NCBI GenBank assembly: GCA_964035575.1
Contig: OZ037846.1
Span: 1,240,001-1,304,000 of the forward strand
Origin: Rhynchopus sp. YZ270_cl-10
Taxonomy: Eukaryota
Reading direction: 5' to 3'
Length of the DNA: 64,000 nucleotides
Made by a program: the position numbers and the translations under genes. Positions 1-64,000 of the stretch are shown piece by piece. Below the pieces are notes generated by a model. That model had not been told where the DNA came from, did not search any database, and saw nothing but the letters and a program-made list of their open reading frames with translations. Position 1 is the stretch's first letter. Each line of letters starts with the position of its first letter.

Positions 1-1
1 G

Positions 2-1792
2 AAAACCATTTACAACCTTACGGTGGCAGGAGAGGTGTGCCTCGTGGTGGGGTTGTTTCTGGGCGCCGCGGTTGCCTCGCTGGGGTTGCTGCACAGCTGG
101 ACGAAGCATCGGCACTGCATCTGTATTATCTACTCTTTTGCGTTGTCCATCTTTGAATGTCTGTCGATTGTTGGGGTGCTTGGAGAGGTGCACAGCGAAT
201 TGCCTGACCCTTCCAAAACCCTGACTGGAGCCAACCTCTGCATTGCGGGTGCTGTCTTAATCACGGTAGGTGCGCTGATCTACGTCTGTTGTGCGGTGTG
301 CGCTTTGACCGGTCTGGCGCGTGTTTCCTCCCCTCAAGTGCTTGGTATGGTGGTGGCATCGATCGGCATGAACATTCTGCAAATTGGCGTCATGGATATG
401 GTGTCTGACTCAGCGCTGAGTGGGTCGTCGCTCTTTGTCTTCCGTGATATGGGGCGACACACAATCCAGGTTGGTGTTCTTATTTTGATCGGAATGGCGA
501 CCCGGCAAACGGAAGACCCCGCACCACAAAGGTTTCTTGGAAAGCAAGGGAAGCAGCAGAAGCGTGAAATCGAAGAAGGTGCTGAGCTGGCGGATATGTC
601 CGCACAGCGCGCCCAGAGGGGGCTTGACGTGCATGGGTTCAGGAGAATGATTGAGAAGCAGCAGGAAGGGAAGACGACACGGGTCATCAACATTGGCGCG
701 ATTGTTGCGCTTCTCCTTTCCATGCTTCTTTGGTTCGTTATTGAAGCGGCCTGGGTGCTGGAGACGTCTGACAAATCTTGGCGCCCTCAGGACTCCGTCG
801 GAGGCAGTTTTGTCTCTATTCTTGGCGTTCTTTCCCTCATGGCTACCTTCGCAGTGAGGCTGCACTCTGGTAAAACCTCCACTGCCTTGAAGCTTCTCGC
901 ACACAGTGGCAACGGGGTGATTCTCTGTGGGATTGTCGTGTGGGCCATCGGAAAGTACGGGATGTCCCTGCAAAATGACAGTAACTCTGACAGAGCCATC
1001 TTCGTCACGGGACAGGTCATTGGAGTCTTATTTTTGGAGTGTGCTCTGTGGCTTGCAGTGGGAGGTTTCATGCATGAGTGGAGGACCTGGCCTGCTGCAT
1101 CGTCGTTGTTGGCGCAGCTTGGGTTGGTGATGTTCTTCCTTCTCGCTGGGGCGGTGGGGAGCTTGGACATGGATACAGGGTACTGGTACTACGATTCATC
1201 AGCAGGTCTGACAGTGCGTCGCATTGGTGGTGGCTGTGTTGCAGGGGCAGCTTTGATGCTTGCAATCCTCTCTGGTGTGATGTGCGCGTCTTCGTACAGG
1301 TTTGCGAAGTCGGTGGCGGTCTTCTCAGGGATGGGGGTGAACGGAGTGATTGTCTACGCCATTGGCCAGGGGATGTACATGGACGACTCCTGGGAGAGAA
1401 ACCCGACCTCCCTCAGAACCATGTTTGGCGGTGAGCTTGCCACTGCAATTCTCTTCGTCTTCGCAGGCATGCTCATCACCGTGGCTGCCCTCAGGACTCC
1501 ACTTGAAGCGCTGCAGACCAAAACCTCAGTACCCAAAGTGCATATGATTGAAGGGAAGCCCTACATCATTCGGAATGGAGTTCCGGTGGCGTGTCAGGTG
1601 CAGGGAGGTGGTGGAGGTGGTGGAGGAGGAATGCCGAACCAAATGCAGCAAGGCAACCAAATGTCGATGGAGGAGGTACAGCAGCAGAGACAACAACAAC
1701 AGCAGCGGCAGCAGCAACAGCAGGCTATGATGCAGCAGGAACAGGCCATAGCGCAGCAGGAGAAGAGCTTGCAGCAACAGAAGATGCGGCTG

Positions 1793-1824
<32 letters not shown>

Positions 1825-2053
1825 GCAGATGCAGATGCAACAACAGCAGCATCAGCAACAGTACGTGACCCAGCAGACGTACCCATCACCACAGCAGCAG
1901 CGTCAAGTCAAGACCATGGCCCCGCCCGGGCCCCGTGCAGCATCTCAGTCCCACAGCTCCCCAGGTGGTGTTGTCGTGGAAGGTCCGACAGATGGTGCCA
2001 GTGCAGGGATTGCACAGCAGTACCATGAAGATGACTGCGTGCTCATGGAGTAG
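2..2053 (+). CDS. Polytopic membrane protein, paralogue 1 (5'-truncated by the window): divergent TM module + conserved 8-TM module + polyQ/Pro tail
   Basis: The frame is open from base 2 (KTIYNLTVAGEV...), so the GTG at 23 is unlikely to be the true start. Many hydrophobic segments. The module from QEGKTTRVINIG to ALRTPLEALQT and the tail QQTYPSPQQQ...GPTDGASAGI are shared with 10772 and 19903. Confidence 0.88.
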
Positions 2054-2379
2054 GTTTAGGTAGTGTTCAAAACAAAATATGAAGAAAAAAAAATGTGACA
2101 CGAAAATAAGGGGGTCATGACACCCTCTGCTTTTTTAGGGCAGACATGCCAAGTCACCCATCGAGGTGATCAAAATTGTCTCAACCCCTCCCCCCTTCCC
2201 TTCCCCCTTCCCCCCGCTTTTTAAGATGACTAAGCATGTGTGAGGTTTAGGTTCATCGCTCAATCATTTTTTTCCCCCCTTTTTACCAGCCCTTTTTACC
2301 AGCCCTAAGCAACCGAGACTGCTTGGGTCCATCCCCCCTCACAAAATTTTTAAAAAAGAAAAAGAAAAAGAAAAAGAAA

Positions 2380-3362
2380 CAAGTAATTGCTATCGGAAAA
2401 AAAACGGCGTGTGCTGTGGAACTCCACCCTGTAGAAGTAACCTACAACACACCCAGCACTCTGCTCTTCTGCAGGTATGATAACGCTCTTCGTACGCTGC
2501 CAGACCCACTGGGACGCCTGCATCTAAAATGTTCAAGAAGGGGGGCTGTCCTCTTCATCCAGCACCATCTGATCGATAGCGTGTGTTGGACGTAGTCTCG
2601 GCAGGCTCGGCGTGTTTCAGCTCGTTTTTGTCCACAGGGCCCCACGCAGTGTCGTCGTCGTTGGAGCAGTGCGGAAGAAGCACAGAATGCACAGACGACA
2701 ACACGTCGATCACACCAGGCACATCAGCACCTCCAGCAAATCGCTTGGATGCTACGGTGCTTTCGAAATCACGCGGGGTTTTCCACAGCACCCCGTTTTT
2801 TTCTTAGCAGTTACTTGTTCTTGTTGTTAATATCAGAAACCAATCTACTGAAGTTTCAACTTGTGCACGAAGCATTTTACTTTTCTTTTCTACGTTTTGC
2901 AAAACACACACCATAAAAAGAAAGATGGGACCATTTTTGTTGATCCCTCACCATATACTATCAATTTATTGATTGCATATGATGAAAATACTTGTTGTTA
3001 TTGTAATTTTCAACCACCTTCCTTCAACCCTTGTAGGATCAGTTCTTACTTTTTTTCGCGAAAACTTGAAATTACACATTTCAAGAGAACAAATTAAAAA
3101 GGGTCCTTATTTGCATTTTTGGGCTCCGCCCGTGCAGTGGTGGGGTCAATCTCGAAAATTGGACAATTTTTTGACTACTTAAATTTTGAGAAATATGAGC
3201 CCGGTTGCTTATACGTGGGGCCCATTTTCGGCTAAAATTTTCCTCAAAATCTGGTTTTGTAAAATTGACCCGCTACTCCCCCCCCACATCGATTTCAATA
3301 CTATACCTTACTTCACCTACGGTTGCCCTTACAGGGGGGGTGAAGGAAGGTAAGTTGAAAAA
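2380..3362 (+). repeat. Dispersed ~1 kb repeat (second copy ~56890-57699), ending in a ~350 bp MITE-like unit at 3007-3362
   Basis: Long near-identity with 56890-57699. Imperfect terminal IR TTTTCAACCACCTTCCTTCAACCC / GGGTGAAGGAAGGTAAGTTGAAAA. Internal parts also recur at ~28915-29250 and ~9440-9560. Confidence 0.8.
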
Positions 3363-3943
3363 CACAGAGTGCTTCCTGCATTCGCTGCGGGTCAAAAAAA
3401 AAGAAAAAATGGCGAGAAATTAAGTATTGGAGTGTACCATTGGTAAGCAATGTTATTTCAATGATGATCTCTCCCCCTTTTTTGTTAGTTGTTGTTGTCA
3501 ATGTGTGCATGTTTTAGGAAGGCAAACTTCCTCTTTAGCCCCGCTGACTCCATTTTCTTGGAGCTTCCAGAGGACCGTGCATGCTCCGTTCCCTATTAAG
3601 GAATGGTAAAAAAAAAAAGTTTTCAAAAAAAAAAAAAAAACCCCCCCCCCTCCCCCCATCCCCCTTTTTATGTAGATCGAAAAATTCTACATCCTTCCCA
3701 TCTCCCCACATTTGGTGTGAGTGTTTTTTTTTTTTAAAGATGTGTGTACAGTGATTTAGTCCTGGCCTTGGAATCCCAAAACGTCCGGGGGGGTGGGGGG
3801 GGGGGGTTTCTTTTCCCCCTACTTTTTCCTTTAGGGACCATTTTTGTTGATCCCTTCCCATATACTATCAATTTATTGATTGCATATGATGAAAATACTT
3901 TAGGTTTTGTACGAGACATCTTTTCCCTCTTCCCCCACAGATA

Positions 3944-4019
3944 AAGAAAAGAAAAAGAAAAAGAAAAGAAAAAGAAAAAGAAAAAGAAAAAGAAAAAGAA
4001 AAAGAAAAAGAAAAAGAAA
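3944..4019 (+). repeat. (GAAAAA)n microsatellite
   Basis: Direct reading. Confidence 0.95.
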
Positions 4020-5641
4020 CGAGTCAACCAAAGAAGGGATAATACTAAAAAAAAACAACAAGAGAAAACGTGTACAAGGGGGAAAATTAAAGCCAGCCAA
4101 TAAAAATAAAAAAGAAAACAACAAAAGTGGACCCGTGGGGGGCCTCAGCCCCCTGGAGTGTGTCCCTCCTGTTTCCCCCCATCTCCCCTTCCCTACCCTC
4201 CAAAAAAAGGGGGGTATAGTGTAGCTCGTAGTGGATCGTTATGCGTGGTACGTCGTCGTGCGCGCGTGTATCCTCGGGGTGTCTACACTAATACAACCAA
4301 GTTAAAGAAAAGGAAATTAGTGTGGCTCAAAACCCCAAGCCCTTTGGTACCACAAAGGAAGTGCTAAAAGGAGTACAAAAAAAACAACAAAAAAGGGCTT
4401 TCGGGCAACGTTGAGGGCAGACCCTAGCTGCCCCACTAGGGTGAAGTAAATAATTTGACATGTGGTTGTACCGTTGACCGTCTTATTCTCTGGTTTGACT
4501 TTGTGCGTGCACGAACGGTAGATTGATCGCACGATATAGTGGGAATGCAACGAGCTTTTATCATAATGTTTGATTCTCCCCCAAACAAAATATCACACGC
4601 AGGAAAACACTCGTTTTTTTTTTCTTCACAACACGTCCGTTGTTTGTTTTTCCCCCCCCTTATTTTTTACCTTTTTTCAAGAAATTTCCCCCCCAGTATC
4701 ATATATGATACTTTACATGGATACACATGTAAAGGAGTTCCGTGCTATTCACAGAACTCGATAGGCGATTGAGCGTATCTAACAACAACCAAAACAAAAT
4801 GAAGTACAAAGATGGTGTGGCTAAATCCAGTACAAAAACAGTACAAAACAACTACAAAAGAAGTACAAAAATTACACTTTATTTTGGGGGTGTTTTTTGC
4901 GAAAAATTATTTCCCTGTATAAACTTTTTGGGGGGTCGGAGTCGGGGGGTCGGGGGGAAATTTTTCTTTTTTGGCCCCCAAAAAATTGGGGGAAAATTTT
5001 TTTTTCTCTATTCTCGGGAGTCCGTGCGTGCTGTGATGGGGTCACTTTGCGCTGAGAAATGAGTATTTTTGACCTAAAATGCACGTGTCAGTTTTTACAG
5101 GGCATTTTCAGGTTTAGTGTAAAATATGGTCAGCACTTGACCACTGAGGGTAAAGTGCAAAGTAAACGTGGGGGCAGTTTGCATAGCTGCGAACTTTGCT
5201 GCATGTTGTGACCCCACCATTTTACGGACGGAGCTCGTAGAACCCAATGAGGAGTGAGAAAGAAGAAGGAAGCATGCAGCATGGCCAACGAAAAAAGTAG
5301 CGTACCGTGCGCCTGCGGCGCAAGATTGCAGCCCACCCTTTCCCATGACATAGTTCAGCACAAATGTGCAAATATAAGCGCAATTTTTTGAAATGTTGCG
5401 CACCGTGGCTTCGCCAGAAACTTTCGTTCTAGCAAAATACGTAGGTAAAATTTAACGGAACTGACGATAATTACCAACGACAGTGCCAATTTATGTCGAC
5501 ATTTTTCAGAAATGTTGCGTACCGTGGCTTCGCCAGGAAATTTTTGGGCCATGACTTGGGGCGATTGGGAAAGTACGAATTGGTACCAAAAATAAAAAAA
5601 ACCCCCTTTTTTGGGTATACAAAAAAAATACAAAAGAAGTA

Positions 5642-7598
5642 CCTACCCTCCCCCGTGCATAAGTCCGACCCTCATTACCCGTGCATAAGTCCGATGACCC
5701 GTGTATAAGTCCGGGCAGATTTGGGCTCAGGATCGGACTTATGCACAGGCCGACTTATGCACCGGTTTTGTGTACTGGTGGTGGGGAGAAATATTTTTAG
5801 AGCGTTTTCCCCGCTCGCGAAGCGAGCGGGGAAAAAAAATTGGGGTGTTTTTCCGCGAGCGAAGCGAGCGCAATTTTATTTTTATTGGCAATGCATTCAC
5901 CAGGGATCATCTTCACGCTTCTCATGTCAAAACATCATCCTCACAATTCTCAAAGATGTGAACCTGTACTGCAAAATTGTGGAAAACTTTGCACCCCAAA
6001 CAGTCTCAACAGACAAAAGGTGCCCCTTGGGTGTTGGTTCTCATGTTTGATACCTGCACAGCAGGCATTCCTCTGAGTCCAACGCTGTTTGGACTACCTG
6101 CGGCGTTGTACCGAAGGTGCACGAAGACAGGGTAAAATTTTGTAGTGTCACATTCCCTCATGTGTGGGTCACTCACACTGAGGTCATGTGACACTGCATG
6201 GGTCTGGGTACCTGGGTGCACGGTGTATAAGTCCGATACCCGTGCATAAGTCTGATACCCCGTGTATAAGTCCGGAGGCCCTCAGCACCCCCAAAAATCG
6301 GACTTATACGCAGACTTATGCACGGGGGGGGGGTTAGGGGCGTCAGCCTAGGGGGTTTTTCTGTCACAAAACCATTTTTTTGAGTTTTAGGTTAAGAAAT
6401 CCACTAAAATAGTCGTATTTGGCCCCAAAACCACCTCCCGATCACAAAAATATGTCAATAAAACCACAGACGACCTCAACAGAGGCTTTGTTACCAAAAA
6501 AAATCGGTGTTTTTATGAAAAAACACCCCAAAACCGCGTCACGCTCGCGTCACGCTATTCACCGATTTTCGAACCCTTTTTGAAACATGGCTCTAAGTTC
6601 CACCAAGTCCCTCTAAACACCCCAAAACCGCCTGGGTACCCCTCGGGATAGGTTCTGGGGTGAAAATATGTGGCTTTGGGGGCTTTTCTGGCCCCCAGAG
6701 GCGTCTCAGAGCTATTCGACACACCCAAAAGCTCCATTTTTTATCCAAAAATGCTTGCTTTTTTACCTTGTCATGAGCATTAACACCCCCAATGAGACCC
6801 CCAGAACGTCTCTAAAGTCCAAAAATCACCCCGGAATTGATTCCCGGACCTCATAATAGGTGGGGTACCATGTTTTTGGGGTCAAAAATGCGTTGCGGTC
6901 CATTACTGTTCCCCCTGACAATGAGCGATAGAGTAGCGATAGAATAGAAATATGACCACCTCCAGGAAGCCAAAATTTTCAAGAATAACACAAAAAAATG
7001 CGTACTAAAGTGTATAAACACCCTACATCACCTGGGTACCCCTCAGGATAGGTTCTGGGGTGAAAATATGCGGCTTTGGGGGCTTTTCCGGCCCCCAAAG
7101 ACGTCTCAGAGATATTTTTCACACCCAAAAACTGCAGTTTTATCCTACAGGGGTATAAGGGGGAGCTAAACTGCAGTTTTTGGGTGTGAAAAATATCTCT
7201 GAGACGTCTTTGGGGGCCAGAAAAGCCCCCAAAGCCACATATTTTCACCCCAGAACCTATCCCGAGGGGTACCCAGGCGGTTTTGGGGTGTTTAGAGGGA
7301 CTTGGTGGAACTTAGAGCCATGTTTCAAAAAGGGTTCGAAAATCGGTGAATAGCGTGACGCGAGCGTGACGCGGTTTTGGGGTGTTTTTTCATAAAAACA
7401 CCGATTTTTTTTGGTAACAAAGCCTCTGTTGAGGTCGTCTGTGGTTTTATTGACATATTTTTGTGATCGGGAGGTGGTTTTGGGGCCAAATACGACTATT
7501 TTAGTGGATTTCTTAACCTAAAACTCAAAAAAATGGTTTTGTGACAAGGTTTCTTAAGGATTTCCTTAAGGGCTGACGCCCCTACGGGGGGGGGTAGG
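5642..7598. mobile_element. Non-autonomous TIR element (TA TSD in a GTAC target; Tc1/mariner-type) with a nested foldback element
   Basis: Termini CCTACCCTCCCCCGTGCATAAGTC / GACTTATGCACGGGG..GGTAGG, each flanked by TA. An apparent empty-site paralogue CAAAAGAAGTACAAAAATTACACTTTATTTT is at ~4855-4885. Subterminal GTGYATAAGTCCGA repeats. Confidence 0.8.
6335..7584. mobile_element. Foldback/Mutator-like non-autonomous element with ~350-370 bp TIRs
   Basis: Ends TAGGGGCGTCAGCC / GGCTGACGCCCCTA. 6362-~6695 is an essentially perfect inverted copy of ~7212-7546. The flanks duplicate C(G)9-10T. An extra internal hairpin spans ~7031-7277. Confidence 0.85.
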
Positions 7599-8164
7599 TA
7601 CAAAAATTACACTTTATTTTTGGAGTTAGCCACACCAAAAGAAGAGAATAAGAAATACAGGAAAAATAGACGAAAGAGAAAAACAAAGAGATTTTGACAA
7701 AAAAGGGACAATAAACCGTTGTATCCTGGATGCTGACCGCCTTCCCCCCTTTTGAGTGGTAAAGATGCTGTGTATAGGAGAGATCGAATAGTATTATTCA
7801 TCGTTCAAGTTTTATTTTTATTTTTACTGAGGCAGCAGCAGGCCCCATTAGTAGCCCTTTGCATGAGCTCGACTGAGCTGCCTTTCAGCATGTTGCAAGT
7901 GCTCTTTTTATTGCACGAGATGGCTTTGTATTTCGAGCCAAATTTTGCAAATTTATTTTTGTTTTCAAAAGTTGTTGTCCGTGGGCAACTTGCAAAGTCC
8001 ATCCCATCTTTTGAATTTTATTTTTATTTTTATTTTTTTTTAGGGTACTCTCACTTTTTCTTTTGTTTCTTGTCCTTGGGCTTCCCAAAAATCCGAGCGG
8101 GCGGGCGGGGAAAAAAAAGTGAAGCAAAAAAAAAAAAGTGGAGGAAAAAAAAGAGTGAAGGGGC

Positions 8165-9275
8165 CTCAGTTGATCGAGCAGCCTGGAAACCTTGCACGCT
8201 GAACTGGGGGGTTGTTCCTCTGGGTTGTGACGTGGATGTGAATGCTTTGCACACGCTGATGGGAAGCATTCTCCTCAGGCGCTGGGCCCTCAATCGGGAA
8301 AAATTCCTGAAATCGGCCGCCCGCCTCCCCTGGGACAAGGCTGCGGACACCCCGTCACTTCACGTGGATTTTAACTGGAACCGGTTCCCCTCGAGGGCGC
8401 CTTCGTCGTGGAAATACGGCCCCGAGCGATACACCGCTTTTCTTGCGTGGCTGAGATCTCTGGAATTTTCCGAGGACAGCAACAGTTGCATCAGCAACAT
8501 CGAGCTGGGAATTAGCTTTGAGGTTTTCTCGGGCATCTTGCTGCGAAGGTGCAAACAGACCGCCCATGCCCTGTCTGTGCGTGAGCGGGGGAAGGTGATG
8601 TCCCTCTGGCTCAGTTGGCTCCGGAAGCACTGCGCCGATAGCAAGCTGGACTGCCCCCTTCCCGGAGGGAAAGTGAAAATAGCGTACTGCCTGCGGCCTA
8701 TAGGTGCACCTCCGGTATCTGGCGGACACACTCCACGTGCCAAACTCTGCGCCGGCAGCATCGCCATTATCGTGAAGCACCTGACGCGATCCATCAGGTG
8801 CCTCGCCGACCGTGACTGGGGCACCAGCCCCCTCCCCGCCTACGACACCACCATCACTGCGCGTGCCGCTCAGTGGACCTCGCCCCGACGACACCGACGC
8901 GGCAACACCGCCAGCCCTGCCACCCCTACAAGCCTTGCGCGACGGGGAATGCCAAGGCGGCGCATCACCACCGTGCCCCCTCCCGTTCTCCCAGAACCCG
9001 AGCCGCCTGAACTGCCGACTTCGGTACCCGACGAACCGCCCACAGGTGACCCTGAGCCTGATACTACCGCCCCAAAAAGGCGCCAATCAAAAAGAAAACG
9101 CTCGCCTCCCCCCGAGCAACAAAAGAGAAAAAAGCGGACAAAAACCGCACCCACCCCCACCACTTCTGCTTCGCCCCCATCTGATGATGGACCGGCGGGG
9201 AGCAACTTAAACGTCATCAATGAGGCATCTGCCACACAGGAGAGATCATCATCGTGTCCATCAGCGGTTACTTAA
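8165..9275 (+). pseudogene. Captured coding fragment, possibly the C-terminal end of a non-LTR retrotransposon ORF
   Basis: GC-rich open frame of ~370 codons. The motif AFLAWLRSLEF...ISNIELGISFEVFSG resembles the C-terminal region of some protist LINE-like ORFs (recalled, not searched). No RT domain is visible. The 5' part of the 7752 ORF is low-complexity non-coding DNA. Confidence 0.4.
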
Positions 9276-9289
9276 CAGCGTTTTGTATA

Positions 9290-10098
9290 GTGGAGTTCAT
9301 CCTCGGGTGTCTACACTAATACAACCAAGTTTTCAAAAAAAGTGGAGGAAAAAAAAAAGTGAAGGGGGAAAAAAAACCTGTGCGGTATTTTTCCGCCCAA
9401 GAGGGCGTTTTGTTACAGTTCCGAGCCAATCCCGGCTTGTGGGGGATATTCGGAAAAATGGACAAAATTTCAGTGACTTAAATTTTCGCAAAATATGAAC
9501 CCATACTCGTAAACAGGGGTCATTTTCAGTCTAATTTTGGAAATTTCCGACATTTGGAAGCAATTTTTTCCCCTGAAAAAAGTGGGTTTTCAGCCCCAAA
9601 ACGTACCACGGTTGGCATTTCCGGAACCCGTCCGCGCTGTGGTGGCCAGGGTGGGGTCAAAATCTATGTAGGGTAAATCCCAAATCCAGATTTTCTCTCC
9701 CTGATCCTGACGTCTGAAAACACGAAAGTGCCCGAAAACACCGGCATTTGCATTTCCGGAATCCGTCCGTTCTGTGGTGGGGTCAATTTGCCAAAATGGA
9801 CAAGTTTTTGGTTTTGGTCAAAACCCGTCAGTGTAAGGTAAAGGGGGGCCAAGTGTTCGCCTGTAGAACTGGTAGAAAACAGGCAGCGCCGCAGGCTCAC
9901 GTTACCAACTTTTTTTACTCGTGCCATTTTCTTTTGATTGCTCTCCACCGTGGGGCTCAGATTGGAGCGTGCAGTTCTCTACCTTGTGGGGATGTTGCAG
10001 TAGTCAGCAACACAGCGCCGCAGGCGCACGGTACGCTACTTTTTTTCTTTTTTGAAAACTTGGTTGTATTAGTGTAGACACCCGAGGATGAACTCCAC
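9290..10098. mobile_element. MITE with ~50 bp TIR and TA flanks, nested in the Harbinger-like element
   Basis: GTGGAGTTCATCCTCGGGTGTCTACACTAATACAACCAAGTTTTCAAAAA, with its reverse complement ending at 10098. TA at 9288-9289 and 10099-10100. Confidence 0.8.
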
Positions 10099-10771
10099 TA
10101 CTTGCCCGGCACAACGTGCCAAATGCTCTGGTCGCATGACCACGGGGGGCATCTACAACCTTCAAACCCCATTTTTCTCGGGGGTCACCATGTACTCCCC
10201 GAACCCTGTGAAAATCCGGATTTTTCTGGAAAAAATACTGGGGTGGGCATGGTCCCACCCCGGTCCACCTTGGTGGAAACCCTGTACACTTTTTTTTTTT
10301 GCCCACTTTTTTTTTTTCCCCCTCCCTGAAAAATCCGAGCGGGCGGGGACAAGAAACAAAAGAAAAAGTGAGAGTACCCTTATAGCGATAAACAAAAGTG
10401 AAAAAGGGAGGAGAAAAAGAAAATCAGGTTATTTTTCCCATTTGCAAAGTGTGTGTGGAAAAAAAAAGGGAACTATATTTGTACAGATGGCTACGAACCG
10501 TGAGGCTTAAGCTCATCTCACCAGCTTTTCTTTTCCTTTTTTTTATCGACCGTCTTGACCCACATCAAGGCTTCCCACCACAGTAACGTACCAAAATTTT
10601 ACTCAAGACAACCCCCCCCCTCAAAAAAACCCCCCACCCAAGAAAAAGTTCTGCCACCTCCCACTCAGTAGCTTTTTCTCAAAAAAAAGAAAAAAAGGAA
10701 TACCTTCCACCATCAACACAGATATAACTACAAACGTTTCTCTCCCCCTCATCTCCTCATCCCTTCCCCCA

Positions 10772-13285
10772 ATGCAGTCACCCCCAGAGATGGCAGGGGA
10801 GGAGGCGCTGTTCATAGAGCAGAACCACGACATCCAGGGTAACGTCAGCAGCACCGTAATGCATAGTACTGCCACCAGCAACTACGTGGCACCGGGTTTG
10901 GTGTATCTCCCGCAGGCAGGAAGCGATGTGCTGGCAGACAACCAAGAAGGGCTTGACGTCGAAGGGACCAGGGGAATGTTTGAGAAGCAGCAGGAAGGGA
11001 AGACGACACGGGTCATCAACATTGGCGCGATTGTTGCGCTTCTCCTTTCCATGCTTCTTTGGTTCGTTATTGAAGCGGCCTGGGTGATGCAGGCACCCAA
11101 CGATGCCTGGCGTACTGGGGCCTCTGTTGCAGGCAGCATGGTTGCTATTCTTGGCGTTCTCTCGATCACCTTCGCAGTGAGGCTGCACTCTGGTAGACCA
11201 TCCACTTTCCTGAAGGTTGTTGTGCACAGTGGCAACGGGGTGATTCTCTGTGGGATTGTCGTGTGGGCCATCGGAAAATACGCGTTGCTGCTTGGTGAGG
11301 AAGTCGACGAGGAAATCAATTATCGACCCATGTTCGTCACGGGACAGGTCATCGGAGTTTTCTTCTTGGAGTGTGCTCTGTGGCATGCAATGGGAGGTTT
11401 TATGCATGAGTGGAGGACCTGGCCTGCTGCATCGTCGTTGTTGGCGCAGCTTGGGTTGGTGGTGTTCTTCGCTTTCGCTGGGGCGGTGGGGAGCTTGCAG
11501 ATTGTGTACGGCTACTCATCAGCGGGTCTGACAGTGCGTCGCATTGGTGGTGGCTGTGTTGCAGGGGCAGCTTTGATGCTTGCAATCCTCTCTGGTGTGA
11601 TGTGCGCGTCTTCGTACAGGTTTGCGAAGTCGGTGGCGGTCTTCTCAGGGATGGGGGTGAACGGAGTGATTGTCTACGCCATTGGCCAGGGGATGTACAT
11701 GAACGACCTCTGGATGGTTTACCCGCTTGCCATCAAAACCATGTTTGGCGGTGAGCTTGTCACTGCAATCCTCTTCGTCTTCGCAGGCATGCTCATCACC
11801 GTGGCTGCCCTCAGGACTCCACTCGAAGCGCTGCAGACCAAAACCTCAGTACCCAAAGTGCATATGATTGAAGGGAAGCCCTACATCATTCGGAATGGAG
11901 TTCCGGTGGCGTGTCAGGTGCAGGGAGGTGGTGGAGGTGGAGGAATGCCGAACCAAATGCAGCAAGGCAACCAAATGTCGATGGCAACGGAGCAGGAAGG
12001 GAAGACGACACGGGTCATCAACATTTGCGCGATTGTTGCGCTTCTCCTTTCCATGCTTCTTTGGTTCGTTATTGAAGCGGCCTGGGTGCTGGAGGCTCCT
12101 GATCTCTCTGACTGGAGTTTTCAGGCCTCTGTTGCAGGCAGCATGGTCGCTATTCTTGGCGTTCTTTCCCTCATGGCTACCTTCGCAGTGAGGCTGCACT
12201 CTGGTAAAACGTCCACTTTCCTGAAGGTTCTTGCACACAGTGGCAACGGGGTGATTCTCTGTGGGATTGTCGTGTGGGCCATCGGAAAAGAGTGTTTGTT
12301 TCAGTTTGAGGATGCCAGCGGGGACTCTGACAGAGCCGTCTTCGTCACGGGGCAGGTCATCGGAGTTTTCTTCTTGGAGTGTGCTCTGTGGCTTGCAGTG
12401 GGAGGTTTTGTGCATGAGTGGAGGACCTGGCCTGCTGCATCGTCGTTGTTGGCGCAGCTTGGGTTGGTGATGTTCTTCCTTCTCGCTGGGGCGGTGGGGG
12501 GCCTGGGTCTGGACTGGTACGACGATTCATCACCGGGTCTGTCAGTGCGTCGCATTGGTGGTGGCTGTGTTGCAGGGGCAGCTTTGATGCTTGCAATCCT
12601 CTCTGGTGTGATGTGCGCGTCTTCGTACAGGTTTGCGAAGTCGGTGGCGGTCTTCTCAGGGATGGGGGTGAACGGAGTGTTTGTCTACGCTCTGGGGCAG
12701 TGGATGTACGTGAACGACTTCTGGGAAAATAATGCGCTTGCTGTCAAAACGATGTTTGGTGGTGAGCTTGCCACTGCAATCCTCTTCGTCTTCGCAGGCA
12801 TGCTCATCACCGTGGCTGCCCTCAGGACTCCACTCGAAGCGCTGCAGACCCGATCAGAAGAGCGTCAGGTGGAGAGGGGTGGTGGTGGTGGTGGTGGGAT
12901 GCCGAACCAAGTGTTGCCGCAAGGGGAGGAGCCGAACCAAGCAGTGCTGCAGCAGGAGAAGAGCTTGCAGCAACAGACGATGTTGCACCAACAGATGCAG
13001 CTGCAAACACAGATGCAGATGCAACAACAGCAGCAGCAAATACAGATGCAATTGCAGCAGCTGCAGCAACAGATGCAGATGCAGCAGCAACAGCAACAGT
13101 ACGTGACCCAGCAACCGTACCCATCACCACAGCAGCAGCGTCAAGTCAAGACCATGGCCCCGCCCGGGCCCCGTGCAGCATCTCAGTCCCACAGCTCCCC
13201 AGGTGGTGTTGTCGTGGAAGGTCCGACAGATGGTGCCAGTGCAGGGATTGCACAGCAGTACCATAGCTACGTGCTCATGGAGTAG
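10772..13285 (+). CDS. Polytopic membrane protein, paralogue 2: two tandem 8-TM modules + polyQ tail
   Basis: 837-aa ORF with an internal duplication of the module; high identity to 19903..22419. Confidence 0.92.
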   Translation: MQSPPEMAGEEALFIEQNHDIQGNVSSTVMHSTATSNYVAPGLVYLPQAGSDVLADNQEGLDVEGTRGMFEKQQEGKTTRVINIGAIVALLLSMLLWFVIEAAWVMQAPNDAWRTGASVAGSMVAILGVLSITFAVRLHSGRPSTFLKVVVHSGNGVILCGIVVWAIGKYALLLGEEVDEEINYRPMFVTGQVIGVFFLECALWHAMGGFMHEWRTWPAASSLLAQLGLVVFFAFAGAVGSLQIVYGYSSAGLTVRRIGGGCVAGAALMLAILSGVMCASSYRFAKSVAVFSGMGVNGVIVYAIGQGMYMNDLWMVYPLAIKTMFGGELVTAILFVFAGMLITVAALRTPLEALQTKTSVPKVHMIEGKPYIIRNGVPVACQVQGGGGGGGMPNQMQQGNQMSMATEQEGKTTRVINICAIVALLLSMLLWFVIEAAWVLEAPDLSDWSFQASVAGSMVAILGVLSLMATFAVRLHSGKTSTFLKVLAHSGNGVILCGIVVWAIGKECLFQFEDASGDSDRAVFVTGQVIGVFFLECALWLAVGGFVHEWRTWPAASSLLAQLGLVMFFLLAGAVGGLGLDWYDDSSPGLSVRRIGGGCVAGAALMLAILSGVMCASSYRFAKSVAVFSGMGVNGVFVYALGQWMYVNDFWENNALAVKTMFGGELATAILFVFAGMLITVAALRTPLEALQTRSEERQVERGGGGGGGMPNQVLPQGEEPNQAVLQQEKSLQQQTMLHQQMQLQTQMQMQQQQQQIQMQLQQLQQQMQMQQQQQQYVTQQPYPSPQQQRQVKTMAPPGPRAASQSHSSPGGVVVEGPTDGASAGIAQQYHSYVLME

Positions 13286-14456
13286 AAGGGTGACGACACT
13301 GATACATATCAAGAGAGATTTTCAAACAAAAATAAACGAATAAAAATGTGACACGAAAATACAAAAGGGGGTGCATCATGCACCCTCTGCTTTTTTAGGG
13401 CAGACATGCCAAGTCACCCATCGAGGTGATCAAAATTCTCTCAACCTCTGCCTTCCCCCTTCCCCCCCGCTTTTTAAGATGACTAAGCCAGGTTTAGGGT
13501 CATCACAAATAGTTCACCCCCAAATAATAGCGATTTCCCCAAATATTTTTTTTCCCCCGCCAGGTTGGGGTGGCGACAGGGAGATCGGGTGAGTCCCGAG
13601 GTTTAGTCACCTCGCCCTTTTTTGTTTTTTTTTGTGTGATCTCCACGCAGCCGTCACCGTCGCTGCGTTTCGTAGATACCGCTGTTTCAAAGTTGTTGTG
13701 CGTGGGCTCCTTGCAAAGCCCACCCCATCTTTTGAATTTTGTTTTATCTACTGATCTGTGTTTTAAAGGAGCGGAGGTGGATAAAAGACGCCTCTCCCTA
13801 CACTCCGTCACCTACGTCTTTATTTTTTCCCGACTTTTTTTTTTTACACCGATTTTAGAAATTTTGTGTTTTTTTGGCAGTAAATCAACTTCCACTCCAC
13901 TAATCTAATCGAGTAAAAATATGGTGGACTCAGCGGAGGTCAGTCCCGGCGGGGAAAATGCAGAAATCAGCACAATAGTGCCTTTGTGAGATGCTTAAAT
14001 GCAAAAATGGACCCCATTTTTGGGTGTATTTTTTAGGGGTCCCACGGAGGACGTGATTTTGATGTGAAAATTTTTGTCAAAAAAAATGTGAAAAATTACT
14101 ATGTCGAGCTTTTGTGTGAAATAAAGCCAATGCAGAAATTTTTGAGTGTTTTTGACCATCTGTGGGTAGCGCATATTTTTTCTAGCAAAAGTGGATTTTT
14201 TGGGAATTTTTTGGGAATTTTGCACTTTTGTCGGAAATGGAAAAATAATACGACAGTGAAGTTATGGGTGGAGGATTTTTTTCGGGTTTTGTATTTGAAC
14301 GATCTGGTGCAAATGAAGTGAATGCCTGAAATTTTGACGACTTTCGAGACAATTTTTCGAACTCAGAAACAAATTGTCGGTGGGGGGATTTTGGGGATTT
14401 TTGACCGAGATCTGACTTTTTTGTAAGGTGGACTTGAAGAAAACCTTGAAAAATTT

Positions 14457-14710
14457 TCCGCTCGCTTCGCTCGCGGATGTCATTTTTTTACTAATGCTTG
14501 GTATTGTGTAATTGTTTTTGTATTGTGTTCGCTCGCGAACACAATACAAAAACAATTACACACTATTCCCGCGCGCGAAGCGCGCGGGTAAAAATTTTTA
14601 CGGGTAGTTTTTCCGCGAGCGAAGCGAGCGGAAAAAGTATATTCCCGCGCGAAGCGCGCGGGAAAATTTTTTTCGAGTAGTTTTTCCGCGAGTGAAGCGA
14701 GCGGGGAAAA
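14457..14710 (+). repeat. GNA-triloop hairpin minisatellite (left part)
   Basis: Repeated CCGCGAGCGAAGCGAGCGG and CCCGCGCGCGAAGCGCGCGGG separated by A/T tracts. Confidence 0.85.
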
Positions 14711-14812
14711 TTTTTAATAGCCGTAAAATTATTTCCTCAAGCCAAAATCCTTCTAGGAGCGGAGTTTTAAGAATGCCATAATTGACGTCTGGAAATAATT
14801 GCAGTGGAGGTA

Positions 14813-14907
14813 TTTTAGCCGGGTTTCCCACACAAAAAATAATTACCGTGTAATTATAGGAAATAATTACACGGTAATTATTTTTTGTGTGGGAAACCCG
14901 GCTAAAA
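14813..14907. repeat. Perfect palindrome (45-bp arms, 5-nt loop)
   Basis: TTTTAGCCGGGTTTCCCACACAAAAAATAATTACCGTGTAATTAT-AGGAA-reverse complement. Confidence 0.9.
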
Positions 14908-15390
14908 AAAAAATCGCGATTTTTTTTCTTTTTTTCTTTTGTGAACACCCCGGGTTTGATACCTGTACCGCAGGCATTCCTCTGAGTCTAACGATTGATA
15001 ATCAGAGCTCGGTTTGTTGTCAAAGACATCTTCCACCATGCATTGAGGAGGGTAAGACAGTGGTCGCAGTTTGTACTTGATAGCATTACAACATTTAACT
15101 TCTCCACGGGGGTCTTGGGCCGTTCACTCGGTTATACCTTGACCAGCGGAAGAGGCCTTTTTGGTCTCTAGAATATCCGGTATTCCCGAACGGAGGCACA
15201 CTTTGTGTGTTACTACGACCTGGCAACTTCCAGCAGTAGGTTAAGTAATGCTTTCTTGTAAATTGTTGGATCATTTATCTCCTCAGTGCATGAATGCCCC
15301 ACGTGACTGGACACTTTTGTGTTTGTCAAGTGGACTGTCTGGTCACTTCTCAGTGACTGGCGGGTTGGCTGTGGTTGCCCTGTCACGACT

Positions 15391-15486
15391 TACCTGTGTA
15401 CCTGTGTACCTGTGTACCTGTGTACCTGTGTACCTGTGTACCTGTGTACCTGTGTACCTGTGTACCTGTGTACCTGTGTACCTGTG
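15391..15486 (+). repeat. (TACCTGTG)12 satellite
   Basis: Direct reading. Confidence 0.95.
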
Positions 15487-15622
15487 TACCTGGGTGACTG
15501 GGTACGTACCTGGGTAAATGTGACCAGGTGACCTGGTCAGACCTCTGACCAGCGCACCGTGACAGCACAGGCTGCCGAAAACGGATTTTGGCTTTCGGAA
15601 ATAATTTTACGGCAATTAAATA

Positions 15623-15771
15623 TCAAATTCCATGCAATTATTTCACAGAAAATTGCACTCGGAGGTGTATTTTTCACTCGTTTTGTTAATTGCACTCGCT
15701 GCGCTCGTGCAATTAACCACTCGTGAAAAAAACACCTCCTCGTAGCAATTATGGTGAAATAATTGCATAGT
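15623..15771. mobile_element. Palindromic MITE with central CTCGCTGCGCTCG
   Basis: Imperfect whole-length palindrome ATGCAATTATTTCAC...GTGAAATAATTGCAT, flanked by the direct repeat AATTAAATA at 15614-15622 and 15772-15780. Confidence 0.7.
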
Positions 15772-15784
15772 AATTAAATACTAT

Positions 15785-16340
15785 TACGAGTAGTTTTTCC
15801 GCGAGCGAAGCGAGCGGTAAAAATTTTTAGGGGTAGTTTTTCTGCGAGCGAAGCGAGCGGAAAAAGTACATTTCCCGCGCGCGAAGCGCGCGGGGAAAAT
15901 TTTTTACGGGTAGTTTTTCCGCGAGCGAAGCGAGCGGAAAAAGTATATTCCCGCGCGCGAAGCGCGCGGGAAACATTTTTACGAGTAGTTTTTCCGCGAG
16001 CGAGCGGGGGAAAATTTTTACGGGTAGTTGTTCCGCGAGCGAAGCGAGCGGTAAAAGTAAATTCCCGCGCGCGAAGCGCGCGGGGAAAATTTTTTACGGG
16101 TAGTTTTTCCGCGAGCGAAGCGAGCGGGAAAAGTATATTCCCGCGCGCGAAGCGCGCGGGAAACATTTTTACGAGTAGTTTTTCCGCGAGCGAGCGGGGG
16201 AAAATTTTTACGGGTAGTTGTTCCGCGAGCGAAGCGAGCGGTAAAAGTAAATTCCCGCGCGCGAAGCGCGCGGGGAAAAATTTTTACCAAAGAAAAATTT
16301 TTATAGTGTACCTCCGCGAGCGAGCGCAGCGAGCGGAAAA
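15785..16340 (+). repeat. GNA-triloop hairpin minisatellite (right part), with a higher-order ~190 bp repeat
   Basis: Alternating GCGAGCGAAGCGAGC and GCGCGCGAAGCGCGC units with a TTACGRGTAGTTTTTCC spacer. Confidence 0.9.
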
Positions 16341-17415
16341 TTTTTTTTTTTTGCAATTTTTGGGAAAAGTTCAAAAATCCCAGCTAAAAATGGTCGGGAA
16401 TGTTCTGCCGGGATTTTTGGACGATTCGTTTTTCCCGGACAAAAAACCCACACAAATTATAAAGTGACACCCCCTTGTGTCAAGGACATGTCAACGACAT
16501 GTCAATCTAGGCCCCCTCCGGAACACCAAGCGAGCGGAAAAAGGGTGTACACTCTTTGGTTGTAAAAGGTGCGTGCGTACTGGGCAGCTTGACGCCACAG
16601 TTCCCGGACCCGCTAGCGCGTGCCGCTCACAATAAAACAGCAAATTGGCTTGTGCCTGTGCGAACTGGCTTTTCAGGTCGAAAACGGCCTCTAAAATAGG
16701 TGCTTTTGGGGACTCATACATGTGTATGACCAAAAACCAAGTGGCCTGAAGTGTGATCTGTCCCTAGTACCCAAGTAGAGCAAATCCCAAAAAACCAATT
16801 AGCGAAGGACTTTTACACCATTGACCACAGATTTCATGTTATTTTACAGGTTTTTCGATGCACGTTTGTGAACTGGGAAGCATGCCACCAGTGATAAAAT
16901 TTTACAACGAAAAAATGGCCAAAGGTAAAGAAATTTTATGGTGTACCTCCGCGAGCGCAGCGAGCGGAAAAATTTTTACGGTGTACCTCCGCGAGCGAAG
17001 CGAGCGGTAAATTTTTTGCGCCCATTCTTTTGAAAATGTGTCAGTAGGGTAACCAGGGGGTGATAACAAATATCTACTCCACTAATCGGGTCGAGAAAAA
17101 ATGTCGTGAATTCGAGAGGGTTGTCATTTGGTTCAAAACGACACAACATATCCACAGAAAAGTTTTTGATTTTGTCCCTACACACTCCACAAAAATCCGG
17201 TGCGATCAACGAAAAATTCTTTTTCTGATTTCGTTTCTTTCTTTTTCAGACTAGCTTAAACTCAGATGACAGTTTTTATTTTTGGGATTGCAATCAGCGG
17301 ATCGAATTGAGTTAAATGCGGGGTCGTAGGGTCAAAAATTTGCATCTGTGGTTTATTAAGTGAACGAGGCCCAGAGTATACGCCTAACGAGATCTTGGCT
17401 GATATGTGAACCTGT

Positions 17416-18543
17416 ACTGTACTGTACTGTACTGTACTGTACTGTACTGTACTGTACTGTACTGTACTGTACTGTACTGTACTGTACTGTACTGTACTGT
17501 ACTGTACTGTACTGTACTGTACTGTACTGTACTGTACTGTACTGTACTGTACTGTACTGTACTGTACTGTACTGTACTGTACTGTACTGTACTGTACTGT
17601 ACTGTACTGTACTGTACTGTACTGTACTGTACTGTACTGTACTGTACTGTACTGTACTGTACTGTACTGTACTGTACTGTACTGTACTGTACTGTACTGT
17701 ACTGTACTGTACTGTACTGTACTGTACTGTACTGTACTGTACTGTACTGTACTGTACTGTACTGTACTGTACTGTACTGTACTGTACTGTACTGTACTGT
17801 ACTGTACTGTACTGTACTGTACTGTACTGTACTGTACTGTACTGTACTGTACTGTACTGTACTGTACTGGGTACTGGGTACTGGGTACTGGGTACTGGGT
17901 ACTGGGTACTGGGTACTGGGTACTGGGTACTGGGTACTGGGTACTGGGTACTGGGTACTGGGTACTGGGTACTGGGTACTGGGTACTGGGTACTGGGTAC
18001 TGGGTACTGGGTACTGGGTACTGGGTACTGGGTACTGGGTACTGGGTACTGGGTACTGGGTACTGGGTACTGGGTACTGGGTACTGGGTACTGGGTACTG
18101 GGTACTGGGTACTGGGTACTGGGTACTGGGTACTGGGTACTGGGTACTGGGTACTGGGTACTGGGTACTGGGTACTGGGTACTGGGTACTGGGTACTGGG
18201 TACTGGGTACTGGGTACTGGGTACTGGGTACTGGGTACTACTGGGTACTACTGGGTACTACTGGGTACTACTGGGTACTACTGGGTACTACTGGGTACTA
18301 CTGGGTACTACTGGGTACTACTGGGTACTACTGGGTACTACTGGGTACTACTGGGTACTACTGGGTACTACTGTGTACTACTGTGTACTACTGTGTACTA
18401 CTGTGTACTACTGTGTACTACTGTGTACTACTGTGTACTACTGTGTACTACTGTGTACTACTGTGTACTACTGTGTACTACTGTGTACTACTGTGTACTA
18501 CTGTGTACTACTGTGTACTACTGTGTACTACTGTGTACTGTGT
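17416..18543 (+). repeat. Compound satellite (ACTGT)90(ACTGGGT)53(ACTACTGGGT)13(ACTACTGTGT)17
   Basis: Counted from the sequence; blocks start at 17416, 17866, 18237 and 18367. Confidence 0.97.
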
Positions 18544-19465
18544 AAAAACCATAGGGGGGACCCTATGGATTTTTGGATTTTGAACTGAAAATTTTGGAGC
18601 ATAAATTTGGAGAACAAAATTACTATGTCCGAGTTTGAGGCCCAAAAATTCCATTAAAGCAAGAATTTTTAACTTTTGAGTATCTGTGGTACTCTCATAT
18701 TTTTTCCTAACTCGCACAAAATTTCTAAAAACGGTGTTAATTTTTTGTTTTTTGGTGCTTTCGGAAGTCGGTCAACGACCTGTCAGCGACGTGTCACGAC
18801 CTGTCGGCGACCTGTCAATATCAGGGGGTGTGTGTATAGAGTCCCTGTGTCAGCGACCTGTCAATATCAACGTCCCGGAGCACCATTTTTGTTTTTTTAT
18901 TTTGTTTATCACCTTCAGTATTGGGGATGAGGGGCTGGGTATGGGGCATCAAAACACAGTCCACCTATTCAATCTACCCCAACAGTGTACGAGCGTTCCT
19001 TGGGAACGTTCCACGCCTCTCTCTGTGTTTTTGATGTCCCTCTGATTGAAAAGTTTTCGTGCCTATGGTTGGCGTGGCTGAAGGGGGGCACCTTCAAGGG
19101 TGATGCGCACTTTTTCCGCCCATTCAGCCACCAACTATTTTTTTTTTTCTGTTGTTGTTTTTCCACTTTTTTGTATTTTCTTTTTTCCACTGTATCGTGG
19201 TTGTGTCAATCCCTCAATGTTTGTCATATTCGGACAGCCGTTTGAGTTCCACTTGAGAGACACGACCAGCCACGACCGCTGCTTCATCGCCTGCCCCTTA
19301 TTTTTTGGTGTGTGCTATGGGATGCGTTTCAACTTTTCAACCTCTTCCTCACGTATGCATCGCGATAATAATTCCCCCCCGTTTTTAGAATCAACAGAGA
19401 CTGTACGTTAACATTTTGTTAACGTTGCCATCAAAAGCAAAATTCGCGCAAAGTTCGCCCGGTGC

Positions 19466-19771
19466 TTCACGAAGATGCGGGGTGGAGCTCAGAATGGAAC
19501 AAAAGTTATCTCCTGACCCAACCCTTTGTCTCCCCCTTCCCCTCTCCACTGTCATAGCAAAGCCCATCGATCATGCAACTGAACCCACCCCCTTTTATTC
19601 CTTATAATGACGTCATATGAGGCATCCTCAGCACCAATGTTCTAATCGCGACACATAGATTCCGTGTGGTTTTGCCTGCTATTTTGGTGGTGTTCAAATA
19701 CCACCAAAAACTCCTCCAAAGTGCACCAAATTTCAGGGAAAACCAGATGGTTGATTGTGGGGCGTACTAGG
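19466..19771 (+). repeat. ~305 bp direct repeat (second copy 23263-23569) flanking paralogue 3
   Basis: Near-identical from TTCACGAAGATGCGG to TACTAGG in both places. Confidence 0.9.
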
Positions 19772-19902
19772 TACCACCCACCCTCTGCACTCAACCTCAA
19801 GACAAGAGCACAAAGAGGAAAAAAAGGAACACCTTCCACCATCAACACAGATATAACTACAAACGTTTCTCTCTCCCCCTCATCTCCTCATCCCTTCCCC
19901 CA

Positions 19903-22419
19903 ATGCAGTCACCCCCAGAGATGGCAGGGGAGGAGGCGCTGTTTATAGAGCAGAACCACGACATCCAGGGTAACGTCAGCAGCACTGTAGTAAACTGCAC
20001 TGCCAACAGCAACTACATGGCACCGCAGGCAGGAAGCGATGTGCTGGCAGACAACCAAGAAGGGCTTGACGTGCACGAGTTGAGGAGAATGTTTGAGAAG
20101 CAGCAGGAAGGGAAGACGACACGGGTCATCAACATTGGCGCGATTGTTGCGCTTCTCCTTTCCATGCTTCTTTGGTTCGTTATCGAAGCGGCCTGGGTGA
20201 TGCAGGCGCCGAACGATGCCTGGCGTACTGGGGCCTCTGTTGCAGGCAGCATGGTTGCTATTCTTGGCGTTCTTTCCCTCATGGCTACCTTCGCAGTGAG
20301 GCTGCACTCTGGTAAAACGTCCACTTTCTTGAAGGTTGTTGTGCACAGTGGCAACGGGGTGCTTCTCTGTGGGATTGTCGTGTGGGCCATCGGGAAATAC
20401 GCGATAATTCTGGGTGAGGAAGTCGACGAGGAAATCAATTATCGACCCAGCTTCGTCACGGGACAGGTCATTGGAGTCTTCTTTTTGGAGTGTGCTCTGT
20501 GGCTTGCAGTGGGAGGTTTTATGCATGAGTGGAGGACCTGGCCTGCTGCATCGTCGTTGTTGGCGCAGCTTGGGTTGGTGGTGTTCTTCGCTTTCGCTGG
20601 GGCAGTGGGGAGCTTGCAGATTGTGTACGGCTACTCATCAGCGGGTCTGTCAGTGCGTCGCATTGGTGGTGGCTGTGTTGCAGGGGCAGCTTTGATGCTT
20701 GCAATCCTCTCTGGTATGATGTGCGCGTCTTCGTACAGGTTTGCGAAGTCGGTGGCGGTCTTCTCAGGGATGGGGGTGAACGGAGTGATTGTCTACGCCA
20801 TTGGCCAGGGGCTGTGTATGAACGACCTCTGGATGGTTTACCCGCTTGCCATCAAAACCATGTTTGGCGGTGAGCTTGTCACTGCAATCCTCTTCGTCTT
20901 CGCAGGCATGCTCATCACCGTGGCTGCCCTCAGGACTCCACTTGAAGCGCTGCAGACCAAAACCTCAGTACCCAAAGTGCATATGATTGAAGGGAAGCTC
21001 TACATCATTCGGAATGGAGTTCCGGTGGCGTGTCGGAACCAAGTGCAGCAAGGCAACCAAGTGCCGATGGCAACGGAACAAGAAGGGAAGATTACGCGGG
21101 TCATCAACATTGGCGCGATTGTTGCGCTTCTCCTTTCCATGCTTCTTTGGTTCGTTATTGAAGCGGCCTGGGTGTTGCAGGCTCCTGATCTCTCTGACTG
21201 GAGTTTTCAGGCCTCCGTTGCAGGCAGCACGGTTGCTATTCTTGGCGTTCTTTTCCTCATGGCTACCTTCGCAGTGAGGCTGCACTCTGGTAAAACCTCC
21301 ACTTTCCTGAAGGTTATTGCACACAGCAGCAACGGGGTGATTCTCTGTGGGATTGTCGTGTGGGCCATCGGAAAAGAGTGGATTTCTCAGTCTGATGCAC
21401 TCAGCGGGAACTCTGACAGGGCGGTCTTCGTCACGGGGCAGGTCATTGGAGTCTTCTTCTTGGAGTGTGCTCTGTGGCTTGCAGTGGGAGGTTTTGTGCA
21501 TGAGTGGAGGACCTGGCCTGCTGCATCGTCGTTGTTGGCGCAGCTTGGGTTGGTGATGTTCTTCCTTCTCGCTGGGGCGGTGGGGGGCCTGGATGTGGAA
21601 TCAACACTGTATATGGAGTTCGGCAACTTATCATCGGGTCTGTCAGTGCGCCGCGTTGGTGGTGGCTGTGTTGCAGGGGCAGCTTTGATGCTTGCAATCC
21701 TCTCTGGTGTGATGTGCGCGTCTTCGTACAGGTTTGCGAAGTCGGTGGCGGTCCTCTCAGGGATGGGGGTGAACGGAGTGTTTGTCTACGCTCTGGGGCA
21801 GGGGATGTACATGAACGACCTCTGGATGGTTTACCCGCTTGCCTTCAAAACCATGTTTGGTGGTGAGCTTGTCACTGCAATCCTCTTCGTCTTCGCAGGC
21901 ATGCTCATCACCGTGGCTGCCCTCAGGACTCCACTCGAAGCGCTGCAGACCCGAGCATCAGAAGAGTGTCAGGTGGAGAGGGGTGGTGGAGGTGGTGGGG
22001 TGCCGAACCAAGTGTTGCCGCAACAACGGGGGGAGCCGAACCAAGCAGTGCTGCAGCAGGAGAAGAGCTTGCAGCAACAGACGATGTTGCACCAACAGAT
22101 GCAGCTGCAAACACAGATGCAGATGCAGCAGCAGCAGCAGCAAATACAGATGCAATTGCAGCAGCTGCAGCAACAGATGCAGATGCAGCAACAGCAGATG
22201 CAAATGCACCAACAGCAGCAACAGCAGTACATGACCCAGCAGACGTACCCATCACCACAGCAGCAGCGTCAAGTCAAGACCATGGCCCCGCCCGGGCCCC
22301 GTGCAGCATCTCAGTCCCACAGCTCCCCAGGTGGTGTTGTCGTGGAAGGTCCGACAGATGGTGCCAGTGCAGGGATTGAGGAGCAGTACAATGAGGGTGA
22401 CTGGTTGCTCACGGAGTAG
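19903..22419 (+). CDS. Polytopic membrane protein, paralogue 3: two tandem 8-TM modules + polyQ tail
   Basis: 838-aa ORF paralogous to 10772, including ~80 bp of upstream sequence. Confidence 0.92.
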   Translation: MQSPPEMAGEEALFIEQNHDIQGNVSSTVVNCTANSNYMAPQAGSDVLADNQEGLDVHELRRMFEKQQEGKTTRVINIGAIVALLLSMLLWFVIEAAWVMQAPNDAWRTGASVAGSMVAILGVLSLMATFAVRLHSGKTSTFLKVVVHSGNGVLLCGIVVWAIGKYAIILGEEVDEEINYRPSFVTGQVIGVFFLECALWLAVGGFMHEWRTWPAASSLLAQLGLVVFFAFAGAVGSLQIVYGYSSAGLSVRRIGGGCVAGAALMLAILSGMMCASSYRFAKSVAVFSGMGVNGVIVYAIGQGLCMNDLWMVYPLAIKTMFGGELVTAILFVFAGMLITVAALRTPLEALQTKTSVPKVHMIEGKLYIIRNGVPVACRNQVQQGNQVPMATEQEGKITRVINIGAIVALLLSMLLWFVIEAAWVLQAPDLSDWSFQASVAGSTVAILGVLFLMATFAVRLHSGKTSTFLKVIAHSSNGVILCGIVVWAIGKEWISQSDALSGNSDRAVFVTGQVIGVFFLECALWLAVGGFVHEWRTWPAASSLLAQLGLVMFFLLAGAVGGLDVESTLYMEFGNLSSGLSVRRVGGGCVAGAALMLAILSGVMCASSYRFAKSVAVLSGMGVNGVFVYALGQGMYMNDLWMVYPLAFKTMFGGELVTAILFVFAGMLITVAALRTPLEALQTRASEECQVERGGGGGGVPNQVLPQQRGEPNQAVLQQEKSLQQQTMLHQQMQLQTQMQMQQQQQQIQMQLQQLQQQMQMQQQQMQMHQQQQQQYMTQQTYPSPQQQRQVKTMAPPGPRAASQSHSSPGGVVVEGPTDGASAGIEEQYNEGDWLLTE

Positions 22420-24221
22420 AAGGTTTATTAGGAGTCATCCTTGGGTGGCGACACTGATACAAAACAAGTTTTCAAACAAAAATATAAGGAAAAAATGTGA
22501 CACGAAAATAAGGGGGTCATGACACCCTCTGCTTTTTTAGGGCAGACATGCCAAGTCACCCATCGAGGTGATCAAAAATGTCCCAACCCCTCCCCCCGCT
22601 TTTTAAGGTGACTAGGTTTAGGGGCATCTTTGGGGGTTTTTTTATATATCAACAATTTTCTTTTCCATTTTTTGTTCCAAAAGTTGTTGTGCGTGGGCAC
22701 CTTGCAAAGCCCATCCCCTCTTTTGAATTTTATTTCTACTGAGCTGCGTTTTAGCACGTTTCAACTACTCTTTTTTTCGTTGTGCTCAGGTAGCTACGTG
22801 CCGTGAAGGCAATCGTGTACTAGCTAATACAGAAAGTATCCGTCAAGGCTGTCCTTACAGACGCATGCCAAAGCGGCCACGTGGGTGTGGACTTAAGATT
22901 GAAGTTTCATCATTGTAGCCCAGGGGGTTCCCGGCTCCCGGCGAGGTCTCTTCCGATCCGCAATACAAGTTCCTAGGGGGGCCTCGTGTCTTCACTGGCT
23001 CGGGCTCCAGTGGGTTCCTCCACACATGTAGTGTGCCTGCCTTCAGCACCCAGGGTAGCATACCCAGCACTTTTTACCCTCAGGCAGACCTTCATAGAGT
23101 TTCAGGAGGAGTGCCACTAAAAGGGCCCCGGATGCAATTTAACGTCCAGCCTAAGACGACTATTTTGCTTTATTTTTTATTTTTTTGTCCATAAAGTTCA
23201 AGTTGATCAGAAACAACGAGAAACTATGAGCACAACCCCCCTCAAAACCCTCCCCTCTTTGTTTCACGAAGATGCGGGGTGGAGCTTAGAAAAAGAAAAA
23301 AGCCTGATCTCCTGACCCAACCCTTTGTCTCCCCCTTCCCCTCTCCACTGTCATAGCAAAGCCCATCGATCATGCAACTGAACCCACCCCCTTTTATTCC
23401 TTATAATGACGTCATATGAGGCATCCTCAGCACCAATGTTCTAATCGCGACACATAGATTCCGTGTGGTTTTGCCTGCTATTTTGGTGGTGTTCAAATAC
23501 CACCAAAACTCCTCCAAAGTGCACCAAATTTCAGGCAAAACCAGATGGTTGATTGTGGGGCATACTAGGAGCAGAGGTGTAGTTATAGACCACCTGCGGG
23601 ACAGCCTAGACGCCTGGGTGGGCACAGCAGGGACATCACTGCTGGCGTCGTCGTCGTCATCCACCAGGCCATCGTCATCTAGTGCAGGACCGTCAGCATC
23701 CACAGGAACGTCAGCATCCCGTGGGAGGCTTCAACAATGAAATACCACTACTCTTATCGTCGCTTTACCTATCCAATGATGGGGCCGTACCAACACCCAT
23801 TGCCACATGCTTTCACACCAGTTCCCCATCATACCACATTTCATTTCAACCAATTTTCCTGCCCAGGAAACTTAATTGATGCCATCTTGTTTCTTTTTTT
23901 TTTTTTGGGTACATTTACATAGTGCACCTTGTTATAACCTTCAGTAGAGATAAGTATGATGTGGCTGAAGGGGAGGGTGCTATTTTTGGGCCATTTTCTG
24001 ATATTTTCTGCTATTTTTGGGGTCGTCATGGGTCAGCCACACCAATTTCTAAGTGTTTGAAATAATTTCTTTTTTGATAAATTGTTGGAGTAGTGTAGTT
24101 GCCTCGGTTGTGCAATCTCCACTGTCAGTTTTTGTACGCCATCCACATATCACCACAGACCTACCTCTCCTCCCCCAGCCTCGGGGCCCTCCTGCCCCCT
24201 CCCAAAAATTCTTCTTTAAAT

Positions 24222-26219
24222 ATGGCCGGGTTTTCATTTCTTGTACTTCTGTTGCTCCTCCCGTTGACAGGGTCCACTTCTTTGGAGGATATCATCGAAC
24301 GCAAGGAGACTGCGCTGCGGAGTATGGTCTCTGCGTACGAAGGGCTACATAGGGACCGATGTAGTACCACATGCGACGATTTCTGTACCATTCCTGCCTG
24401 CGGAACGAGGTTTGATGAGGATACGACGAAGACGCACTCGTTTCCCTGCAATTCCGAGGCAGGGAGCACCATGTGTACTGCAGAGGACTGCGACGGGGCG
24501 TATCGCAGTGAAGAGGCCACGGTGCTCCGCATCGCCCCTGGAGTGGATTTCCGCAGCACAGAGCTTGCCGACGACGTCTGTGCCTCGAACTCCATGCTCC
24601 CCACCTTCCAACGCAACAAAGCGACCTACGCACTCAACGCCTATCAATACGTCAGCCACCGCTCTGGAACGCTCCGCATGCACCCTGCAATCCCTCAAGA
24701 ACGCTCTAACGGCTCCTGCTCTTCTTATGACCCTAGAATTCGGCCGTGGTACGTCGCCGCCGCATCTGGGCCAAAAGATGTCATATTAATCCTCGATGTA
24801 TCCGGAACAATGGGAGCGCTTCATGGAGGGTTATCAAAAATGACCAGATTAGATGCCGTGAAGTCTGCGGCAAAGGCGGTGTTGGAAACCCTGACGAACA
24901 GTGATTATGTGACTGTCGTGACGTTTGCAAATGAGGCTCTGGCGATTGGCGGAGAGGTCATGCTTCAAGCTACAGAAGCGAATATCAAAACGCTTCAAAT
25001 CGCGGTGGATGCGATGGTTGCGGAAGGTGCAACAAACTTTTCTGCAGGGTTTTTAACAGCATTTGATGTATTGGAGAGGTCTGTTGAAAGGGAATTAACG
25101 GCAGACTGCTCTCGCGCAATACTTTTTTTAACAGATGGCTACAACACCGCAGACTCAAACCCTCTTACAGTTATTGCACAACGCCAAGCAAAACGACCCG
25201 AAAAGGTCCGCATCTTCACCTACTCTATGGGAACCGAAGCGGACCACGCCCTACCACAACAAATTGCCTGCGACAACGGAGGAATCTGGGCTCTGATGTC
25301 AAATGGCGAGGACCCTCTCACGCATATGTCTCGATACTACCAATACCTAGCCGCAGGTGTGCACAGTGGGTTGCCTAGGTGGACCACACCGTATGAGGAT
25401 GCCTTCGGCTTGGGGACGTTAGTGACCGTCGCCGCCGCTGCGTATGACCGTTCTGGGAGTGTTCCGGTTTTCATTGGGGTGGTGGGGATTGACGTTCGTC
25501 TCAGCGAGCTGGACAGCCACAACGACTATGCTGCGGTGGTCTCAGCTCTCATTGCACGCAGCCGGGTCTGCACCCCGGTGGTCCTTGAGGACTGTGATGT
25601 GCAGCGTCTTCGTGGAAGCAATGCCTGCAAAGACCGGCCAACGTGCCCCGGAGTTGTCGTCTCTGACTGTAACCTAGGGAGAACCCTGCCAAAGTTGCTC
25701 TGTCAGGAGCTGTCTGAGGCGACGCGTCTGCCGGTGGAGGAGGGGGAGGCGGGGCGGAGCTTTTCAGATGTGAGCTGCTGTGGGTGTGGTGGGGGTGGGG
25801 TTGGGGTGGTGGTGGTGGTGGTGTTGGTGGCGTTTGGGGTGCTGGTGGTGGTTGTGGTGGTGGTGGTGTGGTGGAGACGCCGGCAGCAGCGGAGCACCCC
25901 CTTCCGGCATGAGGACAACGCAGCCTCGCCACAGGCCGCCTTCCTCCAAGAGTCCAATCTGGGAGCAAACTTCCGCCCCCCACCCCTCGCTCCGTCTCAC
26001 ATCGAGGCGCCCCTCATGCACGAACCCACAGCACCTCCCGCTCCCGCACCCATGCCAGCACCCCTCCCAGTACAGCATCATCAGCCTCATGGAATCCGTC
26101 AACATCAGGCACACCATCAGGCGCACCAAGCACCCCACCCAGCGGGCCGAGGCGGCGCCAGAGCACCACCTGCTGCATTAGCCTATTCCCGACAGCTGCT
26201 TGGGGAGGGTGAACTCTAG
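24222..26219 (+). CDS. VWA + Cache domain type I membrane protein (alpha2delta/CACHD1-like)
   Basis: Signal peptide MAGFSFLVLLLLLPLTGS; YDPRIRPWY; VWA motifs DVILILDVSGTM, GATNF, LFLTDG; Cache motifs WTTPYEDAFGLG and GVVGIDV; poly-Val TM followed by WWRRR; Pro/His-rich tail. Confidence 0.9.
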   Translation: MAGFSFLVLLLLLPLTGSTSLEDIIERKETALRSMVSAYEGLHRDRCSTTCDDFCTIPACGTRFDEDTTKTHSFPCNSEAGSTMCTAEDCDGAYRSEEATVLRIAPGVDFRSTELADDVCASNSMLPTFQRNKATYALNAYQYVSHRSGTLRMHPAIPQERSNGSCSSYDPRIRPWYVAAASGPKDVILILDVSGTMGALHGGLSKMTRLDAVKSAAKAVLETLTNSDYVTVVTFANEALAIGGEVMLQATEANIKTLQIAVDAMVAEGATNFSAGFLTAFDVLERSVERELTADCSRAILFLTDGYNTADSNPLTVIAQRQAKRPEKVRIFTYSMGTEADHALPQQIACDNGGIWALMSNGEDPLTHMSRYYQYLAAGVHSGLPRWTTPYEDAFGLGTLVTVAAAAYDRSGSVPVFIGVVGIDVRLSELDSHNDYAAVVSALIARSRVCTPVVLEDCDVQRLRGSNACKDRPTCPGVVVSDCNLGRTLPKLLCQELSEATRLPVEEGEAGRSFSDVSCCGCGGGGVGVVVVVVLVAFGVLVVVVVVVVWWRRRQQRSTPFRHEDNAASPQAAFLQESNLGANFRPPPLAPSHIEAPLMHEPTAPPAPAPMPAPLPVQHHQPHGIRQHQAHHQAHQAPHPAGRGGARAPPAALAYSRQLLGEGEL

Positions 26220-28009
26220 CGGGCTACTGTTCGGTGATAACATTGAGTATGGTGAAGGGGATTTGGGATTCAGGACAAGGGGTAGACCAGAGGAGGGCAC
26301 GCTCCCGAACCATAGTCAGGGGTCTTGTTGTGTGTAACGTTGGGCACAAAAGACCTAAATATGCATCACCACCAACCTTCAGGTCAGTGCAATGACTATA
26401 CAATGTTGTGCCTGGAAGAGTTGTGGGAGGTGACTGGCTGTATTTGTGAGAATATGCCCCAGCATAATACAGAATACACAATCACAATATGCTGTGTGTG
26501 ATGTGGATTTATTATGGACAATGTATCACAATACAGGAGTCTCTCATGGGAACGTTTCTTTTCATTTTTTTTTTTTTTGGGTGATGGGAAAGTGGGGGGG
26601 AGGGGGGAATCCACATGGTGTGTGTAGTGTTGCGCCGGTGTACGGCGAAGCGTGTGTACCTTTCAACTTCTTTTTTTGTGAAGCGGCTTGTGGGAAAACG
26701 AGGTGTCGGGAGAAGGGGGGTGGGGACAGTCTGAAAACGAAAAGCGCTGCTGAAAACCCAGATCGGCTTGCGCAAGAAGAAAGACGTTCGTGTGGAGAGG
26801 GGGTGGACAGGGGTTGGCATCGTACGGTGGGTCTGTCGGTGTGCCTGCATCAACAACTTCCATTTGTTTGGGACAAGGGAAAGAATGTCCCTCACCCGTT
26901 GGGGTGTGACCCTGCGACCGTGGAGGTGGACGCCTGGATGAACTACTTCGGCGCTGCCAAACGACCGGACGTAATAGCGTAATGCGACCGGGTTTGCATC
27001 CTTGGCAGTTGACGCAGCTGTACGAGACGTACTGCGTGTTTTCGAGAAGACCTCTTCTGCTGACACTGGTGTACCTGAGGCATTCTCAACGGGTGAGTTC
27101 AAGGCACCACACCTTCCAGGCGTTACGCTCGAAGAAATCTCTTTCGGAAGACGTACGCTCTGGGGGGGTGGCTTTCCTGGATGCTGTTCTCGACGAGGTT
27201 GGGATTGATCGGGATGGGCGCAGGTGGTGGGATAAGCCGTGGTCGGCCAAGTCGGTGAACGGCTTCCAGCTCTGTTGTGGGAGCCGGTGGGTGGTTGCTT
27301 GAGAGCGGAGCATTATGTGTTCATTTTTGTTATGTCTTTGGTTACAGTCACACAACAAACACCGTGGGGTAAAAAAAAAAAAACTAGGGTAGATTTTTTT
27401 TGGGATTTCACAAAACTCTAAAGGAAGGGTTTTCCCCCACGGATGTTTATCTATTGCATTATGTTATTGTGTGACTGTAAAAAAGGGGGGGGATGCCGTT
27501 TTGTGTATCGTGTTTGATAGCAGTCTGTGGATAATCCCCAAGGGGGATAGAGCCAAGGACGATAACCTAAAGTCATCTTTTCAAGTTTTTTGCTTTTGTT
27601 TATGTGACGAAAGCAAAGAGGCTTAGGTTCATCTTATAAAACTTTTTCTTTATGTCGTTTTGATTTGATTTGGTTTTTGTTTTTTTCATTCTTTTTTGCG
27701 TTTTTTTCCCCCCATTGGGACCAATAATCACTATTGCAATGCTTACTACCATCTTTAAAAAACGCTCCTTTTTTTTGTTTTTCTTTACAACGTCTTTTCA
27801 CATATTCTCTTATTTTGTTTTCAGGTGGCTAAGCACGACAAGCTGTGTGTATGTGCTCTCCATTCATTTTAATGCATGTGTTCAAACACTTTCCAACTTC
27901 TCTTTGGGTATACAGATGATCTTTACTAAGAGAGGAGGATTTTCTCAAAAAAAAACCCCCATCGTCTTATTCTGGAGAATGTTTCTATGTAAAATCTTAG
28001 TAAAAAATA

Positions 28010-28305
28010 CCGTGTTTTCGAAAAAAAATATGGACCAGAAAAAAACATGGACTAGAATAATTATGGACCTTTTGGGATTATTTTTTTTTGGACCAATTTT
28101 TCTTGTCCGACATCTATGCGCGGATTTTTTGAACTTGTCCAGAACTTTGTCAGGGAGTCGCACGCGCGACGACCGCTTGTGTGGGGAGAAAGCTCGGAAT
28201 GGGTTTTTAGCATAACACAGATGGACCAGAATAATCATGGGCCAGACCAGAATAATTATGGACCTTTTGGGGATTTTTCTGGTCCATATTTTTTCAAAAA
28301 CACGG
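28010..28305. mobile_element. pogo/Tigger-like MITE (TA TSD)
   Basis: TA|CCGTGTTTTCGAAAAAAAATATGGACCAGAAAAA ... TTTTTCTGGTCCATATTTTTTCAAAAACACGG|TA, with internal ATGGACCAGAATAAT repeats. Confidence 0.85.
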
Positions 28306-29283
28306 TAATTACCCCCAGCAACTAAGATCTGCCTGAAATTTTAGTGGGGTTTCGTTACTAGTGGTTTGTAATACCTAACATTCCATCACAGCACTATACC
28401 AAATTTCAGGCAAAAAAAAAAAAATCATGTGGTTTTGATTTGCAAATGTTGTCATAAAATGCCAATCTTTCACCTCTCACCAGAAAAGGCGGCGTGTGTG
28501 TGACGTTTGCATCATAGGCCAGCATCTCTCTTTTCTTTTCGAAACCTCACTACCGTTTTTTTCGTATCCAGAGATGCCTTTTTTTTTGCTCAACCCCATT
28601 TCTCTCATGTTTAACAACTATCGACCCTCCCCCGTGAAATTGTCCCCCCTGGGAGGAAAAAGTGAGCGGAACGATATCTCGTACCCAACGGTGTTGGCAA
28701 AAGGGTAGGGGGGTGGCCGTTTTGGTGTGAAGAAAAGCAAAGGCTGTCCCCCGGCGGTCCCCCGGCGGCAAAATATCGGTTTTTTTTTGGGGGACAATTT
28801 CACGGGGGGGAGGGCAGTCTGCAGACTAAGGATTGGGGGTCTGGTAATTAATTAATTAAATGCTAGTCTGCACGGGGTTTCGTAACGAACAATGCAGGCG
28901 AAAACGCCGTTATTTGCATTTTTGGGCCGATCCCAGTCAGTGGTGGGGTCAATCTGAAGAAATGGACACAATTTTAATGACTTAAATTTTGGACAATATG
29001 AGCCCGGTCACTAATAGCTGGGGCCCATTTTCGGCCAAAAATTTCCTCAAAATCCGGGTTTGTAATATTGACTTCACCTTCGGTTACCCTACCGGGGGGG
29101 TGAAGGAAGGTTGTGGAAAAGGGTCCTTATTTGCATTTTTGGGATCCGCCCGTGCAGTGGTGGGGTCAATCTCGAAAATTGGACAATTTTTTGACCACTT
29201 AAATTTTGAAAAATATGAGCCCGGTTGCTTATACGTGAGGCCCATTTTCAAAAAAAACCGGGTGGGTAATGTAATTAATTAAA

Positions 29284-31251
29284 GGGGTAATTATCATAAC
29301 ACCCACGTTACTAATACCCATTTACGATAATACCCACTGGGTATTATCGTAAACTTTTTGGGTATTATCGTAAACTTTTTGGGTATTAGTTTTGGGTATT
29401 ATCGTAAACTTTTTGGGTATTACCCAGGTTGGGTAGTACCCAGGTACCCAGGTACCCAGGTACCCAGGTACCCAGGTACCCAGGTACCCAGGTACCCAGG
29501 TACCCAGGTACCCAGGTACCCAGGTACCCAGGTACCCAGGTACCCAGGTACCCAGGTACCCAGGTACACGGTACACTGGTGTACAAGGAAAAAAGTCGTG
29601 AAAGAGCAACCACAGCTCCACATGACAAACACAAAAGTGTCCAATCACGTGGGGCATTCATGCACTGAGGAGATAATGTTCCAACAATTTACAAGAAAGA
29701 TTACTTAACCTACTGCTGGAAATTGCCAGGTCGTAGTAACACACAAAGTGTGCCTCCGTTCGGGAAGACCGGATATTCTAGAGACCAAAAAGGCCTCAAG
29801 AATATCTTCCGGTAGTCAAGGTAGAACCGAGTGAACGGCCCAAGACCCCCGTGGAGAAGTTAAATGTTGTAATGCTATCAAGTACAAACTGCGACCACTG
29901 TCTTACCCTCCTCAATGCATGGTGGAAGATGTCTTTGACAACAAATATCCTGTACCCAGGTACCCATATTCCCAGACCCACGCAGCACTACGTCGCAGTA
30001 CTACGCAAAATTTACCACCAGACCCTGTGTTCGTGCACCTGAAGTACAACGCCGCAGACAGGCCAAACATGCGTTGGACTCAGAGGAATGCCCGCTGTGC
30101 AGGTATCAATGAGAACCAACTCCCAGCAACAAGGGGCGCCTTTTGGCGGGCGTTGTTGAGGGTGTTTGGGGTGCAAAGTTTTCCACAATTTTGATGCGCG
30201 GGTACAGAAGTGTTGTCTTGTTCTTTCATCTCTAGGAATGTAAATGTCAATCGCGTTTAACTACCACTAGGGCTTGTTCAGTGAACCCACAAGGGGTCGA
30301 AGGGGGTTGGTTATCTCATATCTATCAAAGGTTGTGTCGACCAGGCGAAACCACTATGTTACGCTGTACGTTGTTAAATCCGAAGAAATAACACTTTAGC
30401 AGCCGCAGGAAGTTTGCTAAAAAGAGTGCCTCACGCTACACAAACCACCACCCGCGATTGACTTAGATGTTATAACAAAGAGAATTCAGAACAAAACAAC
30501 ACCCTGCCCCATACACACTAAATTGTCATGCTTCAAGAACATGCCTGGGCCAAAATTACTATGACGAAAAGGCAACAAGACCACCCACAAGGAGTGTGAA
30601 ATGTGCACTGGTTTTCTGGGGGAACGCAATATTTTCTTGTGTCTCGTCCTCCGCGAGCAGAGGACAGACTTTCCGGAAGGTTGCCAAAGTCGAATTTCTT
30701 GCACTAGCTATGCTCCCTGGGTTAATGGCTATAGCAGTGACTGACTAAATGTTCCCACCCAGGTCTTCGTATGTTGAGGTGTAGAATGTCGGAGACGGAG
30801 AAGCGCAATCGCTGATGCAGTTCAGATTTCGCGATCCTGTGATGAGTGTAAATGTGGGTGTAATTAAGTTATGTCGCTTGGAGAAAGATTAATTGTTAAT
30901 TGTCAAGAAAAATGGTTACCCTGAATTTGAGGATGTAAGACAGGGATGCAAAAAGTTGTGTAAAAAAAACCCCCCCCCATATATTTAGTGAAAATTGTAT
31001 TTTCTCTGGGGTCGATGAAACCATACCTTGTCTGCACATTCACCAGCGTGCGAGCGCCTCTGATACCTTGCGCGAGTAGCCAGCTAAATCACATCGTACC
31101 TGGGTACCTGGGTAATACCCAAAAAGTTTACGATAATACCCAAAACTAATACCCAAATAGTTTACGATAATACCCAAAAACTTTACGATAATACCCAGTG
31201 GGTATTATCGTAAATGGGTATTAGTAACGTGGGTGTTATAGTCATTTTCCC
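29284..31251 (+). mobile_element. Mutator-like non-autonomous element with shared cargo
   Basis: ~145-bp TIRs built of GGGTATTATCGTAAACTTTTT subrepeats, GGG termini, exact 9-bp TSD TTAATTAAA (29275-29283 and 31252-31260). Confidence 0.9.
29436..29567 (+). repeat. (GTACCCAG)16 satellite
   Basis: Direct reading. Confidence 0.95.
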
Positions 31252-32797
31252 TTAATTAAATGATTTATTAGTCTGCAGTCTGGGGGAGGGTCGGTACATA
31301 AAAAAAAGTAACGAACAAAAATATGTCACCGCAAAGTTTTTCTTCTTCTCATAGTTACGACGACGTATTTCATATTCTCGAGACCCTCGTGAAAGTTGCG
31401 CGTCGTCGTATCCCCTCCTCTCCGGCTTGTTTCCCCCTCTCTTTTGTGACAAGCAAAGAGTAACGAGTCTCTCGAGTGTTTCTTTTGTTTTTATACCTCC
31501 AAAGGAGAAACAGCGCCTCCGATACGGTCGCCAAATCACCCCCCTTCCAACAGGGTAATTGAGCAATCGACGAAAAAACCTTTTTTCCTTTTACCTACCG
31601 ATCAGAGCATTTTTGATGTAAATCACGGATGGATTTACAGGAAGATGGATGTAGGACAGCATGGTTGGGTGTCCACCCCGGTACAGCCGGTCATGTACCA
31701 AGGTACACTGTTCACGAGAGGGATTTGTATTTCAACTCTACTTGATTTTTTTTTTTTGCGGAAAGCGGGGGTGCAGCGTAAATCTAACCTGCCTGTTTAT
31801 TTCAAGCTCACTCATTTCTCTCAAAGGTGTTCGAGAGCAGAAGTAGTGGAAAAACCGACGTCATCCAAAGAAAAACTGCAGGGACAGTGGAGCTTGCACA
31901 GGTGGCAACTACACTCCAACATTTTTCTCTCAAAATAAAATAAAATCAGAATACCTGAAATCTCCAGATATGTAGTTTACCCTGCTTTGATGTTCTTTCC
32001 CCCACCTCTCCCTCTCCAAACGTTTCGGAGGTCTCCCCCACGCCCCCCCAGTTAGTCTAGTTCCACTCAAATAAAAGTTCTCGAGTTTTTCCCCCCAGAC
32101 AATTTTTGCGTCTACACTTCAGTACACCAGTCTTCGATATTAGAGTGTACAGATCTTCCAGGCCTTCCAGAGTCGTCCGTGAGGAAGTGACCCAACTCAG
32201 TGGCTAAGATTTGTTGAAGATGACCGATGTGGTGACCATGGGGTTTTCCCTTAATTTTATTCCCATTCAGAAGAGAAGTAATCTGAGGATACGTCTGCAC
32301 CGTGCAGTTGCATCCCGACGTGAGCACGCTTGAAACGAGGATAAGACGTTCATATTGAGTTGGCCAGCAAGTCCCTGATCATGGCTGATGCTTGAGTTCC
32401 TGGACATTGCTCAGCACGTCTTCCACATTTCTTCTGTTTCACCTGCTTCTCCTTCTTGTGCATGCAGCACTCGACCCTTGCTTTTCGTACACAGCCTTTG
32501 CACGGAGGTCGAGGTGTCCTTCGTCATTGATGCGGCCTCATCACAAAGGCTGGCAGGTCCCTCCACACATGTAGTGTGCCTGCCTTGATGACCAATAGAG
32601 CATTCCCAGCTATGAGGAGCTAGGGGTCTGCTTGCATGATGTGCCGTCCGATGTGCAGTTAAAGTCGTGTGTCAGGTTCTGTGGTGTACAAGTGCTCAAA
32701 TATGTTAGGCGTCCAAAATAGGCGCCAAATTGCCACATAATTACCCCCCAATTTGGAGAGAAAAACACACCACCCACCAGCATACTAAATAAAAACC

Positions 32798-35077
32798 ATG
32801 TCGAAGCGACACGTGGATGTGGACACTACATTGGACGAGAACCCACCAAAGAGAAGAAAGCGTTCTGCAGACGAGGTCTTGGTGGAGGCTGCCAAGAAGG
32901 GGGACACGACTGCTGTGCGGGCGGGACTTGACAAGCTCAGCGCAGACACAGACAATAAAACAGTGGTCTTGGATGCTGTGCACGAGGCATGCAGAGGGAA
33001 CCACGATGAATGCCTCGCACTGCTTCTTCCGTATGTTGAGACAACGCAGATGGGGTTCGGGAACTTGCTGAGTGAGTGCGTGCACGCAGACCACGTTGCG
33101 TGCACGGAGGTCCTCTTGCAGCATTGGAAGTCAGTCTGCAGCAACGTGGCGATGGTCCCACACGGGCAGGAGGATACAGAAGGGCGTGCCTGTCCAGCCA
33201 TGTGGGCAGACCCTGCAGTGTGTCAGGTGCTCATTGATGCAGGGGCAGACATTGAAACAAAGGATGGCATAGGACGTCCGCCTCTGCACTGGGCTTGCCG
33301 TTCAGGAGCACTTGCAGTTGTGAAGCTGTTGGTGACAGCAGGTGCGGGGGTGCGTGTCACAGACAACAACGGAAACACATGTCTTTTGTGTGCGTCATAT
33401 GAGGGACACACCGAGACTGTGCGCTATCTTGTGGGCTTGAAAAAACAGGGAAAACCACAGGTGGACGTGAATCTCAAATGCAACGACGGCTGGTCTGCGT
33501 TGGTCTCTGCAGTACGTCAAAAGCATGCAGATGTGGTGGAGGTGCTCATTGATGCAGGGGCAGATATTGAGGGAAAGGTTCACGACGGACGTTTGCCGCT
33601 CCACATAGCAAGTTGTGGTGCGAATGTGCAGATTGTGAAGCTGTTGGTGAAAGCAGGTGCAGGAGTGCGTGCCACAAACGAAGGAACCACATGTCTTATG
33701 CTTGCGGCCTATTGTGGGCACGCCGAGACTGTGCGCTATCTTGTGGGCTTGCCACAGATGGACGTGAACCACAAGGACATTGACGGCTGCGTTGCGTTGC
33801 ACTGCGCAGCTGATGAAAAGCATGCAGACGTGGTGGACGTGCTCATTGATGCAGGGGCTGATATTGAGATAAAGGACGACACGGGAAGTTCGCCTCTTCA
33901 CGTGGCTTGCCGTTCAGGAGCACTTGCAGTTGTGAAGCTGTTGGTGAAAGCAGGTGCGGGGGTGCGTGGCACAGACAACGACGGAAACGCGTGCCTCCTG
34001 TGTGCATCAGCTCAGGGACACACCGAGACTGTGCGCTATCTTGTGGGCTTGCCAGAGGTGGACCTGAGTCACAAGGTTAATGACGGCTGCGTTGCGTTGC
34101 ACTGCGCAGCTGATCTACAGCGTGCAGATGTGGTGGACGTGCTCATTGATGCAGGGGCTGATATTGAGATAAAGGATGACATGGGACGTTCGCCTCTGCA
34201 CTGGGCTTGCCGCTCAGGAGCACTCGACGTTGTGAAGCTGTTAGTGAAAGCAGGTGCGGGGGTGCGTGCCACAGACAACGACGGAAACACGTGTCTTATG
34301 TGCGCATCATCTGAGGGACACACCGAGACTGTGCGCTATCTTGTGGGCTTGCCAGAGGTGGACCTGAGTCACAAGGTTAATGACGGCTGGTCTGCGTTGC
34401 ACTGCGCAGCTGATCTAAAGCATGCAGATGTGGTGAAGGTGCTCATTGATGCAGGGGCTGATATCGAGATAAAGGATGACACGGGACATTCGCTTCTGCA
34501 CTGGGCTTGCCGTTCAGGAGCACTCGACGTTGTGAAGCTGTTGGCGAAAGCAGGTGCGGGGGTGCGTGTCACAGACAACCAAGGACACACGTGCCTCATG
34601 TGTGCATCAGCTCAGGGACACACCGATACTGTGCACTATCTTGTGGGCTTGCCACAGGTGGACCTGAGTCACAAGGATAATAACGGCTGCACTGCGTTGC
34701 ACCACGCAGGAGATCAAAATCATGCAGATGTGGTGAAGGTGCTCATTGATGCAGGGGCAGATATCGAGGCAAAGGACGACATGGGACGTCCGCCTCTGCA
34801 CTGGGCTTGCCGTTCAGGAGCACTCGACGTTGTGAAGATGTTGGTGAAATCAGGTGCGGGGGTGCGTGTCACAGACAATGACGGAAACACGTGTCTTATG
34901 TGGGCATCAAAAAACGGACACACCGAGACTGTGCGCTATCTTGTGGGCTTGCCAGAGGTGGACGTGAACCACAGAAATTTGTTGGGCCACACTGCATTGG
35001 ACTATGCGAGGGTGGAACAGCATGCAGATGTGGTGCAGGTTCTCCTCGAGCACCGTGGGGAAGTCTTTGCGCAATAA
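32798..35077 (+). CDS. Ankyrin-repeat protein with a ~100-aa (3-ANK) higher-order unit
   Basis: Repeated G.PLH.AC..G...VVKLL..AGA and GHTETVRYLVG motifs; a 300-bp nucleotide period (GTGCTCATTGATGCAGGGGC at ~33840, 34140, 34440, 34740); basic N-terminal PPKRRKRS. Confidence 0.95.
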   Translation: MSKRHVDVDTTLDENPPKRRKRSADEVLVEAAKKGDTTAVRAGLDKLSADTDNKTVVLDAVHEACRGNHDECLALLLPYVETTQMGFGNLLSECVHADHVACTEVLLQHWKSVCSNVAMVPHGQEDTEGRACPAMWADPAVCQVLIDAGADIETKDGIGRPPLHWACRSGALAVVKLLVTAGAGVRVTDNNGNTCLLCASYEGHTETVRYLVGLKKQGKPQVDVNLKCNDGWSALVSAVRQKHADVVEVLIDAGADIEGKVHDGRLPLHIASCGANVQIVKLLVKAGAGVRATNEGTTCLMLAAYCGHAETVRYLVGLPQMDVNHKDIDGCVALHCAADEKHADVVDVLIDAGADIEIKDDTGSSPLHVACRSGALAVVKLLVKAGAGVRGTDNDGNACLLCASAQGHTETVRYLVGLPEVDLSHKVNDGCVALHCAADLQRADVVDVLIDAGADIEIKDDMGRSPLHWACRSGALDVVKLLVKAGAGVRATDNDGNTCLMCASSEGHTETVRYLVGLPEVDLSHKVNDGWSALHCAADLKHADVVKVLIDAGADIEIKDDTGHSLLHWACRSGALDVVKLLAKAGAGVRVTDNQGHTCLMCASAQGHTDTVHYLVGLPQVDLSHKDNNGCTALHHAGDQNHADVVKVLIDAGADIEAKDDMGRPPLHWACRSGALDVVKMLVKSGAGVRVTDNDGNTCLMWASKNGHTETVRYLVGLPEVDVNHRNLLGHTALDYARVEQHADVVQVLLEHRGEVFAQ

Positions 35078-36360
35078 GGTATATTGTGCCTGTCTGTTTT
35101 CGGCAACTGAACTAAACACTCCCACTGAGGTTACGCCCTGGAGAAATGCCTTACTTTGATTTGCACAACCCACCCCCGACTGCAGGCTAAGTTTAATGAA
35201 TTACATTAATTCCCCGGGGGGTTTTTTTTTTGACAACAAACTTATGGAAGCCAGCGCAGCTGATGCTGTGCGATAACGAATATGATAAGGTGACTAAGCA
35301 CGAGAGGCTTAGGTTCATCTTATAAACTCTTCTTTTCTTTTTTTTTTTTGAAAATGGGCACCACCTATTACCCTACTACTGACTGGGAACGGCTCAAAAA
35401 TGTGAATAAAGGAGTTTTTGCCTCTCTTGTTTTTCACGAAACCCTGTGCAGACTAGTCATTTCGTTAATTAATTACCAGACCCCCACTCCTTAGTCTGCA
35501 GACTGCCCACCCCACCCCACCCCCCATCAAAAAGTACCAAAGGAAAAACAAAACTATTAGGCTAAAAAGAATGACATTGAGAGAAGACATTTATCGCTAT
35601 TTGGGTGTTGGGTTGGGGGGAAAGGAACAACGACAACTGGAACTCACGTCCCCGTCCGATGTCTAAGAAGTTCACGTCCCCCGTCCGTTGCGGTTCTCAC
35701 CAGCTGGTTGGTTGCTCGCTTCGACAGTTCTGAGTCAGGTGTAGCGTCCGTACAGTGCTCCACAGTTTTGTTTTGTAAGGCGTGATATTATTTTGCACAC
35801 TCTCTGTAGAGGCCCGTTGTGTCTTCATAACTGATGCCCAAAACCGCTGACTAAAGTTTCTGTCCTTTAAGATGCCTCGATTGTCTCAATGGGTTTGGTA
35901 TTGAACAGAGTAGCGATGTCGACTCAGTCGACTTGCACGGTCGAGCAGACTTTTTTGATTTCACTCCCCACGAAGCGCGCCAACAGTCGCAAGATGTAGG
36001 ACTGCACGATTGGGTGCCTCAGCACCCCCCCGGTCATTATACCAAAGGTACACTGTCAGAGGACTTTTGTATTTCAAGCCAACATTTTTTTTTTTTTTTT
36101 TTTTGTGTTATCAAGCATTGACGAATAGAAATGGAAAACGACGGATGGTGCGTGCCCGCTTTAGCGTATTGTTTTTCCACTAACATCACTCACATTCATC
36201 AGTGAAAAAACACAAACCTTTTGCGGGTGCGATAAAACGAAAAAGTGTTTTCTTTATTTCATTTTAACTGTCATATCCTGAAGTCGTTTTTCTATTTTTC
36301 CCCCAAATAAATATATCATCCCACACACCTTCAGTTATTCCCCTCCCCTCCCCCCTCCAC

Positions 36361-37641
36361 ATGGAAATCCGCGTGGAGTGTTCCCTGACTGGGGAGGGGT
36401 TCTGTGTCGATGTGGCGGCGGACGACACAGTAGCGTCACTTGCGGCACGTGTAGGGGGGTTGTACTATGGCACCACCACCACCACCACCGCCACCTCACG
36501 CCCCCCTCCACAACTGCTCCGACGGACGCAAGCCTCCGACGGCATCGCGATGCCTCTCGGCAGTGACAGCACCCCCATCCGTTCTACTGGATTGTGCGAG
36601 GGGGACATCCTCATTGCAGTTAGCACCACCATTGAGACATCGTGGAAGAAGCCCGCCTCATACAGGGTCCGTGGCAACCGTATTGCCCTCTCGCATTGTG
36701 GGGTATATTGTCTGTCGGCATGCTCTCATGCGAAGACAGCTACGCTTGTTAATCTTGCAAAAGGGAAGACGTCAGAGCCGCATATGGTGCGCGGAGTGCT
36801 AGGAGTGCTCGCCATGGCGGTGACGGATCAGTACATCGCATATTCGGTGTACGGTACAAAATGTGTCTCGTTATTGCGGAGGGAGGGTTTTGGGTTGATT
36901 CATGAGTTTAGCTGTTCAGCTGATGTGACGTCATTGGCGGGGACACCGAATGGTGAATACTTTATTAGCACCTCAGGAATCGATGGATGCAAAGTCTTCG
37001 AATCTGCAACCGCGCGCTGTGTCAAAGAGGACCAGGACTTCACCGGGGCTGTTGCCTCCTCGCCGAATGGGGGGTGGCTTGCTTTTGGAGGGCCGAGGGT
37101 GATGACGGCAGCATTACCTCGATTGACACAATGCTTTTTTTATACTAGAATCGATCGCGGTGGGGAGCCGGTCTTTTCACACGACAGTACCATGCTGGCC
37201 ATCCCAAATGAAAAAAGGGCAGAAGTCTACAACGTAAACGGCGCCCTCCGATGTGCCTTCGTTGCAGACGAAGAGGTGCGTGGGCTGGCGTTTACTGCAG
37301 ATGGGTTGCAGCTCTACGTGACAACATGGGGTGGCCTGCAGGTGGTCGATCCGCTACGCGGTCAAGGTCGAGGGATCTGCCTACGTCGTGTACACACCAG
37401 CGCCTTCCTCTGTGTACCTGCTATAGGGTGTGAGGAGGGTGACGATGTAGTCCTCTTTGCGTTTTCATCGGGCTTAGTGGTAAGAAGCATGGCAGAGCTA
37501 GGTGGGGTTGTGGTGGATGAAGAAGAGGAATTGCGGTTGCAAAGATTTGCAGCGATTGTGCCGATAAAGCAGGTCAACCTCGTCAGAAGGCCGCGGTTGC
37601 AGAAGACGAAGCCACCAGAGAGTGGGTGTCAATGCTGCTGA
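36361..37641 (+). CDS. Ubiquitin-like N-terminal domain + WD40-like beta-propeller, C-terminal CQCC
   Basis: The N-terminus (..VDVAADDTVASLAARV...GLCEGDILI) fits a beta-grasp pattern; blades VTSLAGTPNGEYF, VASSPNGGWLA, FSHDSTMLA, LAFTADGLQLYV. Confidence 0.8.
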   Translation: MEIRVECSLTGEGFCVDVAADDTVASLAARVGGLYYGTTTTTTATSRPPPQLLRRTQASDGIAMPLGSDSTPIRSTGLCEGDILIAVSTTIETSWKKPASYRVRGNRIALSHCGVYCLSACSHAKTATLVNLAKGKTSEPHMVRGVLGVLAMAVTDQYIAYSVYGTKCVSLLRREGFGLIHEFSCSADVTSLAGTPNGEYFISTSGIDGCKVFESATARCVKEDQDFTGAVASSPNGGWLAFGGPRVMTAALPRLTQCFFYTRIDRGGEPVFSHDSTMLAIPNEKRAEVYNVNGALRCAFVADEEVRGLAFTADGLQLYVTTWGGLQVVDPLRGQGRGICLRRVHTSAFLCVPAIGCEEGDDVVLFAFSSGLVVRSMAELGGVVVDEEEELRLQRFAAIVPIKQVNLVRRPRLQKTKPPESGCQCC

Positions 37642-38815
37642 GGGGGGTGTTTTTTGTGATGAGGGGGATCGCAAAAGAGGTCTGTTGACGGCATTCGGGG
37701 GGGATGTAGGGGATCCGACTAGTGAAGAAAAATGACCGTACAACAAAAAAAAAGTTAATTAGTACCCTTCTGGCCATCTCCCAAGCAACCCCGGATGGGG
37801 TTTAGAACGTTGCCCCCCCAAAGACGTTATTGGTAGTGGGATCATGTGTGAGGGGTGATATCATCGTCTTCTCCACGCCCAGGAATATCTTGGTGTGTTC
37901 TCCCATTATTCGTACAGTGCAACGAGCCGAGTCGGTCTAAGGCTAAGGCCGGTTCAGGACGTGGTTGGGGAGTACTCGGGAATACTTACGTTTCAGTGCG
38001 AAAAAAATACTTAGGCGTGCCTGAGGTGCGGTGTGCTTAAATGTAAGTAATCTTGAGTACGCCTCAGATACATTTTTCAACCTGGCCATTTTTCAGGCGT
38101 ACCCGACCTCGCTGTAATTGCATGATCAATTCGTGAAAATGAAAGAAAGTGGGGCACACTCTAGGGTGGCTACACTAATACAACCAAGTTTTCAAAGAAA
38201 GAAAAAAACAGAAAAATACTGCCATCTGTCAGCTGTTTCACTTCTTTTTGTCTGTTATCCTTTCTTGACTCTTTTATAGGTACGCTGTCATGAACGGGCT
38301 TCAGATTTCCAATCTTTTTTTGTTCTTTTTGTGTGTGTTTCGCTGTGTATGCATATTATGCATCTCTCTTGTGTGTGTGGCATAACCACCACCCCCCCTG
38401 CCGTACGTGGTGGAACACCCCAGCGAAAGGTCAGTTGTCGCCCCTGCCTTCCTCACAACCCCCTCAAAACATAGCTCCATTTGAGCAAAGAGGGCACGTA
38501 AGGTACGTGGGGCAAAAAAACGCTCTTTTACGGGGTTATTACACGCTGTTGATTTGTGACCAAAATCACAAAAAGAAGAACAGGGCATCTTTGACGTCCT
38601 GACCTGCTTTTGTGTAGCACATTTCAAGGTTTCTCTCTTCAAGCATAGTACTGTGTGCGAGGGCACGTCCTCGTGGGGTTTCTTTCCATGCTGTCGTCTG
38701 GTGGGCAACTTTGCAGAATTATTCTTAAAGGATTTCTTTGTTCAAAGATGTTCGCAACGAGGCACATTCATCCTTCAAGTTTTATTTCTCTCTTTTTTTT
38801 TTTTTTTTTTTGCAG

Positions 38816-39437
38816 CAGGGTTTCCGCCAGGATTTGGGGTTTCAGTAATCGGGGGGGACCATCAAAAAGACCCCCCAAAAATTTTTTCTCCCCGCAAAAG
38901 CGGTCGTCGCGCGCTTCGCGCGCGCCTCTCTGCAGGCCACAGAGTGGAGAGGCGAAGGGTGCACCAGGTTTGATAGCAGCCATGTCAAGCTTCACCAGCT
39001 GTGTGTCTGGTAGAGGTGGTTTGTTTGGAGGTCGGGGGTGGAAGCTTAACAAGGTAAAGGGTCCTGTGAGAGTGGAGAGTGATGGTGTTTGCTTTTTCTA
39101 TTGTATGGTGCTACAGTCATTACAGTGCTGCAGTGGGAACATGTAATAACTACCCGTCGCTTGCACCGAAGCCTCCTTAGAAAAAGGGGCAATGCACGGA
39201 AGTATCGATGGAAGTATATCAATATCACATAGCTAGCAACACAGCGCCGCAGGCGCACGGTACGCTACTTTTACCCTTTTTTAAAAAGATTGCACCCCCT
39301 TTTTCTTCCACTTCTTCTGGCACAGCGAGCCAAATGCTCTGCACGGTGGGGTCGCATGACCACGGGGGATCATCTACAACCTCCAAAACCCCATTTTTCT
39401 TGGGGGGGACCATGGTCCCCCCTTGGCGGAAACCCTG
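38816..39437. mobile_element. hAT-like non-autonomous element with a 5-bp TSD
   Basis: TIR CAGGGTTTCCGCCA / TGGCGGAAACCCTG; TGCAG duplicated at 38811-38815 and 39438-39442. Confidence 0.8.
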
Positions 39438-40093
39438 TGCAGATTTCTGTTTTGTCACTGAGCTTGCCTGAGGACACCTGTGTAACAGATATGCCGCCCC
39501 AGCTATATTCCCCCCCATAAGAGAGGGGTTCCTGGAACGAAAACGATAGCCAATTGAATTGTTCTCCCAGTTTGTTGTATTTCTTTTTTCTTTTTTTAAC
39601 CCTTTAGTTCCTGCGAGCCACATACGTGGCTTTACGAATGGCGACATGCTTTAAATAAATTTCTACTATATTTCGGGAAAACATTTTTTTATATTTTGAA
39701 AGATTTTGTGCAGATCTTTCAAAAGAAGCAAGAATCAAAAAAAAAATGTGCACCTGTTGATTTTTGAGAAGTGGGAGAGCCCGGGGGGTAAAATGGGAAA
39801 ATGAAGGGGAAACTGTGATATTTCCCGGCCCTCCAATGGCGACATATTTTGACTAAATTTCTACTACATTTCGGAACATTTCGGGTTTACACATTTTGAA
39901 AGATTTTGCACAGATCTTTCAAAAGAAGCAAAAATCAATTTTTTTTTGTACATCTGTTGATTTTCAGAAGTGGGAGAGCCCGGGGGGTAAAATCGGAACA
40001 TGGTAAAAAAAAGTGTGTTAGTCCCCTATCCTCCAATGGCGACATGCTTTAAATAAATTTCCACTAAACTTCGGGAAAACATTTTTGATATTT

Positions 40094-42379
40094 GGGGAAT
40101 AGTCAGTTATGCCCTACCCTTTTTTTGAAATGGTCAGAGATACCCGAAAATAAGTTCAGATATTGGTCAGAGATACCCCATTTTCAAAAATAGGGCATAA
40201 CTGACCAATATCTGAACTTATTTTCGGGTATTTCGGGTATCTCTGACTATTTCTCAACTTATTTTCGGGCATGTCTGACCATATCGCCAACTTTTTTCGG
40301 GTACCCCAAAAAAGTTGGTTTTCGGGTATACCCAGATACCCAGATACCCAGATACCCAGATACCCAGATACCCAGATACCCAGATACCCAGATACCCAGA
40401 TACCCAGATACCCAGATACCCAGATACCCAGATACCCAGATACCCAGATACCCAGATACCCAGATACCCAGATACCCAGATACCCAGATACCCAGATACC
40501 CAGATACCAGGTCCAGGTCCAGGTACCCAGGAACAGGAAAAAAGTCGTGAAAGAGCAACCACAGCTCCACATGACAAACACAAAAGTGTCCAGTCACGTG
40601 GGGCATTCATGCACTGAGGAGATAATGATCCAACAATTTACAAGAAAGATTACTTAACCTACTGCTGGAAATTGCCAGGTCGTAGTAACACACAAAGTGT
40701 GCCTCCGTTCGGGAAGACCGGATATTCTAGAGACCAAAAAGGCCTCAAGAATATCTTCCGGTAGTCAAGGTATAACCGAATGAACGGCCCAAGACCCCCG
40801 TGGAGAAGTTAAATGTTGTAATGCTATCAGGTAGAAACTGCGAACACTGTCTTACCCTCCTCAATACATGGTGGTTGATGTCTTCCACAACAAATTTCCT
40901 GTACCCAGGTACCCAGGTTCCCAGACCCACGCAGTACCACGTCGCAGTACTACGCAAAATTTACCACCAGACCCTGTCTTCGTGCACCTGAAGTACAACG
41001 CCGCAGACAGGCCAAACATGCGTTGGACTCAGAGGAATGCCCGCTGTGCAGGTATCATGAGAACCAACTCCCAGCAACAAGGGGCGCCTTTTGGCGGGCG
41101 TTGTTGAGGGTGTTTGAGGTGCAAAGTTTTCCACAATTTTGATGCGCGGGTACAGAAGTGTTATCTTGTTCTTTCATCTCTAAGAAATGTAAATGTCAAT
41201 CGCGTTTAACTACCACTAGGGCTTGTTCAGTGAACCCACGAGGGGTCGAAGGGGGTTGGTTATCCCATATCTATCAAAGGTTGTGTCGACCAGGCTAAAC
41301 CACTATGTTACGCTGTACGTTGTTAAATCCGAAGAAATAACACTTTAGCAGCCGCAGGAAGTTTGCTAAAAAGAGTGCCTCACGCTACACAAACCACCAC
41401 CCGCAATTGACTTAGATGTTATAACAAAGAGAATTCAGAACAAAACAACACCCTGCCCCATACACACTAAATTGTCATGCTTCGAGAGCATGCCTGGGCC
41501 AAAATTACTTGACAAAAAAGGCAACAAGACCACCCACAAGGAGTGTGAAATGTGCACTGGTTTTCTGGGGGAACGCAATATTTTCTTGTGCCTCGTCCTC
41601 CGTAAGCAGAGGACAGACTTTCCGGAAGGTTTCCAAAGTCGAATTTCTTGCACTAGCTATGCTCCCTGGGTTAATGGCTATAGCAGTGACTGACAAAGTG
41701 TTCCCACCCCCAGGTCTTCGTCCACAAACAAATCTAGAATAGATTGATTTGGGTGAAGCCTTGGATTTTGAGTTGTTGAATGTCGGAGAGCGGCGCTCAT
41801 CGCAATCACGGATGCAGTTCAGATTTCACGATCCTGTGATGAGTGTAAATGTGGGGTGTGATTAAGTTATGGTATACAAACGCAGTAGTCGGGAAGGGTG
41901 AGGTTAATGAAAAAAGTGGTAATAACTATGTATTTCCGCGAAATAAGGTAGCCTTTTTTCACGCTACAGAGAGTTTCCTGCTGCACTAATGGTTCCCAAG
42001 CGAAGCGAGGGACCATGTATAAGGGTTTGCGGGTTTGCAGGTATTTACCCCCACTAAAAGTAACTGTGTGTGGGGTAGAGGGGTGAAAATCATACCATGC
42101 TGCTTCAATACTGTCTCTGCTGTCGCATTCCCTCATGGTGGGTCACTCACCCACTGGGCAAAAAATCAAAGGGGGTACCCCCAAATAAGTGGGTACCCAA
42201 ATAAGTTCAGAGATACCCGAAAAAAGTTCAGATATACCCGAAAATAAGTTCAAATACCCGAAAATAAGTTCAGATATAGTCAGTTATGCCCTATTTCTGG
42301 TTTTCGGGTATATCTGAACTTATTTTCGGGTATCTCTGACCATTTCAAAAAAAGGGTAGGGTATAACTGACTATTCCCC
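40094..42379 (+). mobile_element. Mutator-like non-autonomous element with shared cargo, nested in piggyBac
   Basis: ~70-bp TIR GGGGAATAGTCAGTTATRCCCTACCCTTTTTTTGAAATGGTCAGAGATACCCGAAAATAAGTTCAGATAT; exact 9-bp TSD TTGATATTT (40085-40093 and 42380-42388). Confidence 0.92.
40331..40506 (+). repeat. (CCCAGATA)22 satellite
   Basis: Direct reading. Confidence 0.95.
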
Positions 42380-42499
42380 TTGATATTTTGAAATATTTTC
42401 CACAAATCTTTCAAAAGAAGCAAAAATCGAAAACTTTTGTGCATCCCTTAATATTTTAGAAGGGGGGGAGCCCGGGGGGCGAAACCATTAAGCTTCATC

Positions 42500-43071
42500 A
42501 TGCTGGTACACAAGCCAGGTCTGTCGTACTCGGTGAACTACCTGAACCAGGCGATTGACGGGTTGAACCGCAAAACGAATAATGAGCTTGGTGGTTGCCA
42601 TCCTGTGCAATGCTCGGGTCCGAAGATGACGTCAGATCGACACTACGAGTTCATGGCATTGTACCCGGCCAATGAGACCAAACGTGCTGCAATCCTTGAC
42701 GTGTCGAAAGAGTCGTTCGACAAGCACCGTGGCCACTGCAGCTGGTGTGGTTTGTCCAAGGAGCCCACATTTGACATCCGTGCTGCTATGCCCGCCCCTG
42801 CACTGCTGTCCCACCTGGCACGCTTTCTGAGCGGGAGTGTCCGTACGAGGCTGGGATGAAGGCCAGCTACCCCCACGTGGGTATGGACCTGGCAAAGATG
42901 GATACTCCCAGGAACTGCAAAGTGTGCTCAAAGGCACCTGTGAGAGTCCGGATGACGTACCGCTGCATGACCTGCGGCGTCTATTTATGCCCTGCCGAGT
43001 GCCATCGCAAGTACCACACCGAGAACAGCAACGCAATGAAGAGGAAAAGAGACTCGGGTGTAGAGCCCTAG
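42500..43071 (+). pseudogene. piggyBac transposase C-terminal remnant (cysteine-rich domain)
   Basis: RNCKVCSKAPVRVRMTYRCMTCGVYLCPAECHRKYH matches the piggyBac CRD pattern. It lies inside the TTAA/CCC-GGG element, is frameshifted, and has no DDD core. Confidence 0.8.
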
Positions 43072-44126
43072 GTCACCTTACCCCCAACCCCCTTTTACCC
43101 CCTCCCACTGGGTTTTCAAGGCAAAACGTGTGAAAACGGGTAATCTGCTGGTGGCAACAAGCAGCAACATGCTGTGAGCTCATTTCTGTGTAAACTTTTT
43201 TTACTAAGTTTTTCGGGATATGTAGATTGTCACCAATCTTTCAAATAAAGCATGTTTCGACCACATTTGAAACACTCCGAATTTTTTAAGTCGATTTTTT
43301 GGGATTTTTGAAAAAGTTCATGACGAGCTCCCCACTTTTTTGACCACTGATTTTTTCCCGATTTTTTTCGATTTTTTGAAAATTTGAAAGCGGTGTTCAA
43401 AATCTTTCAAATGCGACCAGAATCGGTCAAAAATTTGCACCAGAAATTTTTTTACTGCAGAAAGAGCCGGGGGGCCCAAAAAAATTTTTTTGAAAAAAAG
43501 TCCTTCGGAACCAAAGGGTTAAAAACAAGGCATTCCCGCCTTTAACTGTTCTTTTCTCCCTTACACAGTGTTACTAGAAACCGGATTAATATAGCCAACG
43601 TTTTGGGGGGGGTTTTTCTTCTTCTCCCACAGTGAAAATTGAAGGCAATAATTTATGGCGCCGATTTCCCCCGCGGTGGGAATTTTTCCTGACGATAATT
43701 TCCAACGACAGTGCCCTTTTATGGAAACATATCTTTTTTTTTTTTTGTACAGATCTTGCGGACCGTGTCTGTTTCTTTTGCAAATGCACTGAGGTTACTG
43801 ATAATAAATCTGAGACCCACAACCATACTTATAGCGATCTAGCCGTACGTGGCGATTTTTTTTTTCGCAAAAGGAAAGGAAAAAAAATCGGCCGGAAATT
43901 TTTTTTACCGTGGTCAGTGGGATAGTGGGTTACAACACCCCCACACGGGTCAAAACACTCCTTAAAAAAAACCCCCGACAACAAAAAAAATCGCGAAAAC
44001 CGAATAAGTCTCATTAAGAGCTACACTAAATCCAACTTTTCAAAAAAATAAAAACGCATTTCCTCCCCTCTTCTTTCCTTCACCTTTTTTCACCAAACCC
44101 GCCATACAACACACACCCACCCAGGA

Positions 44127-47100
44127 ATGAAACGGACGGGGGCTATTTTTCATGTGTGGTTTTCGGTCTGTGTTTGGTGCGTTGCAGTGTTACGGTGTGA
44201 CGCGCAGATTGCGCTGACTGCGAGGTGGGCAGCCTCTTCCACGGTGGGCGAGGACATCTCGGGGAATGCGAACCATATGACCACTGGGACCTTCACCACC
44301 GGATACGACAGCTACCTGGCAACGGACATACAGGCAGCGTCCCCCAGCTCCACCTCCTGCCTTTCCTTCAACGACCCAAGCATGCTTCTCAGCAATGACC
44401 CAATTGTCACCTTCTTTTACCGAATTGAGGTGAACGACTATGGCAAACGGCAAACCCTGGTTTCCTGGGGGACCGGTGGGGACTACCTGAGGGTGTTCGT
44501 GGAGGTGCTTGACAGTGCTACGCAAAGCCTTGGTATCGAAACAAACATTGGTGGCGGGGATGAGTTTAAGGTTGATATGAAGCTTTCCTCATTCAACACC
44601 CTTGGGGTCTGGAACAGTGGCCTCGTGTACGCGAAGGCGGGCACCTTGCACGTTAAGAGCGCAGGTTTCACAGCTTGGCTTTCAATTCCCGGGGCGATGT
44701 CCTCATCTGACACATTCTCGTTCATGTGTGCAGGGTTCCCTGCCATAGCAAACCATATGATGCTGTCCGGAGGCATGTTTGATGTAAAGTATTACACCGG
44801 TCTCGCGTACCCATGTGTGGATGGGTTTTACAACGGAAAGTGTTTGGAGTTGAAGGCCAGCTGTGCAACCCCAGCGGTGCTGCGCCCAGGGCGTTCCGAT
44901 GATGTGTTCTACAGTACAATGGACATCCATGTGCAGTTTCTGATTGATTTGCAGAAGGTGGGTGGGCAGTGGGAGACCGCTGGTGGGGAGGAGCTGCCTG
45001 CGGGGGCGAATGTGTGGTGTGGCGACGCTGCGCACGACCTGTCTGGGGGGTCGTACTACACAAACGCAGGAGCAGGCACCAGTGCAGGGGTGCGTCCGCA
45101 GGCTGCGCTCTGTGCAGGCTATGAATACCAGGAGGGCCCAGGGCTGATCGACATGGCCTGTGGGGTGGACTACCTCTGCACAACGACGCTGGTTGCGGCG
45201 GTAGACGACACGACAGCCACCTCCGCACCTGCGACGCTGCCGCCGCCGACGATTGTGCCAACACTGGCACCACCAACACCGTCACCACCGACACCTGCAC
45301 CAGCGACACCGGCACCACCAACGCCTGCACCACCGACACCTGCACCACTGACACCGGCACCACCAACACCAGCTCCACCGACACCTTCACCACCAACACC
45401 TTCACCAGCGACACCGGCACCACCGACGCCAGCTCCCCCAACACCTTCACCACCGACACCAGCACCACCAACACCTGCTCCACCAACACCTTCACCACCG
45501 ACACCTGCACCACTGACACCGGCACCACCAACACCAGCTCCACTAACACCTTCACCACCAACACCTTCACCAGCGACACCGGCACCACTAACACCTGCAC
45601 CACCAACACCGTCACCACTGACACTGGCACCACCAACACCTGCTCCGCCAACACCTGCACCGCCAACACCTGCACCCCCAACACCTGCACCCCCAACACC
45701 TGCTCCACCAACACCTGCACCCCCAACACCTGCTTCACCAACAAGCTCACCGCCAACGTTGGCACCACTGACCAACGCGCCTCTGACACTGTCCCCGACG
45801 ACGTCGGCGCCACTGACAGCTGCACCACCAACAGTTGTTCCCCCAACCGTGGCCCCGCCAACGTCGCCACCACTTACCATAGCACCACCGACGCTATCCC
45901 CCCTAACACCAGCACCCCTAACACCTGCTCCGCTCACGGCTGCTCCGTTGACTGCTGCACCCCCAACGTCGGCACCACCAACAAGCGCACCTCCAACAGT
46001 GGCCCCATTGACACCACCACCAGCGACGTTGCCTCCAGCCACGTTCACCCCACCAGTGCTGCCAACAGCTGTGCCGGACACTGCATCACCGAAAACGTTT
46101 CCGCCAGGGACGTCTGCGCCGGCTACTGGCTTGCCGCTCACAGCACAGCCAGCGACGCTGCCACCTGCAACAACGCTTGCCCCAGGCACACCAACGCCAG
46201 GGACGTTGCCGCCTGCCTCAACAGCGACACAGCCACCACAGACTGCACCGCCGGCACAGGTGACACTGGTACCGGAGACTCCCTTCCCAGCAACACCCCT
46301 CCCGACAGCCCCTGCACTGCCACTGCCACCTGCCTCGCCAACACCGGCAGGGTTCGCCACAGCTACCCCGCCAGGTACACCTGCACCAGGAGGGTTCGCT
46401 ACACCACTGCCGACGGCTGCACAGACCGCTGCACCGCAGACACAGCCCACAACCACAGCCGTAACCACCGCACCAGACACACCGACGCCTCCTGACACAG
46501 AAGCACCGGGTATGGCAGTTGGCACTGGAGCACCGACAGCCTTACCTGGTGGCACGGCAGGACCAACCCCTGCCACGATTGTGCCTTGGGTGGAGCCGGA
46601 GCCGGGTGTTGTTGGTGCAGGCCTTGAGGTGACGCAGTCGCCTATTAGCCCTGGGACTGTGATGTTATCGGAGTATGGGGTTGTGATGGCGGTTGTCGCG
46701 ATTGTGGGGGCGTTCGCTGGGGATGGGGCACCGCACCCATCGGTGCGGCTTGGGTTGATGTTGAGCGAACGGTGTGAAGTGGGCTCGCAGTCGACCCAGC
46801 TGTCGCGCATGATGAACCCTACAGGGCTTGTTATCTACGACAGCGAGGCTATGGGTGCTGTTGTGGGGAACCTTTCGATTGTCCTGGTCACTACCCTCAT
46901 CTGCCTTGCCGCCGTGCACCTCGCAAAGACACTGGGCCCTCGCATCTTCCCTACCTTCTTTGACGGCCTCGACGTGCAAGGCTTTCTCAGAGTGCCCTCC
47001 GTGCCGATCTTCGTCTTCTTCGTTGTCTACCAAGGCATCACGCTCGGCGCAATGCGGATTCTCATCATCGCGAGATCTCCAGTCCACGTCCTCGTCGGCG

Positions 47101-48179
47101 TCATCGTGATACCGTGCATGGGTTTAGTGGTGCCGTACATGCTGTTCAGTTTGATGCACCGGAGTGTGCCTAAGAGGGCAACATACCATCTGGTGCAGAA
47201 GCGTGCATACCCAATAGAGTTCCTCCTAGGGCCTGGGGAGTGGGTCAACACCGGGAGGCAGTATATGTGGAGCCAGCGGTACATCTGCATGCTGCTGCCG
47301 TACAGGGAGGGGTGTGCGTGGTATTCGTGTCTCCAGCTGTGCGCCTCTTTGGCGCTGTCTGCAATCCAGTCCACGCGCCCTGAGTCGCAGCTTGGGTGTG
47401 CCTACATGAAGAGCGCACAGGGGGCAGTCATCCTTGTTGTGATGCTGCTTGAGATGTTTCTTCGTCCTTCTGCCAGAATGCGCGACACCGTGCTGCTCTC
47501 CATCAGCACCGCCATCCAGGTCGTCGCCATGGTGTTCCACGCGCTGGCACACTCCGAAAGCAATACCCTCGGCTGGCACTACACCTTTGGCACCACCTTG
47601 CTGGTCGGTGCGGGTGCGATTCTGCTGATCAAAATGGCGCTCGACTTTTTAACAGAACTGTACGTCTTTATCACAAGGCGACGTGTCCGAGCACAGAAGG
47701 ATTTCTACAAAAGGCAGTCCCAAAGAGACCAGCTTCCTTCCTTCTACGACTATGAGGCGGATGAGGAGCTGGGTGCTGCGCTCAACACCATACTGTCTGT
47801 TCCCACTTCCACTACGCCGGTAGAGACGCCGAGAGAGAGGCCTCTGTCGACAGAGATCTTCACACCGAAGTCGTCGTCGACGTCGTTGTCGGGGCGTGGC
47901 GGCATTGCCTGGGTGCCTGGGCGCAGTAGTCGAGTGAGGTCGATGTCGTCTGGAAACAACCCTCTTCTCTCGTTGGCATGCGTCGCCAGCTCTATGGACT
48001 CCCTAGGCAGTCAAGTGTACAGCCCAAGCACAGTGAGTGACAGGCGCCGCTCCGGACGCTCGCGTGCAGGCACGAGCCTCACCCCGCGTTATCCAAGTTC
48101 GCCACTAACTGCAGATGTGATGTCAACCACACCAAAACCAAAGCCAACGTCTCCCAACGGCTTGCGGGTTCTATTTTGA
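44127..48179 (+). CDS. Surface protein: signal peptide, LamG-like and possible C-type-lectin-like domains, (PPTPA)n mucin stalk, ~8-TM C-terminal domain
   Basis: 1350-aa ORF; EDISGNANH and LSGGMFDVKYY (LamG-like); Cys pattern ending IDMACGVDYLC; Pro/Thr pentapeptide repeats; the AVVGNL...LRP TM domain recalls DGF-1-like euglenozoan proteins. Confidence 0.88.
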   Translation: MKRTGAIFHVWFSVCVWCVAVLRCDAQIALTARWAASSTVGEDISGNANHMTTGTFTTGYDSYLATDIQAASPSSTSCLSFNDPSMLLSNDPIVTFFYRIEVNDYGKRQTLVSWGTGGDYLRVFVEVLDSATQSLGIETNIGGGDEFKVDMKLSSFNTLGVWNSGLVYAKAGTLHVKSAGFTAWLSIPGAMSSSDTFSFMCAGFPAIANHMMLSGGMFDVKYYTGLAYPCVDGFYNGKCLELKASCATPAVLRPGRSDDVFYSTMDIHVQFLIDLQKVGGQWETAGGEELPAGANVWCGDAAHDLSGGSYYTNAGAGTSAGVRPQAALCAGYEYQEGPGLIDMACGVDYLCTTTLVAAVDDTTATSAPATLPPPTIVPTLAPPTPSPPTPAPATPAPPTPAPPTPAPLTPAPPTPAPPTPSPPTPSPATPAPPTPAPPTPSPPTPAPPTPAPPTPSPPTPAPLTPAPPTPAPLTPSPPTPSPATPAPLTPAPPTPSPLTLAPPTPAPPTPAPPTPAPPTPAPPTPAPPTPAPPTPASPTSSPPTLAPLTNAPLTLSPTTSAPLTAAPPTVVPPTVAPPTSPPLTIAPPTLSPLTPAPLTPAPLTAAPLTAAPPTSAPPTSAPPTVAPLTPPPATLPPATFTPPVLPTAVPDTASPKTFPPGTSAPATGLPLTAQPATLPPATTLAPGTPTPGTLPPASTATQPPQTAPPAQVTLVPETPFPATPLPTAPALPLPPASPTPAGFATATPPGTPAPGGFATPLPTAAQTAAPQTQPTTTAVTTAPDTPTPPDTEAPGMAVGTGAPTALPGGTAGPTPATIVPWVEPEPGVVGAGLEVTQSPISPGTVMLSEYGVVMAVVAIVGAFAGDGAPHPSVRLGLMLSERCEVGSQSTQLSRMMNPTGLVIYDSEAMGAVVGNLSIVLVTTLICLAAVHLAKTLGPRIFPTFFDGLDVQGFLRVPSVPIFVFFVVYQGITLGAMRILIIARSPVHVLVGVIVIPCMGLVVPYMLFSLMHRSVPKRATYHLVQKRAYPIEFLLGPGEWVNTGRQYMWSQRYICMLLPYREGCAWYSCLQLCASLALSAIQSTRPESQLGCAYMKSAQGAVILVVMLLEMFLRPSARMRDTVLLSISTAIQVVAMVFHALAHSESNTLGWHYTFGTTLLVGAGAILLIKMALDFLTELYVFITRRRVRAQKDFYKRQSQRDQLPSFYDYEADEELGAALNTILSVPTSTTPVETPRERPLSTEIFTPKSSSTSLSGRGGIAWVPGRSSRVRSMSSGNNPLLSLACVASSMDSLGSQVYSPSTVSDRRRSGRSRAGTSLTPRYPSSPLTADVMSTTPKPKPTSPNGLRVLF

Positions 48180-49760
48180 TCATGCTTCAGGGGTAGATAG
48201 GCCTTTTTTCGGGGGTTTTCCGTATACAGACACAAACTGGAATACGTGACACCACTCGCTCGCTCGTGAAATCAAAATGCTGAACTCCACTCGCTTCGTT
48301 CGTGAAGTTCGGTGCCAAAAGCCTCCCCTTTATACCAAGAGGAAATAGAATTGACGGAAGGTGCGTGCGTGTAATTATTTTTATTTTATTCAGTATTTGT
48401 TTTTCTCGCCCTTACAACACATTTCAGCGAAAAACGCACCAAATTTGTGGAGTGATTCGCGAAAAAAAAATTTTATTTCTTTGGAAACTTGGTTGTATTA
48501 GTGTAGCCACCCTAGAGGGTGCTACACTGTGCAACAAATTTCTTTGTTTGGTAATGGCACGCCCTAAAAATTGAGTTGCTTTTATGTACTTTGTATGTTG
48601 GGGTTACAAAAAAAATGACATCCCACACGACCCCTTAATACAAGCCTATTCCCGCTTTGCCTAATGTCTTTCCGTATTTGGAAGACCTTTGCTAGGAACT
48701 GGTTTAGTAGTAGGTAGTTCAGTTCAAAGTATACCAAAGAGCTGCTGGACGTTGTCACACCATTGTTTTGTTTTTATTCAGTTCTCATGTACTGAAACAT
48801 CACTTTTTATCACTCCACTTTTTTCTCGTTCAGTGCGCCCCGCATCCCAGGGGGGGCATCTGCATGTTGTCAACTTCACTTTCCTTTTCATTTACAAATC
48901 TGCCACCTTGTGGGATGACCAATTGCGATATCCCTTCTTCTTCCCACCCCCCCAGTGACCCCCCCACCATTGTTTTCTTTTTATTCAGCTGTCCTGAATA
49001 CATCACTTTTAATCTCTCCACTTTTTTCTTTTTCAGTGCGCCCCACATTCCAGGGGGGGAGCATCTGCATGTTGTCAACTTCACTTTCCTTTTCAAGCAG
49101 CACAATATGGCAGATTTACCACCTTCCATATTGTGGGCACCCCATTGCGATATCCCTTGCTTTTTACCCCCCTTTTTGCTGTTGTTGTTGTTGTTACTAG
49201 CCCTGGCGGAACCTGCTGTTCTGTGTGGCCTAGCCAGGTCTTGCGATCCGACTGGTGCCTCTTTTGCTCGGTGAGCGAGAAACAGAACTTAATCTCGGTG
49301 CCTGGGCGGCCCTTTGAGTCACTCTTTTTGCGAAGCTTTAGTGGATTTTGTGGCTTTCCCCATTTTATTGACGTTTATTTTTCCCCTCATCGACCCCATT
49401 TCTGTGTTCAAGAATGCCTCTGGTCAGTGGTGATCCTGCTTGCACCGAGCCGTTGCAAGCACACAAGAGGCCATCACGCTGTTCCTCGTGCACGAGGTCG
49501 TGGCCGATATCCCAACACTCCTGCGAACGATGATGGCAACACCTCTGTCATGCACTTTGCTGCATGAATGTTTTTCAACGGGTTGTCCCGAAGGGGGGGA
49601 AACGTGGTTATTTGTCTCCTGGAAAATATTTTTCCGAAAAGGATATTTTTCGCTATTTTCTCTTTTCTTCTTGCATGAGCTCGACGAGATGCGTTCACGT
49701 TTCAACTCCTCTTTTCTTCCGATTTTTCCTTTTCACTCTCGTTTCCCAAAGATTTTTTTT
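46210..49760 (+). repeat. Tandem segmental duplication (second copy ~52470-55935, continuing at 58126-58470)
   Basis: The coding 3' halves are nearly identical; the downstream non-coding DNA aligns, with indels. Confidence 0.92.
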
Positions 49761-50802
49761 TGTTTGTTTGACCGTTGTGAGACAGGTTGATTGGACCGTG
49801 ATTTTTTTTTCGGGGAAAATTTTTTTCCGGATCCGCTGAAATTTCCACACACAAAAAAAAAAACCCCCCCCCCGATTTAGGATAGTGCCTGACTTTCAAC
49901 TTCTTTCTCTCTCTCGCTCTCTCTTTCTTTCTCTCTCCCTCTTTCCCTCCTATTTTTATTTCACTTTATTTCACTTAGTAAATGCGAAAAATGTTTCATT
50001 CACAAAACTGAAATAAAGCGAAATAAAAAAGCAGGATGGCGAAACCCGAAAGCGAGCTCTCCTCGGTTGCCCATTTTTACAAATTTTGCAAAAATAGAAC
50101 AAGAACAACTCGACTTCTTACTTTTGCACACACACACGCTTTGGGGGCATATTCTACGCCTGAATTACCCCCCATTAGTTAATCCAAGCACACACGCCTT
50201 TGCTATCTCATCTTTAGTGATGAGGTGACTAAGCTAAGCTCATGTTGCTGTATTTTTTTTCTCTCTGCTTTCAAATTTTATTTGAAAGTATATGAATTTG
50301 TTTCTCTCTTTTTTGTTAGACTTAGTTATTGTTTGCTTTGCACCTTTGTTATCTCTTCGTATTACTCTAGTCTTTTGTGTACAATGGACAATGGATGCCG
50401 TCGAAATGGATGATTAACCCTTTAAGGACCGTTCAGGTTTTTTGGATTTTGGGGATCAACTCTCTCCTGGCAGTAAAATACTAAGAGATAATTTTTTTTT
50501 GACCAAATCTGGCGGCATTTGAAAGATTTTGCACAAATCTTTCCAACGTAATAAAAAAAATTGTCATTTATTGTTACAACAAGGCCGCAGCGGGCGTGCA
50601 CAGCTGAACAACACCTTTTGCATTTCCGTAATCCGTCCGCACTGTCTCAAAACCGACCTTACTTTTTACCCCACCGGGGTTTGTTGTGTTGCTGTATATG
50701 CTAAATCGCAAAGAACAGTATTTTTTTTCTATTTTCTCTGTGTTTCCCCCCCCTACCCCACCCCACCCTCTCCAACCCACCACATGACACCACACTGCAG
50801 AA

Positions 50803-53800
50803 ATGCGGTTTGCAGTCTTGTCTGCTTTGATATGCAGTGCTGCAGCTGTGGGACCGCAGCCGTGTGCTGATCCCATCCTGCTCACGTCGTTCACAGACAG
50901 CAGTGAACTTGACTCGACCCGAACTCTGACATTTGCGGGTGGGTTCCGGATGGAGGCGGATGTGACCGTGAATGCAGTGACGTCTTGGGGACGTGTGTTT
51001 GACTTTTCGAATGGACAAGACCAGGACAATGTGCTGCTTGGGCTAGATGGGGGGAAGTGGAACGCCCATGTGTACCACGACACCACAAGGCAGGCTGGGA
51101 TCGCGGACCCCGTAGCCTCGCCGTTGGGTGTCGAGATGTCTATGGTGCTGGTGTACACACGCACGTCAAGCGGGGGCCCTACGACAGGGACGGCTGTGCT
51201 CTACATCGATGGTGTCGAGCGCGTGAGTGGCTACGTAGCTCTTCCCCTCATGGTCACACGCACGATCAACCTCGTGGAGAGAAGTCCCTGGGTCCAAGAT
51301 ACGCCACTCGACGGCACCGTCAAGAACTTCAAGTTCTATGCGTGCGATGCGACAAATGCTCCGGACACTGATGCACCGCCAACTGACGCTCCACCAACTG
51401 ATGCACCAGCTACAGATGCTCCAGCGACAGACGCACCACCTACGGATGCACCTGCAACAGTTGCACCTGACACAAATGCACCACCAACTGATGCTCCAGC
51501 AACTGACGCACCAGACACAAGTGCCCCACCAACTGACGCACCTGACACAGATGCACCATCAACTGACGCACCACCAACTGATGCACCTGCAACAGTCGCA
51601 CCTGACACAGATGCACCACCAACTGACGTACCAGCGACAGATGCTCCAGACACAAATGCACCACCAACTGATGCTCCAGCAACAGACGCTCCAGACACAA
51701 GTGCCCCACCAACTGACGCACCTGACACAAATGCACCACCAACTGATGCTCCAGCAACTGATGCACCAGCTACAGACGCTCCGGACACAGATGCTCCAGC
51801 GACAGACGCACCACCTACGGATGCACCTGCAACAGTTGCACCTGGCACAGATGCACCACCAACTGATGCTCCAGCAACAGACGCTCCAGACACAAGTGCA
51901 CCACCAACTGACGCTCCTGACACAGATGCACCATCAACTGATGCACCAGCGACAGACGCACCGGCAACTGATGCAACTGACGCACCAGCTACAGACGCTC
52001 CGGACACAGATGCTCCAGCGACAGACGCACCACCTACGGATGCACCTGCAACAGTCGCACCTGGCACAGATGCACCACCAACTGATGCTCCAGCAACAGA
52101 CGCTCCAGACACAAGTGCACCACCAACTGACGCTCCTGACACAAATGCACCATCAACTGACGTACCAGCGACAGACGCGCCTGCAACTGACGCACCTGCG
52201 ACAGATGCTCCAGACACAACTGCACCACCAACTGATGCTCCAGCTACAAATGCACCCGACACGATGGCGCCTTTGACACCTGCACCCCTGCCAACAGCGC
52301 CTGTAACGTCAGCTCCAACCACAGTACCCACACCTGCCTCAACAGCGACACAGCCACCACAGACTGCACCACCGGCACAGGTAACACTGGTACCGGAGAC
52401 TCCCTTCCCGGAAACACCCCTCCCGACAGCAGCACCCACCCCTTCAGCAGTCCCTGCACTGACACTGCCGCCTGCCTCAACAGCGACACAGCCACCACAG
52501 ACCGCACCACCGGCACAGGTGACACTGGTACCGGAGACGCCCTTCCCAGCAACACCCCTCCCGACAGCCCCTGCACTGCCACTGCCACCTGCCTCGCCAA
52601 CACCGGCAGGGTTCGCCACAGCTACCCCGCCAGGTACACCTGCACCAGGAGGGTTCGCTACACCACTGCCGACGGCTGCACAGACCGCTGCACCGCAGAC
52701 ACAGCCCACAACCACAGCCGCAACCGCCGCACCAGACACACCGACGCCTCCCGACACAGAAGCACCGGGTATGGCAGTTGGCACCGGAGCACCGACAGCC
52801 TTACCTGGTGGCACGGCAGGACCTGCCACGATTGTGCCTTGGGTGGAGCCGGAGCCGGGTGTTGTTGGTGCAGGCCTTGAGGTGACGCAGTCGCCTATTA
52901 GCCCTGGGACTGTGATGTTATCGGAGTATGGGGTTGTGATGGCGGTTGTCGCGAGTGTGGGGGCGTTCGCTGGGGCACCGCACCCGTCGGTGCGGCTTGG
53001 GTTGATGAGCGAACGGTGTGAGGTGGGCTCGCAGTCGACCCAGCTGTCGCGCTTGATGAACCCTACAGGGCTTGTTATCTACGACAGCGAGGCTATGGGT
53101 GCTGTTGTGGGGAACCTTTCGATTGTCCTGGTCACTACCCTCATCTGCCTTGCCGCCGTGCACCTCGCAAAGACACTGGGCCCTCGCATCTTCCCTACCT
53201 TCTTTGACGGCCTCGACGTGCAAGGCTTTCTCAGAGTGCCCTCCGTGCCGATCTTCGTCTTCTTCGTTGTCTACCAAGGCATCACGCTCGGCGCAATGCG
53301 GATTCTCATCATCGCGAGATCTCCAGTCCACGTCCTCGTCGGCGTCATCGTGATACCGTGCATGGGTTTAGTGGTGCCGTACATGCTGTTCAGTTTGATG
53401 CACCGGAGTGTGCCTAAGAGGGCAACATACCATCTGGTGCAGAAGCGTGCATACCCAATAGAGTTCCTCCTAGGGCCTGGGGAGTGGGTCAACACCGGGA
53501 GGCAGTATATGTGGAGCCAGCGGTACATCTGCATGCTGCTGCCGTACAGGGAGGGGTGTGCGTGGTATTCGTGTCTCCAGCTGTGCGCCTCTTTGGCGCT
53601 GTCTGCAATCCAGTCCACGCGCCCTGAGTCGCAGCTTGGGTGTGCCTACATGAAGAGCGCACAGGGGGCAGTCATCCTTGTTGTGATGCTGCTTGAGATG
53701 TTTCTTCGTCCTTCTGCCAGAATGCGCGACACCGTGCTGCTCTCCATCAGCACCGCCATCCAGGTCGTCGCCATGGTGTTCCACGCGCTGGCACACTCCG

Positions 53801-54423
53801 AAAGCAATACCCTCGGCTGGCACTACACCTTTGGCACCACCTTGCTGGTCGGTGCGGGTGCGATTCTGCTGATCAAAATGGCGCTCGACTTTTTAACAGA
53901 ACTGTACGTCTTTATCACAAGGCGACGTGTCCGAGCACAGAAGGATTTCTACAAAAGGCAGTCCCAAAGAGACCAGCTTCCTTCCTTCTACGACTATGAG
54001 GCGGATGAGGAGCTGGGTGCTGCGCTCAACACCATACTGTCTGTTCCCACTTCCACTACGCCGGTAGAGACGCCGAGAGAGAGGCCTCTGTCGACAGAGA
54101 TCTTCACACCGAAGTCGTCGTCGACGTCGTTGTCGGGGCGTGGCGGCATTGCCTGGGTGCCTGGGCGCAGTAGTCGAGTGAGGTCGATGTCGTCTGGAAA
54201 CAACCCTCTTCTCTCGTTGGCATGCGTCGCCAGCTCTATGGACTCCCTAGGCAGTCAAGTGTACAGCCCAAGCACAGTGAGTGACAGGCGCCGCTCCGGA
54301 CGCTCACGTGCAGGCACGAGCCTCACCCCGCGTTATCCAAGTTCGCCGCTAACTGCAGATGTGATGTCAGCCACATCAAAAACAAAGCCAACCTCTCTCA
54401 GTGGCTTGCGGGTTCTATCTTGA
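50803..54423 (+). CDS. Surface protein: signal peptide, LamG/ConA-like domain, (TDAPx)n mucin stalk, ~8-TM C-terminal domain
   Basis: 1206-aa ORF; WGRVFDFSNG..DNVLLG, LYIDGVE, RSPW..D..LDGTVKNFKFY (Laminin_G_3 pattern); C-terminus almost identical to 44127. Confidence 0.9.
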   Translation: MRFAVLSALICSAAAVGPQPCADPILLTSFTDSSELDSTRTLTFAGGFRMEADVTVNAVTSWGRVFDFSNGQDQDNVLLGLDGGKWNAHVYHDTTRQAGIADPVASPLGVEMSMVLVYTRTSSGGPTTGTAVLYIDGVERVSGYVALPLMVTRTINLVERSPWVQDTPLDGTVKNFKFYACDATNAPDTDAPPTDAPPTDAPATDAPATDAPPTDAPATVAPDTNAPPTDAPATDAPDTSAPPTDAPDTDAPSTDAPPTDAPATVAPDTDAPPTDVPATDAPDTNAPPTDAPATDAPDTSAPPTDAPDTNAPPTDAPATDAPATDAPDTDAPATDAPPTDAPATVAPGTDAPPTDAPATDAPDTSAPPTDAPDTDAPSTDAPATDAPATDATDAPATDAPDTDAPATDAPPTDAPATVAPGTDAPPTDAPATDAPDTSAPPTDAPDTNAPSTDVPATDAPATDAPATDAPDTTAPPTDAPATNAPDTMAPLTPAPLPTAPVTSAPTTVPTPASTATQPPQTAPPAQVTLVPETPFPETPLPTAAPTPSAVPALTLPPASTATQPPQTAPPAQVTLVPETPFPATPLPTAPALPLPPASPTPAGFATATPPGTPAPGGFATPLPTAAQTAAPQTQPTTTAATAAPDTPTPPDTEAPGMAVGTGAPTALPGGTAGPATIVPWVEPEPGVVGAGLEVTQSPISPGTVMLSEYGVVMAVVASVGAFAGAPHPSVRLGLMSERCEVGSQSTQLSRLMNPTGLVIYDSEAMGAVVGNLSIVLVTTLICLAAVHLAKTLGPRIFPTFFDGLDVQGFLRVPSVPIFVFFVVYQGITLGAMRILIIARSPVHVLVGVIVIPCMGLVVPYMLFSLMHRSVPKRATYHLVQKRAYPIEFLLGPGEWVNTGRQYMWSQRYICMLLPYREGCAWYSCLQLCASLALSAIQSTRPESQLGCAYMKSAQGAVILVVMLLEMFLRPSARMRDTVLLSISTAIQVVAMVFHALAHSESNTLGWHYTFGTTLLVGAGAILLIKMALDFLTELYVFITRRRVRAQKDFYKRQSQRDQLPSFYDYEADEELGAALNTILSVPTSTTPVETPRERPLSTEIFTPKSSSTSLSGRGGIAWVPGRSSRVRSMSSGNNPLLSLACVASSMDSLGSQVYSPSTVSDRRRSGRSRAGTSLTPRYPSSPLTADVMSATSKTKPTSLSGLRVLS

Positions 54424-56179
54424 TCATGCTTCAGGGGTAGATAGGCCTTTTTTTCGGGGGTTTTCTGTATACAGACACAAACTGGAATACGTGATCCCGC
54501 TCGCTCGTGAAGTCAAAATGCTGAACTCCACTCGCTTCGTTCGTGAAGTTTGGTGCCAAAAGGGGGAAATACTCTGCCCTCCCCCTTTAAAGAGTCCCCC
54601 CTTTTTTAATACCCAGCAAGAGATAATAGAATTGACGGAAGGTGCGTGCGTGTATTTGTTTTTATTTTATTCAGTATTTGTTTTTCTCGCCCTCACAACA
54701 CATTTCAGCGAAAAACGCACCGAATTTGTGGAGTGATTCGCGAAAAAGCTTTTTTTTTTCTTTGAAAACTTAGTTGTATTAGTGTAGCCACCGTAGTCTA
54801 GGCTAGAGTGTGCTTCACTATACAAAAAATTTCTTTGTTTGGTATGGCTTGGTCTGGCACGCCCCAAAAATTAAGTCGCTTTTATGTACTTCGTATGTAC
54901 TTCAAAGTATACCAAAGAGCTGCTGGACGTTGTCACACCATTGTTCTCTTTTTATTCAGTTCTCATGTACTGAAACATCACTTTTTATCACTCCACTTTT
55001 TTCTCGTTCAGTGCGCCCCGCATCCCAGTGGGCATCTGCATGTTGTCAACTTCACTTTCCTTTTTATTTACAAATCTGCCATATTGTGGGAGCCAATTGC
55101 GATATCCCTTTCTTTTTCTTTCCACCCACCATTGTTTTCTTTTTATTCAGTTCTCATGTACTGAAACATCACTTTTTATCACTCCACTTTTTTCTCTTTC
55201 AGTGCGCCCCGCACCAGGGGGGGGGGTGTATGCATGTTGTCAACTTTACTTTCCGTTTCATTTAGCAGCACAATATGGCAGATTTACAATCTTCCATACT
55301 ATTATTGTGGGCACCCATTGCGATATCCCTTGCTTCTTCCCATCCCCCTTGTTGTTGTTGTTGTTGTTGTTGTTTAGCCCTGGCGGAACCTGCTGTTTTG
55401 TGTGCACTGGCCGGGTCTTGCGATCCGACTGGTGCCTTTTTTTGCTCGGTGAGCGAGAAACAGAACTTAATCTTGGTGCCTGGGCGGCCCTTTGAGTCAC
55501 CCTTTTTGCGAAGCTTTAGTGGATTTTGTGGCTTTCCCCATTTTATTGACGTTTATTTTTCCCCTCATCGACCCCATTTCTGTGTTCAAGAATGCCTCTG
55601 GTCAGTGGTGATCCTGCTTGCACCGAGCCGTTGCAAGCACACAAGAGGTCATCACGCTGTTCCTCGTGCACGAGGTCGTGGCCGATATCCCAACACTCCT
55701 GCGAACGATGATGGCAACACCTCTGTCATGCACTTTGCTGCATGAATGTTTCAAGGGTTGTCCCGAAGGGGGGAAACGTGGTTATTTGTCTCCTGGAAAA
55801 TACTTTTCCGAAAAGGATATTTTTCGCTATTTTCTCTTTTCTTCTTGCATGAGCTCGACGAGATGCGTTCACGTTTCAACTCCTCTTTTCTTCCTATTTT
55901 TCTTTTCACCCTCGTTTCCCGAAGATTTTTTCTTGTATAGGCTTAGGCGTCGTGCGACGAGCCTTCTCATTCACTTTTTGATGTCTTTTTTATTTTCTAT
56001 TTTTACCAAGAATAAAAAATCAACCCCTAAACACCCCTCCCCCTTGTACCGTGTTCATCTATTTTTATTTTACTTTTTCTTACCACATGGTATGGTTTCC
56101 TTTTTGCTTTTTACTTTTGCCACTTTTTGTTGCAACTCTTTTCTGTTCATTTTTTAAAAAAAAAATTTTTCAACGCTTT

Positions 56180-57748
56180 CAGGGCTCTCAAGATCCTCCA
56201 CGAAAAAAGCAGAATTTTCGAAATGAGGAGGATTCATTTTTGCAAAAAAACCCCCCAAAAAAAAAATTTTCCCCCCGCAACAAGCGGTCGTCGCGCGCTT
56301 CGCGCGCGCCTCCCTGACAGCCACAGAGCGGAGAGGCGGGTCAATTTTGCGAGATAACAAAAAACGGAAATCTAATCCTTTCTCTTGCACCGTACGCTCC
56401 ACGAACCGTACAAAACCCATACGTCTTCCAGAAGCAGGGGCTGATGCAACGGCAGGTAATTTTTAAAAATGGCAAAAATTTTGCAGCTTTGGTCACGTTG
56501 CATTTTTTGGCTGCAAAATGCAAGGGTATCCAAAGACATTGACAACTCTATTTTTTTGCGGAGCAAAAAAATAATATAAATGGCGCCGCAGGCGAAAAAA
56601 AATTGGGGTACGGTGTAAAAATGCTTCCTTTTACACCACAGAATCACTCAACGAACCCTTTTTTTGAGTAGCAAAAAATGAAAATGGCGCCGCAGGCAAA
56701 TTTTTTTTAAGGTGCAGCCCTGGACGGTGCATACAGGCTCGGGAAAATATTGGCTCCCTCGGGGGAGACAAAGTGACCCCCCACTATAAAACCCCTAGGA
56801 GGATAATCCTCCACCAGCCCGCCAAAAAAAAAAAAAAAAAAAAATGGAGGAAATCCTCCACCAAAAAAGCCTGGAAAAAAAAAAAAAAAACAAGTAATTG
56901 CTATCGGAAAAAAAAACGGGGTGTGATGTGGAACTCCATCCTGTAGAAATAATCTACAACACGCCCAGCATTCTGCTCTTCTGCAGGTGTGCTAACGCTC
57001 TTCGTAAGCTGCCAGACCCACTGGGACGCCAGCATCTGAAACGTTCAAGAAGGGGGGCTGTCCTCTTCGTCCAGCACCATCTGCTTGATAGCGTTGTTGG
57101 ACGTCGGCTCGGCAGGCTCGGCGTGTTCCAGCTCGTTTTTGTCCACAGGCTCCCCACATTGTCGTCGTCGTTGGAGCAGTGCGGAAGGAACACAGAATGC
57201 ACAGACTACAACACATCGATCACACCAGGCACATCAGCACCTCCAGCAAATCGCCAGGATGCTACAGTGGTTTCGAAAATCGCGCGGAGTTTTCCACATC
57301 ACACCCGTTTTTCCTTAGCAATTACTTGTCCTTGTTGTTACTGTTGTTTTCAACCACCTTCCTTCAACCCTTGTAGGGATCAGTTGTAATTTTTTTTCGC
57401 GAAAACATGAAATTATACATTTCAAGAGAACAAATTAAAAAGGTTCCTTATTTGCATTTTTGGGCTCCGCCCGTGCAGTGGTGGGGTCAATCTCGAAAAT
57501 TGGACAATTTTTTGACCACTTAATTTTGAGAAATATGAGCCCGGTTGCTTATACGTGGGGCCCATTTTCAGCTAAAATTTTCCTCAAAATCTGGTTTTGT
57601 AAAATTGACCCTTTCCCCCCCCCACATCGATTTCAATACTATACCTTACTTCACCTACGGTTGCCCTTACAGGGGGGGTGAAGGAAGGTAAGTTGAAAAG
57701 CCCCTGGAGGAAATATCCTCCCCTACGTGGAGGATCTTGAGAGCACTG
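56180..57748. mobile_element. hAT non-autonomous element
   Basis: 23-bp TIR CAGKGCTCTCAAGATCCTCCACG; exact 8-bp TSD AACGCTTT (56172-56179 and 57749-57756); subterminal GGAGGA..ATCCTCC palindromes. Confidence 0.92.
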
Positions 57749-57814
57749 AACGCTTTCTTTTCTTTTCTGATCTTTTCTTTTCTATTTTATTTTACTTTTC
57801 ACTTTTTCGGAGAG

Positions 57815-57890
57815 GAACCCTTGCTCCTACTGATGAGATGCTGCCGGGGGTTCAGAGAATGTAGTATAGGAGCAGGCAGCTCGAAACCAC
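57815..57890 (+). ncRNA. Candidate hammerhead ribozyme with non-circularly permuted topology
   Basis: CUGAUGA (57830-57836), GAAA (57883-57886), GUA site (57864-57866). Stem I is 8 bp and perfect, stem II is 8 bp with one bulge, stem III has 4 of 5 bp. Confidence 0.6.
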
Positions 57891-58818
57891 CTTTGCTTTT
57901 ACTTTTACAGTTTTTAGTCAGCCCATTGCCCGCTACTGTAGCGAGGGTCTATGCTACACAACAGGGAAAGGTGTACTGGCTGTACCCTACTTTTTTATTT
58001 TACTTGCAAAAGAACAAAAACAAACCAAAAAAGATTCTTTTTAAATTTACAAAAAAAAGAGGAGACGAAGCTGGTGGATAAAACTCCATCTTTCGATTGA
58101 AAATTATATCTTAATCTTTTTGTATGTTTGTTTGACCGTTGTGAGACACTGACAGGTTGATTGGACCGCGATTTTGGACCGGGAAATTTTTTTTCTGGAT
58201 CCGCTGAAGTTTCCACACAAAAAAAAAATCCCGATTTAGGATAGTGCCTGACTTTCAACTTCTTTCTCTCTCGCTCTCTCTTTCTTTCTCTCCTTTTTCC
58301 CTCCTATTTTTATTTCGTTTTTATTTCACTTAGTAAATGCGAAAAAAATTTCATCCACAAAACTGAAATGAAGCGAAATAAAAAAGCTGGATGGCGAAAC
58401 CCGAAAGCGAGCTCTCCTCGGTTGCCCATTTTACAATTTTTTCAAAAAATGAAAAAGAACAACTCGACTTCTTTTGAAAATTCTGAAAACCCACTTTTTT
58501 TCCAGGGGAAAATTTTTCCGGAAATTTTCCAGACTGAGGAAACAGCCTGGCGTACCGTTTATCTATTGCTACGTGCCCTTTTGTTGTTATTGCGTACCAC
58601 TTGCTTGGGCAAGGTTGGTTGAGGACGTTACGGGGAAATCTCACCACACCACCTTCATCAGTATTTTTTGTGTTGTGTTTCCCCAGTCTCGCCCTCATAA
58701 AACCTCGCTGCCATATTTTTCGGCGCTCCAAAAAAAGACCCCCCCCATATTTTATCCTAAAAACCTAAAACACCCCACACACAACACCCAACACCGTAGG
58801 CACCCTTTCAACACAACA

Positions 58819-60072
58819 ATGCGTTTGTTCACGCTCGCTACGCTCTGCGCCTACGTGGGCGCACTCGATGTACGGATCACAGACGTGGGCGCTGTCGGGG
58901 ACAACGCGACACTCTGCACCACAGCACTGCTGCAGGCCCTGCACACGGTCTCTGCTGCAGGCGGGGGCAATGTGATCGTACCTTACCTTAACCAAAAACC
59001 GGACACATACGTCATCGGAGCAGTCAACCTCACGAGCAACATCAACCTCGTCATCGAACACGGCGCAACACTACGCGGAGCTGCCGACAAGGCTCTCTTC
59101 CCCATCGTTGCGCCACTCCCCTCTTACGGCATCTCCCGCGACACAGCCGGTCCAGACTACGCACGCCATCAAGCGCTTCTCTGGGCACTCAACACCACCA
59201 ACACCACCATCTCCGGAACCGGCACCATCGACGGCAGCGGGCTTTATTGGTGGACCCTCCGCAAAGAAAAGACCCTCGACGCAGGCCGCCCACACCTCAT
59301 TGAGTTTCAATGGTCAAGCAAAATTGAGGTGCGCGATGTGTTTCTCAGGAACTCCCCGTTTTGGACCGTCCATTTGGTGTATAGCGAGGACATCTGGGTG
59401 CATCACGTTAATATCTATGCGCCGGCTGATGTGGTTAACACGGATGGGGTTGATCCAGATTCGTCGAGGAATGTGTTGATTGAATATTGTACGATAGACT
59501 GTGGTGACGACCAGGTTGCGGTGAAGAGCGGAATGGATGCAGCAGGGCTGGCGTATGGAATGCCCTCAGAGAACATTACCATTCAGCACAACACCTTTCT
59601 GCACGGAGATGGGATCAGCTTTGGCTCAGAATGCTCTGGGGGTATATCGGACATATTTGTCTACAACAACACACTCAATAAACAAACCGGAACGGTGTCT
59701 GACGGACTTTACATTAAAACCTCAAAGTCCCGAGGCGGCTACATCAAGAACATCCACTTCAAAGACAACACCTTACAGCATGTGGCTCGGGTGATCAATA
59801 TTCGGACCTCGTATGATGGCCATTCGGGGAACACAACGTTGACAGCGATCCAGAATATTACATATGAGGCCACGACGGCGCGGTTTGTGGGGCAGACGGC
59901 GTTGTTGGATTGCTTTGCTGAGGCGCCCTGTACGGACATCACGTTCCAAGGAATTGATATCGCAAACTTCTCCACCTCCTGGGAAGCGCAGAATGTCCAA
60001 ACCTACAGTGTCTCAGGTGACGTTGTCCCCAGTGGGTTGGAAACTGTCCTGAAGGATTCGATGAAGCGTTGA
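58819..60072 (+). CDS. Secreted glycoside hydrolase family 28 (polygalacturonase/pectinase)
   Basis: Signal peptide MRLFTLATLCAYVGA; DVGAVGD, GTGTIDGSG..WW, NSPFWTVH, NTDGVDPDSS, CGDDQVAVKSG, GISFGSE.SGG, YIKT...RGG. Confidence 0.95.
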   Translation: MRLFTLATLCAYVGALDVRITDVGAVGDNATLCTTALLQALHTVSAAGGGNVIVPYLNQKPDTYVIGAVNLTSNINLVIEHGATLRGAADKALFPIVAPLPSYGISRDTAGPDYARHQALLWALNTTNTTISGTGTIDGSGLYWWTLRKEKTLDAGRPHLIEFQWSSKIEVRDVFLRNSPFWTVHLVYSEDIWVHHVNIYAPADVVNTDGVDPDSSRNVLIEYCTIDCGDDQVAVKSGMDAAGLAYGMPSENITIQHNTFLHGDGISFGSECSGGISDIFVYNNTLNKQTGTVSDGLYIKTSKSRGGYIKNIHFKDNTLQHVARVINIRTSYDGHSGNTTLTAIQNITYEATTARFVGQTALLDCFAEAPCTDITFQGIDIANFSTSWEAQNVQTYSVSGDVVPSGLETVLKDSMKR

Positions 60073-61467
60073 AAAAAAAAATACAGCGAGATTTAGAGAA
60101 AACAGTAACGTTTTGATTTTGCTTTTTCTTTGAGGGTTTTTTTTGGGGGTTCCTCAACTGGATGGGATGTTTCATTGAAGTGCTATCTGAGGGGGGTTCG
60201 ATAACCCCCGTGGAGAAGCAGTGCTCTGCGTCCTGCTGATGAAAACGGTGAGGCGTTCTGCACAATTTTTTTTTCAACGTCTCTTTTATCCAACTACCCG
60301 TTCATTTTACGAACCGCTAGACTGGGGAGATCTCTCCCTTTGAATACCTGACATCACTGAGCTGCGTTTCAGTACGTTGCGACTCTTTTTTTACCTTGAA
60401 AAGGTTCCCTCCTATTTTTTTTGTGTGCAATGTGACTCATCATTCTGTGAACCCGAAACCTTTTCCCCCCCTTTTAGATGTATGTAAGACACATTTTTAT
60501 ATTCTACAAGACAATGCCTGCGTTCTAGTGCATCACCTTCCCCATTTATGTGTTCAGCCCTTCAGACCCCCCTCCGGAAGGAAAACTCATAAAATGTGTG
60601 GTGATTCTTGATGACAAAGTCATCTCTACTTGCTGTACAAAGAACGTTGGGTGCAGACCCTGGTTACCTGTGAGGTGGTTTTATTTTTAAACTTAGTATC
60701 GTATTCTGCTCGAAACCAAATTAACATTGTGTTGTTACGGCATTGACGTTGCCACCTCAACTTTTGAGAATTTGATTGCAGATGTGTGTGCAGAAGCATA
60801 GTCATCTCTCAACTTTTCTTTAATTTTACATGTCTGCATACCCTACATGCCTCCGTTGGCTGCATCGCATCAATCTCAGACGATGCTATCGTAAAGTGAC
60901 GGGCACGTCTTGCACAGAGTACCGTCCCACTGGGAATTGCAGCTGCACAGACAGGATGTCTGCAACCGAGCTTTTGTTGGGAAGATTTTTTTTTCTCAAA
61001 AAGAGGCAAAACAAAACAAAAGGTTAGTTTGGTGCCTGTGTCCAGAGACGTTTGCACCGACCAACCTTTTATTGTTTAGGTTGTTCGTTTGTTTCTTTTC
61101 TTTTCTTTATTGGTGCTAGTCCTGTTCTCTTTTGCTTTGCCGAGGACACCTCTTGGCCTATTGGGACTACCCGTTTTGTTTGTTTGTTTCTTTTTTCTTT
61201 TTTTTTTTTTGTGGTGATCTCCAAGCCTATCATACGTCACACAGGAACCATGACCCTGCATCGCCAAGGATCCTTTCATTCATCCGACGTGAGAGGAAAG
61301 CGGGAGCGGAGCATATTTGATGGGTCCCTCAAAAAATGGATGTGGCATGCATGGGTTGGGTTGTGTCTACCCACACGGTACACCGGGCATTTTTGTACCA
61401 AGGTTGACATTAGTGTCGCTGTGCCTGTATCCAGAATGGGTTTGCACTATATCACTTCCCCCTACCC

Positions 61468-61600
61468 TAATGGTGGCAATATTGTGATGGGAGCCCATTG
61501 GAATACGCAAAATACATCAAAATACATCATGTGGATTGTGATGTATTTTGATGTATTTTGCGTATTCCAATGGGAGCCCATCACAACACTGCCACCATTA
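61468..61600. mobile_element. Palindromic MITE (~60-bp arms, TA ends)
   Basis: TAATGGTGGCA..TTGTGATGGG..CCCATTGGAATACGCAAAATACATCAAAATACATCA, a 9-nt loop, then the reverse complement. Confidence 0.8.
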
Positions 61601-62003
61601 CACCACCCCCCCAACTCACCAACGTAAACGAATTTTCAACATTTCTCCTTTCAAACAGAACCAACTCTTTCGTCTTCTAGACCATCACTCCTCCTCCCCC
61701 TCCTCCCCTTCCCCCAACCCAATCCATTCCTTCAGGTTATTATTACCAACACAAAAATCCTCTCTCTCTCTTTTTCCTCATCTGCTATTTGCCGGATTTT
61801 TTGTGCTTTCATCCAGGGCTACAGAGTGGTCAAGAGGTGCCTTAATATATCAATTACTTTCTGTTTCAAATTGACTGTCCACAAAAAGGCCATCCGACAC
61901 TACTCCGGTCAGCGCTGAAGTGACGGTGAATACCTAGTAAAAAAAGGGGTTTTTGAGCGCTTCTCTGTACACCTCTCATCGCGGTGCTCAAACCGAAAAC
62001 AAT

Positions 62004-63236
62004 ATGGACCTGGCGATCCATTGTTTTGATGGAAGAATCGGCAGTGTTGAGGTAGATGAGGATGATTCCCCGATGGAGCTGCGCGCAAAGATTGCGTTTT
62101 CGCTGGATCTCCGTGAGGACAGCTTTCACATAAACAGCGCTGATGGCGACAACGAGAACATCAACGTCAGACACCTGAGCGCAGGAGACGCCTTGACACT
62201 CAAGGAGACAGCGAAATACGTTGCAGTCTCCGCGCTTCATGCTAGAGGGCAGACCGATCTGACATCAGAGCTTTTGTCAACAGTGCGCGATCCTGCTGTT
62301 GCTTCCTTTCTCTTGCAGGCAGAGGTTTCAACGATAATACCAAACAAATTTCTGGCAAAATCTCCATCATTGCAGATTCTGGATTTAAGCGAAGCGGTAG
62401 GAGTGACTATCATTGAGGCAGATTTTTTGGCAGATTGCTCCGGGTTAAGGTCAATCAATCTGTCAGGTCTGTCTTCCGTTGTTTCGATTGGAAGCGGCTT
62501 TATGGAAAACTGCACTTCAATAAAAAAAATTGATTTGGTACCGTTCCGCTCCCTCGAGTCGATTGGAGACAGCTTTCTTCATGGGTGTACCGCGTTAATG
62601 GAGGTGGGCCTTTCAGATCTGAATGTATCGCATATAGGCCATAATTTTCTCTCAGATTGCACAGCGTTGGAAATGGTTAACCTCTCTGGACTCCGCAGGG
62701 TTGCTTTATTGAAACACAATTTTTTGTCAAATTGCTCTTCTCTCAAGGCGGTGGATCTTTCCGCGTTAAATGAGGTGAGACGGATATGGTATGGATGTCT
62801 CTGTGACTGCAGCGCGTTAGAATCGGTCGATCTATCCGGGTTTGCGAATGTCACGCAAATTGGCGGGAGGTTTCTCGCAGAGTGTAGGTCCCTAAAACAC
62901 ATCAATCTTTCTGCGTTGCGCAACGTCTCGCAAATCGAAGGGAATTTTTTGCGAAACTGCAAGATTTCTAATGTCGTTCTAACCCCTCTGAAGAACGTCA
63001 GCCACGTTGGACACAATTTTATGGAGAATTGCGAGGTTAGGGACATCTCAGAATGTAACGATGTTATTGCGCGGAGTGTACAAAGGGGGAGAAAGAGTGT
63101 TCTTATACGACAGGGTTGCGAGATGACAACACATAAAACCTCTGCATCCGAGCCAGCGCACGATGTGTCCAGGTCCATGTGGTCCCAGGTTCTCGAGGAT
63201 GCCATGTTGTGGGTGGAGCAGCTTTGCCAAGAATGA
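62004..63236 (+). CDS. Ubiquitin-like N-terminal domain + BspA-like leucine-rich repeat protein
   Basis: ~24-aa repeats L..IDLS.L..V..IG..FL..C; N-terminus MDLAIHCFDG...VEVDEDDSPMELRAKI; first ATG at 62004. Confidence 0.88.
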   Translation: MDLAIHCFDGRIGSVEVDEDDSPMELRAKIAFSLDLREDSFHINSADGDNENINVRHLSAGDALTLKETAKYVAVSALHARGQTDLTSELLSTVRDPAVASFLLQAEVSTIIPNKFLAKSPSLQILDLSEAVGVTIIEADFLADCSGLRSINLSGLSSVVSIGSGFMENCTSIKKIDLVPFRSLESIGDSFLHGCTALMEVGLSDLNVSHIGHNFLSDCTALEMVNLSGLRRVALLKHNFLSNCSSLKAVDLSALNEVRRIWYGCLCDCSALESVDLSGFANVTQIGGRFLAECRSLKHINLSALRNVSQIEGNFLRNCKISNVVLTPLKNVSHVGHNFMENCEVRDISECNDVIARSVQRGRKSVLIRQGCEMTTHKTSASEPAHDVSRSMWSQVLEDAMLWVEQLCQE

Positions 63237-63535
63237 AGACGTAGTGTGCGTGGAAGAGTAGTGGGAAGGGCAGTGGGGGTGTGTTTGCAGCCTCCCGGTG
63301 TTGTTTTGTTGTTAAGGGGGGGGTAAAATGGAAGGGAAAAAATGTCACAAAAAAGTGTTTCTGAGATAAAAATGACCCCAAGAAGAGGGGGATCGCGCTT
63401 GGAAATACAACAGGGTTATGGTTTTGGGGATGGAAACGATCCTTTTTTGCTATTATTGTTTGAACATCTCTTGGTCTGTGACTTTTGGATGTCCGGTGAA
63501 GGCATTTCGATCAGGTTTTAATTTCTTTATTTCTT

Positions 63536-64000
63536 GGGAAAAGTCACTTAGTGCCCAAGTTTGTTGTACCCATTTAGGATAATACCCAGTGGGTATTATC
63601 CTAAATTATTTGGGTATTATCCTAAATTATTTTGGGTATTATGGGTACTGGGTACTGGGTACTGGGTACTGGGTACTGGGTACTGGGTACTGGGTACTGG
63701 GTACTGGGTACTGGGTACTGGGTACTGGGTACTGGGTACTGGGTACTGGGTACTGGGTACTGGGTACTGGGTACTGGGTACTGGGTACTGGGTACTGGGT
63801 ACTGGGTACTGGGTACTGGGTACTGGGTACTGGGTACTGGGTACTGGGTACTGGGTACTGGGTACTGGGTACTGGGTACTGGGTACTGGGTACTGGGTAC
63901 TGGGTACTGGGTACTGGGTACTGGGTACTGGGTACTGGGTACTGGGTACTGGGTACTGGGTACTGGGTACTGGGTACTGGGTACTGGGTACTGGGTACTG
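63536..64000 (+). mobile_element. Left end of a Mutator-like element related to 29284, running out of the window
   Basis: GGGAAAAGTCAC terminus and ACCCATTTAGGATAATACCCAGTGGGTATTATCCTAAA subrepeats resemble the TIR at 29284/31251. Confidence 0.7.
63643..64000 (+). repeat. (GGGTACT)n satellite, at least 51 units
   Basis: Direct reading; truncated by the window end. Confidence 0.97.

What the first reader, a model, noticed from the sequence alone, without database searches (positions are those of the whole stretch)
57815..57890. Candidate hammerhead ribozyme with a non-circular (pseudoknotted) permutation
Seen: UGCUCCUA(57822-29)-CUGAUGA-GAUGCUGCC(57837-45)...GUAGU-A(57861-66)-UAGGAGCA(57867-74)-GGCAGCUC(57875-82)-GAAA-CCAC. 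Stem I is a perfect 8 bp in exact register after a GUA triplet. Stem II keeps the conserved G10.1-C11.1 closing pair. Stem III (ACCAC/GUAGU) is one transition from perfect. An extra helix GAACCC(57815-20)/GGGUUC(57848-53) is possible. Established: hammerhead types I-III are circular permutations of segments A(I'-CUGANGA-II), B(II'-GAAA-III), C(III'-UH-I). Here the order is A-C-B, which standard descriptors miss. I recall rare non-circular permutations being reported, so novelty needs checking. Inference: the zero-length I-to-II' junction is plausible because the distal ends of stems I and II are adjacent in the hammerhead fold. Predicted cleavage is 3' of A57866.
Basis: partly seen in the sequence, partly recalled or inferred. 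Interest (0 to 1): 0.9.

Follow-up and report, generated by a model that had tools for sequence, protein, structure and literature searches.

The report
Scrambled hammerhead ribozyme in protist repeat
A repeated DNA element in what is likely a marine protist (diplonemid) genome carries a predicted self-cutting RNA whose three parts come in a rare scrambled order, so far published from only two soil-DNA sequences, which makes this a likely first example inside a eukaryote's mobile repeat; cutting has not been tested.

Summary
The motif is present as described (57815-57890, + strand). Its block order is the type-CSG non-circular hammerhead permutation of Eckert et al. 2023 (PMC10085705), published from two unique soil-metagenome sequences, both shown to cleave. 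A match this good arises in 1-4 of 2500 shuffled windows, so the family evidence matters more. Six of seven laid sequencing runs hold several copies. Changes cluster in linkers, and one joining-helix pair switches G-C to A-U. Decayed copies exist too. The ribozyme lies in a 2.2-kb insertion (about 600 nt without a nested DNA transposon) with a probable 6-bp target duplication, absent from a paralogous site in the window. Named homologues of the upstream gene are diplonemid. Best reading: a real type-CSG ribozyme family that processes the RNA of a non-coding mobile repeat; this copy is probably weakened. The topology is known; the host and setting look new. Cleavage, expression and element class are untested.

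The parts
57815..57821 (+). [quoted passage not shown]
   Evidence: (-9.6); one family variant reads A at 57815 with T at 57853 (tables 3 and 7)
57822..57829 (+). stem I, 5' strand
   Evidence: 8 WC pairs with 57867-74
57830..57836 (+). catalytic core CUGAUGA (C3-A9)
   Evidence: only listed change in copies is at the free N7 position 57834 in one depth-2 contig; replaced in one decayed copy
57837..57845 (+). stem II, 5' strand (G10.1 = 57837; U57839 bulged)
57847..57853 (+). 3' strand of the joining helix P
57854..57860 (+). variable linker between P and stem III
   Evidence: most differences between copies fall here
57861..57866 (+). stem III 5' strand, U16.1 (57865) and residue 17 (A57866); predicted cut between 57866 and 57867
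   Evidence: G at 57863 in nearly all other copies; cut site inferred by analogy with PMC10085705
57867..57874 (+). stem I, 3' strand
57875..57882 (+). stem II, 3' strand, joined to stem I with no linker (C11.1 = 57882)
57883..57890 (+). GAAA (G12-A15.1) and stem III 3' strand
57915..57990 (+). GC-richer downstream module found with the ribozyme; 57940-57958 can pair with the ribozyme arms (possible off-fold)
   Evidence: similar depth to the ribozyme; helices; no fold z-score support
58060..58119 (+). 3' terminal tail shared with a far more abundant repeat; element end near 58116-58121
   Evidence: depth about 100-fold higher and unlike flanks behind 58116-58121
55939..58119 (+). insertion that carries the ribozyme (about 600 nt once the nested element is set aside)
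   Evidence: absent from the paralogous site near 49759
55933..55938 (+). probable target-site duplication TTGTAT, left copy
58120..58125 (+). probable target-site duplication TTGTAT, right copy
56180..57748 (.). nested non-autonomous DNA transposon with 23-bp terminal inverted repeats and an 8-bp duplication (56172-79, 57749-56); hAT-like by recalled rule
49740..49780 (+). paralogous empty site in the other copy of a segmental duplication
50803..54423 (+). upstream host gene; named homologues of its C-terminal part are diplonemid
58819..60072 (+). downstream host gene, glycoside hydrolase family 28

Best explanation
This is a likely functional type-CSG (non-circularly permuted) hammerhead ribozyme family, carried by a multicopy non-coding insertion in a probably diplonemid genome and predicted to cut its own RNA after position 57866, so that it would process the transcript of that mobile repeat. 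Shown: full hammerhead core, four interlaced helices in the published CSG arrangement, several copies, an insertion with an empty paralogous site. Inferred fold: stems I and II are tied at both ends, by the catalytic junction (I/II/III) and by a tight distal three-way junction (I/II/P, linkers of 0-2 nt) that replaces the usual loop-loop contact. Inferred chemistry, from established hammerhead knowledge: G12/G8 acid-base cleavage giving a 2',3'-cyclic phosphate and a 5'-OH. Inferred biology: the element lies on the same strand as the flanking genes, so it would be read through within the host's multi-gene transcript, and cleavage would free the element RNA for copying by a reverse transcriptase supplied in trans. 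Intact copies keep both halves of the ribozyme, which needs an uncut, multimeric or circularised template. The window's own copy has a rare A at 57863 that breaks stem III and is probably a weakened copy (or carries an assembly error).
For: Same block order and four helices as CSG-1/CSG-2, which cleave. G at 57863 in depth 2096/2096 (X1), 7539/7539 (X2), 2996/3483 (X4), 14/14 (X6), 2514/2669 (X3) and 23/23 (X12); stem III goes from +0.9 to -5.2 kcal/mol. The most abundant variant differs from the window at only 57860 and 57863 over 57809-57890, in X2, X3 and X12 (table 8). With all unlisted differences counted against the structure, three variants still change 6, 5 and 5 of 9 linker positions against 4 of 56, 5 of 66 and 3 of 64 others (p 0.0002, 0.0014, 0.0004; two of the three are close kin). 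One two-sided change, G57815-C57853 to A-U, in X3 and X12. In X12 the ribozyme is nearly unchanged while its downstream flank is unlike the window's (table 7). Empty site, probable target duplication and a sharp 3' end.
Against: No cleavage or expression data. Only one compensatory change could be read; the tool appears to omit differences within about 30 nt of a piece's ends, leaving 1-4 changes per variant unplaced, which could break stems or core. 2 of 5 ribozyme-spanning contigs in X2 (17% of depth) are decayed. Copies may be alike through recent spread, not selection, and the window's source sample may be among the runs. In nested folding of 57810-57960 the downstream segment 57940-58 wins and stems I-III have probability 0 (the model cannot form pseudoknots). 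Published CSG rates are slow, 0.004 and 0.026 per min. One of 57 prokaryotic pattern hits (L129) reached 18 pairs inside a reading frame, so such matches do arise by chance. The element class is not identified and no reverse transcriptase was found among 31 ORFs scanned.
Confidence: 0.75

Rival explanations
1. The ribozyme family is real, but acts on host RNA: it cuts the multi-gene precursor between genes or in untranslated regions, perhaps beside a spliced-leader acceptor, and its spread as a repeat is secondary.
For: Same strand as both neighbouring genes; pyrimidine tracts ending in AG just before (57757-57814) and just after (57891-57910) the motif; D. papillatum genes are likely co-transcribed in groups (PMC10161547); engineered hammerheads knock down mRNAs in T. 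cruzi (PMC11874021).
Against: The paralogous gene unit lacks it; decayed copies are tolerated and other copies have other downstream flanks; the cut lies about 950 nt before the next start codon and 3.4 kb after the previous stop.
Confidence: 0.1
2. A chance descriptor match in an ordinary repeat, multiplied with the repeat and never active.
For: 1-4 of 2500 shuffled windows reach this score; L129 shows a chance match in a coding region; only one compensatory change read.
Against: The family majority completes stem III exactly as predicted beforehand; divergence is concentrated in the linkers; the fourth helix, which the published descriptor ignores, has the published placement.
Confidence: 0.08
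3. A once-active ribozyme of a now mostly dead element: the fold is ancestral, but present copies are held off by the downstream complementary segment or are decaying.
For: Decayed variants in X2, X3, X12; off-fold dominates nested predictions for the window copy; the window's element is interrupted by a nested transposon.
Against: The deepest variants (83% of X2 depth) show no listed core change; with majority letters one off-helix drops from -11.3 to -5.3 kcal/mol while stem III strengthens. The off pairing is only marginally above chance (28 of 1000 shuffles, post hoc).
Confidence: 0.07

Closest known systems
Type-CSG hammerhead ribozymes CSG-1 and CSG-2 (Eckert, Friedrich, Weinberg, Weinberg 2023, PMC10085705)
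   Same: Block order C-S-G; CUGAUGAG and CGAAA cores; four helices in the same order, with the joining helix formed by the 5' flank and the strand after stem II; 5-bp stem III of similar sequence; found as DNA.
   Different: Stems I, II and P share no evident sequence with CSG-1/2 (compared by eye), so probably an independent origin. 76 nt against 66. Stems I and II are 8 bp against 5-6. Stem I-to-II linker 0 nt against 5; P-to-III linker 7 nt against 2; bulge in stem II; A17 against C17. It falls outside the published RNAMotif descriptor (stem II broken after one pair; 15 nt between stems II and III, limit 10). Multicopy in a eukaryotic genome, where the paper found CSG only in soil metagenomes and in no known organism.
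Type-SGC (HRIMA-1) and type-GCS hammerheads (same paper)
   Same: Non-circular permutation with a pseudoknotted core; short covalent link between stems I and II.
   Different: Different block order; SGC occurs almost only in metatranscriptomes, proposed to be circular RNA replicons.
Non-LTR retrozymes and Penelope-like element hammerheads (passages of PMC7761336, PMC8557442)
   Same: Non-coding mobile repeat carrying a hammerhead; self-complementary RNA that could hold the ribozyme off; many decayed copies.
   Different: Those use type I (or type III in plants) circular permutations, typically in tandem or terminal repeats; here a single CSG motif, no tandem copy in the window, no ORF, no helper element found.
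HDV-like ribozyme in the 77-nt 5' signature of trypanosomatid ingi/L1Tc elements (passage of PMC12278014)
   Same: Self-cleaving RNA in a euglenozoan mobile element, in a genome transcribed in multi-gene units.
   Different: Different ribozyme class; it sits at the element's 5' end, whereas this motif is internal, about 250 nt from the 3' end.

Membership tests
Type-CSG hammerhead | All conserved core residues (CUGAnGA, G10.1-C11.1, GAAA, U16.1, H17) | tested here: met
Type-CSG hammerhead | 5'-to-3' block order C, S, G | tested here: met
   57830, 57865, 57883; definition
Type-CSG hammerhead | Stems I, II and III in register with the core | tested here: met
   8, 8 and 4 of 5 pairs in this copy; 5 of 5 in stem III of the family majority
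Type-CSG hammerhead | [quoted passage not shown] | tested here: met
   57815-21 with 57847-53; same placement as
Type-CSG hammerhead | Covariation in the helices | tested here: inconclusive
   one two-sided change and one restoring change; full copy sequences not obtainable
Type-CSG hammerhead | Site-specific self-cleavage 3' of H17 | not testable with these tools
   needs in vitro assay
Hammerhead types I-III (circular permutations) | Block order CGS, GSC or SCG with a nested three-way junction | tested here: not met
   order is CSG; no Rfam match
Retrozymes | Hammerheads in tandem or terminal direct repeats | tested here: not met
   single motif in 64 kb, no direct repeat of it; other loci of the genome not available
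Retrozymes | No protein-coding capacity; dispersed insertion | tested here: met
   no Pfam hit in the ORFs scanned around and in the insertion; empty site and probable duplication
Retrozymes | Accumulation of circular RNA | not testable with these tools
   no run on record as RNA; only contigs available
Penelope-like elements | Reverse transcriptase (with or without GIY-YIG) ORF and pseudo-LTR | tested here: not met
   0 of 31 ORFs scanned hit such a family; a non-autonomous derivative is not excluded

The most novel reading that the evidence does not exclude
The first non-circularly permuted hammerhead working as the processing module of a eukaryotic mobile element: a diplonemid retrozyme-like repeat of about 600 nt that is cut out of the host's multi-gene transcript by a caged CSG ribozyme, is copied through a circular or multimeric RNA using a tail borrowed from an abundant retroelement, and is switched off by a built-in complementary segment 50 nt downstream.
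Probability: 0.3. Interest if true: 0.75.

Novelty: new member of a known kind. Interest (0 to 1): 0.57.

Why it matters
Eckert et al. called the evidence for biological relevance of type CSG weaker, as it rested on two similar sequences of unknown host. An independent, multicopy family in a eukaryotic genome, with different stems and natural intact and decayed variants, would settle that CSG is used in nature and give it a context. It escapes Rfam and the published descriptor, so ribozymes in protist repeats are likely undercounted. Its long stems and zero-length junction make it a good candidate for a structure of this topology, and for testing whether scrambled hammerheads are inherently slow.

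Tried and rejected
Rfam scan of 52000-64000: no ribozyme family. No whole genome is held, so copies could not be read in full. Pattern scans for CSG-like motifs: 29 viral, 98 metagenome and 57 prokaryotic loci; 0, 0 and 1 had three uninterrupted stems of 4 or more pairs. The published CSG-1/2 fit the pattern but were not returned, so that blank is weak. The one hit, L129, lies within a reading frame and a looser pattern gave 3 matches against 4 for the control in its genome; rejected as chance. Family-specific patterns found nothing in viral contigs. Run X7 had nothing laid. No RNA holder listed; X12 is only guessed to be RNA, so nothing is claimed on expression. The linker-versus-stem test was discarded because unlisted end-proximal differences bias it; one search replaces it. 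The region search returned no hit and the protein atlas did not answer; host group came. The downstream module was compared by eye with recalled HDV-like, twister and pistol layouts and fits none; no fold support (z -0.2 to -0.3). No convincing head-to-tail repeat between the 5' and 3' parts of the insertion (plus-strand score 42 against a shuffle maximum of 53; the minus-strand score 45 against 39 comes from T-rich low-complexity sequence). A weak SGC-order match on the minus strand at 36202 lacks a real stem II. Look-ups of earlier findings by sequence and place were empty.

Full report
Observation. In order: P 5' (57815-21), stem I 5' (57822-29), CUGAUGA (57830-36), stem II 5' (57837-45), P 3' (57847-53), a 7-nt linker, stem III 5' with U16.1 (57861-65), A17 (57866), stem I 3' (57867-74), stem II 3' (57875-82), GAAA and stem III 3' (57883-90). 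Every conserved hammerhead residue is present (numbering and core consensus from my own knowledge and PMC10085705). P, I and II are stable; stem III has one mismatch in this copy. All helices cross except P and III, so nested folding misses the structure and Rfam has no match. My descriptor finds only this site in the window; 4 of 2500 shuffled windows reach 20 pairs in three stems and 1 reaches 27 pairs in four helices (one search gave 0 of 400 above 17). Over a scan of very many windows that alone would not be enough.

What it matches. Eckert et al. 2023 (PMC10085705; I read parts 1-6 of 8 of the main text, through the Discussion, and all 28 supplement places with 'CSG'; figures are not held) divide the hammerhead into blocks C, G and S. 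The order here is CSG. They found two unique CSG sequences, only in metagenomic DNA (soil in the supplement row), and none in genomes of known organisms. Both cleaved at the predicted site, at 0.004 and 0.026 per min. The present motif differs in every stem sequence except a similar stem III, is 10 nt longer, has no linker between the 3' strands of stems I and II, and falls outside their RNAMotif descriptor (stem II interrupted after one pair; 15 nt where 10 are allowed).

Family evidence. The stretch occurs in public runs. I laid 7 of the 20 listed runs; 6 held the motif (studies P1, P2, P3, P8), and the window's source may be among them. At 57863 the reads show G in all depth of X1, X2, X6 and X12, 86% of X4 and 94% of X3, which makes stem III five perfect pairs (+0.9 to -5.2 kcal/mol). 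In X2 five contigs cover the middle of the motif. The deepest (4042 of 7539) differs from the window only at 57860 and 57863. Two more (1914, 282) differ mainly in the linkers. Two (614, 685) are decayed: one has a 3-nt deletion in stem I and G at U16.1, the other a replaced core. In the second-deepest type, C57853 reads T and the letter before 57816 reads A (X3, X12), turning a G-C pair of P into A-U. The tool appears to list only differences about 30 nt or more from a piece's ends, so I discarded my first test and counted all unlisted differences against the structure; linkers still carry most changes. One to four changes per variant stay unplaced. Depth against contigs with unique flanks suggests tens of copies, a rough figure since depth is no copy number.

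Setting. The C-terminal part of the upstream gene has 404 homologues. Of 10 top hits looked up (3 of the first 13 skipped), 3 carry names, two Diplonema japonicum and one Rhynchopus euleeides, at 34-36% identity; 7 are unnamed. The host is therefore probably a diplonemid. A segmental duplication in the window gives an empty site: 48723-50119 aligns with 54901-55936 and 58117-58473. The extra 55939-58119 is flanked by TTGTAT on both sides. Inside it, 56180-57748 has 23-bp terminal inverted repeats and an 8-bp duplication (hAT-like by recalled rule). Setting that aside leaves about 600 nt: an AT-rich 5' part, the ribozyme, a GC-richer module (57915-57990) and a tail. The tail (58060-58119) has about 100 times the depth and ends in unlike flanks at 58116-58121, as if shared with an abundant repeat. 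The 5' boundary is less sure; one other copy has the same short 5' motif just upstream of its pyrimidine tract. None of 31 ORFs scanned, of 69 listed at 120 aa or more, hit a transposon family.

How it likely works. Shown: core, four helices, copies, insertion. Inferred: helices I and II are clamped at both ends, by the catalytic junction and by a tight I/II/P junction that stands in for the usual loop contact; stem I can extend two pairs into stem II, so that junction may slide. Cleavage after A57866 would leave a 253-nt downstream RNA ending in the tail. The motif is on the strand of the flanking genes, and D. papillatum genes are likely co-transcribed in groups (PMC10161547, passages), so read-through would supply the RNA. 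Since intact copies keep both halves, the copied template must be uncut, multimeric or circular, as in retrozymes (PMC7761336, passages). Segment 57940-58 can pair with block S and with either stem III 3' or the 5' arm; it dominates nested folds of this copy. The effect is marginal against shuffles (28 of 1000, post hoc) and weaker with majority letters, so the off-switch is a hypothesis.

Against. No cleavage or RNA data; one compensatory change only; decayed copies; possible likeness by recent spread; slow published rates; a chance-level match of 18 pairs in a bacterial reading frame (L129). Collection scans found no relatives, but also missed the published examples.

Novelty. Searches for 'non-circular permutations' + hammerhead, 'type-CSG', 'non-circularly permuted' since 2023, diplonemid + hammerhead, diplonemids + ribozyme + self-cleaving, and Euglenozoa + hammerhead + retrotransposon listed no report of CSG in a eukaryote or of a diplonemid nuclear hammerhead; I judged most from listings. 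'Ribozyme' does not occur in the main text of PMC10161547; its supplements were not searched and could bear on this. PMC13725137 only cites Eckert (passages); PMC8557442, PMC12278014 and PMC11874021 were seen as passages. The library lacks most subscription papers. Unchecked AI notes from this scan report permuted hammerheads in animal retroelements and one other CSG case; they are leads only. Verdict: a new member of a known but very rare kind, in what appears to be a new host group and setting. Family is a real ribozyme: about 0.85. This copy active as it stands: about 0.5. Role in element RNA processing as stated: 0.75 overall. Interest 0.57.

Noticed in passing
window 57915-57990: Module found with the ribozyme. 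One X6 contig (depth 4) reads C at 57926 with G at 57951, and G at 57927 with C at 57950, changes that keep or restore pairs in a helix 57924-28/57949-53. No Rfam match, no fold z-score support.
   Followed up: partly
window 58060-58119: A 60-nt tail with about 100 times the depth of the ribozyme and a sharp 3' end; likely the end of an abundant unidentified repeat. Single copy in the window.
   Followed up: partly
window 56180-57748: Non-autonomous element with terminal inverted repeats and an 8-bp duplication, itself holding repeats shared with 2365-3361 and 28910-29250.
   Followed up: partly
window 57860, 57863, 57895: The three letters by which this copy departs from the family majority all improve pairing with 57940-57958; could be template-switch correction, selection for silence, or chance.
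   Followed up: partly
window 56059-56118: Resembles the two pyrimidine flanks of the ribozyme with only 22 nt between them; those read on the minus strand like a GAAA plus stem III hairpin without a CUGAnGA. May be a relic or chance.
   Followed up: no
window 61468-61600: Long near-perfect inverted repeat (sub-threshold miRNA-family hits only), probably a miniature inverted-repeat element; similar hairpins at 7015-7294, 14502-14565, 14813-14907, 40127-40285, 42207-42345.
   Followed up: no
window 44127-48179 and 50803-54423: Tandem paralogous genes with different N-terminal domains, long Thr-Pro-Ala or Thr-Asp-Ala-Pro repeats and a shared hydrophobic C-terminal region without a Pfam match; 404 homologues, the named ones diplonemid.
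   Followed up: partly
window 58819-60072: GH28 polygalacturonase with a 72% paralogue and otherwise only distant (42% or less) relatives; fits the reported carbohydrate-enzyme expansion of diplonemids.
   Followed up: no
L129:151-212: CSG-like match (5/5/8 pairs) inside the start of a probable bacterial gene; judged chance.
   Followed up: yes
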